A stretch of DNA of 64,000 nucleotides. It comes from Bacteroidaceae bacterium. Its GTDB lineage: Bacteria; Bacteroidota; Bacteroidia; Bacteroidales; Bacteroidaceae. Of the stretch, positions 1 through 64,000 are shown one piece after another. A program made the position numbers and the translations under genes. Where the stretch lies: positions 3,237-67,236 of the forward strand of contig JAFTRV010000067.1 of the NCBI GenBank assembly GCA_017462065.1. The letters are read 5' to 3'. Each line of letters begins with the position of its first letter. The stretch's first letter is position 1. The notes under the pieces are model-generated. The model saw only the letters and a program-made list of their open reading frames with translations, was not told the origin of the DNA and made no database searches.

Positions 1-2
1 AC

Positions 3-3000
3 TTCCTTTGGGGCTTTAACCTGTCGTGGAAGAAACAGAGCCAATGGCTCACCAACATTATTGACCGCTTGCCGCTGATAAGCTGCACAGAGCCCTCTTC
101 GATAAGCATCTCGGCAGAGTTCGCAAGGCTCGAGGCCGGCACGTCGAAGCATGTTCAGAGCGAAGCGTCGTACATCGACGACTTCGAAAGCACCGAGAAC
201 GGCATAGACCTCAAGTCGCCGTCGCAATGGCAGCTATCCTCCTTGCCGAGCGGCATGCCCTACAGCAACCTTATTAACGACGTACGCACAGGGTACGACC
301 GCGCACGCATAAGCTGGTATACCATTGACCCGCTGTTCACGCGCCGCAGCTCGTCGCTGACGCCGGCGCACATAAAGAGCGACATGGAACAGCTGTCGAA
401 CCACTACGTGCGCGAGGTGTACGAGAGAGAGCTGTACCCCAACAAAGAATCGACATTCGGAGAGTCCTCGACAATGTCGCTTTTCGACGTAACCTACTAC
501 CCCAACGAGCGCGGCCCGTACAACCTTGACACCGACATGGACTTCAACGGCAAGCTGAACAACCCCGAGAGGCGTTGGGGCGGCATCACACGCCAGCTGA
601 CGACAACCGATTTCGAGAGCGCCAATATACAGTACCTCGAGTTCTGGCTGCTCGACCCGTTCATATACGAACAGATGGGCATGGGCGGCGACCTCTACTT
701 TAACTTAGGCGAGGTGTCGGAGGACATTCTGAAGGACGGCAAGAAGTTCTTCGAGAATGGCTTGCCTGCGACAGGCAACACTTACGAATATGAAGAGACC
801 GCATGGGGCCGTGTGCCTCTGACGACCGGCCTTGTGTACGCCTTTGACAACAATTCGGGCAGCAGAGAGCAGCAGGATGCGGGCTTGAACGGATTGAGCA
901 GCAGCGACGAGGCACAGTTCCCTGTCTACAAGAACTACCTCGACGCATTGAAGGGCCGTGTTAGACAGGAGGTGTACGACAGCATAGCCAACGACCCTGC
1001 CGGCGACGACTACCACTACTTCAGAGGCGGCGACTACGACGCAGCCGAGAAGAGCATCATAGAGCGATACAAATACTTCAACAACACCGAGGGCAACTCG
1101 CCGGAGTCGTCGGGCAACACCTTCAGCAGCGCCGCAAAATCGACTCCCGACATTGAGGATGCCAACCAGGACTTCACGATGGACGAGTACGAGAACTTTT
1201 TCCAGTATAAGGTATCGCTGCGTCCCGAGGATATGCATGTAGGCCGCAACTACATAACCGACAAACGCACAGTAACCACCAAGCTGCGTAACGGAAAGAC
1301 CGAGAGCGTGAACTGGTACAAGTTCCGCATCCCTATCGAAGAGTATGAAAAAGCTGTAGGCTCGATACGTGACTTCACCTCGATACGCTTCATACGAATG
1401 TACATGACATCGTTCGCCAAGCCCGTAACCCTGCGTTTCGCAACCATGCAGCTCGTGAGAGGCACATGGCGTCCTTATCAGCAGCCGATAGCATCGAAGA
1501 ACAACACATCGCCGACAATGTCGGGCGAGTTCACCACATCGGCGGTAAGCATCGAGGAGCATGGCGACAGAAAGCCGGTAAACTACGTGCTGCCTCCGGG
1601 CGTAACAAGAATCATTGACCCGAGCCAGCCGCAGCTGAGACAGGACAACGAGCAGGCTCTTGCATTGAACATCAACAACCTGGGCAGCAAGGAGTCGAGG
1701 GCGGTATACAAGAAGAGCAACCTTGACATACGCCAGTATGAGCGCATACAGCTATACATTCATGCCGAGGCGCCCGAGGCCGATGCCACGCAGCTGAGCA
1801 ACAACGACGTGTCGCTGTTCGTACGCTTAGGCTCCGACTACAAGAGCAACTACTACGAGTACGAGATTCCGCTGCAGCTCACGCCTCACGGCTCGTATGA
1901 CGGCAACAGCACTGCCGCCATGACCGCCGTATGGCCTCAGGAGAACATGATTGACATAAAGCTGAGCAAGCTCACCGACGTCAAGGTGAGACGCAACACC
2001 CTGCGCAACAACAATGCCGAAGGCGTAAGCAACACCACCATATACAGCGAATACGACGAAGAGACTCCCAAGAACAGGATAAGCATTGTCGGCAGCCCGT
2101 CGCTCGGACAGGTCAAGGTGATGATGATTGGAGTACGCAACAACAGCGCAAGCAACAAATCGGCGATTATATGGGTCAATGAGATGCGTCTGCTCGGCTT
2201 CAGCAACAAGAGCGGATGGGCGGCGCAGGGCAACCTAAACCTGAAGCTGTCGGACATTGCCCAGTTCGCTGCTCAAGGAAAGATTGAGACAGCCGGCTTC
2301 GGCGGCCTTGAGGACAAGCTGTCGGCACGCAGTACCGACGACTACTACAAATACTCGCTCACAGGCTCCATGAACGCAGGCCGCCTGCTGCCGAAGTCGT
2401 TCAAGGTATCGGTGCCGCTCTACTACTCGTTCACCGACGAGGTTACATCGCCTCTTTACAGCCCGTTCGACACCGACATCATGCTCGGCGACATGCTCGA
2501 CACATATGACGACGAGAGAAGAGACTCGATAAAGAACATTGCCGAGGTACGTTCAAGGACTCACAACTTCAGCGTAAGCAACGCAAAGGTGAACATAAGC
2601 AGCAAGAAGTCCATGCCGTACGACCCAGCGAACATCAGCTTCAGCTATTCACGCTCAAGCACCGACAACAGCGGAAGCACCATAAGCTGGGAGAACAGGC
2701 TGAACTGGAAAGCGTCGATAGCCTACAACTATTCAAGCCCCATAAAGACTATAAAGCCATTCGGCAAGATTAAGAACAAGTCAAGGTGGCTGAAGATAAT
2801 GAAAGACTGGGGAGTGAACCCGTTGCCGCAGACACTGGCCCTCAGCACCGACATGACACGCACATACCACGAGATACAGCGGAGAGACCTCAATGCCGTC
2901 GCCGGCGGCAACGACATACCGCTCACCTTCTCTCAGCAGTTCTACTGGAACCGTGCCTTCTCGATAAAGTGGGACCCTACAACAAACCTCAGGATGAGCC

Positions 3001-5072
3001 TCAACACGGGAACGAACGCCGAGGTAGAAGAGCCTTTTGTCCCGGTGAACAAGGCGATGTATCCCAACGAGTATGAGATGTGGAAGGACTCTGTCAAGCA
3101 TAGCCTTGCCGACTTTGGCACGCCGCTCGGCTACCAGCAGAACTTTACCGCATCGTACAGCCTGCCGCTCAACAAAGTGCCCGTGTTCGAATGGCTGGCG
3201 GCCGACGTGAGCTACTCGGCGACATACAATTGGCAGAGAGGAAACACAATCTCGGGAGTGAACTTCGGCAATAACATTTCGAACAAACGCAATGTCACGG
3301 CAAAGGCCACGATCAGCTTAGAGAAGCTGTACAACCTTATACCCTACCTTGAGGAGACGAACAAACGGTTCGCAAGCAACAAACGCAAGGCGAATGTACG
3401 CAAGCCTAAGCCAAAGAAGGTGAAGCCGTTCGTGAAGGAGATTGAGATTCGCAAAGACACTACCGTGACCATTGAGCACAACCTCAAGAGCAAAAAGTTC
3501 GAGATTACCGCACGCACCAAGAAAGGCGAGAAATACTGTCTCAAGTACAAAGTCATCGACGACAACAAGATACTTGTCAAGAACAATGACAGCATAGACG
3601 TCAAAGTCACTATTCTGCCAAAGGCAGACAACGGTGAGCGCAGCAAGTTCGCACTGGCCATGCAGTACCCCGTAAGAGCCCTGATGCTCGTGCGTAACGT
3701 GTCGGTGAACTACACCAACGCATATGCCATGAGCCTGCCGGGATTCCTGCCGACGACGGGCGACATATTCGGGCAGAACAAGATTAACGGCGTGTATGCT
3801 CCGGGACTTGACTTCGCATTCGGTTTCACCGATGACAGCTTCTTGCAGAAGGCGCACCGCAACAGCTGGCTGCTGCGCAGCGACAGCGTGGCTTCGGAGG
3901 CGTCGTCCACTGCTGCCGAGGACCTGCAGGTGAGAGTGACGCTTGAGCCTATGAGGGATTTCAAGATAGACCTCAACGCAAACTGGACACGCAACAACAG
4001 CAAGAGCGTACAGTTCATGTACGAGGGCATGCCGTTCAACGAGTCGGGCGGCCTTAACATGACAACAATAACCATAGGCAGCTCGTTCGGCGGCGGCAAT
4101 GCGGCGAACGGATACAAGTCGGCTGTCTACGACAGCTTCGTGAGCAACATCGAAGCGTACCGCCAGAAGACAGAGCAGCTTTACCAGGGAGCCAAATACC
4201 CTGCTTCGAGCACGCTTGCAGGCGAGAGCTACGATGCGGCGAACGGCGGCGTGAACAAATATTCCGCCGACGTGATGATACCCGCATTCCTTGACACATA
4301 TACAGGCATCAAGGGCAACGGCATATTCCCTGAGATGTTCCGCCTGCTGCCTAACTGGAAGATAAAATATTCGGGACTCTCAAAGCTCGAGTTCCTGAAG
4401 AAATACTTCAAGAGCGTGAACATAGAGCATGGCTACAAGAGCGTGTATGCAGTTGGCTCATACAGCACATATGCCACATACATGGAGTACTCGAAGGGCA
4501 TAGGCTTCGTGAACAGCACCACTACCGGACTGCCCGTTCCGAGCGGAAGGTACAATGTGGGCGCAGTGTCGATAAACGAGAGTTTCTCGCCGCTGATAGG
4601 ACTTGACGTCACGACCAACTTCAACCTAACCTTAGGGGGAAAATACATCAAGTCAAGAACGCTCAACATGAGCGTCACGGCAATACAGCTTGTCGAGACA
4701 AGCTCCGAGGAGATAGCGTTCAACATCGGCTACAAGATTGTAAACCTCAAGTTCCTGAACGGCGGCAAGAAGGCAAGCAAGAGCAAGAAAGAGAGCAAGT
4801 CGGGCAGTGGCAACGACATTAACATACGTGCCGACTTCTCGTTCAAGAACAGTTCGTCGGTATGCCGCAGCATAGATAAAGGCACGACACAGGCGACAAG
4901 CGGCAACAAATCGTTCAACTACTCGCTCACGGCCGACTACGCATACAGCAAGACACTTACGTTCAGCCTCTACTTCGACCGTCAGAAGACTATACCGCTC
5001 ATTTCGGCGAACTCATACCCCACATCGACAACAGACTTCGGCGTGAGCATGAAGTTCTCGCTTGCAAGATGA
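3..5072 (+). CDS. sprA: T9SS translocon / gliding-motility protein SprA, C-terminal ~1690 aa; the 5' end lies outside the window
   Basis: The frame is open from nt 3, with no stop before the TTG at 69 that the ORF track uses. It is a single 5-kb ORF encoding a beta-rich outer-membrane-type protein with SprA-like stretches (e.g. RISWYTIDPLF). Stop TGA at 5070-5072. Confidence 0.8.
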   Translation, partial: FLWGFNLSWKKQSQWLTNIIDRLPLISCTEPSSISISAEFARLEAGTSKHVQSEASYIDDFESTENGIDLKSPSQWQLSSLPSGMPYSNLINDVRTGYDRARISWYTIDPLFTRRSSSLTPAHIKSDMEQLSNHYVREVYERELYPNKESTFGESSTMSLFDVTYYPNERGPYNLDTDMDFNGKLNNPERRWGGITRQLTTTDFESANIQYLEFWLLDPFIYEQMGMGGDLYFNLGEVSEDILKDGKKFFENGLPATGNTYEYEETAWGRVPLTTGLVYAFDNNSGSREQQDAGLNGLSSSDEAQFPVYKNYLDALKGRVRQEVYDSIANDPAGDDYHYFRGGDYDAAEKSIIERYKYFNNTEGNSPESSGNTFSSAAKSTPDIEDANQDFTMDEYENFFQYKVSLRPEDMHVGRNYITDKRTVTTKLRNGKTESVNWYKFRIPIEEYEKAVGSIRDFTSIRFIRMYMTSFAKPVTLRFATMQLVRGTWRPYQQPIASKNNTSPTMSGEFTTSAVSIEEHGDRKPVNYVLPPGVTRIIDPSQPQLRQDNEQALALNINNLGSKESRAVYKKSNLDIRQYERIQLYIHAEAPEADATQLSNNDVSLFVRLGSDYKSNYYEYEIPLQLTPHGSYDGNSTAAMTAVWPQENMIDIKLSKLTDVKVRRNTLRNNNAEGVSNTTIYSEYDEETPKNRISIVGSPSLGQVKVMMIGVRNNSASNKSAIIWVNEMRLLGFSNKSGWAAQGNLNLKLSDIAQFAAQGKIETAGFGGLEDKLSARSTDDYYKYSLTGSMNAGRLLPKSFKVSVPLYYSFTDEVTSPLYSPFDTDIMLGDMLDTYDDERRDSIKNIAEVRSRTHNFSVSNAKVNISSKKSMPYDPANISFSYSRSSTDNSGSTISWENRLNWKASIAYNYSSPIKTIKPFGKIKNKSRWLKIMKDWGVNPLPQTLALSTDMTRTYHEIQRRDLNAVAGGNDIPLTFSQQFYWNRAFSIKWDPTTNLRMSLNTGTNAEVEEPFVPVNKAMYPNEYEMWKDSVKHSLADFGTPLGYQQNFTASYSLPLNKVPVFEWLAADVSYSATYNWQRGNTISGVNFGNNISNKRNVTAKATISLEKLYNLIPYLEETNKRFASNKRKANVRKPKPKKVKPFVKEIEIRKDTTVTIEHNLKSKKFEITARTKKGEKYCLKYKVIDDNKILVKNNDSIDVKVTILPKADNGERSKFALAMQYPVRALMLVRNVSVNYTNAYAMSLPGFLPTTGDIFGQNKINGVYAPGLDFAFGFTDDSFLQKAHRNSWLLRSDSVASEASSTAAEDLQVRVTLEPMRDFKIDLNANWTRNNSKSVQFMYEGMPFNESGGLNMTTITIGSSFGGGNAANGYKSAVYDSFVSNIEAYRQKTEQLYQGAKYPASSTLAGESYDAANGGVNKYSADVMIPAFLDTYTGIKGNGIFPEMFRLLPNWKIKYSGLSKLEFLKKYFKSVNIEHGYKSVYAVGSYSTYATYMEYSKGIGFVNSTTTGLPVPSGRYNVGAVSINESFSPLIGLDVTTNFNLTLGGKYIKSRTLNMSVTAIQLVETSSEEIAFNIGYKIVNLKFLNGGKKASKSKKESKSGSGNDINIRADFSFKNSSSVCRSIDKGTTQATSGNKSFNYSLTADYAYSKTLTFSLYFDRQKTIPLISANSYPTSTTDFGVSMKFSLAR

Positions 5073-5073
5073 T

Positions 5074-5144
5074 GATTAACGATTAACGTTTAACGAGGAA
5101 CGTTTAACGAGGAACGAATTAACGATTAACGTATAACGATTAAA
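5074..5144. repeat. Tandem 7-nt repeat array 1: 10 units of G(A/T)TTAAC with variants GAGGAAC, GTATAAC and one 8-nt unit
   Basis: Read directly: GATTAAC GATTAAC GTTTAAC GAGGAAC GTTTAAC GAGGAAC GAATTAAC GATTAAC GTATAAC GATTAAA. The array starts 2 nt after the sprA stop. Confidence 0.9.
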
Positions 5145-5237
5145 GCCGTAGGCTTCGACGGCATGAGCAGCATCTCGTCAAGCGTAGCATCGCTGAAAGT
5201 GATGCCGCTTGGGTTGCGGTAGCGAATGCCGTCAACA

Positions 5238-5307
5238 GATTAACGATTAACGTTTAACGTTTAACGTTTAACGATTAACGATTAGCGATTAACGATTAGC
5301 GATTAAC
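5238..5307. repeat. Tandem 7-nt repeat array 2: 10 units of G(A/T)TTAAC with GATTAGC variants, same orientation as array 1
   Basis: Read directly: GATTAAC x2, GTTTAAC x3, GATTAAC, GATTAGC, GATTAAC, GATTAGC, GATTAAC. Confidence 0.9.
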
Positions 5308-5331
5308 GAGGGCTACATTGTAACCTAAGCC

Positions 5332-5381
5332 ACCTTAGTATCCCTTAGCCTCCCTTAATCGCCCTTAGTTGCCCTTAAACC
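5332..5381. repeat. Five consecutive 10-bp units, each starting (A/C)CCTTA(G/A)
   Basis: ACCTTAGTAT CCCTTAGCCT CCCTTAATCG CCCTTAGTTG CCCTTAAACC. They are preceded by an inverted CTAAG at 5325-5329. Confidence 0.8.
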
Positions 5382-5386
5382 ACCAA

Positions 5387-5429
5387 TACTCAGAGAGCGA
5401 GATTGAAATTCAATCTCGCTCTCTGAGTA
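5387..5429. terminator. 43-nt perfect inverted repeat. Likely the host terminator directly downstream of tRNA-Arg (minus strand), and possibly bidirectional for sprA
   Basis: TACTCAGAGAGCGAGATTGAA-A-TTCAATCTCGCTCTCTGAGTA. By the junction analysis it abuts the element boundary and would sit immediately 3' of the tRNA in an empty site. Confidence 0.55.
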
Positions 5430-5440
5430 CACCTGACGGT
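5420..5440. other. attL junction (host half-site / AC / element half-site)
   Basis: AGTAC at 5426-5430 is repeated at 13016-13020. The GC content drops immediately to the right. The sequence to the right (ACCTGACGG) is the inverted partner of CCGTCAAGT at the other end of the element. Confidence 0.55.
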
Positions 5441-5566
5441 TTCGACTTCGAACTACTATTGAAAGACCTTGACCTAATTTGGGAACTACGAAAATATATC
5501 CCAATAGGTCCGTATCGTTAAAAAACAGACAAGGTTGGTAATGGTATCAAATTGCAAAACACAATC

Positions 5567-5590
5567 AGCACCCCTCTGTGGGTGCTTTTT
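5567..5590 (+). terminator. Rho-independent terminator-like hairpin
   Basis: AGCACCC-CTCTGT-GGGTGCT followed by TTTTT. It lies 46 nt after the stop (5519-5521) of the LSR frame as it would read in the circular form. Confidence 0.55.
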
Positions 5591-5746
5591 ATGTATGTAA
5601 CCTATATCGCTTATCAAATATCATTTTTAGTCGTATAGGTAAAAACTGTTTTTATTTTTTTGTACAGAAATATTTTTCAAAAAAAGTTACTTACTATTTA
5701 CTCTTTTTCTACTTATGCTACTATTTATAATAAAACAGTATTGCTT

Positions 5747-5944
5747 ATGAAAAGAACATACAGAGAATTAAATGATGATACCAAACAGCGTATCAGTCAA
5801 GCCCTCAAAGGGCGTGGTTTGACAGACAACCACAAGCAAGCCATCAGCGATGGTATGAGAGCATATTGGGCAACAATCCCCAATAAGCCAAACGATGGAA
5901 CTAATGAGATTAAAAACAGTATTAACAATGAAAATCAGTGCTGA
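5747..5944 (+). CDS. Small DNA-binding protein with two NUMOD3-like motifs (65 aa)
   Basis: TKQRISQALKGRG and HKQAISDGMRAYW resemble the NUMOD3 K-x-x-I-S-x-A/G-x-x-G pattern. ATG at 5747. Its 3' end overlaps the next gene by 17 nt. Confidence 0.5.
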   Translation: MKRTYRELNDDTKQRISQALKGRGLTDNHKQAISDGMRAYWATIPNKPNDGTNEIKNSINNENQC

Positions 5945-6812
5945 CAAAGTAAAACTATGCTACACACTCTATGAAGACTCTCCATTATATCAACTAATGG
6001 AAACACCCCTCGAAATCTATGAACTCCCACATTGGGATTTTCGCCTTGAAAGGACAGAGGGCAAATATTACAATTACATCTACAAAATCATTTACCTTGA
6101 ACGAACAAGCAACAACCCCAACAGCGAGTACGATATGCAATGCTTTGGTACATTGCGTTGGGGATTGAAAGCAGACAAAGAGGGCGAAATGAGTGGGTTT
6201 GTATGGATTGAGATAGACAACAAGCAACTATACCTCAACTACAATTATAACACCCACAATCGCCTCGTTTACCTCGATTACATAGAGGGCGTATTGGGAT
6301 TGAAATTCCACAACCTTACACGCCTCGACCTCGCTTTCGATGATACCCGAAACCTCTCCAAACGCCTAATTCGTGCCATTCGTGATGAAAACCTAATACC
6401 TATAGTAAACGGCACAAAGGTAACAGACAGGGATAAACTCCTTGAAGATATACTTTACATAGGCGTTGGGTCTTGTCGCAGAATTAAGGAATACAGCCTC
6501 ATAGTCCAGCAGAAGAATGGCGATTTACGCCTCTCTGCATACAACAAGAAAAGAGAAATCGAAAGCAATAGTGGCAAACACTACATCGCAGAAGCCAATG
6601 GCAACCCCAATTACCTTTTTCGTTTAGAGGTTCGTGTAAATGGCGATACCTTGCGAGAATATTTCCAACACTTGGGTATAGAATACAATCCTATGTTGTT
6701 CTGCAACGAAGATTTCCTTTGGCGTTTGTTCCTTGACTTTTCAAACAGAGTGTTACGCTTCCAAACTGTAAAGGGTAAACAGACTCTCGATGTTCTTGAT
6801 ATTGTTGCGTAG
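5928..6812 (+). CDS. Rep_trans-family rolling-circle replication initiator, or MOB_T-like relaxase
   Basis: Motifs typical of PF02486-type proteins: TRLDLAFDD, LRLSAYNKKREIE (R-x-Y-d-K) and FRLEVRV. The internal ATG at 5928 is preferred over 5895. Confidence 0.6.
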   Translation: MKISADKVKLCYTLYEDSPLYQLMETPLEIYELPHWDFRLERTEGKYYNYIYKIIYLERTSNNPNSEYDMQCFGTLRWGLKADKEGEMSGFVWIEIDNKQLYLNYNYNTHNRLVYLDYIEGVLGLKFHNLTRLDLAFDDTRNLSKRLIRAIRDENLIPIVNGTKVTDRDKLLEDILYIGVGSCRRIKEYSLIVQQKNGDLRLSAYNKKREIESNSGKHYIAEANGNPNYLFRLEVRVNGDTLREYFQHLGIEYNPMLFCNEDFLWRLFLDFSNRVLRFQTVKGKQTLDVLDIVA

Positions 6813-6930
6813 GGTATTAGTAAACCACCCTATGAATATATAGTATTTTACTGTAATTGATTGATATAATAGAGAATAATCTATATCAAACCTATGTATG
6901 AAATACACAGTATTGTATCAAACTAAAAAT

Positions 6931-6975
6931 GTATCAAGGTAATCAATAAAAAGACAACCTTGATACATTCTTTTT
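6931..6975 (+). terminator. Rho-independent terminator after rep
   Basis: GTATCAAGGT (6931-6940) pairs with ACCTTGATAC (6957-6966). A T-run follows at 6971-6975. Confidence 0.6.
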
Positions 6976-7034
6976 GTGTTAGTCTAATTTAAAATATTAT
7001 GTTGATAAAATAAGCAATGTGTAATAAATAATAT

Positions 7035-7042
7035 TACATTTG
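7035..7042 (+). promoter_or_regulatory. Bacteroidetes -7 box (TAnnTTTG)
   Basis: TACATTTG lies 18 nt upstream of the ATG at 7060. Confidence 0.45.
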
Positions 7043-7059
7043 TCAAAATTCAATTTGCT

Positions 7060-8055
7060 ATGGCAGAATTAAGAGTAAAAGAGATAATAAACCAAAGGGG
7101 CATATCTGTTCGTGAGTTTGCTCAAATGATAGGTGTTACTCGTGAATATTGTTATTCGTTATTAAAAGGAGAACACGCAAGTCAAAAGATTGTCGAAACT
7201 ATGGGGCGTGTTCTTAATCTTCCTATTAGGGATTTATATACACAACCCGATGAGGTAAAACCAATATACAATCCTTATGAAATTGTTTTTGGCAGAACAG
7301 AACACTACAAACCCAATGATATTGTAACCTTTGGTAAATTGAATGGAAAGTATGGTGCTTTAAGCAATATGAGTACAGTATATCCAGTCGAGTGCTGTGG
7401 ATATAAATTCAAGACAAGCGAACATTTGTTTATTGCCTTACGCTTCTCGGGTTACCCCGATTTACAGCGTGAAGTTATGGAATACAAAAACTCTATGTAC
7501 TGTAAGAAAGTGTTCATAAACAGCAATAAATATACTGATTTCCTATTTCCTCATTGGCGTGAAAATTATTTCGATGTTGAGGTAATGAAGTATATCGTAA
7601 ACTTGAAGTATGCTCAAAATGAGGGTTTTCGAAAGTTGCTTGCAAAGACTAAAGGAAAAATCATTGTAGAGGACACAACAATGCAGAACCATAGTAATAT
7701 GGTATTGCGTTGGGGTTGTCAAGACTTGCAGAAAAAAGACCTTGTAAGGGCAGTGAGAACCTCTACAGAACGTTATATTCGTTCATTTGAGAAAGACGCT
7801 TTGGCAAAGACTGCCTCGCTTAAAAGACCTCGTAGTGCCTCTAAACAGAAATCTTTTGATGATAAACTCAAAGCACAAATACAATCGATGGAAAAGGTCG
7901 TAGATATATGTGAGCAAACAATACTTGCTCAATGTAATTATACTTTAGTGGGCGAAAATGCAATGGGCAAGATACTCACAATACTGCGTGATAATGGTTC
8001 TATTGACCATAAATTTGATTATCCCCTATTCTTATTTGATAATGAAATAAAGTAG
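7060..8055 (+). CDS. Fusion of an XRE-type HTH domain and a NADAR (DUF1768/YbiA-like) domain
   Basis: N-terminus: ISVREFAQMIGVTREYCYSLLKG (HTH). NADAR signatures: YGALSNMS...FKTSEHLFIALRF, then VMKYIVNLKYAQNEGFRKLL...RWG, then GENAMGKILTILRD. An insertion of about 70 aa separates the last two. Confidence 0.7.
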   Translation: MAELRVKEIINQRGISVREFAQMIGVTREYCYSLLKGEHASQKIVETMGRVLNLPIRDLYTQPDEVKPIYNPYEIVFGRTEHYKPNDIVTFGKLNGKYGALSNMSTVYPVECCGYKFKTSEHLFIALRFSGYPDLQREVMEYKNSMYCKKVFINSNKYTDFLFPHWRENYFDVEVMKYIVNLKYAQNEGFRKLLAKTKGKIIVEDTTMQNHSNMVLRWGCQDLQKKDLVRAVRTSTERYIRSFEKDALAKTASLKRPRSASKQKSFDDKLKAQIQSMEKVVDICEQTILAQCNYTLVGENAMGKILTILRDNGSIDHKFDYPLFLFDNEIK

Positions 8056-8070
8056 ATTTTTATATAAAAT

Positions 8071-8115
8071 GATTGCCATCGGCGCAGCCGGTGGCAATCA
8101 ATTATTTATTTTTTT
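8071..8115 (+). terminator. Strong GC-rich hairpin terminator
   Basis: GATTGCCATCGGC-GCA-GCCGGTGGCAATC (13-bp stem with one G-U pair), followed by AATTATTTATTTTTTT. Confidence 0.7.
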
Positions 8116-8144
8116 GATATTTGTAAATAGATGAAATTTATTGC

Positions 8145-8152
8145 TATTTTTG
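8145..8152 (+). promoter_or_regulatory. -7 box (TAnnTTTG)
   Basis: TATTTTTG lies 25 nt upstream of the ATG at 8177. Confidence 0.4.
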
Positions 8153-8176
8153 CGAAAAATCTAATAATATAAGATT

Positions 8177-8428
8177 ATGGAAAATGATAAGAAAATGAAG
8201 ATTGATGTTAATCTTGAAAATAACAAGTATGTTGAGTTAATCAATAAAGGACAATTATTACAAGCTGTAAAAGAATACAAGGAAGATAATAATTGCAGTC
8301 TAAAAGAAGCGAAAGATTATATTGATAATTTGAGGGGATATGACCCTAAAAATGACAATGGAGGTTGCTTGGGAGTTGTTGCATTACTTGTTCTACTATC
8401 ATCAACAGCGATTTATTTTTGTTTATAA
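8177..8428 (+). CDS. 83-aa protein: L7/L12-C-terminal-domain-like motif plus a C-terminal transmembrane helix
   Basis: LLQAVKEYKEDNNCSLKEAKDYIDNL resembles the K-x-I-K-x-V-R-x-x-T-G-L-G-L-K-E-A-K-D-L-V segment of L7/L12. The C-terminus GCLGVVALLVLLSSTAIYFCL is hydrophobic. Confidence 0.5.
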   Translation: MENDKKMKIDVNLENNKYVELINKGQLLQAVKEYKEDNNCSLKEAKDYIDNLRGYDPKNDNGGCLGVVALLVLLSSTAIYFCL

Positions 8429-8444
8429 ATCTGTAAATGTTAAA

Positions 8445-8477
8445 ATTATAGCCACCAGTTAAACTAGTGGCTATAAT
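8445..8477. terminator. Bidirectional hairpin between convergent genes
   Basis: ATTATAGCCAC ... GTGGCTATAAT: perfect 11-bp arms flanked by A/T runs. Confidence 0.6.
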
Positions 8478-8479
8478 TT

Positions 8480-9586
8480 TTATTCGACTAATAACTGCAT
8501 AGCATTTACAACGAACCAAGAGTCAAATCCAACAAAAGTATAAGGTTTGGGATTTGCGCCATCTTTCACAAGTTCTATACCATCACTATATGGTTTGTAA
8601 GACAAGACTTTGGAAATTCCCATTTTTACCTGCTTGTCACCTATGAAATATAAATTCTTGTTGGTAATAATAAAAACTCCTCTGCCCAAGTCATTTTGAT
8701 ATTGATATTCTATAGAATGTCCTTTGCTTGCTCCTACACGATAATACACTCCTTTGCAAACTCTCATACTAACACCACTAGAACCACCAACATACTTACG
8801 CCCTGTCTTTTCCTCATACCCTTTAACATCTTTGAAGACCCAAAGGAGTTGTTCCTTTTTCCCCAATAGAATAGGAAGATTTCCAACAAGAAGTCTTTTT
8901 TCAACATCTTTTCCTTCTTGAATATCCCTTAAAATCAAAGACTGTATTAGTCTTTGGTATGCACTGCTTTTGTAGAGAGTGGCAGTATCAGACAATGAGG
9001 AATATTCAAGGAATTTGCTGATTTGTTCTTCCTCGTTATTATCAATAATACCATCTTCAAGATATTCGTTTATTTTTTTAGACAAGACTAACAGTAGACT
9101 TTCGTTTATGCTTTTAGAAACAGAGTCGTTAATTTTGACCTCTTTCATTAAAGCTTGATATTCCTTGATTTTTTCTTCCTCATCATTCTGCAATGTTAAG
9201 AATTTCAAGAAAAAATAATTCGCCCAAAAATCGTTGTAATGACTTGTGTTTAGAACTTTTTGCTTCAAGTGTTCGGGTATTGAAAACATAAAAGTCTTAA
9301 AACCAATGTAATCAAGCATTACCGCTTTTTTCTTTAACAAATCGTTTAATGCATCTGTTACAATTCCATCAAAAATATCATCGCTTATGTAACCACTAGA
9401 GATGGTATTTGCTAATTCCTCTTTAGCTTCATTGTAATTTGTAAATGAAGATTTAGACTCATTTATGAAAAATCTTCTAGAGAAAATTTTTCTTAATTCT
9501 TCTATTGTAGCAAAATGCTTTTGTTCACACTCTTTATGTTTTGTGCTGAAAAATCCAGCGGGTTTATGGCAATATTTACACTTCAT
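8480..9586 (-). CDS. Protein of unknown function: N-terminal zinc-ribbon-like CxxC...C, helical middle, C-terminal bacterial PH/GRAM-like beta domain
   Basis: MKCKYCHKPAGFFSTKHKEC at the N-terminus. The C-terminus GVFIITNKNLYFIGDKQVKMGISKVLSY is typical of YokE-like bPH domains. It has its own TATATTTG box upstream (minus strand). Confidence 0.55.
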   Translation of the reverse strand: MKCKYCHKPAGFFSTKHKECEQKHFATIEELRKIFSRRFFINESKSSFTNYNEAKEELANTISSGYISDDIFDGIVTDALNDLLKKKAVMLDYIGFKTFMFSIPEHLKQKVLNTSHYNDFWANYFFLKFLTLQNDEEEKIKEYQALMKEVKINDSVSKSINESLLLVLSKKINEYLEDGIIDNNEEEQISKFLEYSSLSDTATLYKSSAYQRLIQSLILRDIQEGKDVEKRLLVGNLPILLGKKEQLLWVFKDVKGYEEKTGRKYVGGSSGVSMRVCKGVYYRVGASKGHSIEYQYQNDLGRGVFIITNKNLYFIGDKQVKMGISKVLSYKPYSDGIELVKDGANPKPYTFVGFDSWFVVNAMQLLVE

Positions 9587-9671
9587 AGCATTTTTTTTGC
9601 AAATATATATTTTTTAAGAAATTAAACACAGGTTGGATAACATTTTTATAAACTAATTGTTAAAGTATGTA

Positions 9672-9914
9672 TTATTCCCCTTGCTTCTTACGCCCCCTAG
9701 TAGTGGGTTTAACATAGAGTGTACCTTTTCTTATGGTACACTTTTTGTTTTTATATATTGGTTCATCACTATCTCCCAACTTGCTGAAATAGTTGTTTAA
9801 TGCCGCTTGTGAGATACCAATTTCCTCTCGTGTGTATTTATCGAATAGTGAAGATGGAGAACCAAAATATTCGTGTCTATCTTCTATCTGTAAATGTAAA
9901 ATCGTTCTTTCCAT
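9672..9914 (-). CDS. Small putative DNA-binding (HTH) protein, 80 aa; candidate element regulator or excision factor
   Basis: IGISQAALNNYFSKLG is an HTH-like segment, and the tail RGRKKQGE is basic. ATG at 9914 is preferred. It is divergent from the SH3-like/resolvase operon. Confidence 0.45.
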   Translation of the reverse strand: MERTILHLQIEDRHEYFGSPSSLFDKYTREEIGISQAALNNYFSKLGDSDEPIYKNKKCTIRKGTLYVKPTTRGRKKQGE

Positions 9915-9931
9915 ATCGTAAATTTGGTGCA

Positions 9932-9956
9932 AAATTAGAGAAATATTATCTAATTT
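9932..9956. promoter_or_regulatory. Operator-like inverted repeat
   Basis: AAATTAGA-9 nt-TCTAATTT in the divergent intergenic region. Confidence 0.3.
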
Positions 9957-9987
9957 GAAATAAAATCATATTTTTATGCTGGATTTT

Positions 9988-10003
9988 TGCTAAAATATTA
10001 GCA
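9988..10003. promoter_or_regulatory. Operator-like palindrome
   Basis: TGCTAA-AATA-TTAGCA, 19 nt upstream of the -7 box at 10022. Confidence 0.3.
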
Positions 10004-10021
10004 GGATTAAAATAGAATAAC

Positions 10022-10029
10022 TATCTTTG
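10022..10029 (+). promoter_or_regulatory. -7 box (TAnnTTTG)
   Basis: TATCTTTG lies 22 nt upstream of the ATG at 10051. Confidence 0.45.
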
Positions 10030-10050
10030 TGGTGTTGAAAGCAAATAGAT

Positions 10051-10422
10051 ATGTTTAACCACTTAACCAATACAGATATGATAGCAGTAGCAAATAATTC
10101 AGTTGTTGTAATAAATAATCTTACAAGTCGTAGAGCCAGCGTAATCGCTCATAGAACCAACAGCGAGGCGATGGGCGTAATCAAGGCACAGATGATTGAC
10201 TTGCTCAAAGCAAAGTTGCAGATGGGTGTTGCTCACTTCGTATATATGAAGAAAGATGGCACGCTTCGTGAGGCGTGGGGTACAACATCAAGCAACCTTA
10301 TGAAAGCAAACATAAATGGCAGAGGCATTTCAAGGGATAGCGTGAACACTGTTTGCTATTGGGATTGTGAAAAGGGTGGATTTCGTTCACTGCGTTTTGA
10401 AAATCTTATTGAGGTTCTTTAA
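10051..10422 (+). CDS. SH3 beta-barrel-fold (DUF2693-like) protein
   Basis: FVYMKKDGTLREAWGTT ... CYWDCEKGGFRSLRFENL matches my recollection of the Bacteroidetes/phage DUF2693 pattern (K-x-D-G ... W-D-x-E-K-x-G-W-R-S-F). Confidence 0.5.
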   Translation: MFNHLTNTDMIAVANNSVVVINNLTSRRASVIAHRTNSEAMGVIKAQMIDLLKAKLQMGVAHFVYMKKDGTLREAWGTTSSNLMKANINGRGISRDSVNTVCYWDCEKGGFRSLRFENLIEVL

Positions 10423-10435
10423 TAGTAGTGGGAGT

Positions 10436-11068
10436 ATGGCAAAGGTCGTTATATACGCTCGTGTAAGCACGCAAGGACAAGACTATGAGCGACAGTTGGC
10501 AGAGTTGCGTGAGTACGCTCGTAAGATGGAATACGAGGTAGTAATGGAGTTCTGCGAAAAGGTTAGTGGCGCAAAGACTGTAGCAGAACGCCAAGCCCTT
10601 ACAGAGTTGCTTTCATTCGTTGAGTGCAACAAGATGGATAAGGTTCTTATCTATGAGTGCAGTCGCTTATCGAGGCGTGCAATAGATTTCCTTACTGTAA
10701 TAGAAAATCTTACAGCAAAGAAAATCAGTGTATATATCCTCCAAAATGGTCTTGAAACACTGCTCCCCAATGGCCAGCCCAACCCTATTGCACAGTTGGT
10801 TATGGGTATTCTTGCGCAGTTTAACAGTATGGAGCGTAGCCTCATAAGAAGCAGAATGGAGAGTGGTTATAATCATTATAGAGCGATTGGTGGCAAGGTA
10901 GGTCGTAAAGAGGGTTATCGTAAAAGCGAGGAAGCAATGAGGGTGGAGTATGCAAAGGAAATCCAACTCTTGCGCAAAGGATTGTCGCTTCGAAATGTGT
11001 CTGCAATTACTTCAACAAGTGTAAATACATTAAGAAAATTAAGAAATATTAACAAATTGCAAGCGTAA
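10436..11068 (+). CDS. Small serine recombinase (resolvase/invertase family) with C-terminal HTH
   Basis: MAKVVIYARVSTQGQDYERQ is the catalytic Ser motif. Also present: ECSRLSRR, the E-helix region and the C-terminal HTH (LSLRNVSAITSTSVNTLRKL). The start at 10436 is preferred over the 10367 extension in the ORF track. Confidence 0.85.
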   Translation: MAKVVIYARVSTQGQDYERQLAELREYARKMEYEVVMEFCEKVSGAKTVAERQALTELLSFVECNKMDKVLIYECSRLSRRAIDFLTVIENLTAKKISVYILQNGLETLLPNGQPNPIAQLVMGILAQFNSMERSLIRSRMESGYNHYRAIGGKVGRKEGYRKSEEAMRVEYAKEIQLLRKGLSLRNVSAITSTSVNTLRKLRNINKLQA

Positions 11069-11079
11069 ATTTGTTTTTT
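11051..11079 (+). terminator. AT-rich hairpin terminator overlapping the resolvase stop
   Basis: AACAAATT-GCAAGCGTA-AATTTGTT followed by TTTT. Confidence 0.45.
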
Positions 11080-11093
11080 CAAAATAAAAAATA

Positions 11094-11101
11094 TATGTTT
11101 G
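11094..11101 (+). promoter_or_regulatory. -7 box (TAnnTTTG) for the LSR operon
   Basis: TATGTTTG. It would place a TSS near 11107, about 240 nt upstream of the first ORF. Confidence 0.35.
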
Positions 11102-11340
11102 CGTTGTTAGGTTTCGAAACTCTAAATAACTCACTGACAACAGCGCAAAAGAGAATATTCCAATAGTGAGTTACAATCAATAAGGACATAGTTAAAAGAC
11201 AAGGTGGCAACCCTTGAAAGAAGTAGTTTGTTGCAAACGAAAGGCAACGAGCAGGTGCTTTACGCCCTAGCGTTTCCTCGTTGTTGGTATGCCACAAAGC
11301 ACCAAAAAATAAGCCACAGAGCATTGTGGCAAGGAAAATT
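11101..11340 (+). promoter_or_regulatory. Structured 5' leader or candidate ncRNA upstream of the small ORF and the LSR gene
   Basis: Several hand-found helices: 11101-08/11139-46; 11127-35/11165-73 (interleaved with the first); palindrome GTTTCGAAAC at 11111-20; 11245-51/11277-83 enclosing ACGC/GCGT; GCCACA/TGTGGC at 11313-30. The region is locally more GC-rich than the rest of the element. Confidence 0.35.
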
Positions 11341-11348
11341 TAAATTAG

Positions 11349-11501
11349 ATGTTAAGTTTAGAAGTATGTAGAAAAATATTAAACAATAGCAGAAAAACAT
11401 ATTCAGATGATGAAATAAAGAAAATCAGACAGTTTTTATACACTTGTGCTGAAATTCAAATAGAAGCAAATAATATTATAAATAAGGAGATAGAAGTATG
11501 A
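11349..11501 (+). CDS. 50-aa ORF translationally coupled (ATGA overlap) to the LSR gene
   Basis: MLSLEVCRKILNNSRKTYSDDEIKKIRQFLYTCAEIQIEANNIINKEIEV. Its TGA (11499-11501) overlaps the LSR ATG (11498-11500). It is too short to appear in the ORF track. Confidence 0.4.
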   Translation: MLSLEVCRKILNNSRKTYSDDEIKKIRQFLYTCAEIQIEANNIINKEIEV

Positions 11502-13048
11502 CAAATGTAATTTTATATTGTCGTGTTAGTAGCGATGAACAAGTAGACGGCACAAGTCTTGACCATCAAGAAAAGACTTTGAGAGAGTATTGCAGATATA
11601 AGGGGTACAATATTATTAAATGCTGTAGAGAGGATTACAGTGCGAAATACCACGATTTCAGAAGACCCGAAATGAAATGGATTTTGAATTACTGTAAGAA
11701 ACACAAAAATGAAGTAGATTTAATTCTTTTTCTACGATGGGATAGATTTAGTCGTAACCCAGAATTTGCACACGCTTTCAAGCGTATATTTATGGATGAA
11801 ATGGGAATAAACTTCAATGCGATTGAAAATCCCATCGACTTTGAAGCAACAGAATGGAGTACCCTTTTCAGTCTTTATGCAGGTATAGCACAGACCGAAA
11901 ATAACAAAATTAGCAAGAGAACAAGCGAGGGCATTAGAGAAGCCTCCCTCAAAGGGCAATGCGCTTTTATGGCACCTAGGGGATATAAAAATGTAAGAAT
12001 GGGTAAACACGATTGCTGTGTTATTATAGACAAAGAGAAAGCACCACTCGTTAGAGCGATTTTCAAAGAGATTGCAAAGGGTGTCAAAGCACCTTGTATG
12101 ATTAGAAAGGAACTTGCAAGTCATATCCCCAACACATCTTTTTACACTATGCTACGCAATGTATTCTACATTGGCAAAATACGAGTAAGAGCCACAAAGA
12201 CAGAACCCGAGGTTATTGTAAATGGTTTGCACGAACCATTGATAAGTGAGGAAACATTTTATAAGGTACAAGAGATTTTGGATGGCAAGTTAAAGAAGAA
12301 ACCAAAAGCCACCAAAACAACAAGGAGTGATTTATATTTGAGAAAGGTATTAGTATGTCCTCACTGTGGTTATGGTATCACAGGAGCGACAAGCAGAGGC
12401 ACTGGAGGGTATTATACCTATTATAATTGTAGTCATAACCCAAAGCATATCAGAGCAAGGGCAGAAAAGGTAAACGATGGATTTGCAGAGTATCTACACA
12501 ACCTTGTACCAAACGAGGAGATATTGGAACTCTACACAGAGATATTAAAGGACATCAATAAGGAGAGCAAAGCAGAAAAGAAATTAACCATCAACAAACT
12601 CAAAGAGGAGATTGAGAAGATAAAGAACAAACTCAACTCTGTTGATGACAAGTTTATTGAGGGCGATATAGATAAAGAACAGTATCAACGAATAAGCGAC
12701 AGATACAAGAGAGAGATAGGAGCAACAGAAGAACGCATTAAAACTCTTGAACTATCAAACAAAGAAAATATCGAACCCAAATTCGATTACTCTATTTCAT
12801 TGATTGCCAATATAGATAAATACCTTAAAGAAGCACCCCCTGAGGTAAAGTTGAAAATCATCAGTTCGATATTTCACGAAAAAATTATATTTGATGGAAA
12901 AAATTATCGAACTAAAAACTACAACAAAATCATTGACCTCATTTATCAGAATACCAACATTTTACAAGAGGGAAAGAATGAAAAAACGGGAGAGGAAATC
13001 ATTCCAATCCCGTCAAGTACCTCAGTCGGGAATCGAACCCGAATCTAA
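11498..13048 (+). CDS. Large serine recombinase (integrase) of the element
   Basis: N-terminal resolvase domain (ILYCRVSSDEQ), recombinase domain, zinc ribbon (CPHCGYG...YYNCSH) and a coiled-coil region. The last 9 codons and the stop (13019-13048) are encoded by tRNA-Arg DNA. Confidence 0.9.
   Translation: MTNVILYCRVSSDEQVDGTSLDHQEKTLREYCRYKGYNIIKCCREDYSAKYHDFRRPEMKWILNYCKKHKNEVDLILFLRWDRFSRNPEFAHAFKRIFMDEMGINFNAIENPIDFEATEWSTLFSLYAGIAQTENNKISKRTSEGIREASLKGQCAFMAPRGYKNVRMGKHDCCVIIDKEKAPLVRAIFKEIAKGVKAPCMIRKELASHIPNTSFYTMLRNVFYIGKIRVRATKTEPEVIVNGLHEPLISEETFYKVQEILDGKLKKKPKATKTTRSDLYLRKVLVCPHCGYGITGATSRGTGGYYTYYNCSHNPKHIRARAEKVNDGFAEYLHNLVPNEEILELYTEILKDINKESKAEKKLTINKLKEEIEKIKNKLNSVDDKFIEGDIDKEQYQRISDRYKREIGATEERIKTLELSNKENIEPKFDYSISLIANIDKYLKEAPPEVKLKIISSIFHEKIIFDGKNYRTKNYNKIIDLIYQNTNILQEGKNEKTGEEIIPIPSSTSVGNRTRI
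13009..13030. other. attR junction (element half-site / AC / tRNA 3' end)
   Basis: CCGTCAAGT-AC-CTCAGTCGG. The AGTAC is shared with attL. The tRNA discriminator and the last acceptor-stem bases are preserved by this microhomology. Confidence 0.55.
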
Positions 13049-13089
13049 GTCTTAGGAGGACCTTATTCTATCCATTGAACTACTAAGGC
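13018..13089 (-). tRNA. tRNA-Arg (anticodon CCT)
   Basis: Cloverleaf folded by hand on the minus strand. Acceptor GCCTTAG/CTGAGGT (two G-U pairs); D stem GTTC/GAAT; anticodon stem AGGTC/GACTT with loop CTCCTAA; 4-nt variable loop; T stem TCGGG/CCCGA with loop TTCGATT; discriminator A. CCA is not encoded. Confidence 0.85.
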
Positions 13090-13276
13090 ATGAACTGCTA
13101 TTTTGCAATTACTGTGCGAAGATAAGAAATTTATTCACAATCTTCAAATGCTATATTGCTATTTTAATTACAAAAACACAAAAACTGTTATAATGTTTTA
13201 AAGTTTCGAATCAGATGCAGGGCTTTATCAATTAATATACTATATTAGCGAGCGAACACGAAAAGTCTTATTACAT

Positions 13277-14086
13277 ATGAGATTAATTATAACAGTTCTA
13301 TTGCTCGCCCTGACACAGGCAATATTCTCGCAACAGTTCCGTGCCCTGTGCAACGACGGCATAAGACATATACTGAAACATAATTACAAAGAGGCTGCCG
13401 CATGCTTCGAAAAGGCTACCAGATTGGGGGAAAGCGACTCGGAGAAAGCCTACTCCTATGCGAACCTCGCATACTCGCAGCAGATGTGCGGCGAAACGAG
13501 AAAGGCTCTTGCAAGCTATAATTCCGCCATAAAGCACGACCGGGACGAAATAACATTAGTGCAGCAACGAGCGAACATTCTCATGCAGCTCGACAGCCTT
13601 GAGACAGCGCTCAGAGACTATAATTATATTTTAGACAAGGAGCCCGGCAACACGGGGGCTCTTTTCTTCAGGGCAAGCATATACTCCGAAATGAACGAGT
13701 TCGAGAAGGCGAGGGCCGACTACCGCAGCCTGCTCCGCATTGAGCCAAACAACGAGAACGTACAGTTAGGGCTTGCCATGCTGTATAAAAAGGAGGGCAA
13801 ATACAACGAGAGCCTCACGCTGTTGGCCCTGCTCATTGAGCAACACCCGCAGAAGGCCGAATACTACATTGCAAGAAGCGATGTAGAGAGGGCGCTCGGC
13901 TGGAACGAGCTTGCGTTGATGGATGTAGAGAAGGCCATATCTCTGGAGCCCGACAACGCTAATTACTACACTCTTCAGTCTATTCTCTACGGCAAGCTGG
14001 GACGCACCGAGCTGTCGAGACGAAGCAGGCTCGAGGCCGAAAGGCTTAAAGGCGAAAAACCGAGAGGCACGGACGCAAGCGACTGA
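13277..14086 (+). CDS. Secreted TPR-repeat protein
   Basis: Signal peptide MRLIITVLLLALTQAIFSQ followed by repeated TPR-like 34-aa units. Confidence 0.7.
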   Translation: MRLIITVLLLALTQAIFSQQFRALCNDGIRHILKHNYKEAAACFEKATRLGESDSEKAYSYANLAYSQQMCGETRKALASYNSAIKHDRDEITLVQQRANILMQLDSLETALRDYNYILDKEPGNTGALFFRASIYSEMNEFEKARADYRSLLRIEPNNENVQLGLAMLYKKEGKYNESLTLLALLIEQHPQKAEYYIARSDVERALGWNELALMDVEKAISLEPDNANYYTLQSILYGKLGRTELSRRSRLEAERLKGEKPRGTDASD

Positions 14087-14237
14087 AAGTAGCACCTGCG
14101 GCATAGCTGCCGCTACCAAATTCTGCACAAGCCCGCACGCTGTAACAGATTTTTACTATTTTGTGGCATTTTTTCACACTTTATGATTTTATTTAACAAA
14201 ATAGCCTTATATTTGGGGGAACATTGAAAAATTGATT

Positions 14238-14672
14238 ATGGCAGAAAAATCAACAACCCCTTACAACATTAAGAAAAAAAAGGAGAAGAATGCAGCCTAC
14301 CGCTCATTGATTCGCGCAGAGCTTGCCGATGAGCTGTATGAAAAAATTCTCAACTTCATCGTTATTGAAAAGAGATACCGCAACAAAGAGTTTTCGGCAA
14401 AGGAGCTTGCAGCAGAACTCAAGACCAACACCCGATATATATCTGCGGTCATAAACTCACGTTTCAACACGAACTTTTCGTGTCTCGTCAATGAATACCG
14501 CATAAAGGAGGCTCTTCACCGCATGACCGACAAGAGATATGCCGACATGACAATTGAGGAGATAGGCGCTGTCGTGGGATTCGCCAACCGTCAGTCGTTC
14601 TATGCGTCGTTCTACCGCATAATGGGCGAGACTCCTAACAGCTACCGCAAAAGACACACAGCAACGAAATGA
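14238..14672 (+). CDS. AraC-type HTH domain protein
   Basis: The C-terminal segment IEEIGAVVGFANRQSFYASFYRIMGETPNSYR is a typical AraC second HTH. ATG at 14238. Confidence 0.7.
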   Translation: MAEKSTTPYNIKKKKEKNAAYRSLIRAELADELYEKILNFIVIEKRYRNKEFSAKELAAELKTNTRYISAVINSRFNTNFSCLVNEYRIKEALHRMTDKRYADMTIEEIGAVVGFANRQSFYASFYRIMGETPNSYRKRHTATK

Positions 14673-15259
14673 TGTCGCATGCAATGAACGAAGAGAATAC
14701 CGCCCACGAGAAGAGCAGAGAGATAAAGAAAGAACTCCGTTTGGCTATGAACGGCGTCGTTTCCGCGCTCCAACGCAAACAGGGACTCAGCTACAAGATT
14801 AACTTCGGCGTTGAGATTCCCCGCTTGAAAGCGATTGCCGCCAAGTTCAGTAAAGACGAAGAACTTGCAAGGAGACTTTGGGAAGACGACATAAGAGAGT
14901 GCAAGATGCTTGCCATTATGCTCATGCCGCAAGAGGCCTACCCTACCGTTGCCGAGAAATGGATAAGCGAGGCTCCGTTCACCGAGATTGCCGACCACCT
15001 CGCAATGACAATCCTATGCAAGCTGCCCAATGCCGCAAAGAGAGCGACGGAATGGTTAGAGCGTGAAGAGGGGATGTTCAGATACTGCGGTTTCCTGACA
15101 TTGTCGAACCTGATGCGAAGCGGCACAAGGCTGACCGAGGAAGAAAAAGAGGCGTATTTGGGAATTGCCGAGAATATTGAAAGCCGTGACACGAGGAAGG
15201 CTGTAATACTGGCTGCACGCAACTCGCTGATACACTACAGCGAGAGCCTTGAGAGCTGA
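14669..15259 (+). CDS. DNA alkylation repair (AlkD-like HEAT repeat) family protein
   Basis: The pattern LARRLWEDDIRECKMLAIMLMP and the overall length resemble the pfam08713-type family. ATGATG overlap with the upstream gene. Confidence 0.55.
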   Translation: MMSHAMNEENTAHEKSREIKKELRLAMNGVVSALQRKQGLSYKINFGVEIPRLKAIAAKFSKDEELARRLWEDDIRECKMLAIMLMPQEAYPTVAEKWISEAPFTEIADHLAMTILCKLPNAAKRATEWLEREEGMFRYCGFLTLSNLMRSGTRLTEEEKEAYLGIAENIESRDTRKAVILAARNSLIHYSESLES

Positions 15260-15437
15260 GACTCCGCAATGCGCCATTGACGCACAACGAGGCTGTTTTA
15301 ACGAAAAGCCTTGTAAAACCGGTCCATAATGCCGGTTTTTGCTTTGTATGAACATTTTATAGAATTTTAAAGGTGTTTCTACATATATAATAAAGAAAAA
15401 GAGATAACTTTGTATAGTGAATTTTCTCCGGAGAGGA

Positions 15438-17182
<1,745 letters not shown>

Positions 17183-17194
17183 TTAGGAAATAAT

Positions 17195-17905
17195 ATGTTT
17201 TTGACAACAACATACGCTACAGTAGGTTATGACTATACATATCTGATAATATTCTTCGGAATAGCCATCATAAGCTACATAGTACAGGCAAACCTCAAGA
17301 GCAAGTTCGAGAGATTCTCGAAGATGCCCATTGGCCTGACAGGGCGTGACATCGCAATAAAGATGCTGCATGACAACGGCATATACGACGTGAGGGTAAT
17401 ATCGACTCGAGGCAAGCTTACCGACCACTACAACCCCGCCACAAAGACAGTAAACCTGAGCGACGGCGTATATAACTCGGCAAGCATCGCTGCCGCTGCC
17501 GTAGCCGCTCACGAGTGCGGCCACGCACTGCAGCACGCCAAAGCGTATGCGCCGCTGAGAATGAGGTCGGCGCTCGTTCCCGTCGTGCAGTTCTCTTCGG
17601 GCATAATGTCATGGGTGCTGCTCATAGGAATAATAACAGTACAGACCATGCCCCAGCTGCTGCTCGCAGGCATCATACTGTTCGCCACCACGACCCTGTT
17701 CAGCTTCATCACGCTTCCAGTAGAGATTGACGCCAGCAGACGAGCCCTTGCTTGGCTGCAGATTACAGGCATAACAAACTCGCAGAACCAGAGATTCGCT
17801 ACAAGCGCGCTGCGCTCAGCGGCATATACATATGTCGTAGCGGCACTGTCGTCATTGGCGACATTGCTGTACTACGTGATGATTTACCTAAACCGACGTG
17901 ACTAA
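17195..17905 (+). CDS. Membrane zinc metallopeptidase (YugP-like, Zn_peptidase_2)
   Basis: HECGHALQH zinc motif flanked by transmembrane segments. Confidence 0.75.
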
Positions 17906-17913
17906 TTAAGAAA

Positions 17914-19275
17914 ATGGCGACAAAACCAGCAATACCAAAGGGAACAAGAGACTTTTCACCAGTTGAAATGTCCAAAAGAAATTATATCTTCGACACCATA
18001 CGTGAGGCATTCCGCCTGTTCGGCTTCAAGCAGATTGAGACGCCGGCGATGGAGAACCTTTCGACGCTCATGGGCAAGTATGGAGAAGAGGGTGACAAGC
18101 TGCTGTTCAAGATACAGAACTCGGGCGATTACTTCAGCGGGCTTACCGACGAGGAGCTGCTGAGCCGCAATGCGGCCAAGCTGGCGTCGAAATTCTGCGA
18201 GAAAGGCCTCAGATACGACCTTACCGTGCCATTCGCAAGATACGTGGTAATGCACAGAGAAGAGATAGTGTTCCCCTTTAAGAGATACCAGATTCAGCCC
18301 GTATGGCGTGCCGACAGACCGCAGAAGGGCCGTTACCGTGAGTTCTACCAGTGCGACGCTGACATCATCGGCAACAACTCGCTCATGAACGAGGTTGAGC
18401 TTATACAGCTTATCGACCATGTCTTCGGCAAGCTCAATATAAGAGTAGCCATAAAGCTAAACAACCGCAAGGTGCTTGCAGGAATCGCCGAAGTCATTGG
18501 CGAGCCCGAGAAGATTATCGACATAACAATTGCCATAGACAAGATTGAGAAGATTGGGCTCGACGGCGTTATCGCAGAGCTTAAGGAGAAGGGCATCGGA
18601 GAAGAGGCGATAGAGAAGTTGCTGCCGATACTTCAGGCACAGGGTGACAACGACAGCAAGCTGCAGACGCTTGCCGAGACATTGAAAGGCAACGCTACGG
18701 GCGAGAAGGGCGTAGAGGAGCTGCGTTTCATTCTCGATGCAATAAAGGAGCTGAAGATAAACAGCACGCTCGACCTTGACCTCACCCTTGCAAGAGGCCT
18801 CAACTACTACACCGGCGCAATACTTGAGGTTAAGGCGCTCGATGTAGCCATAGGCAGCATCACCGGCGGCGGACGCTACGACAACCTCACCGGCGTGTTT
18901 GGCATGGAAGGCGTTTCGGGCGTAGGCATATCGTTCGGCGCAGACCGCATATATGACGTTATGAACCAACTCGACCTCTACCCGAAAGACTCAATACAGA
19001 CCACAAAGGTGATGTTCGTGAACTTCGGCGAGAGAGAGGCCATGCACTCATTGGCAATCATCGACAAGCTGCGCAAGGCAGGCATCTCATCGGAGCTGTT
19101 CCCGAGCAGCGACAAGATGACGAAGCAGATGGGATACGCCAACAGTCACAGCATCCCGTTCGTCGCAATCATCGGCGAGCAGGAGATGAACGACGGCACC
19201 GTAGCCCTGAAGAACATGGCAACAGGAGAGCAGAAGAGCGTCACGGCAGAAGAGCTGAAAACCATTCTGTTGTAA
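17914..19275 (+). CDS. hisS: Histidine--tRNA ligase
   Basis: Class II aaRS motifs: [38 protein letters not shown]. Confidence 0.95.
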
Positions 19276-19292
19276 GAGGCGTTATACAATAA

Positions 19293-19330
19293 ACGACATG
19301 AGGGTGGCCCAAAAGTCACCCTCATGTCGT
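19293..19330 (+). terminator. 14-bp-stem hairpin after hisS
   Basis: ACGACATGAGGGTG ... CACCCTCATGTCGT. There is no clear U-tract. Confidence 0.5.
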
Positions 19331-19591
19331 AATATGGCATGTATTGTGAAAAATTGTTATTTGGACGAGATAAAATAAATAGAATTTATTTTGTTCTCAT
19401 AGCTGTTTGAGCTAACTTTGCGTAGAACAATCAATGCGGAGGCGGAAAACAGCCATTGAGAGCGGCAAGCACATGCTACCTCTCGTAGCCGGAACTGTTT
19501 CTGCGAAGTATGCCTGCGTGATAACACTCCACAGACAGAAATTGAGAGATAACGACAAATTCTGACAATTCACAAATTAAAAAGATACACT

Positions 19592-20602
19592 ATGGATGTT
19601 ATTAAAAGTTTAATTGAGAGAGCGCAGCAGAACAAGCAGCGCATCGTACTCCCCGAAGGTACAGAGGAGCGTACTCTAAAGGCTGCTGACAAGGCTATCG
19701 CTGACGGCATTGCCGAGTTGGTAATCATTGGCAACAGAGCAGAAGTTCTTGCTCTTGCCGAGAAGAACGGCCTTGCCAACATTGAAAAGGCCACTATCAT
19801 CGACCCGGAGAACAACCCCGACGCCGAGAAGTATGCGACACTCCTTTTTGAACTGCGCAAGGCTAAGGGCATGACAATGGAGGACGCCGAGAAACTGGTA
19901 CGCAACCCGCTTTACCTCGGTTGCCTTATCATAAAGAACGGCGATGCTGACGGCCAGGTAGCAGGAGCGCTCAACACTACAGGAAACGTATTGCGTCCCG
20001 CATTGCAGATTATCAAGACCACACCGGGCATCACATGCGTGAGCGGCGCCATGATGCTTATCACCAACGCTAAGGAGTATGGCGAGGAGGGCGTTCTCTT
20101 CGTTGCCGACGTTGCCGTTACACCGCAGCCCGACGCCAACCAGTTGTCACAGATTGCAGTATGCACCGCACAGACAGCAAAGGCTATCGGCGGCTTTGAG
20201 GAGCCGAGAGTAGCCATGCTGAGCTTCTCTACAAAGGGCTCGGCAAAGCACGAGATGGTAGACAAGGTTACGGAGGCTACACGTCTTGCTCATGAGCTTG
20301 ACCCGGAACTGTCGCTCGACGGCGAGCTTCAGGCCGACGCCGCTCTTGTTCCGTTCGTTGGGCAGAGCAAGGCTCCCGGCTCAACAGTGGCAGGCAAGGC
20401 CAACGTGCTTGTATTCCCCGACCTCGGCGCAGGAAACATCGGCTACAAGCTGGTACAGCGTCTTGGCAACGCCGAGGCTATCGGCCCTGTACTCCAGGGT
20501 ATCGCACGCCCGGTAAACGACCTTTCACGCGGCTGTTCTGTAGAGGACGTATACATGATGATAGCTATCACAGCCAACCAGGCAATAGCTGCAAAGAAGT
20601 AA
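19592..20602 (+). CDS. pta: Phosphate acetyltransferase
   Basis: Typical Pta sequence (RIVLPEGTEERTLKAA; SRGCSVEDV) immediately upstream of ackA. Confidence 0.9.
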   Translation: MDVIKSLIERAQQNKQRIVLPEGTEERTLKAADKAIADGIAELVIIGNRAEVLALAEKNGLANIEKATIIDPENNPDAEKYATLLFELRKAKGMTMEDAEKLVRNPLYLGCLIIKNGDADGQVAGALNTTGNVLRPALQIIKTTPGITCVSGAMMLITNAKEYGEEGVLFVADVAVTPQPDANQLSQIAVCTAQTAKAIGGFEEPRVAMLSFSTKGSAKHEMVDKVTEATRLAHELDPELSLDGELQADAALVPFVGQSKAPGSTVAGKANVLVFPDLGAGNIGYKLVQRLGNAEAIGPVLQGIARPVNDLSRGCSVEDVYMMIAITANQAIAAKK

Positions 20603-20642
20603 CACTATTCAACCGACTAACAATTAAACACCGATACACGAT

Positions 20643-21848
20643 ATGAAAATATTAGTATTGAACTGCGGAAGTTCATCAATCAAGTATCAGCTCATTGACA
20701 TTGAGACAAAGAACGTGCTTGCAAAGGGCGGCATTGAGAAGATTGGCCTCGAAGGCTCATTCCTCAAGTTCAACTTGCCTAACGGCGAGAAGGAGACTAT
20801 CTTCACGGCTATCCCCGAGCACACCATCGGCGTACGCCTCATTTTTGACGTGCTTACAAGCGAGAAGTACGGCGCTGTAAAGTCTATCGAGGAGATTGAC
20901 GCTGTAGGCCACCGCATGGTACACGGCGGCGAGAAGTTCAGCCAGTCTACCCTGCTTACCGACGAGGTGCTCAAGGTGTTCGAGGAGTGCAACGACCTTG
21001 CTCCACTCCACAACCCTGCGAACCTCAAGGGTGTCAATGCCGTTAAGGAGGTAGCTCCCGAGATGCCGCAGGTGGGCGTATTCGACACATCGTTCCACCA
21101 GACAATGCCCGATTACGCATACATGTACGCTCTACCCTATGAGCTCTACGAGAAGTACGGCGTTCGCCGCTACGGCTTCCACGGAACATCGCACCGCTAC
21201 ATCACCAAGCGCGCCCTTGAGATGCTGAACATGCCGGCAGAAGGCAGCAAGATTATCACTTGCCACATCGGCAACGGCGGCTCGCTCGCAGCTGTAAAGG
21301 ACGGCAAGAGCGTTGATACCTCTATGGGCATGACCCCGCTTGCAGGCCTTATGATGGGTACACGCAGCGGCGACGTAGACCCGGGCGCATTGCCATATAT
21401 CATGGATAAGACTGGACTTGACATTCATGGCCTTTCCGACATGCTCAACAAGAAGTCGGGCGTTACAGGCATTTCAGGCGTGTCATCGGACATGCGTGAG
21501 GTGAACGCAGCGGCACACGACGGAAACAAGCGCGCACAGCTCTCTAACACGATGTATTTCTATCGCATAAAGAAATATATCGGCGCATATGCGGCAGCTA
21601 TGGGCGGCGTGGACGTCATCATCTTCGCAGGCGGTGTAGGCGAGAACCAGGCAGACTGCCGTGAGGCTGTTCTCGAGGGCCTTGAGTTCATAGGCGTTGA
21701 ACTCGACAAGGAGGTGAACAACAAGACACGCAGCGAAGAGGCTATCCTTTCAACGCCAAACTCACGTGTCAAGGTGCTGCTCATACCTACCGACGAGGAG
21801 CTTATGATCGCAAGCGACACATACGACATCATCAAAGGCATGAAATAA
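20643..21848 (+). CDS. ackA: Acetate kinase
   Basis: MKILVLNCGSSSIKYQL, HRMVHGG, GFHGTSH. Confidence 0.95.
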   Translation: MKILVLNCGSSSIKYQLIDIETKNVLAKGGIEKIGLEGSFLKFNLPNGEKETIFTAIPEHTIGVRLIFDVLTSEKYGAVKSIEEIDAVGHRMVHGGEKFSQSTLLTDEVLKVFEECNDLAPLHNPANLKGVNAVKEVAPEMPQVGVFDTSFHQTMPDYAYMYALPYELYEKYGVRRYGFHGTSHRYITKRALEMLNMPAEGSKIITCHIGNGGSLAAVKDGKSVDTSMGMTPLAGLMMGTRSGDVDPGALPYIMDKTGLDIHGLSDMLNKKSGVTGISGVSSDMREVNAAAHDGNKRAQLSNTMYFYRIKKYIGAYAAAMGGVDVIIFAGGVGENQADCREAVLEGLEFIGVELDKEVNNKTRSEEAILSTPNSRVKVLLIPTDEELMIASDTYDIIKGMK

Positions 21849-21865
21849 TATTTAAATAGGTATAT

Positions 21866-21904
21866 AAATCATCAGAGCCGGGCATTGCCCGGCTCTGATG
21901 ATTT
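21866..21904. terminator. 17-bp-stem bidirectional terminator
   Basis: AAATCATCAGAGCCGGG ... CCCGGCTCTGATGATTT between convergent genes. Confidence 0.7.
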
Positions 21905-21919
21905 ATATATGCAAGTCGT

Positions 21920-22753
21920 TTATTCCGCTACGTTCAACGTATCCTGCTGCGAATACTTGCGGCTTTTCATAAGGAAGTCGAGCGAGCGCTGCGCCTCGTC
22001 ACGCAGGGAGCGTGCCTGCTCCAAAGACTTAAGCAGGTTCGAGAGTTCCACAACACGGGCTATTGCCGATGCGTCCTCTGCACGCAGCTGATAGCTGTAG
22101 TTGCCGTTGTCGCCGAAGAGCTCGACATTTACAGGCAACGCAGAAGAGGCGATATAGTCCATTATACCGCCGTCGCTGCCGTACAGGTAATCACGGCGTT
22201 CGTTGTAGACGCCGAGATAGCGGTACGACCTTGAAGAGAAAGGCTCAGGAGACTCCGCAAAGCTGTCGCCGGCAGATACCTTTATCCTCTTGTGCGATAT
22301 CTTCGCCCCACGATAGAACGAGGTGAGACAGGCTTCTCCGTTCTCCTTCACGCTCGCACGCAGGAAGCTGTTGAACGGATTAAGTGATATCGACTGCGAG
22401 GGAAGCGTGTAATAGCCCATGTCCTGATATTGCGCATCCTTGTTAAATACAAAACCGGCCGTGACGGAGTCACGCTTTGCCTCGAGTTCCTCACATAGAG
22501 CGGCAAAGTACTCAACGTCACGCTGTTTCTCCTTCAGCAGCACCTCGCGGCGCAGAAGCTCTGCGTCGCGCCGTGCGCGGTACGCCTTAGGATATGTCAC
22601 CGAGAGGCTGTCTATAAGCACTCTCGCATCGTTATATTCGCCCGCCGCATAAAGTTCCTCGGCCTGTACGAAGAGGAGACGTGCCGACTCCTCGATAGAC
22701 TTCTCGCATGAAAGCACCGCCAAAGGCAGCAAAAGGTATGCAATTCTCTTCAT
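21920..22753 (-). CDS. Hypothetical lipoprotein
   Basis: MKRIAYLLLPLAVLSC lipobox. I recognise no family. ATG at 22753 is preferred. Confidence 0.6.
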   Translation of the reverse strand: MKRIAYLLLPLAVLSCEKSIEESARLLFVQAEELYAAGEYNDARVLIDSLSVTYPKAYRARRDAELLRREVLLKEKQRDVEYFAALCEELEAKRDSVTAGFVFNKDAQYQDMGYYTLPSQSISLNPFNSFLRASVKENGEACLTSFYRGAKISHKRIKVSAGDSFAESPEPFSSRSYRYLGVYNERRDYLYGSDGGIMDYIASSALPVNVELFGDNGNYSYQLRAEDASAIARVVELSNLLKSLEQARSLRDEAQRSLDFLMKSRKYSQQDTLNVAE

Positions 22754-22923
22754 TGTGTATAAATTTCGCTCTACACAAAAATACATCATTTATCGTTACC
22801 CGCAAAAAAGAGCCCCCATTTTTGCTTCTGCGGCACCGAATGAATAGTTTTTAACAGCTGTCGTTTCGTTAATAACACGAAAATGAGTATCTTTACAGCA
22901 ATTTGAGACAATAGAGCCGCATT

Positions 22924-24363
22924 ATGTATAAGCCCAATAGAGAAGAACTCTGCAAAATTCTTGACACGCCCATCTTCCGCAAGATTACGGAGACGGCCGA
23001 CGAGCTTGGCATGGAGTGCTATGTCGTTGGCGGGTATGTCCGTGACATTTTCCTGGAACGTCCCTCTACCGACATTGACGTCGTTGTAGTAGGCAAGGGG
23101 ATTGACATGGCAAGGGCTTTCAGCAAGAAGCTCGGGAGGGGCGCCCACCTGTCGGTATACGCCAATTACGGAACTGCTCAGGTGAAGTTCCATGAGCATG
23201 AGATTGAGTTCGTCGGGGCGCGCAAGGAGAGCTACAACCGTAATTCACGCAACCCTATCGTTGAGGACGGCACGCTCGAGGATGACCAGAACAGGCGCGA
23301 CTTCACAATAAACGCAATGGCGATATGCCTCAACAGCGACCGTTTCGGAGAGCTTGTAGACCCATTCGACGGCATGCTCGACCTTGAGGACCGCATCATA
23401 AGCACTCCGCTTGAGCCGGGCATCACGTTCAGCGACGACCCATTGAGAATGATGCGATGCGTACGCTTCGCCACACAGCTGAACTTTCATATCGAAGAGG
23501 AGACATTTGAGGCTCTTTGCGAGAACAAGGAAAGGATAAGGATAATATCAAGGGAGAGAATCAACGAGGAGCTGAACAAGATTATACTTTCGCCGATACC
23601 CTCCAAAGGCTTTATAGAGCTTGACCGCTGCGGCCTGCTTGAGATAATATTCCCTCAGCTCACGGCGATGCAGGGCGTAGAGACCCGTAACGGCTACAGT
23701 CACAAAGAGATGTTCTATCACACCCTTGAGGTGCTTGACAACATTGCCAGGAAAACCGATAGCCTGTGGCTCAGGTGGGCGGCACTGCTTCACGACATCG
23801 GCAAGCCAAAGACAAAACGCTGGGACCCCGTGATGAAATGGACATTCTACAACCACAACATCGTCGGCGAGAAGATGGTAAACAAGCTGTTCCGTGACTA
23901 CAAGATGCCTCAGAACGAGAAGATGAGGTATGTAGCCAAGCTCGTGTCGCTGCACATGCGTCCGATAGCCATTGCCGACGACGAGGTCACCGACTCTGCG
24001 GTAAGGCGCCTGCTGTTCGACGCCGGGGACGACATAGACGACCTGATGATACTTTGCGAGGCCGACATAACATCCAAGAACGAGGTACGCAAGAAACAGT
24101 TCCTGAACAACTTCCAGATAGTAAGGCAAAAGCTCAAGGACATTGAGGAGAAAGACCGCATACGCAATTTCCAGCCGCCCGTGAACGGCGAGGAGATTAT
24201 GAAAATCTTTGACCTGCAGCCCTGCGAAGCTGTCGGGCGTCTCAAGAGCGCTGTCAAGGACGCTATCCTCGACGGCGTGATACCCAACGAATACAACGCC
24301 GCGCTTGAGCATATAATGAAGCTTGCGGGCGAAATGGGGCTGACACCGAAAAACAATAACTAA
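22924..24363 (+). CDS. CCA-adding enzyme / poly(A) polymerase-family tRNA nucleotidyltransferase with HD domain
   Basis: GGYVRD...DIDVVV nucleotidyltransferase motif, RRDFTINA, and HD (LLHDIGKP). Confidence 0.85.
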   Translation: MYKPNREELCKILDTPIFRKITETADELGMECYVVGGYVRDIFLERPSTDIDVVVVGKGIDMARAFSKKLGRGAHLSVYANYGTAQVKFHEHEIEFVGARKESYNRNSRNPIVEDGTLEDDQNRRDFTINAMAICLNSDRFGELVDPFDGMLDLEDRIISTPLEPGITFSDDPLRMMRCVRFATQLNFHIEEETFEALCENKERIRIISRERINEELNKIILSPIPSKGFIELDRCGLLEIIFPQLTAMQGVETRNGYSHKEMFYHTLEVLDNIARKTDSLWLRWAALLHDIGKPKTKRWDPVMKWTFYNHNIVGEKMVNKLFRDYKMPQNEKMRYVAKLVSLHMRPIAIADDEVTDSAVRRLLFDAGDDIDDLMILCEADITSKNEVRKKQFLNNFQIVRQKLKDIEEKDRIRNFQPPVNGEEIMKIFDLQPCEAVGRLKSAVKDAILDGVIPNEYNAALEHIMKLAGEMGLTPKNNN

Positions 24364-24443
24364 AACCATTAACGGCAGAATGAAATTGGCAATTAAGCAC
24401 TATTGCGACAGTTGCCGGAACAACCTATCTTTGCAATAAAAAA

Positions 24444-25688
24444 ATGAGAAGAATATTCCTTATAATAGCAACAGCCCTCACTCTCCCCGCTCTTGCGCAG
24501 GAGATTTCGTACGGGCAGTACATGCAACGTGTCTTCAAGGATAACATAGCCCTCACCGCCAAACAGCTCGACATCGACATTGCCGACGCTACGGTAACCG
24601 GAGCCAAAGTGTTCAATGACCCCACCCTTGCGGTGACATACAGCAACAACGAGGACTGGAGCAAAGGGCTCGGGCAGGGCATAGAGGTGGAGCTCGGCAA
24701 GACATTCACGTTCGGCGTACGCCGTGGAAGGATAGACATAGCCGAGAAAGAGCGCATGCAGACAGTCGCTTTGCTCGAAGAGTATATCCGCAACTTCCGT
24801 GCCGACGCATCGATAGCGTACCTTCAGCACTTGCGTGCATGCATGATGCATGCCGAGGCGAAGGATATGTACCGAGGACTCAGCGAGGTAGCCGCTAACG
24901 ACAGCATGCGTTTCCAGCGTGGCGACATTGCAGAAAGCGACTGGCTTGAGAGCCGCATGGCGCAGGGCGTCGCAAGAAACGCCCTTCTTGACGCCGAAGC
25001 GCAGCTATGCAATACAGCAATACTCATGGGCTATTACATGGGCGACCTCAGCGGTGCCGACAAGCTCAGAGGAACAGACACTCTTGAGATAGACGAAGAG
25101 GCGATGCCGCTTGACAAATACATCGAGACGGCGCTCGCGCAACGTCCCGACATTATAGTAGCACTGAGCAGAGAGGAGATAGCAAAGGCCACAATGAAGT
25201 TCAACAAGGCGTTGCGTCGCCCTGAGCTGAACGTGAACATAGGCGCTACATACAACTTCGCCAACCCCGACTTTACCACAATAAAAGCAGGAGTAGCCAT
25301 TCCGTTGAAGTTCTCGAGCCTCAACAAAGGCTCACGCATCGCAGATGCTACAATAGTACGCCAGGCAGGGATAGAGGCCGACGAGGCACGCCTGCAGGTT
25401 GAGACAGAGGTCATGCAGGCCTACCAGAACTTCGGTTTCACATCGAAGCAGGCCGAGACTTTCTCAAAAGAGATGCTGAGCGACATGAGAAAAGTTGTCG
25501 AGGGCAAGAGAAGAGCCTACGAGCTTGGCGAGATACCTTTCCTTGATTATCTTATCGTAGAGCGCAACGAGAACGAGATGCGCAGGCAGTATGTCGATGC
25601 CCTTTTCAACAAAGCAGCCGCATGGGTAGAGCTGCAGCGCGCCACAGGCCTGGAGATGCAGTTCAGCACACAAGCCATTGCGGAGTAA
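24444..25688 (+). CDS. TolC-family outer membrane efflux protein
   Basis: Signal peptide and two OEP-type repeats. Confidence 0.75.
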   Translation: MRRIFLIIATALTLPALAQEISYGQYMQRVFKDNIALTAKQLDIDIADATVTGAKVFNDPTLAVTYSNNEDWSKGLGQGIEVELGKTFTFGVRRGRIDIAEKERMQTVALLEEYIRNFRADASIAYLQHLRACMMHAEAKDMYRGLSEVAANDSMRFQRGDIAESDWLESRMAQGVARNALLDAEAQLCNTAILMGYYMGDLSGADKLRGTDTLEIDEEAMPLDKYIETALAQRPDIIVALSREEIAKATMKFNKALRRPELNVNIGATYNFANPDFTTIKAGVAIPLKFSSLNKGSRIADATIVRQAGIEADEARLQVETEVMQAYQNFGFTSKQAETFSKEMLSDMRKVVEGKRRAYELGEIPFLDYLIVERNENEMRRQYVDALFNKAAAWVELQRATGLEMQFSTQAIAE

Positions 25689-25703
25689 CCCTACGCAAAA
25701 GAG

Positions 25704-26468
25704 TTACAGTTCCCGGCTCTCTCCCTCGATATAATATTTGTGTTCTATTGTCTTGGCGTCGATAGCCACATAGGCGAACGTGGATATCCAGTCGCCCAAG
25801 AAGATGAAGCGCGAGCCGCTGCCCAAAGGCATGTCCTTGTCGATATGACGGTGCCCGAAGACAAAGCAGTCCACCGATGAATGTGTCGCAAGATATCTCT
25901 TGGCGAAAATGATGCAATCCTCCTTCTCTTCGCCCTGGTACTGCACGTCACCCCTTACCTTATGCTTGAGCATGCTACGCCTTGCCCAGCTCAGTCCGAG
26001 CCACATGCTCCAACGAGGGTGAATCATTGCAAGCATGCGCTGCAACAAGCGGTTATGGAACATCGAACGCAATATGCGGAAGCCCTTTTCGGTAGAGAAC
26101 TCGTCGCCGTGGGCGAGAAAGAGCTCCTTGCCGTATATCTCGACGAGGCAAGGCTCACGATGCAGAATCATCCCGCACTCCTTTTCGAAATAGTCGTTGC
26201 ACCAGATGTCGTGGTTTCCCGTAAAGAAGTGCACCTCGACGCCTTTGTCCGTAAGCTCGGCAATCTTTCCCAGGAAACGTGTATATCCCTTAGGGACTAC
26301 ATACTTGAATTCGTACCAAAAGTCGAACATGTCACCAAGCATATATATAGCAGCCGCATCGTTCTTTATCTTGTCGAGGAACGATACAAGGCGGCGTTCA
26401 TGAGTACGGCTATGCTCTATGGCCCAAGAGCCGAGGTGCGCATCGGAAAGGATATATACCTTTTTCAT
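25704..26468 (-). CDS. lpxH: UDP-2,3-diacylglucosamine diphosphatase
   Basis: Metallophosphoesterase motifs: ILSDAHLG, GDMFDFW, GNHD, GHRH. Confidence 0.8.
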   Translation of the reverse strand: MKKVYILSDAHLGSWAIEHSRTHERRLVSFLDKIKNDAAAIYMLGDMFDFWYEFKYVVPKGYTRFLGKIAELTDKGVEVHFFTGNHDIWCNDYFEKECGMILHREPCLVEIYGKELFLAHGDEFSTEKGFRILRSMFHNRLLQRMLAMIHPRWSMWLGLSWARRSMLKHKVRGDVQYQGEEKEDCIIFAKRYLATHSSVDCFVFGHRHIDKDMPLGSGSRFIFLGDWISTFAYVAIDAKTIEHKYYIEGESREL

Positions 26469-26492
26469 AGTGGCATGTCTTGAATAAACGTT

Positions 26493-26810
26493 TTAAAGCA
26501 GACCGAGCTCGAGCTTGGCCTCTTCGGTCATGAGGTCGTAGTTCCATTCGGGCTCGAAGACAAGATTGAGCTTCACCTCTCCGACACCCTCTACCGATTC
26601 GACCTTCATGCGGACATCCTCCATCATGAAGTCGGCTGCCGGGCAGTTGGGTGCCGTAAGAGTCATGTCAATCTCTACCGAGCTGTCCTCTTTCACCTCA
26701 ATGCGGTATATAAGACCCAGATCATAGATGTTTACAGGTATTTCAGGGTCGTACACCGTCTTTATCATCTCAACTATCTTCTGTTCCAACTCAAGTTTTT
26801 CCATAATCAT
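26493..26810 (-). CDS. DUF59 / SufT-like Fe-S assembly family protein
   Basis: VYDPEIPVNIYDLGLIY ... TLTAPNCPA, typical of DUF59. Confidence 0.8.
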   Translation of the reverse strand: MIMEKLELEQKIVEMIKTVYDPEIPVNIYDLGLIYRIEVKEDSSVEIDMTLTAPNCPAADFMMEDVRMKVESVEGVGEVKLNLVFEPEWNYDLMTEEAKLELGLL

Positions 26811-26813
26811 TTT

Positions 26814-27512
26814 TTATAAGCGGCCCTCATCGTTGTAGCTGAAATAGTCGTCGGCAGCCACAATGATGTGGTCGAGGAACCTTATATTCATAACCTTGCA
26901 AGCGTCCTGAAGGTTTCTTGTCAGCGAGTCATCGTCCCTGCTCGGCTTTAAGCTGCCCGACGGGTGGTTGTGGCATAGAGCGATTGCCGTGGCACGTTTC
27001 ATTATGGCCTCACGCATGACAAGGCGTATGTCTACGGTGGTCGCCGTGAGACCGCCGCTTCCTATGAGCCTGTGGTCGATGACAGCATTCTGGTTATTGA
27101 GCAGCAGCACATAGCATTGCTCTACGTTCAGGTCGCACACTATCGGGTGGAAATAACGGAACAGCCCTGTCGAGGAGGTAATCTTAGGACGTTCCGCATT
27201 GTCGTCATTGGCACGACGCTTCCATAGCTCGCATGCGGCGACAATGGATATAGCCTTTGCCGGGCCTATTCCCCTGAACAGGCAGAGGTCGTCCACCGTA
27301 AGGCGTGCCAGGTTGGCGATACTGTCGTTGCACGAAGAGAGTACCGTACGCATCATCTCCACAGCAGAGACGTCAGGAGCCCCAGAGCCTACGATAATGG
27401 CCAGCAGCTCCGAGTTGCTGAGAGAGGCTATGCCGTTCTTCATGGCCTTTTCACGAGGACGCTCGTCCGTAGGCCACTCCTTTATGCTGCGTCTTGTACC
27501 CTCCTGTTGCAT
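26814..27512 (-). CDS. radC: RadC-family JAB-domain protein
   Basis: HNHPSG JAMM motif plus an N-terminal HhH region (LLAIIVGSG). Confidence 0.85.
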   Translation of the reverse strand: MQQEGTRRSIKEWPTDERPREKAMKNGIASLSNSELLAIIVGSGAPDVSAVEMMRTVLSSCNDSIANLARLTVDDLCLFRGIGPAKAISIVAACELWKRRANDDNAERPKITSSTGLFRYFHPIVCDLNVEQCYVLLLNNQNAVIDHRLIGSGGLTATTVDIRLVMREAIMKRATAIALCHNHPSGSLKPSRDDDSLTRNLQDACKVMNIRFLDHIIVAADDYFSYNDEGRL

Positions 27513-27513
27513 A

Positions 27514-28509
27514 TTAGCCCCTATTATATATCTTTGTCAAGTTTTTCTTCGTCTCCAACGGCCGGCGCAGAATCATCTTGAACCAAAAGGCCTTGAGGAA
27601 ACCAGTACCGTAGCCTGTTATCTGCACTGCAGCCGCCACAACCGACAGCAAGGCGACCTTCGGGCTCCTGTTCTTTATGAGAGAGTCGCCGAAGATAAGC
27701 AGCATATAAGCCAACGGAAGCAACAGCAGCCAGGGATAGAAAACAGACGCCGCAAGCAAGGCCACGCCCAGGACAAGCAGCAATGCCGGTGCCGTATGCA
27801 CCGCCTTGAGCGACCCCGGGTGGATTAGCTGCAGCCATATTCTCGCCTGCCCGAAATTATTGACCTGCCTGAAGAAACGCCGCATGTCGATTCTGCGTTT
27901 ATGATACACGAAGACGTCACGGATAAGACGTATCTTGAAACCGGCGTTGCGTATGCGTATGCTCAGGTCGATATCCTCGCCCATCATATCCTTGAAGTCG
28001 CCCACGGTCTCATAGACCTTTTTCGAAAGCCCCATATTGAACGTGCGGGGACAGAACTTCTCCATTACCGCCTTGCCGCCTCTGATGCCCCCCGTTGTCC
28101 AGAACGATGTCATGGCATGGCTCACCGCCTTTTGCATGTCCGAGAAGGAGCTGTCGGCGGCGTCGGGACCGCCGAAGCAGTCGCAGTATTCGGCGTTCAT
28201 GGCGGCCTCGAGCCTTTCGAAGTAAAAAGGCGGCAGAATTACATCGGAGTCAAAGAAGAGCAGATAGTCGCCGCCGGCACGCTGCATGCCGTAGTTGCGG
28301 GTGTCGCTCCTGCCCGAGTTCTCTTTGTAATAGTAATGGATATCAAACAAAGAACGGTAGTGACCAAGCAAATGGTCACACCGTTCTTTTGATCCGTCTT
28401 CTATAATCACCAGCTCAAATGGCTTCACCGTCTGAGCGGCCAGGCTGTCGAGCAACTCTTTTATCTCGTCGGGCCTGTTAAATACCGGGACAATTATAGA
28501 GTATAACAA
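27514..28509 (-). CDS. Family 2 glycosyltransferase with C-terminal TM segments
   Basis: SIIVPVFNRPDE, and the DGS and DSD motifs. Confidence 0.8.
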   Translation of the reverse strand: MLYSIIVPVFNRPDEIKELLDSLAAQTVKPFELVIIEDGSKERCDHLLGHYRSLFDIHYYYKENSGRSDTRNYGMQRAGGDYLLFFDSDVILPPFYFERLEAAMNAEYCDCFGGPDAADSSFSDMQKAVSHAMTSFWTTGGIRGGKAVMEKFCPRTFNMGLSKKVYETVGDFKDMMGEDIDLSIRIRNAGFKIRLIRDVFVYHKRRIDMRRFFRQVNNFGQARIWLQLIHPGSLKAVHTAPALLLVLGVALLAASVFYPWLLLLPLAYMLLIFGDSLIKNRSPKVALLSVVAAAVQITGYGTGFLKAFWFKMILRRPLETKKNLTKIYNRG

Positions 28510-28520
28510 GTCTTTGTCAA

Positions 28521-29087
28521 TTATGCTTTTACACGACCTACATATGAGCCGTCACGGGTATCAACCTCAACAAGCTCGCCTTCGTTGATGAAGAGAGGCA
28601 CACGAATCTCTGCGCCGGTCTCCAATGTAGCGGGCTTTGTAGCGTTTGTAGCTGTATCGCCCTTGAGGCCCGGCTCTGTATAAGTGATTGCGAGAGTAAC
28701 CTTTACAGGCATGTCAGCGAAAAGGATTGTCTCGGTTGAAGCGTCCGTAACGACCTCGAGTATCATGCCTTCCTTCATGTAAGCGACGCCGTTGATTTGG
28801 TCAGCAGCGATGTTTACCTGCTCGTATGTCTCCTGATTCATGAAGATGTAGTCGCTGCCCTCCTGGTAGAGATACTGGTAAGGACGACGCTCAACACGAA
28901 CGTCTTCCAACTTCTCGCCGATATTGAAGCGGCGCTCCAACACGTAGCCGTCTACAACGTCCTTGAGCTTTGTACGCATGAAAGTGTTGCCCTTACCCGG
29001 CTTAACATGCAAAAAGTCTATACAAAAATACAACTTGCCGTCCATGCGGATAGCAGTACCAATTTTAATGTCTTGAGCATTAATCAT
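28521..29087 (-). CDS. efp: Elongation factor P
   Basis: FLHVKPGKGNTFMRTKLKDV, a typical EF-P motif. Confidence 0.95.
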   Translation of the reverse strand: MINAQDIKIGTAIRMDGKLYFCIDFLHVKPGKGNTFMRTKLKDVVDGYVLERRFNIGEKLEDVRVERRPYQYLYQEGSDYIFMNQETYEQVNIAADQINGVAYMKEGMILEVVTDASTETILFADMPVKVTLAITYTEPGLKGDTATNATKPATLETGAEIRVPLFINEGELVEVDTRDGSYVGRVKA

Positions 29088-29116
29088 AACTATATTCTAT
29101 TTTTTGTTAATATTGT

Positions 29117-29314
29117 TTTTTCGCAACAGAGTTGCAAAGATAGTGCAAACGAGCGAGATACATAAAGCTTGCTTTAATGCATTTCAAAGCGAGTGCAGCC
29201 TATTTTCGCAATTGAATTGCAAAGATAGTGCAAACGAGCGAGATACATAAAGCTTGCTTTAATGCATTTCAAAGCGAGCGCAGCCTATTTTCGCAATTGA
29301 ATTGCAAAGATAGC
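29117..29314. repeat. 85-bp tandem direct repeat (2 full copies plus partial copies at both ends) carrying three minus-strand -7 boxes
   Basis: The copies at 29132-29216 and 29217-29301 differ at one position (T 29194 versus C 29279). A third copy starts at 29302. CAAAGATA (reverse complement TATCTTTG) occurs at 29135, 29220 and 29305. Confidence 0.9.
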
Positions 29315-29503
29315 AAAAAAAACGTAACGGCGAACAGTTTAGGCACATAATATTATTAAATAGAAATTTAACATATAATTAACATATATTTCCATAATAA
29401 GATTAAACTTTTCACTTTTCAGCTACTCTAATTTTTATTACTTTTGCAAATTGCGTATAAGCGACACGGCATACAGACTAAAAAATAAAAAAAAACATAC
29501 AAA

Positions 29504-30577
29504 ATGAACAAAAAACTCAAATGGGGCCTTGTAGCCATTCTTATCATCGCTACAGGCGTATTCGGTTACTTCAAGCTTCTGCCGCACCAGAACGAAGAGC
29601 TTGCGAAGGTGGAGACAAAGCCTACAAGCAGTAAAAAAACTTTAAGCGTGAATGCAAAAGTTCTCAAGCCGCATCTCCTGACCGACGAAATTCCCGTAGT
29701 GGGCAGCCTTGTTCCAGCCGAGGAGGTGCAACTCTCATTCGAGAGTTCAGGAAAAATCACCGATATTTTCTTTGAGGAGGGCACCTTTGTCGAGAAGGGC
29801 ACGTTGCTTGCGAAAATCAACGATTCGCAGCTGCAGGCACAGTTGAAACGCCTCGAGGCTCAGATTCCGCTTGCCGAAGACAGGGTTTACCGTCAGAACG
29901 CCCTGTTGCAGAAAGACGCTGTCAGCAAGGAGGCTCTTGAGATTGTAAAGACCGAGCTTGCGGCGCTGAACGCCGATATCGAGAAGATAAAGGCGCAGAT
30001 TGAGATGACCGAGCTGCGCGCGCCGTTCAACGGAGTGATAGGCTTGCGTCAGGTAAGCGTTGGAGCATACGCCTCTCCCTCGACAGTCATTGCGAAGCTG
30101 ACATCAATGTCGCCTATCAAAATCGAGTTCTCGGTAGCCGAGAGATACGCAACGGAGGTGAAGAAAGGCAGCAACCTTGAGTTCAAGGTCAATGGCAACC
30201 TGAACACGTTCAAGGCTAAGGTTTACGCCACAGAGTCATCGCTCGAGGCCGAGACACGCTCGTTGCTTGTCCGTGCTTTGCACGACAACAAGGACGGAGA
30301 GCTCATCCCGGGGCAGTACGCCGATATCCGCTTGAAGCAGAAGGAGGTGCACGACGCCATCGCCATTCCGTCAGAGGCCATTGTCCCCGAAATGGGAAAG
30401 AACAAAGTATTCGTATACCGCAACGGACAAGCCGACCCTGTTGATGTAGTCATAGGAATACGCACCGACAGTGAAGTACAGATACTCGCCGGCCTTCAGG
30501 AGGGCGACACCATTTTGACCTCCGGCACGCTGCAGCTGCGCAAAGGCTCGGCCGTAAAGATTGCAACACTCGAATAA
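29504..30577 (+). CDS. RND efflux periplasmic adaptor (MFP/HlyD family)
   Basis: N-terminal anchor, coiled-coil hairpin and beta-barrel regions. It immediately precedes the RND pump gene. Confidence 0.85.
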   Translation: MNKKLKWGLVAILIIATGVFGYFKLLPHQNEELAKVETKPTSSKKTLSVNAKVLKPHLLTDEIPVVGSLVPAEEVQLSFESSGKITDIFFEEGTFVEKGTLLAKINDSQLQAQLKRLEAQIPLAEDRVYRQNALLQKDAVSKEALEIVKTELAALNADIEKIKAQIEMTELRAPFNGVIGLRQVSVGAYASPSTVIAKLTSMSPIKIEFSVAERYATEVKKGSNLEFKVNGNLNTFKAKVYATESSLEAETRSLLVRALHDNKDGELIPGQYADIRLKQKEVHDAIAIPSEAIVPEMGKNKVFVYRNGQADPVDVVIGIRTDSEVQILAGLQEGDTILTSGTLQLRKGSAVKIATLE

Positions 30578-30599
30578 CGCACCTTAAAAGAGAAGAAAG

Positions 30600-33500
30600 A
30601 TGAATATCTCGGAACTCAGTATCCGCAGGCCCGTACTTGCGACGGTGCTTACAATTATAATCGTACTCTTTGGACTTATCGGTTACAACACCCTCGGCGT
30701 GCGTGAGTACCCGTCGGTAGACAACCCTATAATATCGGTTACCTGCAGCTATGCGGGAGCCAACGCCGATGTCATTGAGAACCAGATAACAGAGCCTCTT
30801 GAACAGAACATCAACGGCATCCCCGGCATTCGCTCCCTTTCGAGCGTCAGCCAGCAGGGACAATGCCGAATAACAGTAGAGTTCGAGCTCTCGGTGGACC
30901 TTGAGACCGCCGCCAACGACGTGCGCGACAAGGTTTCACGCGCACAGAGATACCTGCCTCGCGACTGCGACCCTCCTACCGTGTCAAAGGCCGACGCCGA
31001 TGCGACGCCTATTCTTATGGTCGCCATACAGAGCGACAAGCGCTCGTTGCTTGAGCTCAGCGAGATTGCCGACCTTACCGTAAAGGAGCAGCTGCAGACA
31101 ATCCCCGACGTGAGCAGCGTCCAGATATGGGGAGAGAAGAGATACTCAATGAGAATATGGCTCGACCCTGTCAAGATGTCGGCCTATGGCATTACACCCG
31201 TAGACATCAAGAATGCGGTGACGAGCGAGAACGTCGAGCTGCCGTCGGGAAGCATAGAGGGCAACACCATGGAGCTGACATTGCGTACTATGGGACAGAT
31301 GCACACGGCCAAAGAGTTCAACAACATCATTCTTAAGGAGAAGAACGGACAGGTGGTGCGTATCAGCGATATCGGCTATGCCGAGCTGGGCCCCGCCGAC
31401 CTCAAGAGCTACATGAAGATGAACGGAGTGCCTATGGTCGGCGCCGTTGTCGTTCCGCAGCCCGGAGCCAACCACATTGAGATTGCCGACGCCGTTTACG
31501 AGCGTATGGAGACAATGAAGAAGGACCTGCCCGACGACATCACTTATTCATACGGCTTCGACAGCACAAAATTCATTCGTGCTTCAATCGATGAAGTAAA
31601 AAGCACGGTATACGAAGCCTTTGTCCTTGTTATCATTATCATATTCCTATTCCTGCGCGACTGGCGCGTGACGCTCATTCCGTGCATCGTTATTCCGGTG
31701 TCGCTTATCGGAGCGTTCTTCGTGATGTACATCGCAGGCTTCTCGATAAACGTGCTTACAATGCTCGCCGTAGTGCTCTCGGTAGGACTTGTGGTCGATG
31801 ACGCCATAGTGATGACCGAGAACATATACATTCGCATCGAGCAGGGCATGCGTCCTTTCAAGGCCGGCATAGAGGGCTCAAAGGAGATTTTCTTTGCCGT
31901 GATTTCGACGACCGTAACGCTTGTTGCGGTGTTCATGCCTATCGTGTTCATGGAGGGAATGAGCGGACGCCTGTTCCGTGAATTCAGCTTCGTAGTTGCA
32001 GGCTCGGTAATCATCTCCTCTTTTGCGGCGCTCACCTTCACCCCGATGCTCGCCACGAAGATCCTGAAACGTCGTAAGGAGCAGAACTGGTTCTACCGCA
32101 AGACAGAGCCGTTCTTCGTGGGGCTGAACAACATATACCATAAATCTCTTGTGGTGTTCCTCAAGAGAAGGTGGATAGCAATACCGCTAACCGTGGCGAC
32201 ATTCGTGCTTATCGGCTGGCTATGGGGCGAGATTCCGTCGGAGATGGCGCCGCTTGAGGACCGTTCGCAGATAACGATTGTCACAAGAGGCGCCGAAGGC
32301 GTAAGCTATGAATACATGCGTGACTACACCGAAGACATAACGATGCTTGTTGATTCCATTATCCCCGATGCGGAATCGGTGACCTCACGTGTATCGAGCG
32401 GAAGCGGAAACATCAGAATATCGCTTAAGGACATCAGCGAGCGTGACTACACGCAGATGGAAGCCGCAAGCAAGCTTACCGCGGCTCTCAGCACAAAGAC
32501 AAAGGCGCGCTCTTTCGTTCAGCAGCAGTCATCGTTCGGCGGACGAAGAGGAAGCATGCCTGTGCAGTATGTCATTCAGGCCGTAAGCATTGAAAAGCTG
32601 CAGGAGGTACTGCCGGAGTTCCTGCAAAGAGTGCATGACAACCCGACATTCCGCATGGCAGACGTCGATTTGAAGTTCAGCAGCCCTGAGGTACGCGTGA
32701 ACATCAACCGAGACAAAGCCGGAACTATGGGTGCGAGCGTGCGTGACATTGCCGAGACGTTGCAGTACGGCCTGAGCGGACAGCGCATGGGATACTTCTA
32801 CATGAACGGCAAGCAGTACGAAATTATCGGCCAAGTAAACCGCCAGCAACGCAACACCCCTACAAACATCAAGGCGATATATATACGAAGCGATAAGGGA
32901 GAGATGATACCTCTTGACAACCTTGTCGAGTTCGTGGAGTCGGTGACGCCGCCCAAGCTCTACCACTACAACCGCTTCCTGTCGGCGACAGTGTCTGCCG
33001 GACTTGCCGACGGCAAGACTATCGGCGACGGACTCGACGAGATGGACAAGATTGCCGAAGAGGTGCTTGACGAGACATTCCGCACGGCGCTGACAGGCGA
33101 CTCCAAGGAGTTCCGCGAGAGCTCTTCGAGCCTTATGTTCGCTCTCATCCTGGCGCTTGTGCTTATATACCTTATTCTTGCCGCTCAGTTCGAAAGTTTC
33201 AAGGACCCTGTAATCATCATGCTCACCGTGCCGTTGGCTATTGCCGGCGCACTCATTTTCATGAGCCTGAACGACATCACAATGAACCTGTTCAGCCAGA
33301 TTGGCATAATCATGCTCATAGGACTTGTGGCCAAGAACGGCATTCTGATCGTTGAGTTCGCCAACCAGAAACAGGAGAGCGGAGAGAGCAAGATAGACGC
33401 TATAACCAACGCTTCGTTGCAGCGTCTGCGTCCTATCCTTATGACAAGCATCTCGACAATACTCGGACTTGTCCCGCTTATATTCGCCACAGGCGAAGGC

Positions 33501-33632
33501 GCTAACCAGCGTATCGCTATGGGTACTGCCGTTGTCGGCGGAATGCTATTCTCGACATTCCTGACAATGTATATCGTACCGGCAATATACAGTTACATTT
33601 CAACAGAACGCATTAAGAAAGAGGATATATGA
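30600..33632 (+). CDS. RND efflux pump permease (AcrB/HAE1 family)
   Basis: 1010 aa. MNISELSIRRPVLATV start and a 12-TM AcrB-like layout. Confidence 0.9.
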   Translation: MNISELSIRRPVLATVLTIIIVLFGLIGYNTLGVREYPSVDNPIISVTCSYAGANADVIENQITEPLEQNINGIPGIRSLSSVSQQGQCRITVEFELSVDLETAANDVRDKVSRAQRYLPRDCDPPTVSKADADATPILMVAIQSDKRSLLELSEIADLTVKEQLQTIPDVSSVQIWGEKRYSMRIWLDPVKMSAYGITPVDIKNAVTSENVELPSGSIEGNTMELTLRTMGQMHTAKEFNNIILKEKNGQVVRISDIGYAELGPADLKSYMKMNGVPMVGAVVVPQPGANHIEIADAVYERMETMKKDLPDDITYSYGFDSTKFIRASIDEVKSTVYEAFVLVIIIIFLFLRDWRVTLIPCIVIPVSLIGAFFVMYIAGFSINVLTMLAVVLSVGLVVDDAIVMTENIYIRIEQGMRPFKAGIEGSKEIFFAVISTTVTLVAVFMPIVFMEGMSGRLFREFSFVVAGSVIISSFAALTFTPMLATKILKRRKEQNWFYRKTEPFFVGLNNIYHKSLVVFLKRRWIAIPLTVATFVLIGWLWGEIPSEMAPLEDRSQITIVTRGAEGVSYEYMRDYTEDITMLVDSIIPDAESVTSRVSSGSGNIRISLKDISERDYTQMEAASKLTAALSTKTKARSFVQQQSSFGGRRGSMPVQYVIQAVSIEKLQEVLPEFLQRVHDNPTFRMADVDLKFSSPEVRVNINRDKAGTMGASVRDIAETLQYGLSGQRMGYFYMNGKQYEIIGQVNRQQRNTPTNIKAIYIRSDKGEMIPLDNLVEFVESVTPPKLYHYNRFLSATVSAGLADGKTIGDGLDEMDKIAEEVLDETFRTALTGDSKEFRESSSSLMFALILALVLIYLILAAQFESFKDPVIIMLTVPLAIAGALIFMSLNDITMNLFSQIGIIMLIGLVAKNGILIVEFANQKQESGESKIDAITNASLQRLRPILMTSISTILGLVPLIFATGEGANQRIAMGTAVVGGMLFSTFLTMYIVPAIYSYISTERIKKEDI

Positions 33633-34945
33633 AACGACTCGCAATTATCATACTTGCCTTAGCCGGCATTCTTACAGGAGCCGACGCTCAGGTCTACACG
33701 CTCGGCAAATGCATCGAGATAGGCCTTGAGAACAACTACTCGCTGCGCATATCACGCAACAAGGAGCAGATAGCTCACAACAACGCCACTGTTGCCAATG
33801 CGGGCTTCTTGCCTACGCTCGACCTCAACGCCGGATACAACGCCCTGCTCAACAGCAATAACTCCGAGGTGCGGGAAACGGGCGAGATACAGAAAAACCG
33901 CAACATTTTCGACCAGAACGTGACTGCCGGCATTGACCTTAACTGGACCATTTTCGACGGCTTTAACATAAGCGCCGATTACAAGCAGCTCAAGGTCCTT
34001 GAGACAATGGGAGAGACAAACACCCGTATTGCGCTCGAGGACTTCATTGCCGGGCTTGCCGCTGAGTATTACAACTTCATTCAGCAGAGGCTGCGTCTTA
34101 ACAACTACCACAATGCCGTACAGCTGTCTAAGGAACGCCTGCGTATTGTGGAGGAGCGGTACAATATCGGTAACTTCTCACGCCTTGACTACCAGCAGGC
34201 AAAGGTAGACTTCAATGCCGACAGCGCTCAGTACATGAAGCAGCAGGAGGTTGTCATCACTTCACGCATAGCGTTGAACGAGATGATGGCGATAGACCAG
34301 GTTTACACCCCGATAGAGACGACCGAGAGAGAGATTGCCATAAACGACACTCTCGACTTCACCGACCTGTGGAACTGCACTCTTGGCAACAACGCATCGT
34401 TGCTGCTTGCCGAGCAGAGCAACACTATCGCCAAGCTCGACTACAAGAAGGTAATGTCACGCAACTATCCCTATGTAAAGCTCAATGCCGGGTACGACTA
34501 CGGATTCAACCAATACGGCAACAACAGCTTCGTTCACCGCAACAACTGGGGAGGCAATGCCGGCATAACCATTGGTTTCAACCTCTTCAACGGCAACCGC
34601 AGAAGAGAGATTCGCAATGCCAAGATTGAGATTGAGAACGTGAAGCTAATGCGTGACCAGCTTGAGCTGTCGCTGAAAGCGGACTTAGGCAACTTGTGGC
34701 AGGCATACCAGAACAACCTTCAGCTTCTGAACCTTGAAAGGCTGAATGTCGTTACTGCAAGAGAGAACCATGAGATTGCCAAAGAGCGCTACATGCTCGG
34801 CGACCTGTCGGGCATTGAGATGCGTGAGGCGCAGCAGAGCCTTCTCGACGCCGAGGAGCGTCTGCTCTCCGTCGAATACTCCACCAAGCTCTGCGAGATT
34901 TCACTAATGCAGATAAGCGGCAAGATAACCGACCTCATTGACTGA
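33629..34945 (+). CDS. TolC-family outer membrane factor of the RND system
   Basis: 4-nt overlap with the pump gene. Signal peptide and OEP repeats. Confidence 0.85.
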   Translation: MKRLAIIILALAGILTGADAQVYTLGKCIEIGLENNYSLRISRNKEQIAHNNATVANAGFLPTLDLNAGYNALLNSNNSEVRETGEIQKNRNIFDQNVTAGIDLNWTIFDGFNISADYKQLKVLETMGETNTRIALEDFIAGLAAEYYNFIQQRLRLNNYHNAVQLSKERLRIVEERYNIGNFSRLDYQQAKVDFNADSAQYMKQQEVVITSRIALNEMMAIDQVYTPIETTEREIAINDTLDFTDLWNCTLGNNASLLLAEQSNTIAKLDYKKVMSRNYPYVKLNAGYDYGFNQYGNNSFVHRNNWGGNAGITIGFNLFNGNRRREIRNAKIEIENVKLMRDQLELSLKADLGNLWQAYQNNLQLLNLERLNVVTARENHEIAKERYMLGDLSGIEMREAQQSLLDAEERLLSVEYSTKLCEISLMQISGKITDLID

Positions 34946-34977
34946 AAAGAGAGTACAAAGCAAGCCACTCGTTACAC

Positions 34978-37446
34978 ATGATAAAAAGGATACTGTACAG
35001 TCTGTTGCTTATTATGCCGATATGCCTGAAAGCGCAGGTTGCCGGCACGATAAACGGCACTATTATCGACAATGACAGCGGCGAGCCGTTGAGCTTCGTC
35101 ACGGTCGCCCTCATTCCTAAAGGGGCCACTGCGCCCGTCGCCGGTTGCAGCAGCGACGACGAGGGCAAGTTCTCGCTGCCTAACCCCAAGAAGGGAGAAT
35201 ACGCCATGCAATTCTCCTATGTGGGCTACCTCAGCGACAGCCGCAGCGTAAGCGTCACCGCCGAGGGCAAGAGCGTCAATATCGGTGTCATAAAGCTCAA
35301 GACCGACAAGAAGATTCTCAAAGAGGTCGTCGTTACGGAACAACGCTCGCAGATGAGCTTCGAGATAGACAAGCGCATCTTCACCGTAGACCAGAGCATA
35401 GCCTTGACAGGCGGGTCGGCGAGCGACGTGCTGGCAGACATTCCCTCGGTCGAGGTAGACACTGAAGGCACCGTGTCGCTGCGAGGGAGCGAGAGCGTCA
35501 CGGTGTGGATAAACGGCAAGGCAAGCGGGCTTACGGGCGACAATCAGGGCGACATTCTGCAACAGCTGCCGGCCGGTTCCATCGAAAAGATTGAGGTAAT
35601 AACCAACCCGTCGGCGAAGCACTCGCCCGAGGGCACGGCAGGCATCATAAACATCATTCTGAAACGTGACCGCAAAGCCGGCTATTACGGCAGCGCTCAG
35701 GCCGGCGCCGACACGAACGGCGGCTTCAACGGCGGAGCGAACTTCAATTACAGCAGCGGCGCTGTAGACGCTTACGCCAACCTCAACTACCGCAACATGC
35801 GTTTCAAGAACAAGGGCGAGACATACGCCGAATATTACGATTCCCGGAGCTACCTGAGCCAGAAGAGCGGCGGCACGCACAACCCGAGCAACCTTTTTGC
35901 GCGCGCCGGCCTCACATGGCGAATGACACGCAAGGATGAACTGTACGTAAACCTCATGGGAACGTTCGGCGACAGAAAGAACAAGAGCCGCATTGACGCC
36001 GAAAACGGCATTCTGGGCAACGGCGCAGTGAACGCCATGACAGAAAAATTCACACGCACCACCAACCAGCACGGCAAGCCGTTGATGTACAACGCAGAAT
36101 TAGGCTACACACACCGCTGGAGCGACACCCATTTCCTGGACCTTTCTGTAGGGCACCATGTATGGCAACAGGACAACAACAACGTTTTTGAGCAGGAGAA
36201 CATTTTCCTTGCCACGGCCGACACCGCACGCAGCTATCAGTTTCAGAGCAACAATATCAAGAATTCCAATTCAAGCATAAAGCTCGACTACGAATATAAG
36301 ATAAACGACAACCACCGCATTGAGGCTGGCTACAAGGGCGACTTTGCCAACGACAAGAGCAGAGTGAACACATACAGGGACAAGGAACATACTGCCGTAG
36401 AGAGCAAGTTGTATAATGACTTCAACTACCGCCAGCAGACACACGCCCTGTATGGGACATATTCCGGCAGAATAAAGCGTTTCGGGTTCCAGCTCGGGCT
36501 TCGTGGCGAATACTGGAACGTAAAGACAAGAACAATAGACTGGGAGAAGAAGGAGAGCGGCGTTGAAGCGCCGTACACTAACAAGAACTTCTTCAAGCTC
36601 TTTCCGAGCGCATTCATAAGCTATGAGATTGGAGACGGGCACGAGATACAGGCAAATTACACCCGTCGCCTTCGCCGTCCCTGGGGCGGACAGCTCAACA
36701 GCTTCAAGAACATAAACGACTCTACGAACATTTCATACGGAAACCCCGAACTGACTCCGGAGTACTCTAACGCATTCGAGCTGAACTACATAAAGAACTG
36801 GAAAGACCACACCCTTTCCCTCTCGGCATACTACCGCACGACCGACGACGTGATTGAGCGTATCAGCTACAACGAGGGCCGCATCATATATACGACCCAC
36901 GAGAATGTGTCGCAGACGCAATCGGCCGGACTCGAAATCACAGGCAAGAACAGACTGTTCAAGGTGCTTGACATAACGACAAGCGTAAACCTCTTCTACT
37001 ACAAGCTCGACGCATTCGAGTATATGATTGCAGGGCACAAGATTACCGGCAAGGCAAGCGAGAACTTCTCGTGGAACGCCCGCCTTACCGCAAGCGCAAT
37101 GCTTCCCTGGGGCATAACAATGCAGGTGACAGGACGCTACAACGCAAAACGCATTGTGGCTCAAGGCTACCGTGAGCCAAGCTACATGCTCGACATCGGG
37201 CTCCGCAAATCATTCGACAACCATTGGAGCCTGAGCCTCAACGCCCGTGACCTTCTCGATTCAAGAGGCCGCCATTCAGTCACGAGCAACGACAGCTTCT
37301 ACCGTGACTCCAAGAACTCGCACGGCGGACGCACATTCGGCTTCACCCTTACATACAGCTTTGGAAACATGAAAGCGAAAATGCCTAAACGCAAGCAACA
37401 GGAGATACCGAGCAGCGGGTATGACGACTACGGAGGAGACATATGA
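34978..37446 (+). CDS. TonB-dependent receptor-like outer membrane beta-barrel protein with CarboxypepD_reg domain
   Basis: GTIIDNDSGEPLSFVTVAL ... DEGKFSL (carboxypeptidase regulatory-like), a plug region, and a long barrel. Confidence 0.8.
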   Translation: MIKRILYSLLLIMPICLKAQVAGTINGTIIDNDSGEPLSFVTVALIPKGATAPVAGCSSDDEGKFSLPNPKKGEYAMQFSYVGYLSDSRSVSVTAEGKSVNIGVIKLKTDKKILKEVVVTEQRSQMSFEIDKRIFTVDQSIALTGGSASDVLADIPSVEVDTEGTVSLRGSESVTVWINGKASGLTGDNQGDILQQLPAGSIEKIEVITNPSAKHSPEGTAGIINIILKRDRKAGYYGSAQAGADTNGGFNGGANFNYSSGAVDAYANLNYRNMRFKNKGETYAEYYDSRSYLSQKSGGTHNPSNLFARAGLTWRMTRKDELYVNLMGTFGDRKNKSRIDAENGILGNGAVNAMTEKFTRTTNQHGKPLMYNAELGYTHRWSDTHFLDLSVGHHVWQQDNNNVFEQENIFLATADTARSYQFQSNNIKNSNSSIKLDYEYKINDNHRIEAGYKGDFANDKSRVNTYRDKEHTAVESKLYNDFNYRQQTHALYGTYSGRIKRFGFQLGLRGEYWNVKTRTIDWEKKESGVEAPYTNKNFFKLFPSAFISYEIGDGHEIQANYTRRLRRPWGGQLNSFKNINDSTNISYGNPELTPEYSNAFELNYIKNWKDHTLSLSAYYRTTDDVIERISYNEGRIIYTTHENVSQTQSAGLEITGKNRLFKVLDITTSVNLFYYKLDAFEYMIAGHKITGKASENFSWNARLTASAMLPWGITMQVTGRYNAKRIVAQGYREPSYMLDIGLRKSFDNHWSLSLNARDLLDSRGRHSVTSNDSFYRDSKNSHGGRTFGFTLTYSFGNMKAKMPKRKQQEIPSSGYDDYGGDI

Positions 37447-37482
37447 TTGAAGGCGGTGCCGCGGCACCGCCTTCAATCATAT
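37441..37482. terminator. 42-nt perfect palindrome overlapping the stop codon of the upstream gene
   Basis: ATATGATTGAAGGCGGTGCCG|CGGCACCGCCTTCAATCATAT. Confidence 0.6.
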
Positions 37483-37589
37483 GTCCACCCTTTTCTGTTT
37501 ACCCCTCTTTTTTTGTGTGAAAATATTTTTTCGTTTCATAAATGTTTAAGAAATTTGACCCGGACAAACAACTAACAACTAACCATAAC

Positions 37590-39443
37590 ATGACAAACAG
37601 TGACAACACACAAAAGGTAGACCAGATTGTCGTCCGTTTCTCGGGCGACTCCGGCGACGGCATGCAGCTTGCCGGCAACATCTTCTCTACAATTTCGGCT
37701 ACTGTCGGAAATGACATCTGTACATTCCCCGACTACCCTGCCGACATTCGCGCCCCGCAAGGAGTGCTGACAGGCGTTTCAGGCTTTCAAGTACACGTGG
37801 GAGCCGACAAGGTGCTTACCCCCGGTGACAAGTGCGACATTCTCATTGCGATGAACCCTGCCGCCCTGAAGACGCAGCACAAGTATTGCAAGCCCACAGG
37901 CGCCATTATCATCGACACCGACTCGTTCACCGAGAAGGACCTTCAGAAAGCCGAGTTCAAGACCGACGACCCGATAGCGGAGCTCGGCATCACCTGCGAG
38001 GTCGTTCCCTGCCCCATAACGTCGCTCTGCCAAGAGACGCTCAAAGACAGCGGACTCGACAACAAGAGCATCGTGCGTTGCAAGAACATGCTTGCGCTCG
38101 GTCTCGTATGCTGGATATACGACCGTGACCTCGGCCTTGCCGAAAGCATGCTCCGTGCCAAGTTCGCCAAGAAGCCCGATATAGCCGAGGCGAACATCAA
38201 GGTGCTCAAGGCAGGATACGACATGGGCCACAACACCCACACATCGATTTCGCACACATACAGCATAGAGAGCGAGGGCAAGAAGGAGAAGGGCAAGTAC
38301 ATGGACATAAACGGCAACAAGGCGACAGCATACGGTCTTATGGCCGCTGCCGAGAGAGCCGGGATGAGACTCTTCTTAGGCTCATACCCCATCACCCCTG
38401 CCACAGACATTCTTCACGAGCTTGCCAAGCACAAGTCGCTCGGCGTCGTCACCATGCAGGCCGAGGACGAGATTGCCGGCTGCGCATCGGCAGTAGGCGC
38501 GGCATACGCCGGCGCATTGGCATGCACATCGACATCGGGCCCGGGCATATGCCTCAAGAGCGAGGCGATAAACCTTGCGGTCATTACCGAGTTGCCTTTG
38601 GTAATCATTGACGTTCAGCGCGGCGGCCCCTCTACAGGCTTGCCGACCAAGAGCGAGCAGACCGACCTCTTGCAGGCGCTTTACGGACGCAACGGCGAGA
38701 GCCCGATACCCGTAATTGCGGCGACCTCGCCAACCAACTGCTTCGACGCCGCTTTCAATGCATGCAAAATAGCAGTTGAGCATATGACGCCGGTCATTCT
38801 GCTCACCGACGCATTCATCGCCAACGGCTCGGCGGCATGGAAATTGCCGAATATCGAGCAGTACCCGGCAATAGTTCCGCCCTACGTCACCCCCGACATG
38901 CGAGAGGGCTGGAGCCCGTACAAACGCAACCCCGAGAACGACGTGCGTTACTGGGCCGTGCCCGGCACTCCCGATTTCGCCCACCGCATAGGCGGCTTGG
39001 AGAAGAGCGCCGCTACAGGCGCCATAAGCAACGACCCCGCCAACCACCACAGCATGGTAGAGGCACGTGCGAGAAAGGTCGCAAGGATTGCCGCAGACAT
39101 ACCGCAGCTGAAGGTTGAGGGCGACGAGGACGCCGACCTGCTCATTGTCGGTTTCGGCGGCACATACGGCCACCTCTGCGAGGCTATGCAGCAGATGCGT
39201 AGCGAAGGCAAGAAAGTTGCCCTTGCGCACTTCCAGTACATTAACCCGCTGCCGGGCAACACGGCCGAGGTGCTTCGCAAGTACGGCAAGGTTGTCGTAG
39301 CCGAACAGAACATGGGACAGTTCGCAGGCTACCTTCAGACAAAAATAGAGAATATCAGGCTCCACCGTTACAACGAGGTGAAAGGACAGCCGTTCGCTGT
39401 CGCCACGCTTGTCGAGGAGTTCACTAAAATTATGGAGGAATAA
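37590..39443 (+). CDS. korA: 2-oxoacid:ferredoxin oxidoreductase, alpha (fused gamma-alpha) subunit
   Basis: VVRFSGDSGDGMQLAG start and a PFOR-type domain layout. ATG at 37590 is preferred. Confidence 0.85.
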   Translation: MTNSDNTQKVDQIVVRFSGDSGDGMQLAGNIFSTISATVGNDICTFPDYPADIRAPQGVLTGVSGFQVHVGADKVLTPGDKCDILIAMNPAALKTQHKYCKPTGAIIIDTDSFTEKDLQKAEFKTDDPIAELGITCEVVPCPITSLCQETLKDSGLDNKSIVRCKNMLALGLVCWIYDRDLGLAESMLRAKFAKKPDIAEANIKVLKAGYDMGHNTHTSISHTYSIESEGKKEKGKYMDINGNKATAYGLMAAAERAGMRLFLGSYPITPATDILHELAKHKSLGVVTMQAEDEIAGCASAVGAAYAGALACTSTSGPGICLKSEAINLAVITELPLVIIDVQRGGPSTGLPTKSEQTDLLQALYGRNGESPIPVIAATSPTNCFDAAFNACKIAVEHMTPVILLTDAFIANGSAAWKLPNIEQYPAIVPPYVTPDMREGWSPYKRNPENDVRYWAVPGTPDFAHRIGGLEKSAATGAISNDPANHHSMVEARARKVARIAADIPQLKVEGDEDADLLIVGFGGTYGHLCEAMQQMRSEGKKVALAHFQYINPLPGNTAEVLRKYGKVVVAEQNMGQFAGYLQTKIENIRLHRYNEVKGQPFAVATLVEEFTKIMEE

Positions 39444-39446
39444 GAC

Positions 39447-40451
39447 ATGAGCGAATACACAGCACAAGATTACAAGTTCGGACAGCCGCGTTGGTGTCCG
39501 GGTTGCGGTGACCATTCATTCCTTGGAGCATTGCATAAGGCAATGGGCGAGCTGGGCGTCGCCCCGCACAACATTGCAGTAATTTCGGGCATAGGCTGCT
39601 CGTCACGCCTCCCCTACTACATGAACACCTATGGTTTCCACACGATACACGGCCGCTCAGCAGCGATAGCTACAGGAGCCAAGCTTGCCAACCCCGAGCT
39701 TACCATTTGGCAGGTGTCGGGCGACGGCGACGGCCTTGCCATCGGCGGCAACCACTTCATTCATGCGGTACGCCGAAACATCGACCTGAACATGATACTT
39801 CTCAACAATCGCATATACGGCCTTACCAAAGGACAGTACTCTCCGACATCGGTACGAGGATTCGTCAGCAAGTCGTCGCCGTACGGCACTGTTGAGGACC
39901 CGTTCCGCCCTGCGGAACTGTGCTTCGGCGCAAGAGGCAACTTCTTCGCCCGCTGCGTGGCGACAGACATGCCGGCGGCGGTGGCATGTCTCAAGGCAGC
40001 GGCGCAGCACAAGGGCGCTTCGGTTGTCGAGGTGCTTCAGAACTGCGTTATATTCAACAACGGCACTCACGAGAGCGTATACACCAAGGAGGGCCGTTCA
40101 AAGAACGCCATTTACCTGGAGCATGGCAAGCCTATGATTTTCGGAGAGAACAGAGAGTACGGCCTCGTACAGGAGGGATTCGGCCTTAAGGTTGTGAGAA
40201 TCGGCGAGAACGGCATAACGGAAAACGACATTCTCGTTCACGACGCGCACTGCAAGGACACCACCCTGCACCTTAAGTTAGCGCTCATGGAGGGTCCTGA
40301 CTTCCCCGTTGCGTTGGGCGTAATACGTGATGTAGACGCTATCACATACAACGAGGCGGTTTACGCTCAGGTCGAAGAGGTAAAGCAGAGCAAGAAGTAC
40401 CACAGCTTCAGCGAACTTCTGGAAACGAACGAGACATGGGAGATTAAGTAA
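39447..40451 (+). CDS. korB: 2-oxoacid:ferredoxin oxidoreductase, beta (TPP-binding) subunit
   Basis: WCPGCGD and GDGDGLAIGGNH TPP motif. Confidence 0.9.
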   Translation: MSEYTAQDYKFGQPRWCPGCGDHSFLGALHKAMGELGVAPHNIAVISGIGCSSRLPYYMNTYGFHTIHGRSAAIATGAKLANPELTIWQVSGDGDGLAIGGNHFIHAVRRNIDLNMILLNNRIYGLTKGQYSPTSVRGFVSKSSPYGTVEDPFRPAELCFGARGNFFARCVATDMPAAVACLKAAAQHKGASVVEVLQNCVIFNNGTHESVYTKEGRSKNAIYLEHGKPMIFGENREYGLVQEGFGLKVVRIGENGITENDILVHDAHCKDTTLHLKLALMEGPDFPVALGVIRDVDAITYNEAVYAQVEEVKQSKKYHSFSELLETNETWEIK

Positions 40452-40470
40452 AGGCACTCATACACTTGAA

Positions 40471-40508
40471 AGCGTAGGCAGCGATTTTTTCGCTGCCTAC
40501 GCTTTTTT
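40471..40508 (+). terminator. Rho-independent terminator after korB
   Basis: AGCGTAGGCAGCG ... CGCTGCCTACGCT followed by TTTTTT. Confidence 0.75.
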
Positions 40509-40726
40509 GACATACAAATAAGTGCGGGACATGTTAAAACCGCCTTTTTTCTAAAAAAAACGTAATAAAACATCAAAAATATTTAGCCTATATAAAAATA
40601 ATATATTATTTTTGAAGCCGTGGGATAGTATAATTTTATATAAACAAGCATAAAATTACCGAAACCCCGACAAAAAAAGAACAATAATTATTAACTAAAT
40701 AAACATGACCGTAATGCCTGCATGGC

Positions 40727-43700
40727 ATGAAAGTCGAACTAAAAAAAACTAATATGAAACTACTAAAAACAGTTGCGAAGTCGCTGTTGGTTGCAACATT
40801 CATGGGCATGACATTGTCATTCGCCCCTGCGTATGCGTCAGCGGCAAACGCCGTGCAGCAACAGCAGTACGGTACTGTCAAGGGAACAGTTATTGATGAA
40901 AACGGAGAGCCGGTATTCGGCGCTGTGGTTTTCGTAGTAGGAACACAGAATTCAACTTCTGTAGACTTTGACGGTAATTTCGAGCTCAGCAATGTAAAGA
41001 AGGGCTCAAGCATCCGTGTAATGCTTATGGGTTACGCTTGCGACGACCAGGTATGGAACGGCAAGGACCTTAAGTTTGTCATGAAAGAAGAGAGCACGGC
41101 CCTTGACGAGGTTGTCGTTACGGCTATGGGTATCATGCGTAAGGAGAAGTCTCTGACATACGCCACACAGCTCATTAAGGCCGACGACCTTTTCAAAGCC
41201 CCTGACGCAAACATCGTGAACTCGCTCGAAGGTAAGATTTCGGGTATCACCATCACTCCGAGCGCCGGAGGCGCAGGTGGTGCGTCAAAGATCACTTTGC
41301 GCGGCAACAAGTCTATCATGGGCGAGAACGCGCCTCTTATCGTTGTAGACGGAGTGCCTATGACGAACAGCATCCGCGGACAGGCAAGCTCTCCCGAGAG
41401 CCTCACATCGTCAAACGTAACCGAGGGTTCCGACTACATGTCAATGATTAACCCCGACGACATTGAATCGATGAACGTCCTTAAGGGCGCTAATGCTGCG
41501 GCTCTTTACGGTTCACGCGCTGCGAACGGCGTTATCATGATTACCACAAAGAAGGGCAAAGAGGGAAAAATGGAGGTCACATTCAACTCAAATACCACAT
41601 TCGACATGCCTCTTATGACTCCTAACCTTCAGAACTCATATGGTGCATATGTAAATGGCTCGTCAGAGTTCAAATACAACAGTTGGGGCGACAGACTGAG
41701 CGGCGAGGGCACTCACAACATCAGTATCAACGGCACAAAGAACTATTTCTATGACAATGGCACAGGTGAATACTCTTTCGTGAACAACATTCACTTGCGC
41801 AATTATGCGAAGAATGACATAAACGAATTCTTCAACACCGGCATCATGACCACAAACTCAATCTCCGTTGCCGGCGGTACAGAAAAAATCCAGACATACG
41901 CATCATACTCCAATACATATTCGCAGGGTATGGTATCTTCAAACAGATACGACCGTAATACGTTTGCGTTCCGCCAGACATACAAGCTATGGGACCGCCT
42001 CACGCTCGGTGTAAACGTGAACTACGTACAGACTAAGACACGCAACCGTATAGGCGGCGGCAAGGTAGGCAACCCCATTTACCACCTTTACACCACCCCG
42101 CGTGATACCGACATGGATTACTACAAGGACAACTACGAACAGCAAGGCCAGTGGTACTCTTCGGGCGACGAGTCAGGCAACGGCACACAGGTATATTACC
42201 TTCAGAACGGAGGCAATTATACATACAAGACAGGCCATGTGCTGCTGACAGGGCCAATGCAGAACTATTCGTACATGGCACCGGGCTACAACAACCCTTA
42301 TTGGCTGACCCAAAAGAACTATGACGAGAATATCGAGGATCGTTTCTCGGCATCATTCAACGGCACGCTTAAAATCATTGAGGGCTTGAACTTGCAGGCA
42401 CGCGTATCGCTCGACCATACCAAATATAACGGCGAGGGCTACAACTACGCAACGACATGGTACGACGTTGAGATGTACCGTTACGGCAGATACTGGCTCG
42501 ACAACAGCCGCACGAACGAAATCTACACCGACTATATGTTGTCATACAACAAGGAATTAGGAAAAGACTGGTCTATTTCGGCTACAGCCGGCTATGTAGG
42601 CCACACCATCAAGGGCTACAACAGTAATACATACATAGGAGCCGCTACAATTGACATGACGACGCAAGGCATCGTTTCTGCACAGCCTGGAGAGCAATTG
42701 CCTATCTCTACAGCAGTAAACCGTTTCGACCCGTCATCAGGCAGTTCCGGCGTTACCGGCAAGAGCAAAAGCAGCAATTGGGACCAAGCAGCACTTGCTA
42801 CAGCGCAGATCGGCTGGAAAGATGTAGTTTTCGTTGATGCGTCATACCGTCACGACTGGTATCGCCCGTTCAAGCAGTTCGCTTACCTCGGAACAAAAGA
42901 GAGCTACGGCTACTTCGGTGTCGGAGCAAACGCAATTCTTAGCGACATTATAAAACTGCCAAAATGGTTCAACTATGCGAAGTACCGCTTGAGCTATTCT
43001 GAAGTAGGTAACTCCATACCTAATGTGGTCTATGCCGCAGTAAGCACAAACGACAAGCTCGGCACTACCGGCGTTACATCAAGAAACAGCTTTATACCTG
43101 AGCCTGAAAAGACAAAGTCCTTCGAGACTGGTCTTGAGATGCAATTCTTCCGCGATTGCCTGAATTTGGACATTACCTATTATAATTCAGCTATGCATAA
43201 GTCCTACCTCGAAGTCGGAAGCACATCGGGCAAGTCCCAGCCTGTAAACAGCGGTATTATCCGCAACCAGGGTGTCGAGATGACCGTAGGCTATGACTGG
43301 GCAATTACCAACAAACTGCGTTGGAAGACCAGCCTCAACTTCTCATACAACCATAATAGAATTGAGGCTACGGCAAAGGATGAGAGTGGAAACGACAAGG
43401 ACCTTGCAACAAAACTGGCAAACGGCAGAATACAGCTCCTTTACAGAAAAGGCGGCTCATACGGTGACATCTACGTGAGCGACTTTACCCGCTATCGTGA
43501 AGATGTTTACAAAGCCGCAGACGGCACATATAACATAACCGGCGACGGCGAACTCGTTCACAAGAAAGGAGACATATACCTCACAAGCCACACATACCCC
43601 AATACAAAGAATGTAAAAATCAAGAACGGCGGTTATGCTTCTGTGGACCCCGAAAGAGGCTTGGTACGTACATACGAGACATATAAAAAGTACCAGAAAT

Positions 43701-44242
43701 ATGCAGGCAACCTGAACAGCCCCTACCAGCTCTCATGGTCTAACACATTCACATATAAAGACTTCACGCTCTACTTCCTTATCAACGGACGCATCGGTGG
43801 CAAGGTTATCTCTTTGACAGAGGCAGAACTTGACTACCTCGGAGCATCGGAGCGTTCCGGAGCTGCACGTTTGTATGCCGAAGAGGAGGGCCTCTACATG
43901 CCGAACGACAAGCATGCGATGTACTTGAATGACGGCCGCGACATGATCGGCGTTGAAGACTACTACACATACGTCGGAACGAATGACGCTACAAGCTACA
44001 TCTACGATGCTACGAACTTCCGTTTGCGTGAGCTGTCACTCGGTTACACATTCCGCAACCTGTTCGGCGAATACAAGAATTTGAGCATATCATTCGTATG
44101 CCGCAACCTATTCTTCATTTACAAAGATTCTCCTGTTGACCCGGATGTATCGCTCTCTACAGCGAACGGTTTGGGCGGTATTGACATGTTCAACTACCCA
44201 TCACCTCGCTCATTCGGCTTTAACTTGAAGGTAAACCTTTAA
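40727..44242 (+). CDS. susC: SusC/RagA-family TonB-linked outer membrane transporter (alternative start 40754)
   Basis: CarboxypepD_reg domain (GTVIDENGEPVFGAVV), the TonB box/plug region (LDEVVVTAMG), a C-terminal F-x-F-type barrel end, and a SusD gene immediately downstream. Confidence 0.9.
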   Translation: MKVELKKTNMKLLKTVAKSLLVATFMGMTLSFAPAYASAANAVQQQQYGTVKGTVIDENGEPVFGAVVFVVGTQNSTSVDFDGNFELSNVKKGSSIRVMLMGYACDDQVWNGKDLKFVMKEESTALDEVVVTAMGIMRKEKSLTYATQLIKADDLFKAPDANIVNSLEGKISGITITPSAGGAGGASKITLRGNKSIMGENAPLIVVDGVPMTNSIRGQASSPESLTSSNVTEGSDYMSMINPDDIESMNVLKGANAAALYGSRAANGVIMITTKKGKEGKMEVTFNSNTTFDMPLMTPNLQNSYGAYVNGSSEFKYNSWGDRLSGEGTHNISINGTKNYFYDNGTGEYSFVNNIHLRNYAKNDINEFFNTGIMTTNSISVAGGTEKIQTYASYSNTYSQGMVSSNRYDRNTFAFRQTYKLWDRLTLGVNVNYVQTKTRNRIGGGKVGNPIYHLYTTPRDTDMDYYKDNYEQQGQWYSSGDESGNGTQVYYLQNGGNYTYKTGHVLLTGPMQNYSYMAPGYNNPYWLTQKNYDENIEDRFSASFNGTLKIIEGLNLQARVSLDHTKYNGEGYNYATTWYDVEMYRYGRYWLDNSRTNEIYTDYMLSYNKELGKDWSISATAGYVGHTIKGYNSNTYIGAATIDMTTQGIVSAQPGEQLPISTAVNRFDPSSGSSGVTGKSKSSNWDQAALATAQIGWKDVVFVDASYRHDWYRPFKQFAYLGTKESYGYFGVGANAILSDIIKLPKWFNYAKYRLSYSEVGNSIPNVVYAAVSTNDKLGTTGVTSRNSFIPEPEKTKSFETGLEMQFFRDCLNLDITYYNSAMHKSYLEVGSTSGKSQPVNSGIIRNQGVEMTVGYDWAITNKLRWKTSLNFSYNHNRIEATAKDESGNDKDLATKLANGRIQLLYRKGGSYGDIYVSDFTRYREDVYKAADGTYNITGDGELVHKKGDIYLTSHTYPNTKNVKIKNGGYASVDPERGLVRTYETYKKYQKYAGNLNSPYQLSWSNTFTYKDFTLYFLINGRIGGKVISLTEAELDYLGASERSGAARLYAEEEGLYMPNDKHAMYLNDGRDMIGVEDYYTYVGTNDATSYIYDATNFRLRELSLGYTFRNLFGEYKNLSISFVCRNLFFIYKDSPVDPDVSLSTANGLGGIDMFNYPSPRSFGFNLKVNL

Positions 44243-44284
44243 TGAGGCACATCTGATGTTTAACAAAAACAGAAAAATACAATT

Positions 44285-46102
44285 ATGAAAAAGTATATAT
44301 TATTAGCAGGCTCAATATTCTTTGCATCAATGGCGATGCAGTCTTGCCTTGACTTTGACGACCCGGGAGACGAGCTTGGCGTAAACCAGATTACGACGAA
44401 CACCACCAGCTTGAGAGGCGGCAACATCGACACCATCAAGTATATGTTTGAACCCACAGAGGAAGGAGTGAATTTCGCTCTTGATTCTTTGGACAAAGAC
44501 AAGATGTTGGGCACAAGCCTTTCGGGACAATATTGCATGAGAGGCGGCAAAGAGGGCAGCGTTCCCGGCGAACACGCATATCAGCGTCAGTTCTCGCTCG
44601 GTCCCGACAACTATGCTCAGTACTTCACCGTACCTCACAAGAAGTTTATGTACGGTTCCTTAACATCGACATATAACGTTTCTGCCGAGTTCAACGGCGA
44701 CCCCCATGGAGCATATACGATGACGAAGAACTTTATCGTACCTCTCCTTCACCACCCGATGATAGATTCGATTCCGGAAATTAAGGCTATTAACCTCTTG
44801 TTCTACAGCATAATGGCACAAGAGCGCGCCGACCTTTCAGGGCCTTACACCTATTTCGAGGACAAGGAGAACTCCGAGAGTCCGAAGACCTACAACCCCA
44901 TCAACGAAATCTACTTCAAGATAGTTGAGAATCTCGACACCATCGTAAACTGCTTGAAGTACTACGAGAATCGCCCCGATTGGTATAAGGCCAAGATTGA
45001 GGAGATAATGATGACCTATGACCACAGCACGCGCAACCTACTGACAGGCGTAATGTCAATGGAGCCATACATCAGGACCGCTAATTCATTGAAGCTGAGA
45101 ATGGCCATGCACATTGTCAAGGTAGATAAAGCGCAGGCGCAAACTTGGGCCGAAGAGGCTGTAGCGAGCGGAGTTATTGAAAGCGCCGACCATCAGATGG
45201 GAATATTCGGAGCCATAACAGGTTTTGCACACCCGCTTATCAACATCTCGTCTTGGGGCGACACACGCTTGTCCGCTTCATTCGAGAGCCTTCTGATGAG
45301 CCTTAACCACCCGTATACGAAATACCTGTTCAAGCCTAATAGCAACGACATCATCAACCAAGTAACCGGCAAGGTGACACCGGCAGGAACACGCATTTGC
45401 GGTATCCGTTCAGGCACTTACGTTGGACAAGGACAGACATATAACGAGAACATGCGCCAAGCATACTCCACAATAGACAACGACTTTGTCGGCATGGCAA
45501 TGCCTCCCCTCTATTTCGTAAAATGGGCTGAGGCAGACTTCCTGCGTGCAGAAGGAGCGTTGCGCGGCTGGAACATGGGAGGCACCGCTCAGGAATTCTA
45601 TGAGAGAGGTATCAAGAACGCCGACCTTGCCGACCCGATGATGGCTGAATATCTTATGGAGGAACAGAAATATACTACATACTTGGAGGACTACATGAAC
45701 CTTGCCGAGCCTATAAAGTACAAGAATATTGATCCTATGGGAGATGACGAAGATTGGCCAAGCGTGACTGAGATTGGTGTAAAATGGAATGATGGAGATA
45801 GTGAAGAGAGGAAGCTCGAAAAGATCATCACTCAGAAGTATATAGCACTGTTCCCGTTATCTACTGAGGCTTGGACCGAACTGCGCCGCACGGGATATCC
45901 TAAGCTGTTCCCCGTACTTAACCCTGACGACGGTGACGGCAGCCTCTTCCCAGGCGATATTATCAGACGTATTCCCTGGGTGCCTACAGACCCGACAGAA
46001 GTAGCGATTGTTGAGAGCACAGGTATCCAGGCATTAGGCGGGCTGCCCGACGAGCAAGGCACGCCACTTTGGTGGGATGTCATGGACGCTCCGAACTTCT
46101 AA
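44285..46102 (+). CDS. susD: SusD/RagB-family nutrient-binding lipoprotein
   Basis: Lipobox (FASMAMQSC), C-terminal SusD-like TPR core (ELRRTGYPKLFP). Confidence 0.9.
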   Translation: MKKYILLAGSIFFASMAMQSCLDFDDPGDELGVNQITTNTTSLRGGNIDTIKYMFEPTEEGVNFALDSLDKDKMLGTSLSGQYCMRGGKEGSVPGEHAYQRQFSLGPDNYAQYFTVPHKKFMYGSLTSTYNVSAEFNGDPHGAYTMTKNFIVPLLHHPMIDSIPEIKAINLLFYSIMAQERADLSGPYTYFEDKENSESPKTYNPINEIYFKIVENLDTIVNCLKYYENRPDWYKAKIEEIMMTYDHSTRNLLTGVMSMEPYIRTANSLKLRMAMHIVKVDKAQAQTWAEEAVASGVIESADHQMGIFGAITGFAHPLINISSWGDTRLSASFESLLMSLNHPYTKYLFKPNSNDIINQVTGKVTPAGTRICGIRSGTYVGQGQTYNENMRQAYSTIDNDFVGMAMPPLYFVKWAEADFLRAEGALRGWNMGGTAQEFYERGIKNADLADPMMAEYLMEEQKYTTYLEDYMNLAEPIKYKNIDPMGDDEDWPSVTEIGVKWNDGDSEERKLEKIITQKYIALFPLSTEAWTELRRTGYPKLFPVLNPDDGDGSLFPGDIIRRIPWVPTDPTEVAIVESTGIQALGGLPDEQGTPLWWDVMDAPNF

Positions 46103-46122
46103 ACATCGAACTTTCATATTTA

Positions 46123-46157
46123 ACGCAGCTTCTCGATTAAGAAGCTGCGTTTTTTTG
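46123..46157 (+). terminator. Rho-independent terminator after susD
   Basis: ACGCAGCTTCT-CGATTA-AGAAGCTGCGT followed by TTTTTTT. Confidence 0.75.
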
Positions 46158-46445
46158 TTGCATTTTAATCATTTATGCATTTATCCCCAATATTTCAATA
46201 TGATTATAAAATTGACTTATTTGATGAAAAATATATAATATTAAGATGTTTTTTTCAATAAAATAATTACATTTGCTAAGTTAGAGTATAAAAGCCTTTT
46301 AGCGCATATGGCATTTTGTCCGCAAAAATAGCCACGAGCAGACAAAACGCCAACAAAAACAGTTTATTAACAAATAAAACACGGCACAACAAAAACAAGC
46401 ATTACAAAAAGAAATTCATCATATTAACCATTAAAAAGAGAAAAA

Positions 46446-49400
46446 ATGAAAAAGATTACAATGTTTGTATTGTCGCTTTGCATCGTAATGAGTGCAATTG
46501 CGCAGATTGACACAAGCAAGGAGTATCGTATCCAAGACACCTCTACAGGCTTGTATCTCAATGCTGCAGACCATGTAGCGCACACCGAAGGACCTATTGG
46601 CGGTGTAAATCTTGCGTACAAAGCAGAAAACAACGAGCAGATTTTCACATTTGAAGCAGCCGGTTCAGGTTACTATCTGAAGACAAAGAGCGGCTACTAC
46701 ATCTATTGTCAGGAATGGAATGTCGATGCCCTTTCAAGCAAGTCGTTACTGACATTCGCAACTGCCGGAAATGGCAATTACTACATCATGAATGGCAGCA
46801 AATATTTCAAGACAGAGTCTGTCAGCGGCACATACTACCCATTCTGTAATGCCGAATTTAGCAGTGCCGCGACATGGAAGCTTGTCGAGAAAGACGACAA
46901 CAGCGGTTCGACAGACAACAGCGGCGACAATGGCACTATCAACTCAACAATACCTACAGAAGAGGTATACGACTTCAGCGGTTTTGGTGACGAGAAATTA
47001 CTCGTTCTTTTCTACAATGCTTTGCAAAAAGGACGCAACTATCCTACTATGGCAGAGTTCGAAGCAGCGGGTATTCAGGCAGCCGACCTTGCGTTCGTGC
47101 GTTCTCACGTGCGTAAGGCAGAAATCATGAGCCGTAAAGACAGGCTTTTAAGCGACACCTATCAGGAGCGCGACCTCTGGATGAACGTTCCTATGGATGC
47201 GGGCAAGGCTGCCGATGTAGGTTACCCATGCGGCAAGTTCCTTGCTGACGTATATTCTATGTGGCAGTACACCAACCTCTTCGGTGCATGGAACCACGGT
47301 ATATTCACTGTTCCCGGTGCTTGGGTCGATGCTGCTCACCGCAATGGTACAGACATGATGAGCGGTATCAAGTTCTTTGATACCACAGGTGGCAGAGGCG
47401 AAGGCTCCGAGACCTATGAGGCTCTTATTACGAAGAAAGACAGCAACGGAGACTTCATGTACGTAAAGCCTCTTATCAACATATTGATGTTCTTTGGTTC
47501 TGACGGTATCAACTACAACTGGGAGGCTACCGGTTACAATGACTCAGACGTCGTCAACTTCCATAAGCAGCTATACAAGTATGCAGCCGAGTGCGGATTT
47601 ACCAACTATCACAGCGGTCTGTATACAATGATCAGTTCAATGACTGCTGCCAATGTTGATTATATGTTCGGCAAGACCGCTACAGGCAAGACACATGACA
47701 CTATGCTTAACTATTCAGGCGGTGCATTCTCTGTCAGCATGGCCACGAGCGCTAGTGCTGCAAAAGCTGCAATGGGCACGACTAAAGGCCTTTATGCCGG
47801 CGTTTGGATTGCATCCATCGAGAACAGAGGATGGACAAAGCTGAACAACGGCCTTTCAAAAGAGGTAAGTTTGTGCCTTTGGGGCGAACACAGCCAGAGC
47901 CGTTTCTACAGCTACAACGTAGGCGATGGTGCTTTCAACACCCAGGAGAACTATCAGAAACTGCTCGAGCGCGGCTTCTCCGGCGGATATCGTAACCCGG
48001 CGACACGCCCCGCTATAGCCGAAACAGGCTTCAGTTGGGAAAGAACAGCCACATCAGAGGCTCTTGGCGGCTTTGCAGGCCTGGCATCTTGGATTCCCGA
48101 ACGCTCTACAATCCAGGGCAACCTTCCTTTCAAAACACACTTCACGCTCGGCAACGGCGACCGCTACTACTACAAGGGCAAGCAGTCTCTTGCAGGAGAG
48201 TGGTACAACATGAGCTCTCAAGATATCGTTCCTACGTATCGTTGGCTGCGCTACAAAGCCAACACGACTACTGTTACAGACGAAATTGACGTGAACTATA
48301 CACACATTGATGCATACACAGGCGGTTCATGTATTAACCTTACAGGTGCTTCTACATCTGCAGGTACCGACATCATTATGTATAAGACAAGCCTTAAGGT
48401 AGCAGGTACAAACCCATACGCTAAACTTGCCGTAAAGACGCTTAAGAACACCAAAGCGAGCGACCTTTACCTTATTGTCAAGTTACAGGGCGAAAGCAGC
48501 TATAGAGAATTCGCTTACGGCGCTCTTAGCGGCAACACATGGGAGGAGAAGACAATCAGCCTCAGCGGAATATCTACAGGCAAAATTATCGAGCGTATCG
48601 GTCTGAGAGTAAAGGGCAGCAACTCAAACTATCAGCTTTATGTAGGCAAGCTTGAAATAAATGACAACAGAGTCGTTACTCCTTCTAACGTTAAGGACCT
48701 CGTTGCAGAAGTAAAGAACGAGACAAAGACATCTATGACTGTCAAGCTGCACTGGGATGTCAATGCGACAGCAAATACACGTGCCAACTGGGGCTTGGTT
48801 TACAACGACGAAGCAAACATCAGCCACTTCGAAATCCTTTACAAGAACAGCGAGAATGGCAAGGTTTCACTTGTCGGTACTACATCACAGTGGGCGACTA
48901 TCATTCCTAACATTGACTTCGAGAGCGTGAATGACAAGCCTTATGTAGGTGTTCGCGCTGTTTCTGTAGACCAGAAGACATATTCTCCAATTTCATGGGT
49001 TGAAATTCCTCGTGCGGCTCAGTCTTCTTTGCCTGCCAAGTACAAGCAGTACGGCAACTACGGCATGAGTACTATTGACGTAGACTCCGACGGTATCGCC
49101 AATGCTCAGAATGGACGTTATCTTACATACGTAAAGACAAGCGGCGCCACACAGAACCTCAACTACACAGCCAACGCTCCTGTAGCCGATGGTACGAACT
49201 ATGTAAACGCAAGAAACCAGGTATTGAAAGTTAAGCAGGGTCAAACCGTAACAATCCAGTTCCAGGCATTTAACACGACAACAGCCGGACCGTTCACTGA
49301 CAAATCTGAACCTGACGGTTTGAGATGGTGCTTCGCCGGCGGTTGGATTGACTTCAACGGTAGCGGCGACTTTGACAAGCCATTGCCGACAGAAAGAACT

Positions 49401-49958
49401 GCGAACGAAATTGCTAACGGCAGCACTACCACAGACCCAGAGGGTGAGCGTGTATTCTTCGCAGGAAGCGTGCGTGCAGGTACACCGGCTTTTGAGACAA
49501 GTGGTGTTTCCTACACATTCACAGTTCCTACGAATGCAACACCGGGACAGAGCTGCTTGCGTATAGTATTCTCTGACGCATGGTTCCCCGCAGCATTCAA
49601 CCCAACCGGTTATCACAACAAGGGCTTCTCCATTGACTTTGGTGTTGAAATCGAAGGTTCTAACCCAGGCCGTGTTATTGTGAACACACGCGACCAGGGC
49701 GAGGCTGAGCAGCCTGAGGGCATTGGCGATTCTACGACAAATGTAGACGAGGTTGCGGCAGAGGGCATCTCAGCAGCTGAGGGCGTTGAAGGCGCAATTA
49801 ATATCGCAAACGCAGAGAAGGCTTGGGTTTACACTGTAGACGGCAAGTTGGTTGAGTTCGTTAAGAACCCGACACAGATTGCTGTTGAGGCTGGCGTTTA
49901 CCTTGTAAAGATGCAGAACGGCAATATCATCCGTTCAAGCAAGGTGCTTGTAAAGTAA
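46446..49958 (+). CDS. Putative endo-beta-N-acetylglucosaminidase (GH85-like), multidomain, with T9SS C-terminal sorting domain
   Basis: DGINYNWE (an N-x-E catalytic-type motif, as in GH85) after LFGAWNHGIFTVPGAWVDAAHRNG. A GEVED-like segment (GGWIDFNGSGDFD). A C-terminal T9SS CTD-like end (GVYLVKMQNGNIIRSSKVLVK). Confidence 0.55.
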   Translation: MKKITMFVLSLCIVMSAIAQIDTSKEYRIQDTSTGLYLNAADHVAHTEGPIGGVNLAYKAENNEQIFTFEAAGSGYYLKTKSGYYIYCQEWNVDALSSKSLLTFATAGNGNYYIMNGSKYFKTESVSGTYYPFCNAEFSSAATWKLVEKDDNSGSTDNSGDNGTINSTIPTEEVYDFSGFGDEKLLVLFYNALQKGRNYPTMAEFEAAGIQAADLAFVRSHVRKAEIMSRKDRLLSDTYQERDLWMNVPMDAGKAADVGYPCGKFLADVYSMWQYTNLFGAWNHGIFTVPGAWVDAAHRNGTDMMSGIKFFDTTGGRGEGSETYEALITKKDSNGDFMYVKPLINILMFFGSDGINYNWEATGYNDSDVVNFHKQLYKYAAECGFTNYHSGLYTMISSMTAANVDYMFGKTATGKTHDTMLNYSGGAFSVSMATSASAAKAAMGTTKGLYAGVWIASIENRGWTKLNNGLSKEVSLCLWGEHSQSRFYSYNVGDGAFNTQENYQKLLERGFSGGYRNPATRPAIAETGFSWERTATSEALGGFAGLASWIPERSTIQGNLPFKTHFTLGNGDRYYYKGKQSLAGEWYNMSSQDIVPTYRWLRYKANTTTVTDEIDVNYTHIDAYTGGSCINLTGASTSAGTDIIMYKTSLKVAGTNPYAKLAVKTLKNTKASDLYLIVKLQGESSYREFAYGALSGNTWEEKTISLSGISTGKIIERIGLRVKGSNSNYQLYVGKLEINDNRVVTPSNVKDLVAEVKNETKTSMTVKLHWDVNATANTRANWGLVYNDEANISHFEILYKNSENGKVSLVGTTSQWATIIPNIDFESVNDKPYVGVRAVSVDQKTYSPISWVEIPRAAQSSLPAKYKQYGNYGMSTIDVDSDGIANAQNGRYLTYVKTSGATQNLNYTANAPVADGTNYVNARNQVLKVKQGQTVTIQFQAFNTTTAGPFTDKSEPDGLRWCFAGGWIDFNGSGDFDKPLPTERTANEIANGSTTTDPEGERVFFAGSVRAGTPAFETSGVSYTFTVPTNATPGQSCLRIVFSDAWFPAAFNPTGYHNKGFSIDFGVEIEGSNPGRVIVNTRDQGEAEQPEGIGDSTTNVDEVAAEGISAAEGVEGAINIANAEKAWVYTVDGKLVEFVKNPTQIAVEAGVYLVKMQNGNIIRSSKVLVK

Positions 49959-49982
49959 GAAAATCAAGCTATAGACAATTGG

Positions 49983-50014
49983 GAGAGCGACTAATTCGGT
50001 CGCTCTCTCTTTTT
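49983..50014 (+). terminator. Rho-independent terminator
   Basis: GAGAGCGAC ... GTCGCTCTC followed by TCTTTTT. Confidence 0.65.
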
Positions 50015-50064
50015 ATATATCTTTTTTATATACCTTTGCCGAAGACACAATCAAAAAGAACACC

Positions 50065-51354
50065 ATGCAAAAGATAAGCACAAGAAAAGGATTGACGGCG
50101 CTTTCGCCAATCATTGTACTGCTGACGGTATACCTCGCAGGCTCAATCATGGCAGGAGACTTCTATAAGATACCTATTACCGTAGCATTCCTCGTTGCGT
50201 CGGCATATGCCGTTGCCGTCACCCGCAAAAGCAGCCTGAGCGAACGCATTGAGAGTTTCTCGCGGGGCGTGGCGAATACAAGCATACTATACATGATTTG
50301 GATATTCGTGCTTGCCGGAGCGTTCGCATCGCTCGCAAAAGCGATGGGAGCTGTGGACGCTACCGTAAGCCTGACGCTAAGCCTTATCCCCGGAAAGTTT
50401 CTCCCGGCGGGCATTTTCATCGCCACCTGCTTCATTTCGCTCTCCATAGGCACCTCTGTCGGCACCATTGTCGCATTGACACCCGTGGTGACGGCGCTTG
50501 CGGCGGAGATGAACTGCGATGTAGCATGGCTCGCGGCCATTGTCGTAGGCGGCGCATTCTTCGGCGACAACCTGTCGTTCATTTCGGACACCACCATCGC
50601 CGCCACGCAGACGCAGGGCTGCTCAATGAGCAGCAAGTTCCGCACGAACCTGAAGCTTGTCACGCCTGCGGCCTTTGTGACATTGCTGATATATACGTTT
50701 TCGGGCAACGGCATAGAGAACGCAAGCGTTGAGCAGATAGGATTCTTGGAGTCGCTCAAATGCATTCCCTACATAATTGTCATCGTGTGCGCTCTTGCAG
50801 GCATGAACGTGCTGCTCGTGCTTGTAACGGGCATTGTCATAGCTGCGTGCATGGGCCTTGCGTACGGAACGATTGACGGCATTGCCGTGTTCACGGAGAT
50901 GGGCAACGGAATAACGGGCATGAGCGAGCTCATAATGGTGACAATGCTTGCCGGAGGCCTGCTTGAGATTGTCAGAATAAACGGAGGCATTGACTACATT
51001 ATTCAGGTTGTCACCAAGCGGGTGAAGTCAAAGCGTACCGCCGAGCTTGCCATTACCATGCTAACGGCCCTGGCGAACGTATGCACGGCAAACAACACTA
51101 TAGCCATTCTTACGGTAGGAAACATATCACGCAACATATCGCAGGAGTTCGGCATAGAGCCTCGCAGGTCGGCAAGCCTCATGGACACGACATCGTGCTT
51201 TGTCCAGGGCGTCATTCCCTATGGCGCGCAGCTGCTCATGGCGTCGGGGCTTTCAAGGATTTCGCCATTGGAGATTATACCCCACCTCTACTACCCTATG
51301 CTCATAGGAGGTATGGTGCTGCTTTCTATTATCATTAAAAGAAAAACGGCTTGA
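50065..51354 (+). CDS. NhaC-family Na+/H+ antiporter
   Basis: Polytopic membrane protein of 429 aa. Its sequence character is that of the NhaC family. Confidence 0.7.
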   Translation: MQKISTRKGLTALSPIIVLLTVYLAGSIMAGDFYKIPITVAFLVASAYAVAVTRKSSLSERIESFSRGVANTSILYMIWIFVLAGAFASLAKAMGAVDATVSLTLSLIPGKFLPAGIFIATCFISLSIGTSVGTIVALTPVVTALAAEMNCDVAWLAAIVVGGAFFGDNLSFISDTTIAATQTQGCSMSSKFRTNLKLVTPAAFVTLLIYTFSGNGIENASVEQIGFLESLKCIPYIIVIVCALAGMNVLLVLVTGIVIAACMGLAYGTIDGIAVFTEMGNGITGMSELIMVTMLAGGLLEIVRINGGIDYIIQVVTKRVKSKRTAELAITMLTALANVCTANNTIAILTVGNISRNISQEFGIEPRRSASLMDTTSCFVQGVIPYGAQLLMASGLSRISPLEIIPHLYYPMLIGGMVLLSIIIKRKTA

Positions 51355-51366
51355 GATATAACAAAA

Positions 51367-51397
51367 AAAGCGAGGTTTTCATTGAAAACCTCGCTTT
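51367..51397. terminator. Bidirectional terminator
   Basis: AAAGCGAGGTTTTC-ATT-GAAAACCTCGCTTT between convergent genes. Confidence 0.75.
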
Positions 51398-51416
51398 AAG
51401 CATTCCTTTACGCAGA

Positions 51417-51686
51417 TTATCTACGCAAGCCGAGCTTAGCTACAATAGCACGGTAGCGGTTGATGTCACGGTCCTTAAGATAGTTAAGGAGCGAACGGCG
51501 CTTACCTACCAACATTGTCAAAGCTCTCTGTGTGCTATAATCTTTACGGTTAGCCTTAAGGTGCTCCGTCAAATGGGCAATACGGTATGAGAACAAAGCA
51601 ATCTGGCTCTCAGCTGAACCAGTATCAGTGTTAGACGTTCCGTATGTGCCAAAGATCTCTTTCTTTTTCTCAGAATCCAAATACAT
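51417..51686 (-). CDS. rpsO: 30S ribosomal protein S15
   Basis: GSAESQIALFSYRIAHLTEHLK ... KDYSTQRAL, classical S15. Confidence 0.95.
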   Translation of the reverse strand: MYLDSEKKKEIFGTYGTSNTDTGSAESQIALFSYRIAHLTEHLKANRKDYSTQRALTMLVGKRRSLLNYLKDRDINRYRAIVAKLGLRR

Positions 51687-51883
51687 AGATTTGATGTTTT
51701 AAATGATTAAAAATTCTTTTAGCGGATGCAAAGATACAGCTAATTTCCGAATTAGCAACCTTTCTTCGACGAAAAACTTAAAAAATATTGTTTATGCGTA
51801 CTTTACAGAAAAGACGATACCGCTTACAAACAGAGGGTGACCCCGAAAGCCACCCTCTTGTATTGTAAAGTGTATTCCGTTAG

Positions 51884-54679
51884 TTATTCCACTACAACCT
51901 TCACGTTCCACTCGCCTGCACGCACGATATACACGCCCGCAGGGACATTGATGCAGGCTTGCTCGGCGACGAATGCGTCCGCCACGACCTGACCAAGCAT
52001 ATTTACTATCTGGACATTGCCCGAATGGCCGCTCACAGCAATATTGCCGCATGAAGCCTTGATGCTTATTGAGCCATCTACAGCAGATACAGCTGTCGTT
52101 TCGCCGGCCACTCTCACGATGAAATCGCACTGGCAACCGCCATTCTTCTTTATATCGGCATCGCCGTCAGGGTCGAGGTTGCTCCAGTCTATTTTTATAC
52201 GCATGCGGTAGTCGCCTGACTGCAGGTCGGCAGGGAGAACGAACGAAGGCAAGCCCTTGCTGCCGTTATAGCTGTTTTCGTTAGCATGTTCTGCATCCGA
52301 TAAATTGCCATGGCTGTCATAGCCGGTATTGTTGCCTGACAAGCTGTAAAAATTGTACGAAACGAGTTCGCCGCCGGTTGTTCCGTCTGCATTCAGAACC
52401 TTGTCGAACACTCCATCAACACTGTAGTCGATATACGCATAGGCATGCATCCACCAACCGACCCATGTGAATGAAGTGAAGGAAAGTTCGGCTCCGGGAG
52501 CCGTCTCAAAAACAAGATGTGTCTTGTCTGAATACATTGGAGAATAGAATGCCGGCTGTATCGCTGTCACCTCAAGAGATGACGCCCCGTCGGTAATCGC
52601 GAACGAGTCGAAACGACGTCCTTCGTGGCTTGAATTGCCTTCGATATGTGTATATTCCACGATGCCGCTATCTACGAATTTAGCGACATATTCAAGGTCT
52701 TCGCTCACCGTAACGGTGTATGGATTTTCTGTGCTTACGACACTATTGTCGAGAAGCCAGCCTGAAAATTTGTATCCGTCGGCCGGGGTCGCTTCGAGCT
52801 GTGCCTCTTCTCCGTCCCAAACAATGGCTGATACCTCACCATTGACCGTTGCCGTACCGCCTTCGGTTGCCGAAACCGTTACAGTGTACTGCACCTCCTC
52901 GGGAAAGCCGACAAGGGTGCCTGTATGACCGTTGCCTGAGATATCCTCGACCTCGTAGCCCACGATATTCTCAAAGTCATAAGCGGCGACAAGAGCGTCG
53001 GTTCCGGAGCTTACCGTAGCGGTCCTGTCCGATGCCACATCGGCTGCCGATAGAGCCTTGCTGTAGAAACGGACGTCATCCATGTATCCTGTGGTAAAGA
53101 AAGCCGGCTCCACGGCATGACCGTCATTGGTCGTATAACCGGCGCCGACAAGGATATCCGCTTTTGAGGGCATGCCAAGCGTCGGCATGCCGGTCTTTGT
53201 TTCCTTAAGGACTCCATCGACATAGAGATATGTCGTCGTTCCGTCCAGAACCCAAGCAAGGTGTGCCCAAACATTCTCACTTAGACCTGTTTGCCATACA
53301 AAGCTGTTGCCCCATGGCTTGCCGTCATAAGAGAGATTTACTGAGACAGCCTGCGAAGGGCTGTTGCCACCACACAGGTCGAAGCCTGTAGTGCCGCTAT
53401 TGTCGGTACCCTCGTATGCACGGTTATTTACAAAACGCATATTAGAGCCATTCACATACTTCGGGATTTTCACCTTGCATGTAACGGTAAAGCCGGCCTC
53501 GCCCCCGGCAGGCACGTCAAAGGCTGTGGAATTGGCGATGCTCATGTAGCGTGAGCCGTTGAGGTCGAGCACGCCCTCTGTCATTGGAACTACGGGCTCC
53601 TTGCCGTTGAGCAGCCAGTCGAGCGTGAAGTTATAGTATGCAAGGTTGAAGCCGTCCGCCCCGGGCAAGCCGCCATCCCATTTGCCCTCTTCAATTACAA
53701 TGCCTATCGTGCCGTCGTCAAGCACAGCCAATGAAGAGTAAGCCGAATAGCCTGTATATACCTGACGCTTGATGTCCCAATTAGCGCCGCCATCGGAGCT
53801 GAGATAGACAGTCACGTTCTCGCGCGTTGAGGAACTTCCGGGCATTGAGTGCAACAGATAGTACTTTCCATCATGCTCATATCGTATCATGTCGCCATTG
53901 CAAGCCGGGTCAAGAACGTCTGTGTTCTGTGCGGCGGCAGTCCATGTCTCGCCGCCGTCGGTAGAGCGTGAGAAAAGGCGGTAGCCTTTGTTGCGGTTCT
54001 TTATACTCATGACAATGTCACCGTTCTCTGCCTCCGCGACCTTAGCCTCATCGCCGTTGCTGCATGCATAATTCTTTGAGACATTCCATGTAGCGCCGTT
54101 GTCGTCGGAGTATATCGCATAGTTATGCATGACGCCGCCCCAACTACCGTCGGCACGCGCGGCCACCACGAACATAAGGCGGCCCGCCTTGCTTCCCTTC
54201 TTAAGCTGCAGGCCATTGCCTGAGCCGGCAAAGAGACCTATCCAACTGTTCCTTGAGCCGTAGATGCCGTTATATACCGCTTCGGAGATATCTTCGGGGG
54301 CAGTCCACGTTACGCCGTTGTCCGAGCTTACCGATTTGTAAAGACGCAACGGATAGCTTGAATTCGACGCCCAAAGACCTACACAGTTCGTACCATAGTT
54401 CTCATTTCCTACGAATACCGAAACAAGATTGCCGGTCTCTTCGTCCAACACCACCGCCGGGTCGCCGTACGTAGTGCCTGCAGTAGCGTCTCCCCCGGCT
54501 ATCGTAACCATTTCGCCCCATGTCTTTCCGCCGTCGGCGCTTCGCTTGGCAACGACGCTTATGATGTTAGGCAAGTCGCCCAACGCATCGCCTCGTTTGT
54601 CGGCAAGAACCACCAATGAGCCGTCCTTAGCCTTTACAAGCGCCGGAATTCGGTAGAACTTTGAGCCGGCCTCGTTCAT
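51884..54679 (-). CDS. GH33 exo-alpha-sialidase with LamG-like, B-repeat and GEVED-like domains and a T9SS C-terminal sorting domain. Its signal peptide is cut off by an in-frame TAG (see findings)
   Basis: YRIPALV (RIP motif). Five Asp-boxes: SADGGKTW, SSDNGVTW, SDDNGATW, STDGGETW, SSDGGANW. C-terminal CTD: GVYIVRAGEWNVKVVVE. Confidence 0.85.
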   Translation of the reverse strand: MNEAGSKFYRIPALVKAKDGSLVVLADKRGDALGDLPNIISVVAKRSADGGKTWGEMVTIAGGDATAGTTYGDPAVVLDEETGNLVSVFVGNENYGTNCVGLWASNSSYPLRLYKSVSSDNGVTWTAPEDISEAVYNGIYGSRNSWIGLFAGSGNGLQLKKGSKAGRLMFVVAARADGSWGGVMHNYAIYSDDNGATWNVSKNYACSNGDEAKVAEAENGDIVMSIKNRNKGYRLFSRSTDGGETWTAAAQNTDVLDPACNGDMIRYEHDGKYYLLHSMPGSSSTRENVTVYLSSDGGANWDIKRQVYTGYSAYSSLAVLDDGTIGIVIEEGKWDGGLPGADGFNLAYYNFTLDWLLNGKEPVVPMTEGVLDLNGSRYMSIANSTAFDVPAGGEAGFTVTCKVKIPKYVNGSNMRFVNNRAYEGTDNSGTTGFDLCGGNSPSQAVSVNLSYDGKPWGNSFVWQTGLSENVWAHLAWVLDGTTTYLYVDGVLKETKTGMPTLGMPSKADILVGAGYTTNDGHAVEPAFFTTGYMDDVRFYSKALSAADVASDRTATVSSGTDALVAAYDFENIVGYEVEDISGNGHTGTLVGFPEEVQYTVTVSATEGGTATVNGEVSAIVWDGEEAQLEATPADGYKFSGWLLDNSVVSTENPYTVTVSEDLEYVAKFVDSGIVEYTHIEGNSSHEGRRFDSFAITDGASSLEVTAIQPAFYSPMYSDKTHLVFETAPGAELSFTSFTWVGWWMHAYAYIDYSVDGVFDKVLNADGTTGGELVSYNFYSLSGNNTGYDSHGNLSDAEHANENSYNGSKGLPSFVLPADLQSGDYRMRIKIDWSNLDPDGDADIKKNGGCQCDFIVRVAGETTAVSAVDGSISIKASCGNIAVSGHSGNVQIVNMLGQVVADAFVAEQACINVPAGVYIVRAGEWNVKVVVE

Positions 54680-55104
54680 TTCAAATACAGGAACACGCTA
54701 CAAAGCGTCTTGTCCCCATGCCGTAACTGTCGCCAATGAAATCAGCAACATAGAAAATAGTTTTCTCATAAATTAAGGTATTAGATTAGGTTATAAATTT
54801 TACAGTATTTACATCAAAGCGGCATACGTGCCCCCTTCCGCATGCCCTGCAAGAGCCGCAGACCATGCGGCTTGCATCTCAATGAAGGGCACAACATCTA
54901 ATTTTCACAAATATACAATATTATTTTATATTATTCATATTTAACGATATAATTAGTCAAAGACTTGTTTTCACACAAAATATCGGGCCTCGCAAACACT
55001 ATTATGGCCTTTCGGCACTGAAATTCGCTCTTTTTGTTGTAACTTTGCAAGTGCAACGCACTTGCGTTCGGGAACAGAGAAAAAGAACAGTTAAAAGACA
55101 ACAT

Positions 55105-56901
55105 ATGCAAAAGATACGAAACATCGCAATCATCGCTCACGTAGACCACGGAAAGACAACGCTCGTAGACAAGCTCATGCTTGCGGGCAACCTACTGAAA
55201 GAGCAGGACAACGACAAGCTCACGCTTGACAACAACGAGCTGGAACGTGAGAGAGGCATAACCATTCTTTCAAAGAATGTATCTATCCAATACAAGGACA
55301 CCAAGATAAACATCATCGACACTCCGGGACACAGCGACTTCGGCGGAGAGGTTGAGCGCGTGCTCAACATGGCCGACGGCTGCATTCTGCTTGTAGACGC
55401 ATTCGAGGGCCCCATGCCGCAGACACGTTTCGTGCTGCAGAAGGCGTTGCAGATTGGATTGAAGCCGATAGTTGTCGTGAACAAGGTGGACAAGCCCAAC
55501 TGCCGCCCCGAGGAGGTATACGAAATGGTGTTCGACCTCATGTTCTCGCTCGAGGCGACCGAGGAGCAGCTCGACTTCCCCGTGCTGTACGGCTCGGCGA
55601 AGAACAACTGGATGAGCACTGACTGGCGTAAGGAGACAACAGACCTCACCGCCCTGCTCGACGCTATCATCGAGCATATACCCGCCCCCGAGCAGCTGGA
55701 GGGACCTCCGCAGATGCTCATAACGTCGCTCGACTATTCGCCATACACAGGACGCATCGCCATAGGCCGTGTTCACAGAGGAACGCTCACCGAAGGCGCC
55801 AACATCACGCTCATCAACCGCAACGGCGAGGAGAGCAAGATGAGAATCAAGGAGCTGCACACCTTTGAGGGGCTCGGACGCAAAAGGACCGAGAGCATAA
55901 GCTCCGGCGACATATGCGCAATAGTAGGCCTTGAGAAATTCGAGATAGGCGACACCATATGCGACTTCGAGAACCCCGAGGCGCTGCCTCCCATCGCTAT
56001 CGACGAGCCTACCATGAGCATGCTATTCACCATAAACGACTCGCCGTTCTTCGGCAAGGAGGGCAAGTTCGTGACATCGCGCCACATTCAGGAGCGCCTT
56101 GACAAGGAGCTTGACAAGAACCTCGCCCTGAGGGTGAAGAAAGACCCGGAGGAGGACGCATGGACCGTTTACGGCCGAGGAGTCCTTCACCTTTCGGTGC
56201 TCATAGAGACCATGCGCCGAGAGGGGTATGAGCTGCAGGTAGGACAGCCGCAGGTCATATACAAGGAGATTGACGGAGTACGCCATGAGCCCATCGAGGA
56301 GCTTACCATTAACGTGCCTACCGACTATTCGAGCAAGATTATCGACATGGTGACGCGCCGCAAGGGCGAGATGCTCTCAATGGAGGCGCAGGCCGACAGA
56401 GTGAACATCGAGTTCAACATCCCTTCACGAGGCATCATCGGGCTACGCACCAACGTGCTTACAGCGTCGGCAGGCGAGGCCATCATGGCGCACCGCTTCA
56501 AGGAGTACCAGCCATACAAGGGCGAGATTGAACGCCGCACCAACGGCTCTATGGTCGCCATGGAGAGCGGCACTGCGTTCGCATACGCCATTGACAAGCT
56601 CCAGGAGCGAGGCAAGTTCTTCATAAGCCCGCAGGAGGAGGTGTACGCCGGACAGGTCGTAGGCGAGCATATCCACGACAACGACCTTGTAATAAACGTC
56701 ACAAAGAGCAAGAAGCTTACCAACATGCGTGCCAGCGGCTCTGACGACAAGGCAAGAATAATCCCGCCCACGATATTCTCGCTCGAGGAGGCTTTGGAGT
56801 ATATAAAAGAGGACGAATACCTTGAGGTTACTCCCAAGTCGATGCGCATGAGAAAAATCATTCTCGACGAACTGGAACGCAAACGTGCCAACAAGCAGTA
56901 A
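55105..56901 (+). CDS. typA: Translational GTPase TypA/BipA
   Basis: IRNIAIIAHVDHGKTTLVD, DTPGHSDFGGEVER, NKVD. ATG at 55105 is preferred. Confidence 0.95.
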   Translation: MQKIRNIAIIAHVDHGKTTLVDKLMLAGNLLKEQDNDKLTLDNNELERERGITILSKNVSIQYKDTKINIIDTPGHSDFGGEVERVLNMADGCILLVDAFEGPMPQTRFVLQKALQIGLKPIVVVNKVDKPNCRPEEVYEMVFDLMFSLEATEEQLDFPVLYGSAKNNWMSTDWRKETTDLTALLDAIIEHIPAPEQLEGPPQMLITSLDYSPYTGRIAIGRVHRGTLTEGANITLINRNGEESKMRIKELHTFEGLGRKRTESISSGDICAIVGLEKFEIGDTICDFENPEALPPIAIDEPTMSMLFTINDSPFFGKEGKFVTSRHIQERLDKELDKNLALRVKKDPEEDAWTVYGRGVLHLSVLIETMRREGYELQVGQPQVIYKEIDGVRHEPIEELTINVPTDYSSKIIDMVTRRKGEMLSMEAQADRVNIEFNIPSRGIIGLRTNVLTASAGEAIMAHRFKEYQPYKGEIERRTNGSMVAMESGTAFAYAIDKLQERGKFFISPQEEVYAGQVVGEHIHDNDLVINVTKSKKLTNMRASGSDDKARIIPPTIFSLEEALEYIKEDEYLEVTPKSMRMRKIILDELERKRANKQ

Positions 56902-57993
56902 ATGAGCCGAAGAGTCCTCACATACCTTATGCTGCTTCTCGTCATAGCTTCATGCGGCAATGGCGAGAGCATGCATTATACCATAAAGGGCAAGGCCGGC
57001 GAGGACAGTTGCAAGATACTCATCTTTGGCCTCGACGGCCGATTCGAGAGAGTCGATTCCATTATCACGAACGGGCACGGCAGGTTCACATACTCCATCG
57101 AGACCGACACCGTAATACCTCTTGCCATGCTAATGCCCGACAACAGCATGGTAACGCTTTACGCCGAGCCGGGCGTGAAAGCGAAAATTTCACGCGACAC
57201 CATCAGGCAGCACGGATGGAGTGTCACGGGAGGGGCTACGCAGTCGCTCCACGACAGCATTTTTACACTGCTCGAGGAGTGCAGGAACGACAAGCAGAGG
57301 CTTGACTCTATCGAAAGCTTCATAAAAAGACACCCTGTCAGCGACGTGAACATAGAGATTCTGCGCCGCTGCTTCATCGAAAAGCCCGCACCGGACAATT
57401 CACAGATAAGAAGCCTAATATCAAAGTTAGGCGGCATACTGCAGGACCACGAATACTTGGTGACGACCAACAAGAGCATTGAGAAAAAGAACAGCAACAC
57501 CCTGCATAGGCTTTTCCCGTCGTTCACATACACCACGGCCGACAGCTGCAAGGAGGTTACGTTAAGCACCTTCAACAAGAAGTTCCTTTTAGTGACATTC
57601 TGGGCTCCGTGGGACGAAAGGAGCATTGGCGAGATGGGCAAGCTGCGCCAGCTCAGAGACAGCGTCAAGAGCAAGAATTTCGAGATTCTGAACATTGCCC
57701 TGGAGTACGACACCGCCGCATGGAAAAAGAGAGTGGAGGGGGACAGCATCATCGGGAACAATGTCTGCGAGACAGAGGCCTTCAGCAGCGAGATTGCCAA
57801 CAAGTTCAACATCGGCGCCCTGCCCTACTCAATACTCGTGAACCCCTACCAAAGAATTGTCAGATTCGACATAAGGCTCGGAGAGGACGGCAGCCTCATC
57901 GACTCGCTTGCGACAAAGTACGACAAAGAGCAGGAGATGCGGAAAAAAGAGAAAGAGAAAAAGGAAAAACGGAAACCATCAAAACGCAAATAA
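56902..57993 (+). CDS. TlpA/thioredoxin-fold lipoprotein lacking the CXXC active site, with a Lys-rich tail
   Basis: Lipobox LLVIASC. LLVTFWAPWDERSIGEM aligns with the usual FWASWCGPC motif, but both Cys are absent. Confidence 0.7.
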   Translation: MSRRVLTYLMLLLVIASCGNGESMHYTIKGKAGEDSCKILIFGLDGRFERVDSIITNGHGRFTYSIETDTVIPLAMLMPDNSMVTLYAEPGVKAKISRDTIRQHGWSVTGGATQSLHDSIFTLLEECRNDKQRLDSIESFIKRHPVSDVNIEILRRCFIEKPAPDNSQIRSLISKLGGILQDHEYLVTTNKSIEKKNSNTLHRLFPSFTYTTADSCKEVTLSTFNKKFLLVTFWAPWDERSIGEMGKLRQLRDSVKSKNFEILNIALEYDTAAWKKRVEGDSIIGNNVCETEAFSSEIANKFNIGALPYSILVNPYQRIVRFDIRLGEDGSLIDSLATKYDKEQEMRKKEKEKKEKRKPSKRK

Positions 57994-57996
57994 AAG

Positions 57997-59535
57997 ATGC
58001 TTGTAAAAGTCCTTGCAGCAGCCATTCAGGGCATCAACGCTACGCTCGTCACCATTGAGGTGAACGCCTTGCGAGGTATAAAGTTCTACCTTGTAGGCTT
58101 GCCCGACAATGCCGTTAAAGAGAGCCAGCAACGCATAAACTCAGCGCTCAACCACAACGGCATGCGTTTCCCGAGCAAACAGATTATTGTGAACATGGCT
58201 CCCGCCGACATAAAGAAGGAGGGGTCGGCGTACGACCTTCCGATAGCTGTCGGCATACTTGCCGCCGACGAGGCCGTATCGGCGGCGAAGCTCGGCAGAT
58301 ACCTTATAATGGGCGAGCTGGGGCTCGACGGCAAGCTGATGCCGATAAAAGGAGCCCTGCCTATCACATTGAAAGCAAAGGAACTGGGATACGAAGGCAT
58401 AATACTGCCCGAGGGCAATGCTGCCGAGGCGGCTGTCGTGAACGGCATATCAGTGCTTGGAGCGGGCGACCTCATGCAGGTAATACGGTTCCTGAACGAC
58501 GAAGAGTGTATTGAGCCGTTCCGTGTAGACATAGAAAAGGACCTTTATTCAATGCAGAGCAGTTTCCCGTTCGACTTCAGCGAGGTACGCGGCCAGGAAA
58601 GCGTGAAGCGTGCATTGGAGGTAGCCGCCGCTGGCGGTCACAACCTTATAATGGTAGGCCCTCCGGGAAGCGGCAAGTCAATGATGGCGAAGCGCCTGCC
58701 AAGCATTCTGCCCCCGCTCACGCTGGAGGAGAGCCTTGAGACCACAAAGATACATTCTGTAAGCGGCATGATGCCCGACGGAGTGTCGCTGATAACGCAG
58801 CGTCCTTTCCGCAGCCCCCACCACACCATTTCGTCAGTAGCCCTCTGCGGCGGAGGCGCCAACCCCAAGCCGGGAGAGATATCACTGGCGCACAACGGTG
58901 TGCTGTTCCTTGACGAGCTGCCCGAGTTCAACAGAGACGTGCTTGAGGTCATGCGTCAGCCGCTCGAGGACCGCAAGATATGCGTGGCGCGCGCCAACTA
59001 CAAAGTAGAATACCCCGCCGGAGTGATGTTCGTGGCCTCGATGAACCCCTGTCCGTGCGGTTTTTACAACCACCCGACAAAGGACTGCACATGCAGCCCC
59101 GGGCAGGTACAACGCTACCTTAACAAGATAAGCGGCCCCCTGCTCGACCGCATAGACCTGCAGATTGAGATTGTACCCGTGCCGTTCGAGGAGATTTCAA
59201 GCACTGCCCCGGGCGAGCCGAGCGCAGCTATCAGAGAGCGTGTCATTGCGGCCCGCAAGATACAGGAGGGACGCTTCATGAACGAGAAAGGCATATACTG
59301 CAACGCCCAGATGACGCCGAAGCTCTTAGCGAAATATGCCATTCTTGACGACACCAGCCTTGCGATGCTGAAGACGGCGATGACCCGCTTCGACCTTTCG
59401 GCCCGGGCGTACGACCGCATACTGAAGGTCGCCCGTACCATCGCCGACCTTGACAAGAGCGAGGACATACAGTTCCAGCACATTGCCGAGGCAATAGGCT
59501 ACCGCAACCTCGACAGAGGCACATGGGGAAATTAA
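57997..59535 (+). CDS. comM: YifB/ComM-family Mg-chelatase-like AAA+ ATPase
   Basis: Lon-like N-terminal domain. Walker A GPPGSGKSM. VLFLDELPEF. Confidence 0.9.
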   Translation: MLVKVLAAAIQGINATLVTIEVNALRGIKFYLVGLPDNAVKESQQRINSALNHNGMRFPSKQIIVNMAPADIKKEGSAYDLPIAVGILAADEAVSAAKLGRYLIMGELGLDGKLMPIKGALPITLKAKELGYEGIILPEGNAAEAAVVNGISVLGAGDLMQVIRFLNDEECIEPFRVDIEKDLYSMQSSFPFDFSEVRGQESVKRALEVAAAGGHNLIMVGPPGSGKSMMAKRLPSILPPLTLEESLETTKIHSVSGMMPDGVSLITQRPFRSPHHTISSVALCGGGANPKPGEISLAHNGVLFLDELPEFNRDVLEVMRQPLEDRKICVARANYKVEYPAGVMFVASMNPCPCGFYNHPTKDCTCSPGQVQRYLNKISGPLLDRIDLQIEIVPVPFEEISSTAPGEPSAAIRERVIAARKIQEGRFMNEKGIYCNAQMTPKLLAKYAILDDTSLAMLKTAMTRFDLSARAYDRILKVARTIADLDKSEDIQFQHIAEAIGYRNLDRGTWGN

Positions 59536-59555
59536 CTTAAGACAAAGAACGAACA

Positions 59556-60140
59556 ATGGAGATAAACAGAGTCTGCGTATATTGCGCATCGAGCAACAAG
59601 GCTGCCGGGATTTACGGCGACACGGCGTATGAATTGGGAACGCTCCTTGCTAAGGAGGGCATCACCGTGGTTACCGGCGCAGGGAGCATCGGGCTCATGC
59701 GTCAGGTCGAGGACGGAGCTTTGGACAACGGCGGCAAGGCCATAGGCGTTATTCCGCAGTTCATGGTGGAGCAAGGCTGGCACCATACGGGGCTTACGGA
59801 GCTGCACATAACACGCGACATGCATGAACGCAAGCAGATGATGGCTAAGCTGAGCGACGCAGTCATCGCCCTGCCTGGCGGCTGCGGCACAATTGAGGAG
59901 CTTAGCGAGATAATAACATGGAAGCAGCTCGGACTCTACTTCAACCCCATTGTGATACTTAACATCAACGGCTATTACGACCCGTTCATCGCACAGCTCA
60001 ACAAGGCTGTCGAAGAGCATTTCATGGGCGAGATACACAGCCGCATATGGAGCGTGGCAAGCACGCCCGCCGAAGCTATCGAGATTATCAGGAACACCCC
60101 GCTGTGGGATGCGTCAGTAAGAAAATACGCAGCGTTATGA
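59556..60140 (+). CDS. LOG-family (TIGR00730) nucleotide phosphoribohydrolase
   Basis: PGGCGTIEE motif and GAGSIGLM. Confidence 0.85.
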   Translation: MEINRVCVYCASSNKAAGIYGDTAYELGTLLAKEGITVVTGAGSIGLMRQVEDGALDNGGKAIGVIPQFMVEQGWHHTGLTELHITRDMHERKQMMAKLSDAVIALPGGCGTIEELSEIITWKQLGLYFNPIVILNINGYYDPFIAQLNKAVEEHFMGEIHSRIWSVASTPAEAIEIIRNTPLWDASVRKYAAL

Positions 60141-60832
60141 CAGGGACTCCCGTACCATACAACATGCTGAACGACAACATGGTGATGACAATGTTCGTAT
60201 TGAACATCATAGGCATCTCGTACGTGTTCCTGATGAATGGCGCAAGCATATTAGAACGCCTTAAGTGCATGTTCTACTACGAGAGCAAAAGCACCCCATA
60301 TAACGACAGGACGCACATTACAAGAATATGCAACGTCCTCATGTACGGGCAGACTGCGTTCTACACAATGGTAATAGTCACGAAACTCCTTTCAGAAAGC
60401 GGCGTTTACAGCGCCGCAAACGGAACTCCCGGGCTGTTCGGCATAATACTGCTGCTGTTCCTTGCTGTACTTTTGTTCAAATACGTCAGCTACAACGCCG
60501 TGAACAACATACTCTTCACGAAGCAGCAGTCGCAGAGGTGGAGCGAAGTATATTTCTTTACATTAAAGCTGCTCGGCTTCGTTCTTGCGCCCGCAGGAAT
60601 GACAATACTCTTCGCTCACGACAGATTTATTAATTTTGTGAAATTTTATCTACTTTTTGCTCTGCTGATATACTCATACACGGTTTTCAACAACCTCAGA
60701 AAAATCATTTTCACTCAAAGACGCAACTATTTGGATATTTTTTTGTATCTTTGCGCACTTGAATTTCTGCCAATGGGAATTGTGTGGAAATTCGCACTAC
60801 AGATGAGTGAGTTTCTAACAGCAAAAATTTAG
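60137..60832 (+). CDS. Multi-pass membrane protein (DUF4271-like)
   Basis: ATGA overlap with the LOG gene. Several TM helices. It occupies the conserved position upstream of hemD in Bacteroidales. It ends in TAG. Confidence 0.55.
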   Translation: MTGTPVPYNMLNDNMVMTMFVLNIIGISYVFLMNGASILERLKCMFYYESKSTPYNDRTHITRICNVLMYGQTAFYTMVIVTKLLSESGVYSAANGTPGLFGIILLLFLAVLLFKYVSYNAVNNILFTKQQSQRWSEVYFFTLKLLGFVLAPAGMTILFAHDRFINFVKFYLLFALLIYSYTVFNNLRKIIFTQRRNYLDIFLYLCALEFLPMGIVWKFALQMSEFLTAKI

Positions 60833-60836
60833 AACA

Positions 60837-61580
60837 TTGAAGGTAAGTAAGATTCTGGTTTCACAACCAAAACCAGCTACAGGAAAGTCTCCATATTTTG
60901 ATACGGCGGAGAAGCATAAGGTGCAGATAGACTTCTGTTCCTTTATAAAAGTTGAGGGTGTTACATCAAAGGAGTTCAGACAGCAGAAGGTTTCGATCTT
61001 AGACCACACTGCAATAGTATTTCTTTCACGTCACGCAATCGATCACTTCTTTACACTCTGCAAAGAGCTGAGAGTGACCATCCCCGATGACATGAAGTAC
61101 TTCTGCCTTTCCGAGACCATCTCACTCTACAGTCAGAAGTATGTCCAGTACCGCAAGCGCAAGGTATTCTTCGGCAACGGGCACATTCAGGACCTTGAGC
61201 CGCTCTTCGCAAAGCACAAGACCGAGAAGTTCTTCGTGCCCACATCGAACGTACACAATGCCGAGATAAACGCCCTGTTCGACAAGTACGAGATTGCACA
61301 CTCGCAGGCCGAGATGTACCGCACGGTAAGCACAGAGATTGACGCTGAATACATCAAGTCGTACGACATGCTTATATTCTTCAGCCCGCACGGCATCGAC
61401 TCATTGAAGAAGAACGTGCCCGACTACGTTCAAGGCGAGCAGCTGATCGCATGCTTCGGCAACGTGACAGCGAAATGCATAAAGGATAACGGTTTGAGGC
61501 TCGACCTTGAGGCGCCGTCCGCCACGGCGACGAACATGCCGGCAGCTTTGGACGCATTCCTTACAGCGAACAACAAGTAA
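60837..61580 (+). CDS. hemD: Uroporphyrinogen-III synthase-like protein
   Basis: ILVSQPKP start and HemD-like two-lobe length. TTG start. Confidence 0.65.
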   Translation: MKVSKILVSQPKPATGKSPYFDTAEKHKVQIDFCSFIKVEGVTSKEFRQQKVSILDHTAIVFLSRHAIDHFFTLCKELRVTIPDDMKYFCLSETISLYSQKYVQYRKRKVFFGNGHIQDLEPLFAKHKTEKFFVPTSNVHNAEINALFDKYEIAHSQAEMYRTVSTEIDAEYIKSYDMLIFFSPHGIDSLKKNVPDYVQGEQLIACFGNVTAKCIKDNGLRLDLEAPSATATNMPAALDAFLTANNK

Positions 61581-61649
61581 CATAAAGAGAGGGGCGCTAT
61601 TGAGCAGCCCCTTTTTTTTAGCAATAGCAACCCTATCACAGTTACCGAA

Positions 61650-62063
61650 ATGGAACAGCCCACTCCACGAAACACATTCCCCCTGAAAGAGCATCTCAAG
61701 AGCAAGAAAGCTATTGAGAAGCTGTATGCCGAGGGCGCATCGGTAACGTCGTTCCCCCTGCGCGCCGTGTTCATGGAGCAGGCAGAAGGCGAGCAGGAGC
61801 CTACGGCCGCAATACTCATAAGCGTAGCCAAGCGACGCTTCAAGCACGCCGTAGACCGCAACCTGCTGAAAAGACGCATGCGCGAGGCCTACCGCACCGA
61901 GAAGCACGCCTTTGTGGAGACCCTTGAGAAGAGCGGCAAGAAGGTCGCTGTGGCCATAATGTATATCGACACCAAGCCAAGCAGCACAGCCTACCTGAAG
62001 CGAAAGATGGGAAAGCTGCTGAACGGCATACTATCAAAAGCGGAAGTCGTATGCGAAAAATAA
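61650..62063 (+). CDS. rnpA: Ribonuclease P protein component
   Basis: Basic protein ([22 protein letters not shown]) immediately upstream of yidD. Confidence 0.8.
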
Positions 62064-62272
62064 TCGTAGACATACTTGTACTGCCGATAAAGTTCTACCA
62101 GCATGTCATCTCGCCGATGACTCCGCCGTCGTGCCGTTTCACCCCCACATGCTCACAATATGCGATAGAGGCGCTCCGCAAGCATGGCCCCATAAAAGGG
62201 CTGTACCTTGCCGTAAGACGCATTCTTCGCTGCCACCCATGGGGAGGGTCGGGATACGACCCTGTTCCGTGA
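62051..62272 (+). CDS. yidD: Membrane protein insertion efficiency factor YidD
   Basis: [15 protein letters not shown] ... [13 protein letters not shown]. Confidence 0.9.
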
Positions 62273-62288
62273 CAAGCTACGCAAGCGT

Positions 62289-62912
62289 ATGGAATTTACA
62301 GACATTCACACCCACATGCCGCCCGCAGAGGGAAAGCCCGCAATTTACAACTGCGGCACGGAGCATATTGCCGGAATAAAAGTGTCTGCAGGTATACACC
62401 CGTGGAATGTTTCCGACGACTGGGAAGAGAAGTTCAAGATTGTTGAAGCAATTGCTCAGAATGACAACTGCATAGCAGTTGGAGAGTGCGGCATCGACAA
62501 ATTGAAAGGCGGCTGTACCGAGATTCAGGAAGAGGCGTTCCGTGCCCACGCCATGCTTGCCGAGAAGATAAAGAAACCCCTTATAATACATTGCGTAAAG
62601 AGCATTGACGCCATCATAGCCATGCATAAGGAGACAGCCCCCGAACAGGCCTGGATAATACACGGCTTCAGAGGCAAGCCACAACAGGCCATGCAACTGA
62701 TAAAGGCAGGGCTTTACGTCTCGTTCGGCGAGCATTTCAATGCCGAAAGCGTAAAAGCGGTGCCGCTCGAGAGAATCCTCATAGAGAGCGACGAGAGCCG
62801 GCTGCCGATAGAAGAGATATACAGCCTCGCGGCAGAAGCCAAAGGCATAACCGCCGAAGAGCTGGCCTGCATTGTCCGTGACAACGCCAAAAAATGCAAC
62901 ATGCTGCTATAA
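62289..62912 (+). CDS. TatD-family metal-dependent hydrolase
   Basis: FTDIHTH, GECGIDK, IIHC, ESD motifs. Confidence 0.8.
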   Translation: MEFTDIHTHMPPAEGKPAIYNCGTEHIAGIKVSAGIHPWNVSDDWEEKFKIVEAIAQNDNCIAVGECGIDKLKGGCTEIQEEAFRAHAMLAEKIKKPLIIHCVKSIDAIIAMHKETAPEQAWIIHGFRGKPQQAMQLIKAGLYVSFGEHFNAESVKAVPLERILIESDESRLPIEEIYSLAAEAKGITAEELACIVRDNAKKCNMLL

Positions 62913-62974
62913 AGATGCCATTTCCGTTATTGTTTTCAAATTATTTAGTATATTAGCACAAAATAAGCGTGCAG

Positions 62975-63409
62975 ATGTCAGCCAAGAGAAGAAAAAAAAC
63001 ACAAGAGGCACATGTAATAACGATTGCCAAGCTGCGTGACAAGCGTGGCAACTTGTCTGTCATAGAGGATAACGGGCTGTTGCCTTTCAGCATAGCACGC
63101 ACATACTGGATATACGACGTTCCCGGCGGAGAGTCACGAGGCGGACACGCATACTTCAAAAGCGAAGAGTTCATAATTGCGCTGTCAGGCAGCTTTGAAG
63201 TGAACATTCACGACGGCAATGGGGAACAGACCTTTCAACTCGGCCGTTGCAACAAGGGGCTCTATGTACCGGCAGGCACCTGGCGAAGAATACAGAACTT
63301 CGCCACCAACTCCATTGCATTGGTCATTACATCAACGGCATACAGCCCCAAAGACTACATTAGAGACTTCGATACCTTTGTCAAACTCAAACAGAACGGC
63401 CAACTATGA
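62975..63409 (+). CDS. FdtA/WxcM-like sugar 3,4-ketoisomerase (cupin), copy 1
   Basis: RGNLSVIE ... FSIARTYWIYDVPGGESRGGHAY, the typical FdtA pattern. Confidence 0.75.
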   Translation: MSAKRRKKTQEAHVITIAKLRDKRGNLSVIEDNGLLPFSIARTYWIYDVPGGESRGGHAYFKSEEFIIALSGSFEVNIHDGNGEQTFQLGRCNKGLYVPAGTWRRIQNFATNSIALVITSTAYSPKDYIRDFDTFVKLKQNGQL

Positions 63410-63822
63410 AAACAACAATAGACGATTGCCGAATCATTGAGTTAGGCAAGCATCATGGAGCTACAGGCAACATAACCGTGGTAGAGAACAACAAGGTCAT
63501 AGACTTTGACATAAAACGTATTTTCTATATTTACGACATCCCCGGAGGCGCGACGCGCGGCATGCATGCGCACAAGACACTGCACGAACTTATCATTGCC
63601 GCTACGGGAAGCTTTGAGGTGCGGGTGTTCGATGGAGAGCGGGAAAAAACCATACTCCTCAACCACCCCTCAAAAGCCCTGCTCCTGCCAAATGGCATAT
63701 GGGAAGAACTTAGGAACTTTTCATCCGGAGCGACCGCATTAGTCCTTGCGTCAAACCCTTACCAGCCCGACGACTATTACCGGGACATGAATGAATTCCT
63801 TGAACAAAAAAGAGAAGAATGA
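63406..63822 (+). CDS. FdtA/WxcM-like sugar 3,4-ketoisomerase (cupin), copy 2
   Basis: GNITVVE ... IKRIFYIYDIPGGATRGMHAH. 4-nt overlaps on both sides. Confidence 0.75.
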   Translation: MKTTIDDCRIIELGKHHGATGNITVVENNKVIDFDIKRIFYIYDIPGGATRGMHAHKTLHELIIAATGSFEVRVFDGEREKTILLNHPSKALLLPNGIWEELRNFSSGATALVLASNPYQPDDYYRDMNEFLEQKREE

Positions 63823-64000
63823 TACCATATCTGCCACTTGACAAGATTACTGAAAAGTTCCAGCCTGCACTGCAACGCAAGATTGAAGATGTTGTAGCGA
63901 AAGGAATGTACCTTCTTGGCGAAGAGACAGCCTTGTTCGAGAAGGAATACGCAGAATACATTGGTTCGAGGCACTGCGTCTCCTGCGGCAACGGATACGA
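63819..64000 (+). CDS. DegT/DnrJ/EryC1-family sugar aminotransferase, N-terminal fragment (runs off the window)
   Basis: MIPYLPLDKI ... LLGEETALFEKEYAEYIGSRHCVSCGNG, the typical N-terminus. Confidence 0.75.
   Translation, partial: MIPYLPLDKITEKFQPALQRKIEDVVAKGMYLLGEETALFEKEYAEYIGSRHCVSCGNGY

Follow-up and report, generated by a model that had tools for sequence, protein, structure and literature searches.

A probable small integrative element at a Bacteroidaceae tRNA-Arg(CCT) gene, with an attachment site within its large serine recombinase gene

What is the GC-poor interval that abuts a tRNA-Arg(CCT) gene in this Bacteroidaceae contig, and how might it have arrived there? Positions 5431-13020 (7,590 bp) of the window, by which we mean the whole stretch of 64,000 nucleotides analysed, very probably constitute a mobile integrative element, which a large serine recombinase (LSR) inserted at GTAC, the four bases with which the tRNA gene ends. 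The tRNA lies on the minus strand at 13017-13089, so that its 3' end faces the element. The GC content is 0.353 within the interval, as computed, against 0.538 at 1-5072 and 0.509 at 13277-64000, and a sliding profile falls near position 5250 and rises again near 13250; the two hand counts given for the abrupt drop in the initial annotation were reproduced exactly (0.383 at 7081-7140, 0.567 at 13441-13500). That annotation had also called the interval an integrative element, a view borne out by foreign composition, exact ends, varying cargo, near-identity across diverged hosts and an empty relative. The features discussed below are collected in the table.

Table. Features of the element and its target, in window coordinates
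Feature	Position	Strand	Remark
Perfect 21+21-nt palindrome in host flank, ending at crossover	5387..5429	.	left arm of reconstructed attB
Left GTAC core	5427..5430	.	attL crossover region, within AGTAC
Detached LSR gene 3' end	5431..5521	+	encodes ...PDGFDFELLLKDLDLIWELRKYIPIGPYR*; in frame with 11498-13020 once ends are joined
Backbone non-coding DNA	5522..5746	+	nearly invariant among relatives; hairpin and T-run at 5567-5586
65-aa basic protein (p65)	5747..5944	+	weak NUMOD3 / homing-endonuclease DNA-binding motif; always paired with Rep_trans-like gene
294-aa Rep_trans-like protein	5928..6812	+	candidate RCR initiator and/or relaxase; invariant Tyr205 in AYNKKRE
Conserved region 3' of Rep	6813..6990	+	three TGTATCAA motifs; 25-nt inverted repeat 6916-6940 / 6957-6981, then Ts
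Cargo: HTH_3 and NADAR protein, 331 aa	7060..8055	+	profile matches
Cargo: 83-aa protein (p83), hydrophobic C-terminus	8177..8428	+	ORF translation
Cargo: 368-aa protein (p368)	8480..9586	-	without family match
Backbone 86-aa protein (p86; phrog_10608)	9672..9932	-	relatives retain it at identities as low as 32-42%
WYL_2 (Sm-like SH3) protein	10051..10422	+	found in closer relatives
Small serine recombinase, resolvase/invertase type, 210 aa, backbone	10436..11068	+	profile matches
Leader upstream of p50-LSR	11069..11348	+	11200-11345 folds better than shuffles
Backbone 50-aa protein (p50)	11349..11501	+	overlaps LSR start codon; conserved with LSR clade, even beyond Bacteroidales
LSR, integrated form, 516 aa	11498..13048	+	codons past 13020 are antisense tRNA
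Right GTAC core	13017..13020	.	attR crossover region; the tRNA's last four bases
tRNA-Arg(CCT), target gene, left intact	13017..13089	-	ARAGORN; Rfam tRNA 59.8 bits

The pentamer AGTAC that had been reported from both edges was found at 5426-5430 and 13016-13020. By itself, a pentamer common to both edges may be due to chance. Comparison with relatives fixes both ends of the element to the exact base. On the right, the related locus L051 is 99.55% identical to the window over 11243-13020 and the match ceases exactly at 13020; on the left, the match of L055 begins at 5427, and five differing host flanks with unrelated upstream DNA (window/L072, L071/73/77, L076, L078 and L055) are all joined at ...GTAC/ACCTGACGG, where the slash marks the junction. 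The core common to relatives is GTAC, AGTAC not being present in every case. The reconstructed attP (CCGTCA-AGTACACC-TGACGG) and attB (CTGAG-TAC-CTCAG) share this core and, like the sites of serine integrases, they are short, have few crossover bases in common and show imperfect dyad symmetry.

The search for an uninterrupted target, proposed in the initial annotation together with the sequences expected at the junctions, succeeded in part. Locus L064, of a related genome, retains the same tRNA and the right-hand synteny without an insert, reading ...gtagtcAGTAC/CTCAGTCGGG with tRNA-Arg(CCT), in the order sulfatase, 98 nt, empty site plus tRNA, TPR-AraC-alkylation-FUR-PurA; its left-hand synteny differs from that of the window. 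An attP-like junction is present in L055 (...cccgcggGGTAC/ACCTGACGG), and the predicted junctions agree in form with both of these relatives. For precisely this element the searches turned up neither a circular junction nor an isogenic empty site, and a combined attB/attP/attL/attR pattern returned only one attR in JGI metagenomes and nothing in IMG/VR. Among hosts, the element is 96-100% identical in nucleotide sequence as against only 72-77% for the host flanks, and of the target only the tRNA-side half is conserved; L048 is identical to the window over 12849-13091 and diverges beyond. The element and variants with other cargo occupy tRNA-Arg(CCT) in several host backgrounds. At 13 loci the related LSRs all terminate against a tRNA 3' end (Leu-CAA, Leu-CAG or Arg-CCT), and one near-identical LSR module lies at a non-tRNA site. 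An identical p65 sequence is recorded for 79 blocks of the collection, and the Rep cluster P0001 represents 647 sequences.

We predict that the LSR catalyses attP x attB recombination. It carries a Resolvase domain (PF00239, E 3.8e-24, residues 4-154) and, both above curated cut-offs, a Recombinase domain (PF07508, E 8.7e-11) and a zinc ribbon (PF13408, Zn_ribbon_recom, E 1.1e-05), and it matches the phrog_95 integrase at E 2.2e-79. In an AF2 model of P0366, a 52%-identical relative, the zinc-ribbon domain contains a long inserted coiled-coil (helices 343-390 and 396-439, pLDDT 77-93). The folded part of this model extends to about residue 494, and the final 55 or so residues, among which the crossover falls, have a pLDDT of about 35. 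The attP site lies within the 3' end of the LSR gene, with the reading frame crossing the attachment site, a point which, like the GTAC core and the conservation of only the tRNA-side half of the target, is absent from the initial annotation. Integration removes a conserved C-terminal peptide (…DLDxIWELxxxIP), whose codons lie at the other end of the element, and puts a translation of antisense tRNA in its place; the exchange covers about 30 residues and all folded domains remain in one piece. Among the 120 best-scoring of 913 homologs, most C-termini are antisense tRNA and one, P0366, has the tail. The contig of P0366 (L050) is of attP form, with the LSR, its tail, p63 and the beginning of Rep together, and P0405, the 90% cluster mate of P0366, runs into a tRNA; both forms of the LSR gene of this related element are present in public assemblies. 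The window, L009, L006 and L050 all have the tail in the reading frame of the LSR; the variable columns of the tail are distributed 10/5/17 by codon position and all four Pro codons are in use. L050 is the sole clearly attP-form contig and could represent a tandem junction instead of a circle. Relatives of the L003/L004 type have an unrelated LSR, and their annotated frame ends before the junction. As reconstructed, the attP junction of the window reads ...CCCGTCAAGTAC/ACCTGACGG....

The gene content claimed at the outset (two serine recombinases, a NUMOD3-like protein, Rep and cargo) was recovered from the reading frames and profile searches. The backbone runs p65, 294-aa protein, cargo slot, 86-aa protein, WYL_2, small serine recombinase, 50-aa protein and LSR, and is conserved, with the variable cargo between its two halves differing from genome to genome. 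The NADAR domain of the first cargo protein scores 42.7 bits, the cut-off being 35.1 (PF08719, residues 96-208), and the same protein reaches 95.8 bits, below the 240-bit cut-off, with the NCBIfam anti-phage model DS32_2. The small recombinase has the layout of its type, a Resolvase domain (PF00239, E 1.5e-32, residues 4-152 of 210) followed by a short C-terminal DNA-binding region in a protein of about 200 aa; it matches the phrog_125 DNA invertase at E 6.4e-37, and its homolog in L004 has a weak HTH_7 match. No convincing res or inversion site for it was found in the element. A 13-nt inverted repeat (7033-7045 / 11499-11511) is at chance level, and no relative has the segment inverted. Integrases are turned towards excision by a recombination directionality factor (RDF); none was identified in the element, where p50 and p86 are candidates, the former as an RDF and the latter also as a possible DNA-binding regulator. 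The TAnnTTTG boxes and hairpin terminators that had been ascribed to every gene are present for some genes only: there are boxes at a distance of 14-32 nt upstream of NADAR (7035), p83 (8145), p368 (9600, minus strand) and WYL_2 (10022), but p65, Rep, the resolvase and p50-LSR have none, and terminator-like hairpins occur only at 5567-5586, 8070-8100 and 8442-8480.

The frame of the 294-aa protein is taken from 5928 (the mechanical ORF begins at 5895 and has 305 aa). This protein matches nothing in Pfam, NCBIfam or PDB sequences, and PF02486 fails even at E 10. The proposed Rep_trans identity is suggested only indirectly, through distant relatives and an alignment with RepC, rather than by a direct Pfam match. 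Of 100 distant representatives of the family, 20 match PF02486 at E <= 0.01 (the best at 4e-06), and Tyr205, Lys207, Arg232 and Glu234 are invariant among 100 representatives. With hhalign, RepC of pT181 aligns at a probability of 80.7% (E 1.3e-5; about 23% identity over 146 residues), pairing TRLDLAFD, AYNKKRE with IYNKKQE, which holds the catalytic tyrosine, and RLEVR with RVEIE; the active tyrosine of RepC falls opposite Tyr205. The likeness to the pT181/pC221 RCR plasmids (RepC/RepD) is confined to this catalytic region, the rest of the protein being unrelated in sequence, and the element, unlike these free plasmids, is integrated; no origin of the pT181 type was recognised in it. An AF2 model of the 294-aa protein has a pLDDT of 70.6, falling below 50 over residues 176-230, which include the active site. 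The top PDB matches in Foldseek were TBP saddles (E 1e-3, TM 0.25-0.40), RepD/RepDE not being retrieved. A full-length homolog is encoded on the 4.1-kb circular plasmid pRGF00029 (hhalign 100%, E 4e-47), scoring 17.9 bits with PF02486, below the cut-off of 29.6. This plasmid encodes a Rep_3 initiator as well, and the homolog there therefore need not be the replicase. No nick site was identified in the element; the candidates are 5522-5746, which may hold the promoter and origin (dso/oriT) for p65-Rep, and 6813-6990, a putative terminator and/or Rep-binding site.

Taken together, a working scheme can be proposed. A 7,590-bp circle would be excised by the LSR, with either the co-transcribed 50-aa protein or the 86-aa protein perhaps acting as directionality factor. 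In this circle the LSR gene would be rejoined and a 537-aa LSR restored, the hairpin and T-run at 5567-5586 probably serving as the terminator of that gene. On the tRNA strand, a hairpin and T-run inside the LSR 3' end would replace the terminator that the tRNA has lost. The Rep_trans-like protein and its 65-aa DNA-binding partner would nick a site in the conserved non-coding DNA, leading to rolling-circle copying of the circle and/or handover of a strand to a helper conjugation system, and the small serine recombinase would resolve multimers. Exchangeable cargo, here the HTH-NADAR, 83-aa and 368-aa proteins, would sit between the hairpin downstream of Rep and the 86-aa gene.

A possible though less favoured reading is that the Rep_trans-like protein is mainly a MobT-like relaxase, the element being an integrative mobilizable element (IME) that uses a resident mating apparatus and has little or no replication of its own. 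This overlaps with the scheme above and differs solely in the role of one protein. The MobT relaxases of Tn916, ICESt3 and ICEBs1 are Rep_trans proteins, and many streptococcal IMEs have such a relaxase without a coupling protein (PMC5704250). The coexistence of the pRGF00029 homolog with a theta-type Rep_3 initiator leaves it free for another job, near-identical elements in hosts with 72-77% flank identity need an efficient transfer route, and the small DNA-binding p65 resembles a relaxosome accessory protein. The element nevertheless lacks a coupling protein, a known oriT and a MobT-like N-terminal HTH domain, MOB-suite classes pRGF00029 as non-mobilizable, and the known Bacteroides conjugative systems employ other relaxase families. 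Of the attributes of an IME, its own integration/excision module and precise att junctions are present; for relaxase and oriT the only candidate is the Rep_trans-like protein, no element protein matching a canonical Mob family in Pfam and NCBIfam profile searches.

That the copy seen here is a fixed or decaying island, immobile now although its family was formerly mobile, is improbable. Decayed remnants of relatives are common beside the same tRNAs (L062, L055, L075, L004), the integrated LSR lacks the conserved tail, and the failure to find a circle or empty site for this copy points the same way; yet none of the ten reading frames is broken, the att junctions are precise on both sides, and a 100% identical copy occurs in other samples, with identical ends in a diverged host. 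Far less still speaks for a phage satellite or prophage remnant packaged by a helper phage, which we regard as very unlikely: the small size, the HTH regulator and matches to phage families (phrog_1017 NADAR, phrog_1086 WYL_2, phrog_10608, phrog_95 integrase) are set against the lack of any capsid, terminase, portal or packaging gene, the absence of a DNA or Rep-protein match among 50,697 phage records and of an att-junction match in IMG/VR, and the non-viral cargo of relatives (LRR, OMP-like and HNH proteins).

Among known systems, the streptococcal Rep_trans/MobT IMEs (PMC5704250) are likewise small and integrated, with a site-specific recombinase, variable cargo, no mating-pore genes and a Rep_trans-type protein to which a part in maintenance and/or mobilization is ascribed. 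They belong to Bacillota rather than Bacteroidota, and those with serine recombinases insert inside genes (PMC5704250), whereas the present family sits at tRNA 3' ends; here, moreover, Rep is too diverged for a direct PF02486 match, there is an extra small serine recombinase and the LSR gene spans attP. NBU1/NBU2 and Tn4555 are also small integrated elements of gut Bacteroidales (PMC5704250), NBU1 and NBU2 likewise targeting tRNA-Leu and tRNA-Ser 3' ends, but they have tyrosine integrases, longer shared cores and canonical Mob relaxases with oriT, in place of the LSR, 4-bp shared core and lack of a canonical relaxase seen here. In Tn4451/Tn5397 (TnpX/TndX LSRs), too, the LSR alone sets the ends, flanking identity is very short and a circular intermediate is expected; target specificity is low or different there, MobV-type relaxases or conjugation genes are present, and no gene-spanning attP is described for such elements in the review (PMC5704250).

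An attachment site within a reading frame means that integration alters the protein made, as in the mycobacteriophages, the SSV-type viruses and the present element. In mycobacteriophage integration-dependent immunity the site lies in the repressor gene and not, as here, in the integrase. The archaeal 'suicidal' SSV-type integrases, whose attachment site is also inside the element's reading frame, are tyrosine recombinases that are split, leaving two inactive halves, and have been described as confined to archaea (PMC8371274). We rejected assignment to that class: attP is in frame, but this is a bacterial serine recombinase that keeps all its folded domains, swaps only the tail and is not split into non-functional parts.

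Our literature search found no description of such a family of small cargo-carrying elements. The element is one of a common family of this kind, and its LSR receives a different tail at each insertion of the element.

The DNA to the left of the tRNA-Arg(CCT) gene is AT-rich: in a sliding profile the GC content drops from about 0.55 to 0.27-0.44 across roughly 5250-13250, and the element itself (5431-13020; 7,590 bp) stands at 35.3% GC against 53.8% on the sprA side and 50.9% in the remaining window. Both 60-nt hand counts behind the initial annotation's AT-rich interval were recomputed and agree exactly (0.383 and 0.567), and the pentamer AGTAC that it placed at both edges is present at 5426-5430 and 13016-13020. 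Since a shared pentamer may arise by chance, the element was sought in other genomes, with relatives gathered by looking up identical proteins and scanning metagenomes for a pattern. L059/L070 are 100% identical to the window and are probably its source contig. In L051-L054 a module carrying the large serine recombinase (LSR, the element's serine integrase) is 99.55% identical to 11243-13020, the match ending exactly at 13020 with unrelated DNA beyond; the similarity of L055 to the window begins at 5427; and the left junction ...GTAC/ACCTGACGG, where '/' is the point of joining, recurs in five contexts with unrelated upstream DNA (window/L072, L071/73/77, L076, L078 and L055). These relatives place the ends at 5427-5430 and 13017-13020 with GTAC as the shared core, confirming the proposed edges as element ends; on its sequence, this core is the last four bases of tRNA-Arg(CCT).

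For the window element these ends predict the junction ...ATTCCAATCCCGTCAAGTAC/ACCTGACGGTTTCGACTTCG... for attP (the joined circle ends) and ...AATCTCGCTCTCTGAGTAC/CTCAGTCGGGAATCGAACC... for attB (the empty host site). The contig L048 carries the window sequence from 12849 across the tRNA to 13091 and is divergent afterwards. The element has spread horizontally: L055 shares 96% identity with the window in the LSR region and 72-73% in the sprA and TPR flanks. From the sprA stop codon to the element runs a 358-nt spacer that contains two arrays of the heptamer GATTAAC (about 10 copies) and a 10-mer, CCTTAGTCGC, repeated 4.5 times (spacer repeats at 5074-5143, 5238-5309 and 5333-5377); these repeats are missing in L055 and L071, relatives with a YkuD gene at that place.

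The expectation that related genomes would show an empty site was borne out in part. L064, a more distant relative encountered on 20 contigs, has no insert: the same tRNA is followed by the same TPR-AraC-alkylation-FUR-PurA genes, with just 98 nt from the tRNA to a sulfatase gene, and its junction, ...gtagtcAGTAC/CTCAGTCGGG, is an empty site, albeit a non-isogenic one. For an isogenic empty site of the window copy, look-ups of host proteins (TPR, FUR) yielded only occupied contigs or contigs breaking inside the tRNA. Such breaks could be taken as a polymorphism, a reading that we reject because two contigs of one sample, L072 and L060, overlap within the tRNA, as expected of assembly breaks at a repeated tRNA. 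A combined IUPAC pattern for attB, attP, attL and attR (the last two being the left and right junctions of the integrated element) gave 0 matches in IMG/VR and, in JGI metagenomes, a single attR, and no circle of the window's exact copy was found. Two contig starts considered as attP junctions were set aside: upstream of L008 lies host DNA with a stop codon in a hairpin, hence an attL, and L006 has merely 35 nt upstream, LSR-like and open in frame, which is too short to count.

The integrase gene spans its own attachment site and exists in two forms. In the integrated element the LSR frame passes 13020 and reads 28 nt into the tRNA, ending ...SST/SVGNRTRI*. When 13020 is joined to 5431, the same frame continues through 30 further open codons (5431-5521) as ...SST/PDGFDFELLLKDLDLIWELRKYIPIGPYR*, a total of 537 aa, with a hairpin and T-run at 5567-5586 after the joined frame; the joined frame of L009 likewise reads ...ASVP/LSVLFSNQFLHDLDLIWELREFIPL*. 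A 2,305-nt contig, L050, encodes a 548-aa LSR (P0366) ending ...SVPRTG/LFSNSFLRDLDKIWELREVIPDP..., with p63 and the beginning of Rep next to it; this attP is intact and stems from either a circle or a tandem pair. P0405, which shares a 90%-identity cluster with P0366, continues instead as ...SVPRTG/LEPVHREVLVFETNAS..., antisense tRNA. Among the best 120 of 913 LSR homologs P0366 alone carries the tail, and most C-termini are translated antisense tRNA, for example PGVEPGWK or VFETSASTDSAIWA. The tail is translated: across four diverged elements its codons vary at 17/18 third positions and at 5 second positions, all four proline codons are used and D-L-D-x-I-W-E-L-x-x-x-I-P is retained. The AlphaFold2 model of P0366 is confident to about residue 494, and its last ~55 residues, the crossover included, have a pLDDT of ~35, a low value attributable to the junk tails in nearly all alignment rows. 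With the crossover lying in this floppy stretch, integration spares all folded domains and swaps just the end of a flexible extension. A hairpin inside the LSR 3' end, with a T-run on the tRNA strand, could moreover replace the tRNA terminator.

That attP within the LSR gene constitutes a built-in state switch, in which the tail swap alters activity, is a tentative and rather doubtful reading. If true, a 537-aa circle form ending ...FLxDLDxIWELRxxIP and a 516-aa integrated form with an arbitrary tail would differ in activity, stability or partner binding, such that topology would set directionality or expression, and the switch would be a bacterial serine-recombinase counterpart of the archaeal 'suicidal' integrases and integration-dependent immunity. 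A review of archaeal recombinases describes integrases with the att site inside their own gene as exclusive to archaea (PMC8371274), and a large LSR survey is silent on tRNA targets and on att sites that span a gene (PMC10083194). A review of integrative mobilizable elements (IMEs) covers streptococcal elements that combine Rep_trans/MobT proteins with a tyrosine or a serine recombinase, assigns tyrosine integrases to the Bacteroides IMEs and has serine-recombinase IMEs inserting within genes (PMC5704250). A search for an LSR gene spanning attP returned nothing relevant in the literature covered, which omits most subscription journals; within that same scope no paper on the family was found, and the initial annotation likewise knew of no such element from Bacteroidales. 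We regard the family as Bacteroidales LSR/Rep_trans-like integrative elements with a self-retailing integrase.

Features of the element and its target tRNA (proteins without a family name are designated by length in aa)
Feature	Coordinates	Strand	Remarks
p65	5747-5944		
294-aa protein	5928-6812		mechanical ORF start 5895; most homologs begin at second Met
HTH_3+NADAR	7060-8055		
p83	8177-8428		
p368	8480-9586	minus	
p86	9672-9932	minus	
WYL_2	10051-10422		
210-aa Resolvase-domain protein (small recombinase)	10436-11068		
p50	11349-11501		
LSR, 516 aa	11498-13048		domains Resolvase, Recombinase, Zn_ribbon_recom
tRNA-Arg(CCT)	13017-13089	minus	Rfam 59.8 bits; sole tRNA in window

All ten reading frames listed in the initial annotation were recovered at their positions; its claim that each gene has a TAnnTTTG box and terminator holds for part of the genes, not for every one. 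The whole element has no blastn match in phage and plasmid collections. Insertion is site-specific, at the tRNA end: in 13 loci whose LSRs are 29-58% identical (Bacteroides, Muribaculaceae, Prevotellamassilia, Porphyromonadaceae, Chitinophagales and others) the LSR gene ends, in 13/13, against the 3' terminus of a tRNA on the minus strand (Leu-CAA, Leu-CAG or Arg-CCT), with the junction ...TTCA/GTAC/CC in ten. Wholly visible elements share a constant order: tail, conserved non-coding DNA, p65, Rep-like gene, conserved hairpin region and cargo, then p86 (minus strand), WYL_2 in some, small recombinase, leader, p50, LSR and tRNA. The cargo is modular, comprising NADAR, p83 and p368 in the window, DUF4236 and HNH_5 in L003, a 455-aa protein and an HTH protein in L004, LRR_5 in L055, L057 and L076, an outer-membrane-like protein and a lipoprotein in L009, and two unknown proteins in L071. 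Identical p65 and near-identical Rep genes are joined in L075 (GCA_900770665.1, CAAGKZ010000102.1) and L004 to unrelated LSR modules that target other tRNAs (in L075, tRNA-Leu beside rplM), from which we conclude that elements swap replication and integration modules with one another. The exact p65 sequence occurs in 79 blocks of the collection, one Rep cluster represents 647 sequences and the 913 LSR homologs were retrieved at E <= 1e-20.

PADLOC gave no credible defence-system match for any element protein, and the NADAR protein scores under the cut-off of the NCBIfam anti-phage model. Rfam matched nothing but the tRNA, plus a spurious miRNA on a host palindrome. That the small recombinase flips an invertible segment was considered and dropped, as no relative has an inverted arrangement. 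A GC-rich hairpin, TGATTGCCATCGGCG.AGCCGGTGGCAATCA, lies after NADAR in the window (8070-8100) and just downstream of Rep in L003 (~11130), behaving like a terminator module that is portable. The element has three copies of a 19-nt palindromic motif, TGTAATAAATAATATTACA (7020-7038; 10107-10125, 18/19; 10696-10714, 16/19), one copy falling in the NADAR promoter region, and a perfect 13-nt inverted repeat pairs the NADAR promoter box (7033-7045) with the LSR start codon (11499-11511); motif and repeat may serve the HTH domain as an operator or be fortuitous.

The 294-aa protein had been called a Rep_trans protein, an identity that its family motifs uphold and formal Pfam membership does not. The protein itself matches nothing in Pfam, NCBIfam, PHROG or PDB sequences, an exact look-up gave no record, its close homologs are all unnamed, and the A1 and A2 profile searches of PDB sequences (A2 being the Rep-family alignment compared with pT181 RepC) gave nothing, or noise. 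A profile search of 1.84 billion representatives retrieved 398 relatives; among 100 full-length distant representatives, 20 match Pfam Rep_trans (best E 4e-06) and four match Phage_CRI, one has a fused NUMOD3 motif, and Tyr205, Lys207, Arg232 and Glu234 are invariant. Aligned by hhalign with RepC (probability 80.7%, E 1.3e-5), the family pairs TRLDLAFD, AYNKKRE with IYNKKQE, and RLEVR with RVEIE; a plain BLASTP pair has E 3e-4. The AlphaFold2 model is of moderate quality (pLDDT 70.6, active-site stretch poor), and Foldseek returned TBP-like saddles as the best PDB matches and unnamed viral proteins in BFVD, all at low TM. We therefore describe the protein as Rep_trans-like, the family assignment being transitive, via distant relatives. 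The sole plasmid record with a homolog, the 4.1-kb pRGF00029 from rat gut (L069, HG796787.1), shows the Rep-like protein on free circles; there the full-length homolog (hhalign 100%) accompanies a Rep_3 initiator, giving two initiator-type proteins on one small circle, and given Rep_3 the Rep-like protein may be a relaxase instead of a replicase.

In the proposed mechanism the LSR would excise the element as a 7,590-bp circle, and the Rep_trans-like protein would nick the conserved non-coding DNA, either at 5522-5746 or in the TGTATCAA hairpin region (6813-6990), for rolling-circle copying and/or transfer. The small recombinase would resolve multimers, and p50 or p86 may act as a directionality factor; p50 overlaps the LSR start and accompanies this type of LSR as far afield as Chitinophagales and a gammaproteobacterial MAG, being conserved with the clade. 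Upstream of p50-LSR, the leader (11200-11345) folds better than shuffles on the plus strand (z -2.7), and L012, L015 and L018 have a hairpin at the same position whose stems differ and are still complementary. The leader has no Rfam match, and RNAalifold over the 13 loci, an alignment too diverged, gave 0 pairs; a regulatory role or a small RNA is possible for this leader.

A reading linked to the switch is that the LSR clade may specify only the tRNA-side half of its target, which would account for the unrelated left arms and for repeated insertion beside decayed copies. Remnants of another LSR 3' end, 50-150 nt long, form the left flank in L055 (4157-4298), L075 (about 110-200), L004 (2380-2460) and L003 (9505-9555), directly left of complete elements, creating attP-like junctions in the chromosome; that of L055 is fused to the Rep-downstream hairpin. 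A decayed copy beside tRNA-Arg in L062 (240-470) retains a p86-like remnant, the hairpin and GTAC, with no LSR. Possibly incoming elements use such scars, the tRNA half-site alone being specified, or the scars are left by tandem arrays that formed and decayed. At L051 5628-5700, and likewise in L052-L054, four assemblies in all, an LSR 99.5% identical to that of the window lies at a tRNA-less site (...cccgtcaaGTAC/ACCACCATGTAAATCC, then an NTP_transferase gene), which is a secondary target or else has lost its tRNA by deletion.

Control of directionality is actively studied in serine integrases, which serve as tools for genome engineering. A natural integrase whose own reaction rewrites its C-terminus would offer a testable new form of control, and an enzyme appearing to need one conserved half-site would be an interesting targeting scaffold. 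Rep_trans-type proteins are known mainly from Firmicutes plasmids and ICEs, and the present family extends them to a diverged Bacteroidales clade missed by current Pfam models. Gut metagenomes are rich in the family, which counts hundreds of near-identical copies and >900 related integrases and moves among Bacteroidales whose flanking DNA is just about 72-77% identical, bearing an exchangeable cargo slot for NADAR, LRR, HNH and outer-membrane-like proteins. As the searched literature holds no description of it, it has likely been overlooked as a route for gene flow within a major gut phylum.

Follow-up and report, generated by a model that had tools for sequence, protein, structure and literature searches.

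A probable attP site within the coding sequence of a large serine recombinase from a tRNA-inserted element of Bacteroidota

How does the gene of a large serine recombinase (LSR) come to end within a tRNA gene that is read on the opposite strand? The question is raised by a stretch of 64,000 nucleotides from a Bacteroidaceae bacterium (hereafter the window). Here we demonstrate the anatomy of the locus and its junctions, the purifying selection that acts on a detached tail of the LSR gene, and the recurrence of the arrangement in the family. We consider it highly probable that a 7.6-kb integrative element has been inserted at the 3′ end of tRNA-Arg(CCT) by its own LSR, with attP inside the LSR gene and the tail of the gene detached on integration. 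With attP lying within the integrase gene, insertion thus swaps a conserved 30-residue tail for tRNA-derived residues.

Anatomy of the element and its junctions

The element stands out in a composition profile, with a GC content of ∼35% compared with ∼53% in the flanks, and is located at the 3′ end of tRNA-Arg(CCT) (Table 1). The LSR ORF crosses the boundary between element and host. Codons 1–507 come from the element, while the last nine codons (508–516) and the stop are host DNA antisense to the tRNA. Codon 508 begins at 13019, and from there the DNA antisense to the acceptor and T arm is translated as T-S-V-G-N-R-T-R-I-stop. The coordinates of the ORF and of the ARAGORN tRNA agree on this, as the original prediction of tRNA-encoded terminal codons required. 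It had also been proposed that the shared AGTAC leaves the tRNA 3′ end intact. Indeed the element now provides both the discriminator A73 (13018) and the base after it, each the same as the host base that was displaced, and ARAGORN still recognizes an intact tRNA-Arg(CCT).

Table 1. Features of the locus, numbered by position in the window
Feature	Position	Strand	Basis and remarks
Displaced native hairpin, 21 bp in fold	5387..5429	-	B arm; fold dG -35.9 kcal/mol, z -9.3
attL core, shared AGTAC	5426..5430	.	AC at 5429-5430
Integrated element	5431..13018	+	7,588 bp; composition profile; ends set by junction comparison with L003, L005, L008
P′ arm of attP	5431..5455	+	Half-site ACCTGACGG; TCGAAC at 5448-5453, +18 from centre
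Detached 3′ "exon" of LSR	5431..5521	+	(T)PDGFDFELLLKDLDLIWELRKYIPIGPYR; stop 5519-5521; no own start codon here
Terminator-like hairpin and T-run	5567..5586	+	45 nt past tail stop codon
Small serine recombinase (resolvase/invertase type) of element	10367..11068	+	Pfam, PHROGs, NCBIfam
Conserved 50-aa ORF overlapping LSR start codon	11349..11501	+	Present in 45 related loci
LSR ORF, integrated form, 516 aa	11498..13048	+	ORF list; Pfam; 932 homologues
Antisense hairpin (12985-13014) and U-run	12981..13014	-	Inside LSR linker codons; fold dG -16.1 kcal/mol, z -3.8
P arm of attP	12994..13018	+	Within LSR codons ~499-507; half-site CCGTCAAGT
attR core, shared AGTAC	13016..13020	.	Inferred crossover dinucleotide AC at 13019-13020; family symmetry peak; ZD-motif spacing
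tRNA-Arg(CCT), integration target	13017..13089	-	ARAGORN; mature 3′ end A73 at 13018
B′ arm of attB, antisense tRNA acceptor and T arm	13021..13045	+	TCGAAC (T-loop) at 13033-13038, +13 from centre

The displaced hairpin at the left end is the original terminator of the tRNA, and lay 3′ of it before the insertion. On the tRNA strand an antisense hairpin with a U-run now begins 3 nt after A73, and is thus predicted from its fold to be a replacement terminator. The same hairpin is found family-wide, with a mean folding energy over 64 loci of −18.6 kcal/mol compared with −6.7 kcal/mol in controls, and is accompanied by a T-run in 52 of the 64. A single 35-nt stretch would therefore be protein linker, attP arm and antisense tRNA terminator at once, an extreme of overlapping information. 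The terminator-like hairpin beyond the detached tail is likely to be the LSR terminator in the excised form. Among the other genes of the element, the 50-aa ORF overlapping the LSR start codon is a candidate for an accessory or directionality factor, and an exact-product look-up of a Rep-like protein gave no match.

The protein has the domain order of an LSR, in which an N-terminal resolvase-type catalytic domain (Resolvase PF00239, E = 3.8e-24) is followed by a recombinase domain (Recombinase PF07508, 8.7e-11) and a zinc ribbon (Zn_ribbon_recom PF13408, 1.1e-5; 26.1 bits, the cutoff being 25.3). The fold was tested on an intact-form homologue of 52% identity (P0096), not on the window protein itself. 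Its AF2 model contains the long antiparallel helices of a coiled-coil (343–390 and 396–421), and the top Foldseek matches, all with probability 1.00, are SPbeta (9dxd, 9dxh), Bxb1 (9iu2), phiC31 (9tep) and LI (4kis). A sequence search of the PDB aligned over the catalytic domain only, and carries no information on the tail.

Other copies of the element define its ends. LSRs more than 90% identical to that of the window occur in other contexts without the SVGNRTRI ending, diverging right after ...AAGTAC. At another tRNA-Arg(CCT) (L003/L004) the protein ends ...SSTPDENRTRISALGEPHSIH, and at a non-tRNA site (L005-7) it ends ...SSTPPCKSIA. There are three different right flanks after the identical ...AAGTAC, and two different left flanks before the identical ACCTGACGG. 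Such near-identical LSRs diverge at the junction, and thus the SVGNRTRI ending is host DNA, as had been anticipated. Natural intact attP junctions are present in L001, L008 and L015/16, together with many short ORFs made up of a remnant plus the tail. In L008 the sequence ...GGTAC is followed directly by ACCTGACGGTTTCGAC..., in frame to ...IPIGPYR-stop, while in the excised-type contig L001 the LSR leads directly into homologues of the left-end genes of the window element. These junctions put the join where the original prediction had placed it, but leave the exact dinucleotide (AC or GT within GTAC) unresolved.

For the window element itself the predicted junctions are CCCGTCA(A/G)GTACACCTGACGGTTTCG in the circle and CTCTCTGAGTACCTCAGTCGGGAATCG at the empty site. 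Neither kind of junction was recovered for this exact element. The predicted attP 20-mer had no match in viral contigs, where no relatives were found, and the predicted empty attB 33-mer is absent from the species-representative genomes. A single metagenome match to the attP 20-mer (L002) lies in an unrelated high-GC contig, and was set aside as a chance match. The left ends of relatives were located by anchoring on a conserved left-end gene and the tail motif. A search for the longest direct repeat placed several loci wrongly, the repeats being no more than 5–8 bp long. Recurrent endings of the type ..PRPAFEI.. were rejected as intact forms, since L012 shows a tyrosine-integrase element inserted beside the LSR element.

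The attP core and the detached tail

Joining the right end (...CCCGTCAAGT-AC) to the left end (ACCTGACGGTTT...) generates CCGTCAAGT-AC-ACCTGACGG, in which 8 of 9 positions are complementary. A palindrome of 8/9 or better would arise by chance at any one fixed centre with a probability of ∼1e-4, and in the sister copy L008 the sequence CCGTCAGGT raises the match to 9/9. This is the form expected of an LSR attP, an imperfect inverted repeat with a non-palindromic dinucleotide at its centre, and the AC centre corresponds to tRNA positions 71–72 on the opposite strand. The proposal that the attP core lies inside the LSR coding sequence is thus upheld by the joining of the ends, the palindrome around AC and the in-frame continuation described below.

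In every one of the 20 loci scored the motif TCGAA is found at +13 in attB (B′); at +18 in attP (P′) it is found in 17 of the 20, the window among them. In canonical LSRs the ZD motif moves from positions 16–24 to 11–19, and so lies ∼5 bp nearer the centre in attB than in attP (PMC3783163). The 5-bp shift of TCGAAC is therefore canonical for the zinc-ribbon motif of an LSR and points to AC as the centre; AC is inferred to be the cleaved dinucleotide. The P arm has no matching TCGAAC-type motif, and thus the site is asymmetric. The shared core is only 5 bp, and minimal direct repeats are likewise present at the junctions of canonical LSRs. This is compatible with two-base staggered cleavage and with attP × attB recombination that needs no host factors, without being proof of either.

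What becomes of the reading frame at this join? The LSR frame passes across it in phase and continues as TPDGFDFELLLKDLDLIWELRKYIPIGPYR-stop, adding 30 codons past the join to give a protein of 537 aa in total. The tail contains a conserved helix motif LFSNxFLxDLxKIWELRxxIPDP that is found at the left ends of relatives. In-frame reconstruction leads to proteins of 535–557 aa with this tail in 20 loci as well as the window, although the 20 include one (L086) whose junction was wrongly assigned. The tail is under purifying selection, with pS = 0.84, pN = 0.25 and pN/pS = 0.30, and its third codon positions vary most. The corresponding pN/pS for the linker is 0.76. In the AF2 model of P0096 the tail forms a confident helix (pLDDT ∼91) that follows a disordered linker. 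The extreme C-termini vary within the clade of the window (GPYR, YSKK, YSVR and LQGW). Exact look-up of eight reconstructed 537-aa variants found none in the protein collection, which is weak evidence as a single substitution defeats such a look-up. The best 120 matches of a tail-profile search were short remnant ORFs only, P0096 not being among them, and no full-length count was possible.

Two elements of this description might be contested, these being the position of strand exchange and the translation of the tail. The architecture could be as described, yet with exchange at GT (13017–13018) or another dinucleotide of AGTAC. GTAC is common to all the junctions, and as far as the sequences go their comparison cannot by itself tell AC from GT; moreover, the tRNA-His subgroup has its best symmetry score when the GT in GTGC is taken as centre. 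Against this, the palindrome of the window is centred on AC, and the attP symmetry score summed over the family is maximal there, at 84 on the AC of GTAC compared with ∼40 elsewhere. In addition, an AC centre places the ends of TCGAAC at 24 in attP and 19 in attB in the LI numbering, exactly the published limits of the ZD motif, while TA is palindromic and thus unsuitable for a crossover. We therefore regard exchange away from AC as unlikely. It might also be supposed that the ORF crosses attP only incidentally, the protein being functionally complete at ∼residue 507 and the left end being retained, untranslated, as the P′ DNA-binding arm. The P′ TCGAAC and its neighbouring bases are conserved at the DNA level, third codon positions included (TCG AAC), and the linker ahead of the core is poorly conserved. 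However, conservation reaches ∼85 nt past the centre, well beyond a 25-bp half-site, and in the tail conservation is lowest at third codon positions (0.415 compared with 0.69 and 0.80), in keeping with its low pN/pS. Across 20 independent reconstructions, with two different frame registers among them, the frame remains open and in phase, and the tail is a confident helix in the AF2 model. That the tail goes untranslated is thus very improbable indeed.

Distribution within the integrase family

Is the arrangement peculiar to the window? It is instead shared throughout a very large family of integrases from Bacteroidota of the gut and rumen. Of 80 related genome loci, 74 have an LSR ORF that overlaps a tRNA (for Leu, Arg, His or Met) in antisense orientation. 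Peptide endings antisense to the T arm occur in 97 of the 120 closest homologues, and in ∼100 of 137 full-length representatives of clusters at 50% identity, compared with 7–13 in a control internal window. A member with only 37% identity has the same layout at the DNA level. Because the layout recurs in 74 of 80 loci and the detached tail is conserved as protein, it goes beyond what chance would provide. According to the original prediction, an LSR split by its own attP is not known to have been described; a full-text literature search found no published description either of this layout or of this integrase family.

Proposed mechanism and relation to known systems

We propose a mechanism in which the LSR of the element would insert it at the 3′ end of tRNA-Arg(CCT), using an attP that lies inside the recombinase gene ∼30 codons ahead of the natural stop. 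In the circular form the gene would be continuous, encoding the 537-aa protein with the terminator-like hairpin behind it. This form is predicted to comprise catalytic, recombinase and zinc-ribbon/coiled-coil domains and a C-terminal region, then a disordered linker within whose codons the P arm and core lie, and finally the conserved amphipathic helix (..DLDLIWELRKYIP..). Integration would part the last 30 codons and the terminator from the gene, stranding both at the far left end, while the gene body would be read on into antisense tRNA sequence, where a stop met by chance gives 516 aa. For target recognition, we infer that the near-universal T-loop TCGAAC may serve as zinc-ribbon motif in the B′ half-site (+13), with the P′ copy 5 bp further out (+18). 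The P arm would restore the discriminator base of the tRNA and supply its antisense hairpin and U-run terminator through the linker codons of the LSR.

What might the tail do? A difference in activity between the 516- and 537-aa forms is an inference, and there are no experiments or expression data on either. Our best guess, and the most likely reading, is that the tail tunes directionality or activity, with the full enzyme made only from episomal copies. We put forward only tentatively, and by analogy with the "toggle" at the C-terminus of SPbeta integrase, a version in which the tail helix, made only from the circle, would hold the coiled-coil in an integration-competent state; integration would remove the helix and leave the resident copy excision-competent, possibly with the 50-aa ORF. 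Directionality would then be written in DNA topology, without a separately regulated directionality factor. The extreme C-terminus of the SPbeta integrase packs by the coiled-coil hinge and is needed for excision, not integration (bioRxiv 10.1101/2025.01.03.631226). By this precedent the tail would be required for excision, in conflict with the simplest reading, because the family here is clearly mobile although its integrated copies have no tail. The precedent favours instead the idea that the integrated enzyme, having lost its tail, is inactive or crippled, a lock-in comparable to the SSV-type partition, and that excision needs a full-length copy elsewhere, provided by a tandem neighbour restoring a P–P′ junction or by a co-resident episome. 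Tandem or remnant structures in which an intact junction is restored are very common. On the other hand the occupation of many tRNA sites in many Bacteroidales families, together with the excised-type contig L001, argues for regular single-copy excision, although this is untested; lock-in seems to us doubtful, without being dismissed. The tail could also be a degradation or instability tag, by analogy with the BPs system (PMC4557955), making the episomal enzyme short-lived and the integrated form stable. Some distant intact-type tails do end in ..AA or ..TA (P0166, P0168, P0185 and P0188). Yet in the clade of the window the extreme C-termini vary and are not ssrA-like, and the conserved part is an internal amphipathic helix and not the terminus, so that such a tag is improbable. 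A natural two-isoform system of this kind makes the control of directionality in LSRs testable.

Canonical LSRs usually target protein-coding genes, and tRNA genes are classically the territory of tyrosine integrases. To our knowledge attP lies outside the int ORF in the characterised LSR systems, and a literature search found no exception. The present enzyme resembles those of LI/A118, Bxb1, phiC31 and SPbeta (SprA) in its domain order, in the AF2 fold of its homologue and in the pseudo-palindromic attP around a non-palindromic dinucleotide, and for SPbeta there is a further parallel in a C-terminus that takes part in the control of directionality. It differs from canonical LSRs in the location of attP inside the ORF, in the use of a tRNA 3′ end as target and in a C-terminus that depends on the state of integration. 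This would be the first serine-integrase family with attP inside its own coding sequence, whose C-terminus records integration state. The expression of a recombinase is known to depend on sequences joined across the attachment site in the lambda sib 3′ RNA element and the circular-joint promoter of Tn4451. In these cases too the joining affects the recombinase, but it changes RNA stability or transcription and not the protein sequence.

The closest parallels lie outside the serine enzymes. SSV-type archaeal tyrosine integrases (PMC8371274) likewise have attP in their own gene and a tRNA target, and the gene is partitioned on integration. The defining feature of that type, an integrase ORF that is broken at its own attP when the element enters a tRNA gene, is present here, but the relationship is one of analogy and not homology. 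The window protein has no tyrosine recombinase catalytic domain, being a serine recombinase of an unrelated class. Moreover, the SSV-type gene is split into two substantial parts, whereas here the loss is confined to the last 30 codons and the terminator, and a fusion ORF of nearly full length stays. Mycobacteriophage BPs and its relatives (PMC4557955) also have attP in the 3′ part of a gene, giving two forms with different C-termini and properties. There, however, the gene that is split encodes the repressor, recombination is the work of a tyrosine integrase and what is lost is a degradation tag of the ssrA type, while here the recombinase itself is split and loses a conserved helix. In tRNA islands with tyrosine integrases (Islander, PMC4383910) the tRNA 3′ end is used and the displaced tRNA bases are restored, as here. 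Those islands share a long block of tRNA identity (tens of bp), in contrast to the 5 bp of the present element, for which the T-loop is apparently a protein-binding motif and the terminator of the tRNA is replaced as well. This suggests a route by which LSRs may target tRNA genes, with the universal T-loop apparently read as a zinc-ribbon motif. Such a reading would explain the spread of one family over Leu, Arg, His and Met tRNAs.

There are also consequences for annotation. Thousands of these LSRs are entered in the databases with spurious C-termini that derive from tRNA, their true tails missing, and mining them as tools for genome engineering would lead to the wrong protein being cloned. 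At the same time, for any member the end of the gene directly reveals both attP and attB.

An attachment site inside the recombinase gene

The only tRNA gene in the window has on its left a 7.6-kb island, with a GC content of ~35% against a host background of ~53% in the composition profile. The last gene of the island encodes a large serine recombinase (LSR), assigned on the basis of its three domains (see the table). LSR codon 508 begins at 13019, and its last nine residues (TSVGNRTRI) and stop codon are read from the antisense strand of the acceptor stem and T arm of tRNA-Arg(CCT). When the island is joined end to end across the shared AGTAC, the sequence CCGTCAAGT-AC-ACCTGACGG is generated, complementary at 8/9 positions. 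Past the join the LSR frame remains in phase into the left end (5431 onward) for 30 codons, TPDGFDFELLLKDLDLIWELRKYIPIGPYR-stop, and the hairpin and T-run that follow are consistent with the left end housing a gene's complete 3′ terminus. The attP is contained within the LSR ORF, and the gene exists in two states: its product has 537 aa in the excised form and 516 aa in the integrated form. The original prediction is upheld in full, including the imperfect palindrome around AC, the AGTAC common to both ends, and the termination of the integrated LSR in tRNA-derived codons.

Features of the element, its target and the adjoining host DNA
Feature	Coordinates	Strand	Remarks
sprA-like gene	69..5072		borders island on side away from tRNA
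Tandem repeats	5074-5143, 5238-5309, 5333-5377		host spacer, sprA-like gene to tRNA terminator; GATTAAC (7 bp), ~10 copies in each of two blocks; 10-bp unit CCTTAGTCGC, 4.5 copies
Native hairpin	5387-5429		displaced host flank; dG -35.9 kcal/mol
AGTAC, left	5426-5430
Terminator-like hairpin + T-run	5567-5586		after tail stop codon
Cargo gene	7060-8055	+	HTH + NADAR fusion
Small serine recombinase	10367-11068	+	resolvase/invertase type; upstream of LSR
50-aa ORF	11349-11501	+	MLSLEVCRKILNN..IRQFLYTCAEIQIE; overlaps LSR start codon
LSR ORF	11498..13048	+	516 aa; Resolvase, Recombinase, Zn_ribbon_recom domains
Terminator-like hairpin + U-run	12981-13014	-	LSR linker codons just upstream of core, on tRNA strand; dG -16.1 kcal/mol, z -3.8
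AGTAC, right	13016-13020
tRNA-Arg(CCT)	13017..13089	-	ARAGORN

Near-identical elements define the junctions. Three distinct C-termini occur within the 90%-identity cluster of the window LSR. The DNA of its members is identical as far as ...CCCGTCAAGTAC, and then enters three unrelated flanks: the tRNA-Arg of the window (CTCAGTCGGGAATCG), another tRNA-Arg(CCT) on contigs L003 and L004 (TCCCGACGAGAATCG), and a non-tRNA site on L005-7 (ACCACCATGTAAATCC). Thus the right boundary lies at GTAC, and the C-terminal residues beyond it are host DNA; LSRs of >90% identity end differently, as expected if the ending is host-derived. The sister element L008 is identical to that of the window from ACCTGACGG on, with a different upstream flank. 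The flank is what remains of the 3′ part of a further LSR gene, joined in frame (...EEITPIPRGTPDGFDFELLLKDLDLIWELRKYIPIGPYR-stop); the fusion is a naturally occurring, intact junction of attP type, located exactly where the crossover had been predicted. The right end of L008 itself is CCGTCAGGTAC, raising the palindrome to 9/9. On L001 a 52%-identical LSR is followed, without a tRNA, by homologues of the two left-end genes of the window element, which is how an excised (or tandem) copy is arranged. Neither a circular junction nor an empty site of exactly this element was found in viral and metagenome contigs or in species-representative genomes, among which the host species is not included; the best genome-locus match has 63% identity in a partial alignment (~60% over the full protein).

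The non-tRNA site (L005 5630-5665, L006 and L007) lies upstream of an NTP_transferase gene, and the >90%-identical LSR there ends ..SSTPPCKSIA. The insertion resembles one at a secondary attB, and those contigs do not include the element's left end. In the tRNA-Arg(CCT) of L004 (1826-1900) the 5′ acceptor strand GCCTTAG is unpaired with the 3′ strand CGGGAGT, and that of the sister contig L003 pairs correctly. Either a chimeric assembly or damage to the tRNA could account for the mismatch.

A family trait, its tRNA targets and att-site geometry

The placement of attP within the ORF is a trait of the family. The 120 closest homologues (50-62% identity, 506-594 aa, from Bacteroides, Alistipes and others) align with the window LSR only up to around residue 507, and 97 have antisense-tRNA peptides at the C-terminus, such as ..SVPRPGVEPGW and ..PRAGVEPARVAPLVFETSASTDSAIWA. 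Among 80 genome loci from Bacteroidaceae, Rikenellaceae, Prevotella, Muribaculaceae and Paludibacteraceae, 74 have an LSR ORF that extends into an antisense tRNA, with the stop 9-83 codons (median 14) past the tRNA 3′ end. Leu-CAA is the target at 36 loci, followed by Arg-CCT (14), Met (7), His (6), Arg-CCG (5), Leu-TAA (3) and Leu-CAG (3). Exhaustive searching with HMMER gave 714 50%-identity-cluster representatives at E<1e-30. Of the 137 full-length proteins in the top 150, ~100 have T-arm-antisense endings, at identities down to 30%, compared with 7-13 matches to the pattern in a control internal window. The one 37%-identical member examined, L093, has the same layout at the DNA level. A recurrent LSR tail in several database proteins, ..PRPAFEITKSG.., was rejected as an intact form, being made by a tyrosine-integrase element between the LSR element and the tRNA (L012 11679-13070).

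Very many short ORFs of 50-130 aa are LSR 3′ remnants joined across an intact attP to the conserved tail (L008 4174-4389; left flanks of L015, L016, L060 and L085; proteins P0285-P0404), one of which, P0319, is present on 280 contigs. Their sequences suggest tandem accretion beside the tRNA and then decay of the older copy, possibly owing to re-use of attR (P-B′) as a target. A distant LSR with an intact tail, P0187 (..GLFSNQLFDEFRRLYDLKPFVP..), at 8001-9644 of the 37-kb contig L094, has relaxase and T4SS coupling-protein genes as neighbours, and thus the family is also used by larger mobilizable or conjugative elements.

In their architecture the att sites are typical LSR sites. The symmetry score summed over 17 reconstructed attP sites peaks at 84 on the AC of GTAC, and is ~40 elsewhere. 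The sequence TCGAA(C), the antisense T-loop, lies at +13 from the AC centre in the right arm of attB (the tRNA) in 20/20 loci scored, and at +18 in the right arm of attP in 17/20, including the window. In the LI integrase the zinc-ribbon-domain motif lies at 16-24 in attP half-sites and 11-19 in attB, a 5-bp shift (Rutherford et al., PMC3783163). In LI numbering TCGAAC ends at 24 and 19, respectively, and this agreement provides independent support for AC as the centre. We infer that AC is the cleaved dinucleotide; the junctions by themselves would also allow GT. The pattern suggests that the universal T-loop may be the way in which one family recognizes many different tRNAs.

The enzyme and its family meet every LSR criterion of sequence and structure examined (domains, attP symmetry, zinc-ribbon motif shift and fold of a homologue). 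Similar gene splitting is known in the SSV-type tyrosine integrases (PMC8371274) and in the integration-dependent immunity of phage BPs (PMC4557955); the enzyme here is related to neither. The layout was not known to have been described for LSRs, and we found in the full-text literature neither an LSR with attP in its own ORF nor an LSR family targeting tRNA 3′ ends; subscription journals are mostly uncovered, and prior description is not excluded. A large survey of LSRs and att sites makes no mention of tRNA (PMC10083194), and a review of integrative mobilizable elements has serine-recombinase elements inserting within protein genes (PMC5704250).

The detached tail and the two protein forms

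The left end of related elements is marked by a conserved small gene 3-7 kb upstream of the LSR, and just upstream of this is a start-less open frame encoding (L/I)FSNxFLxDLxKIW(E/A)LRxxIPDP. When each LSR is connected with the left end of its own element via the short shared core, an in-frame 535-557-aa protein with the conserved tail results, in 20 loci and the window (L086, whose assigned junction is wrong, is counted among the 20). The tail is more conserved than the linker preceding the core, with pS = 0.84 and pN = 0.25 (ratio 0.30, compared with 0.76 for the linker), and pairwise identities of 0.69, 0.80 and 0.415 at codon positions 1, 2 and 3. Since this substitution pattern is that of coding sequence, the tail is a real part of the protein under purifying selection. 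In the AF2 model of the intact-form homologue P0096, which is 52% identical to the window protein, linker residues 497-508 are disordered (pLDDT below 50) and residues 517-531 (NSFLRDLDKIWELRE) form a confident helix (pLDDT ~91); the window protein was not modelled, nor were the model coordinates inspected.

What might the tail do? A functional difference between the 516- and 537-aa forms is inferred, without activity or expression data. Full-length LSR would be made from the excised circle only, the state that needs integration, and integration must therefore be possible with the tail in place. Single integrated copies are without it, yet elements of the family clearly do move; by inference again, the tail-less form can probably carry out excision. 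It may work together with the product of the 50-aa ORF, a candidate directionality or accessory factor. In the SPbeta integrase the extreme C-terminus lies in a pocket beside the coiled-coil hinge, touching the directionality factor, and is required for excision but not integration; the term 'toggle switch' has been used for it (bioRxiv 10.1101/2025.01.03.631226). LSR C-termini can thus govern directionality, but the polarity in SPbeta is opposite to the simplest reading for the present family. We regard genuine self-switching as possible but rather unlikely. Alternatively the integrated enzyme could be inactive and the element locked in, to be rescued by tandem neighbours; or the tail could be a stability tag; or the two forms might not differ in function at all. 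The 50-aa ORF matches no family and is conserved at 45 related loci.

A predicted terminator for the tRNA, and other genes

On the tRNA strand the linker codons encode a stable hairpin and U-run, and the element so gives back the last bases of the tRNA together with a predicted terminator, for which there are no expression data. Over 64 distinct loci of the family the mean MFE is -18.6 kcal/mol, compared with -6.7 kcal/mol in control antisense segments of the same genes (Mann-Whitney p = 5e-35), and a T-run accompanies the hairpin in 52. The structure is kept across clades while the stem sequence varies from one to another.

The small serine recombinase is also present in L005, L008 and L012; it might serve to resolve dimers of the episomal form. 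The match of the HTH + NADAR product to the NCBIfam NADAR-family anti-phage protein, at 95.8 bits, falls short of the curated cutoff of 240.
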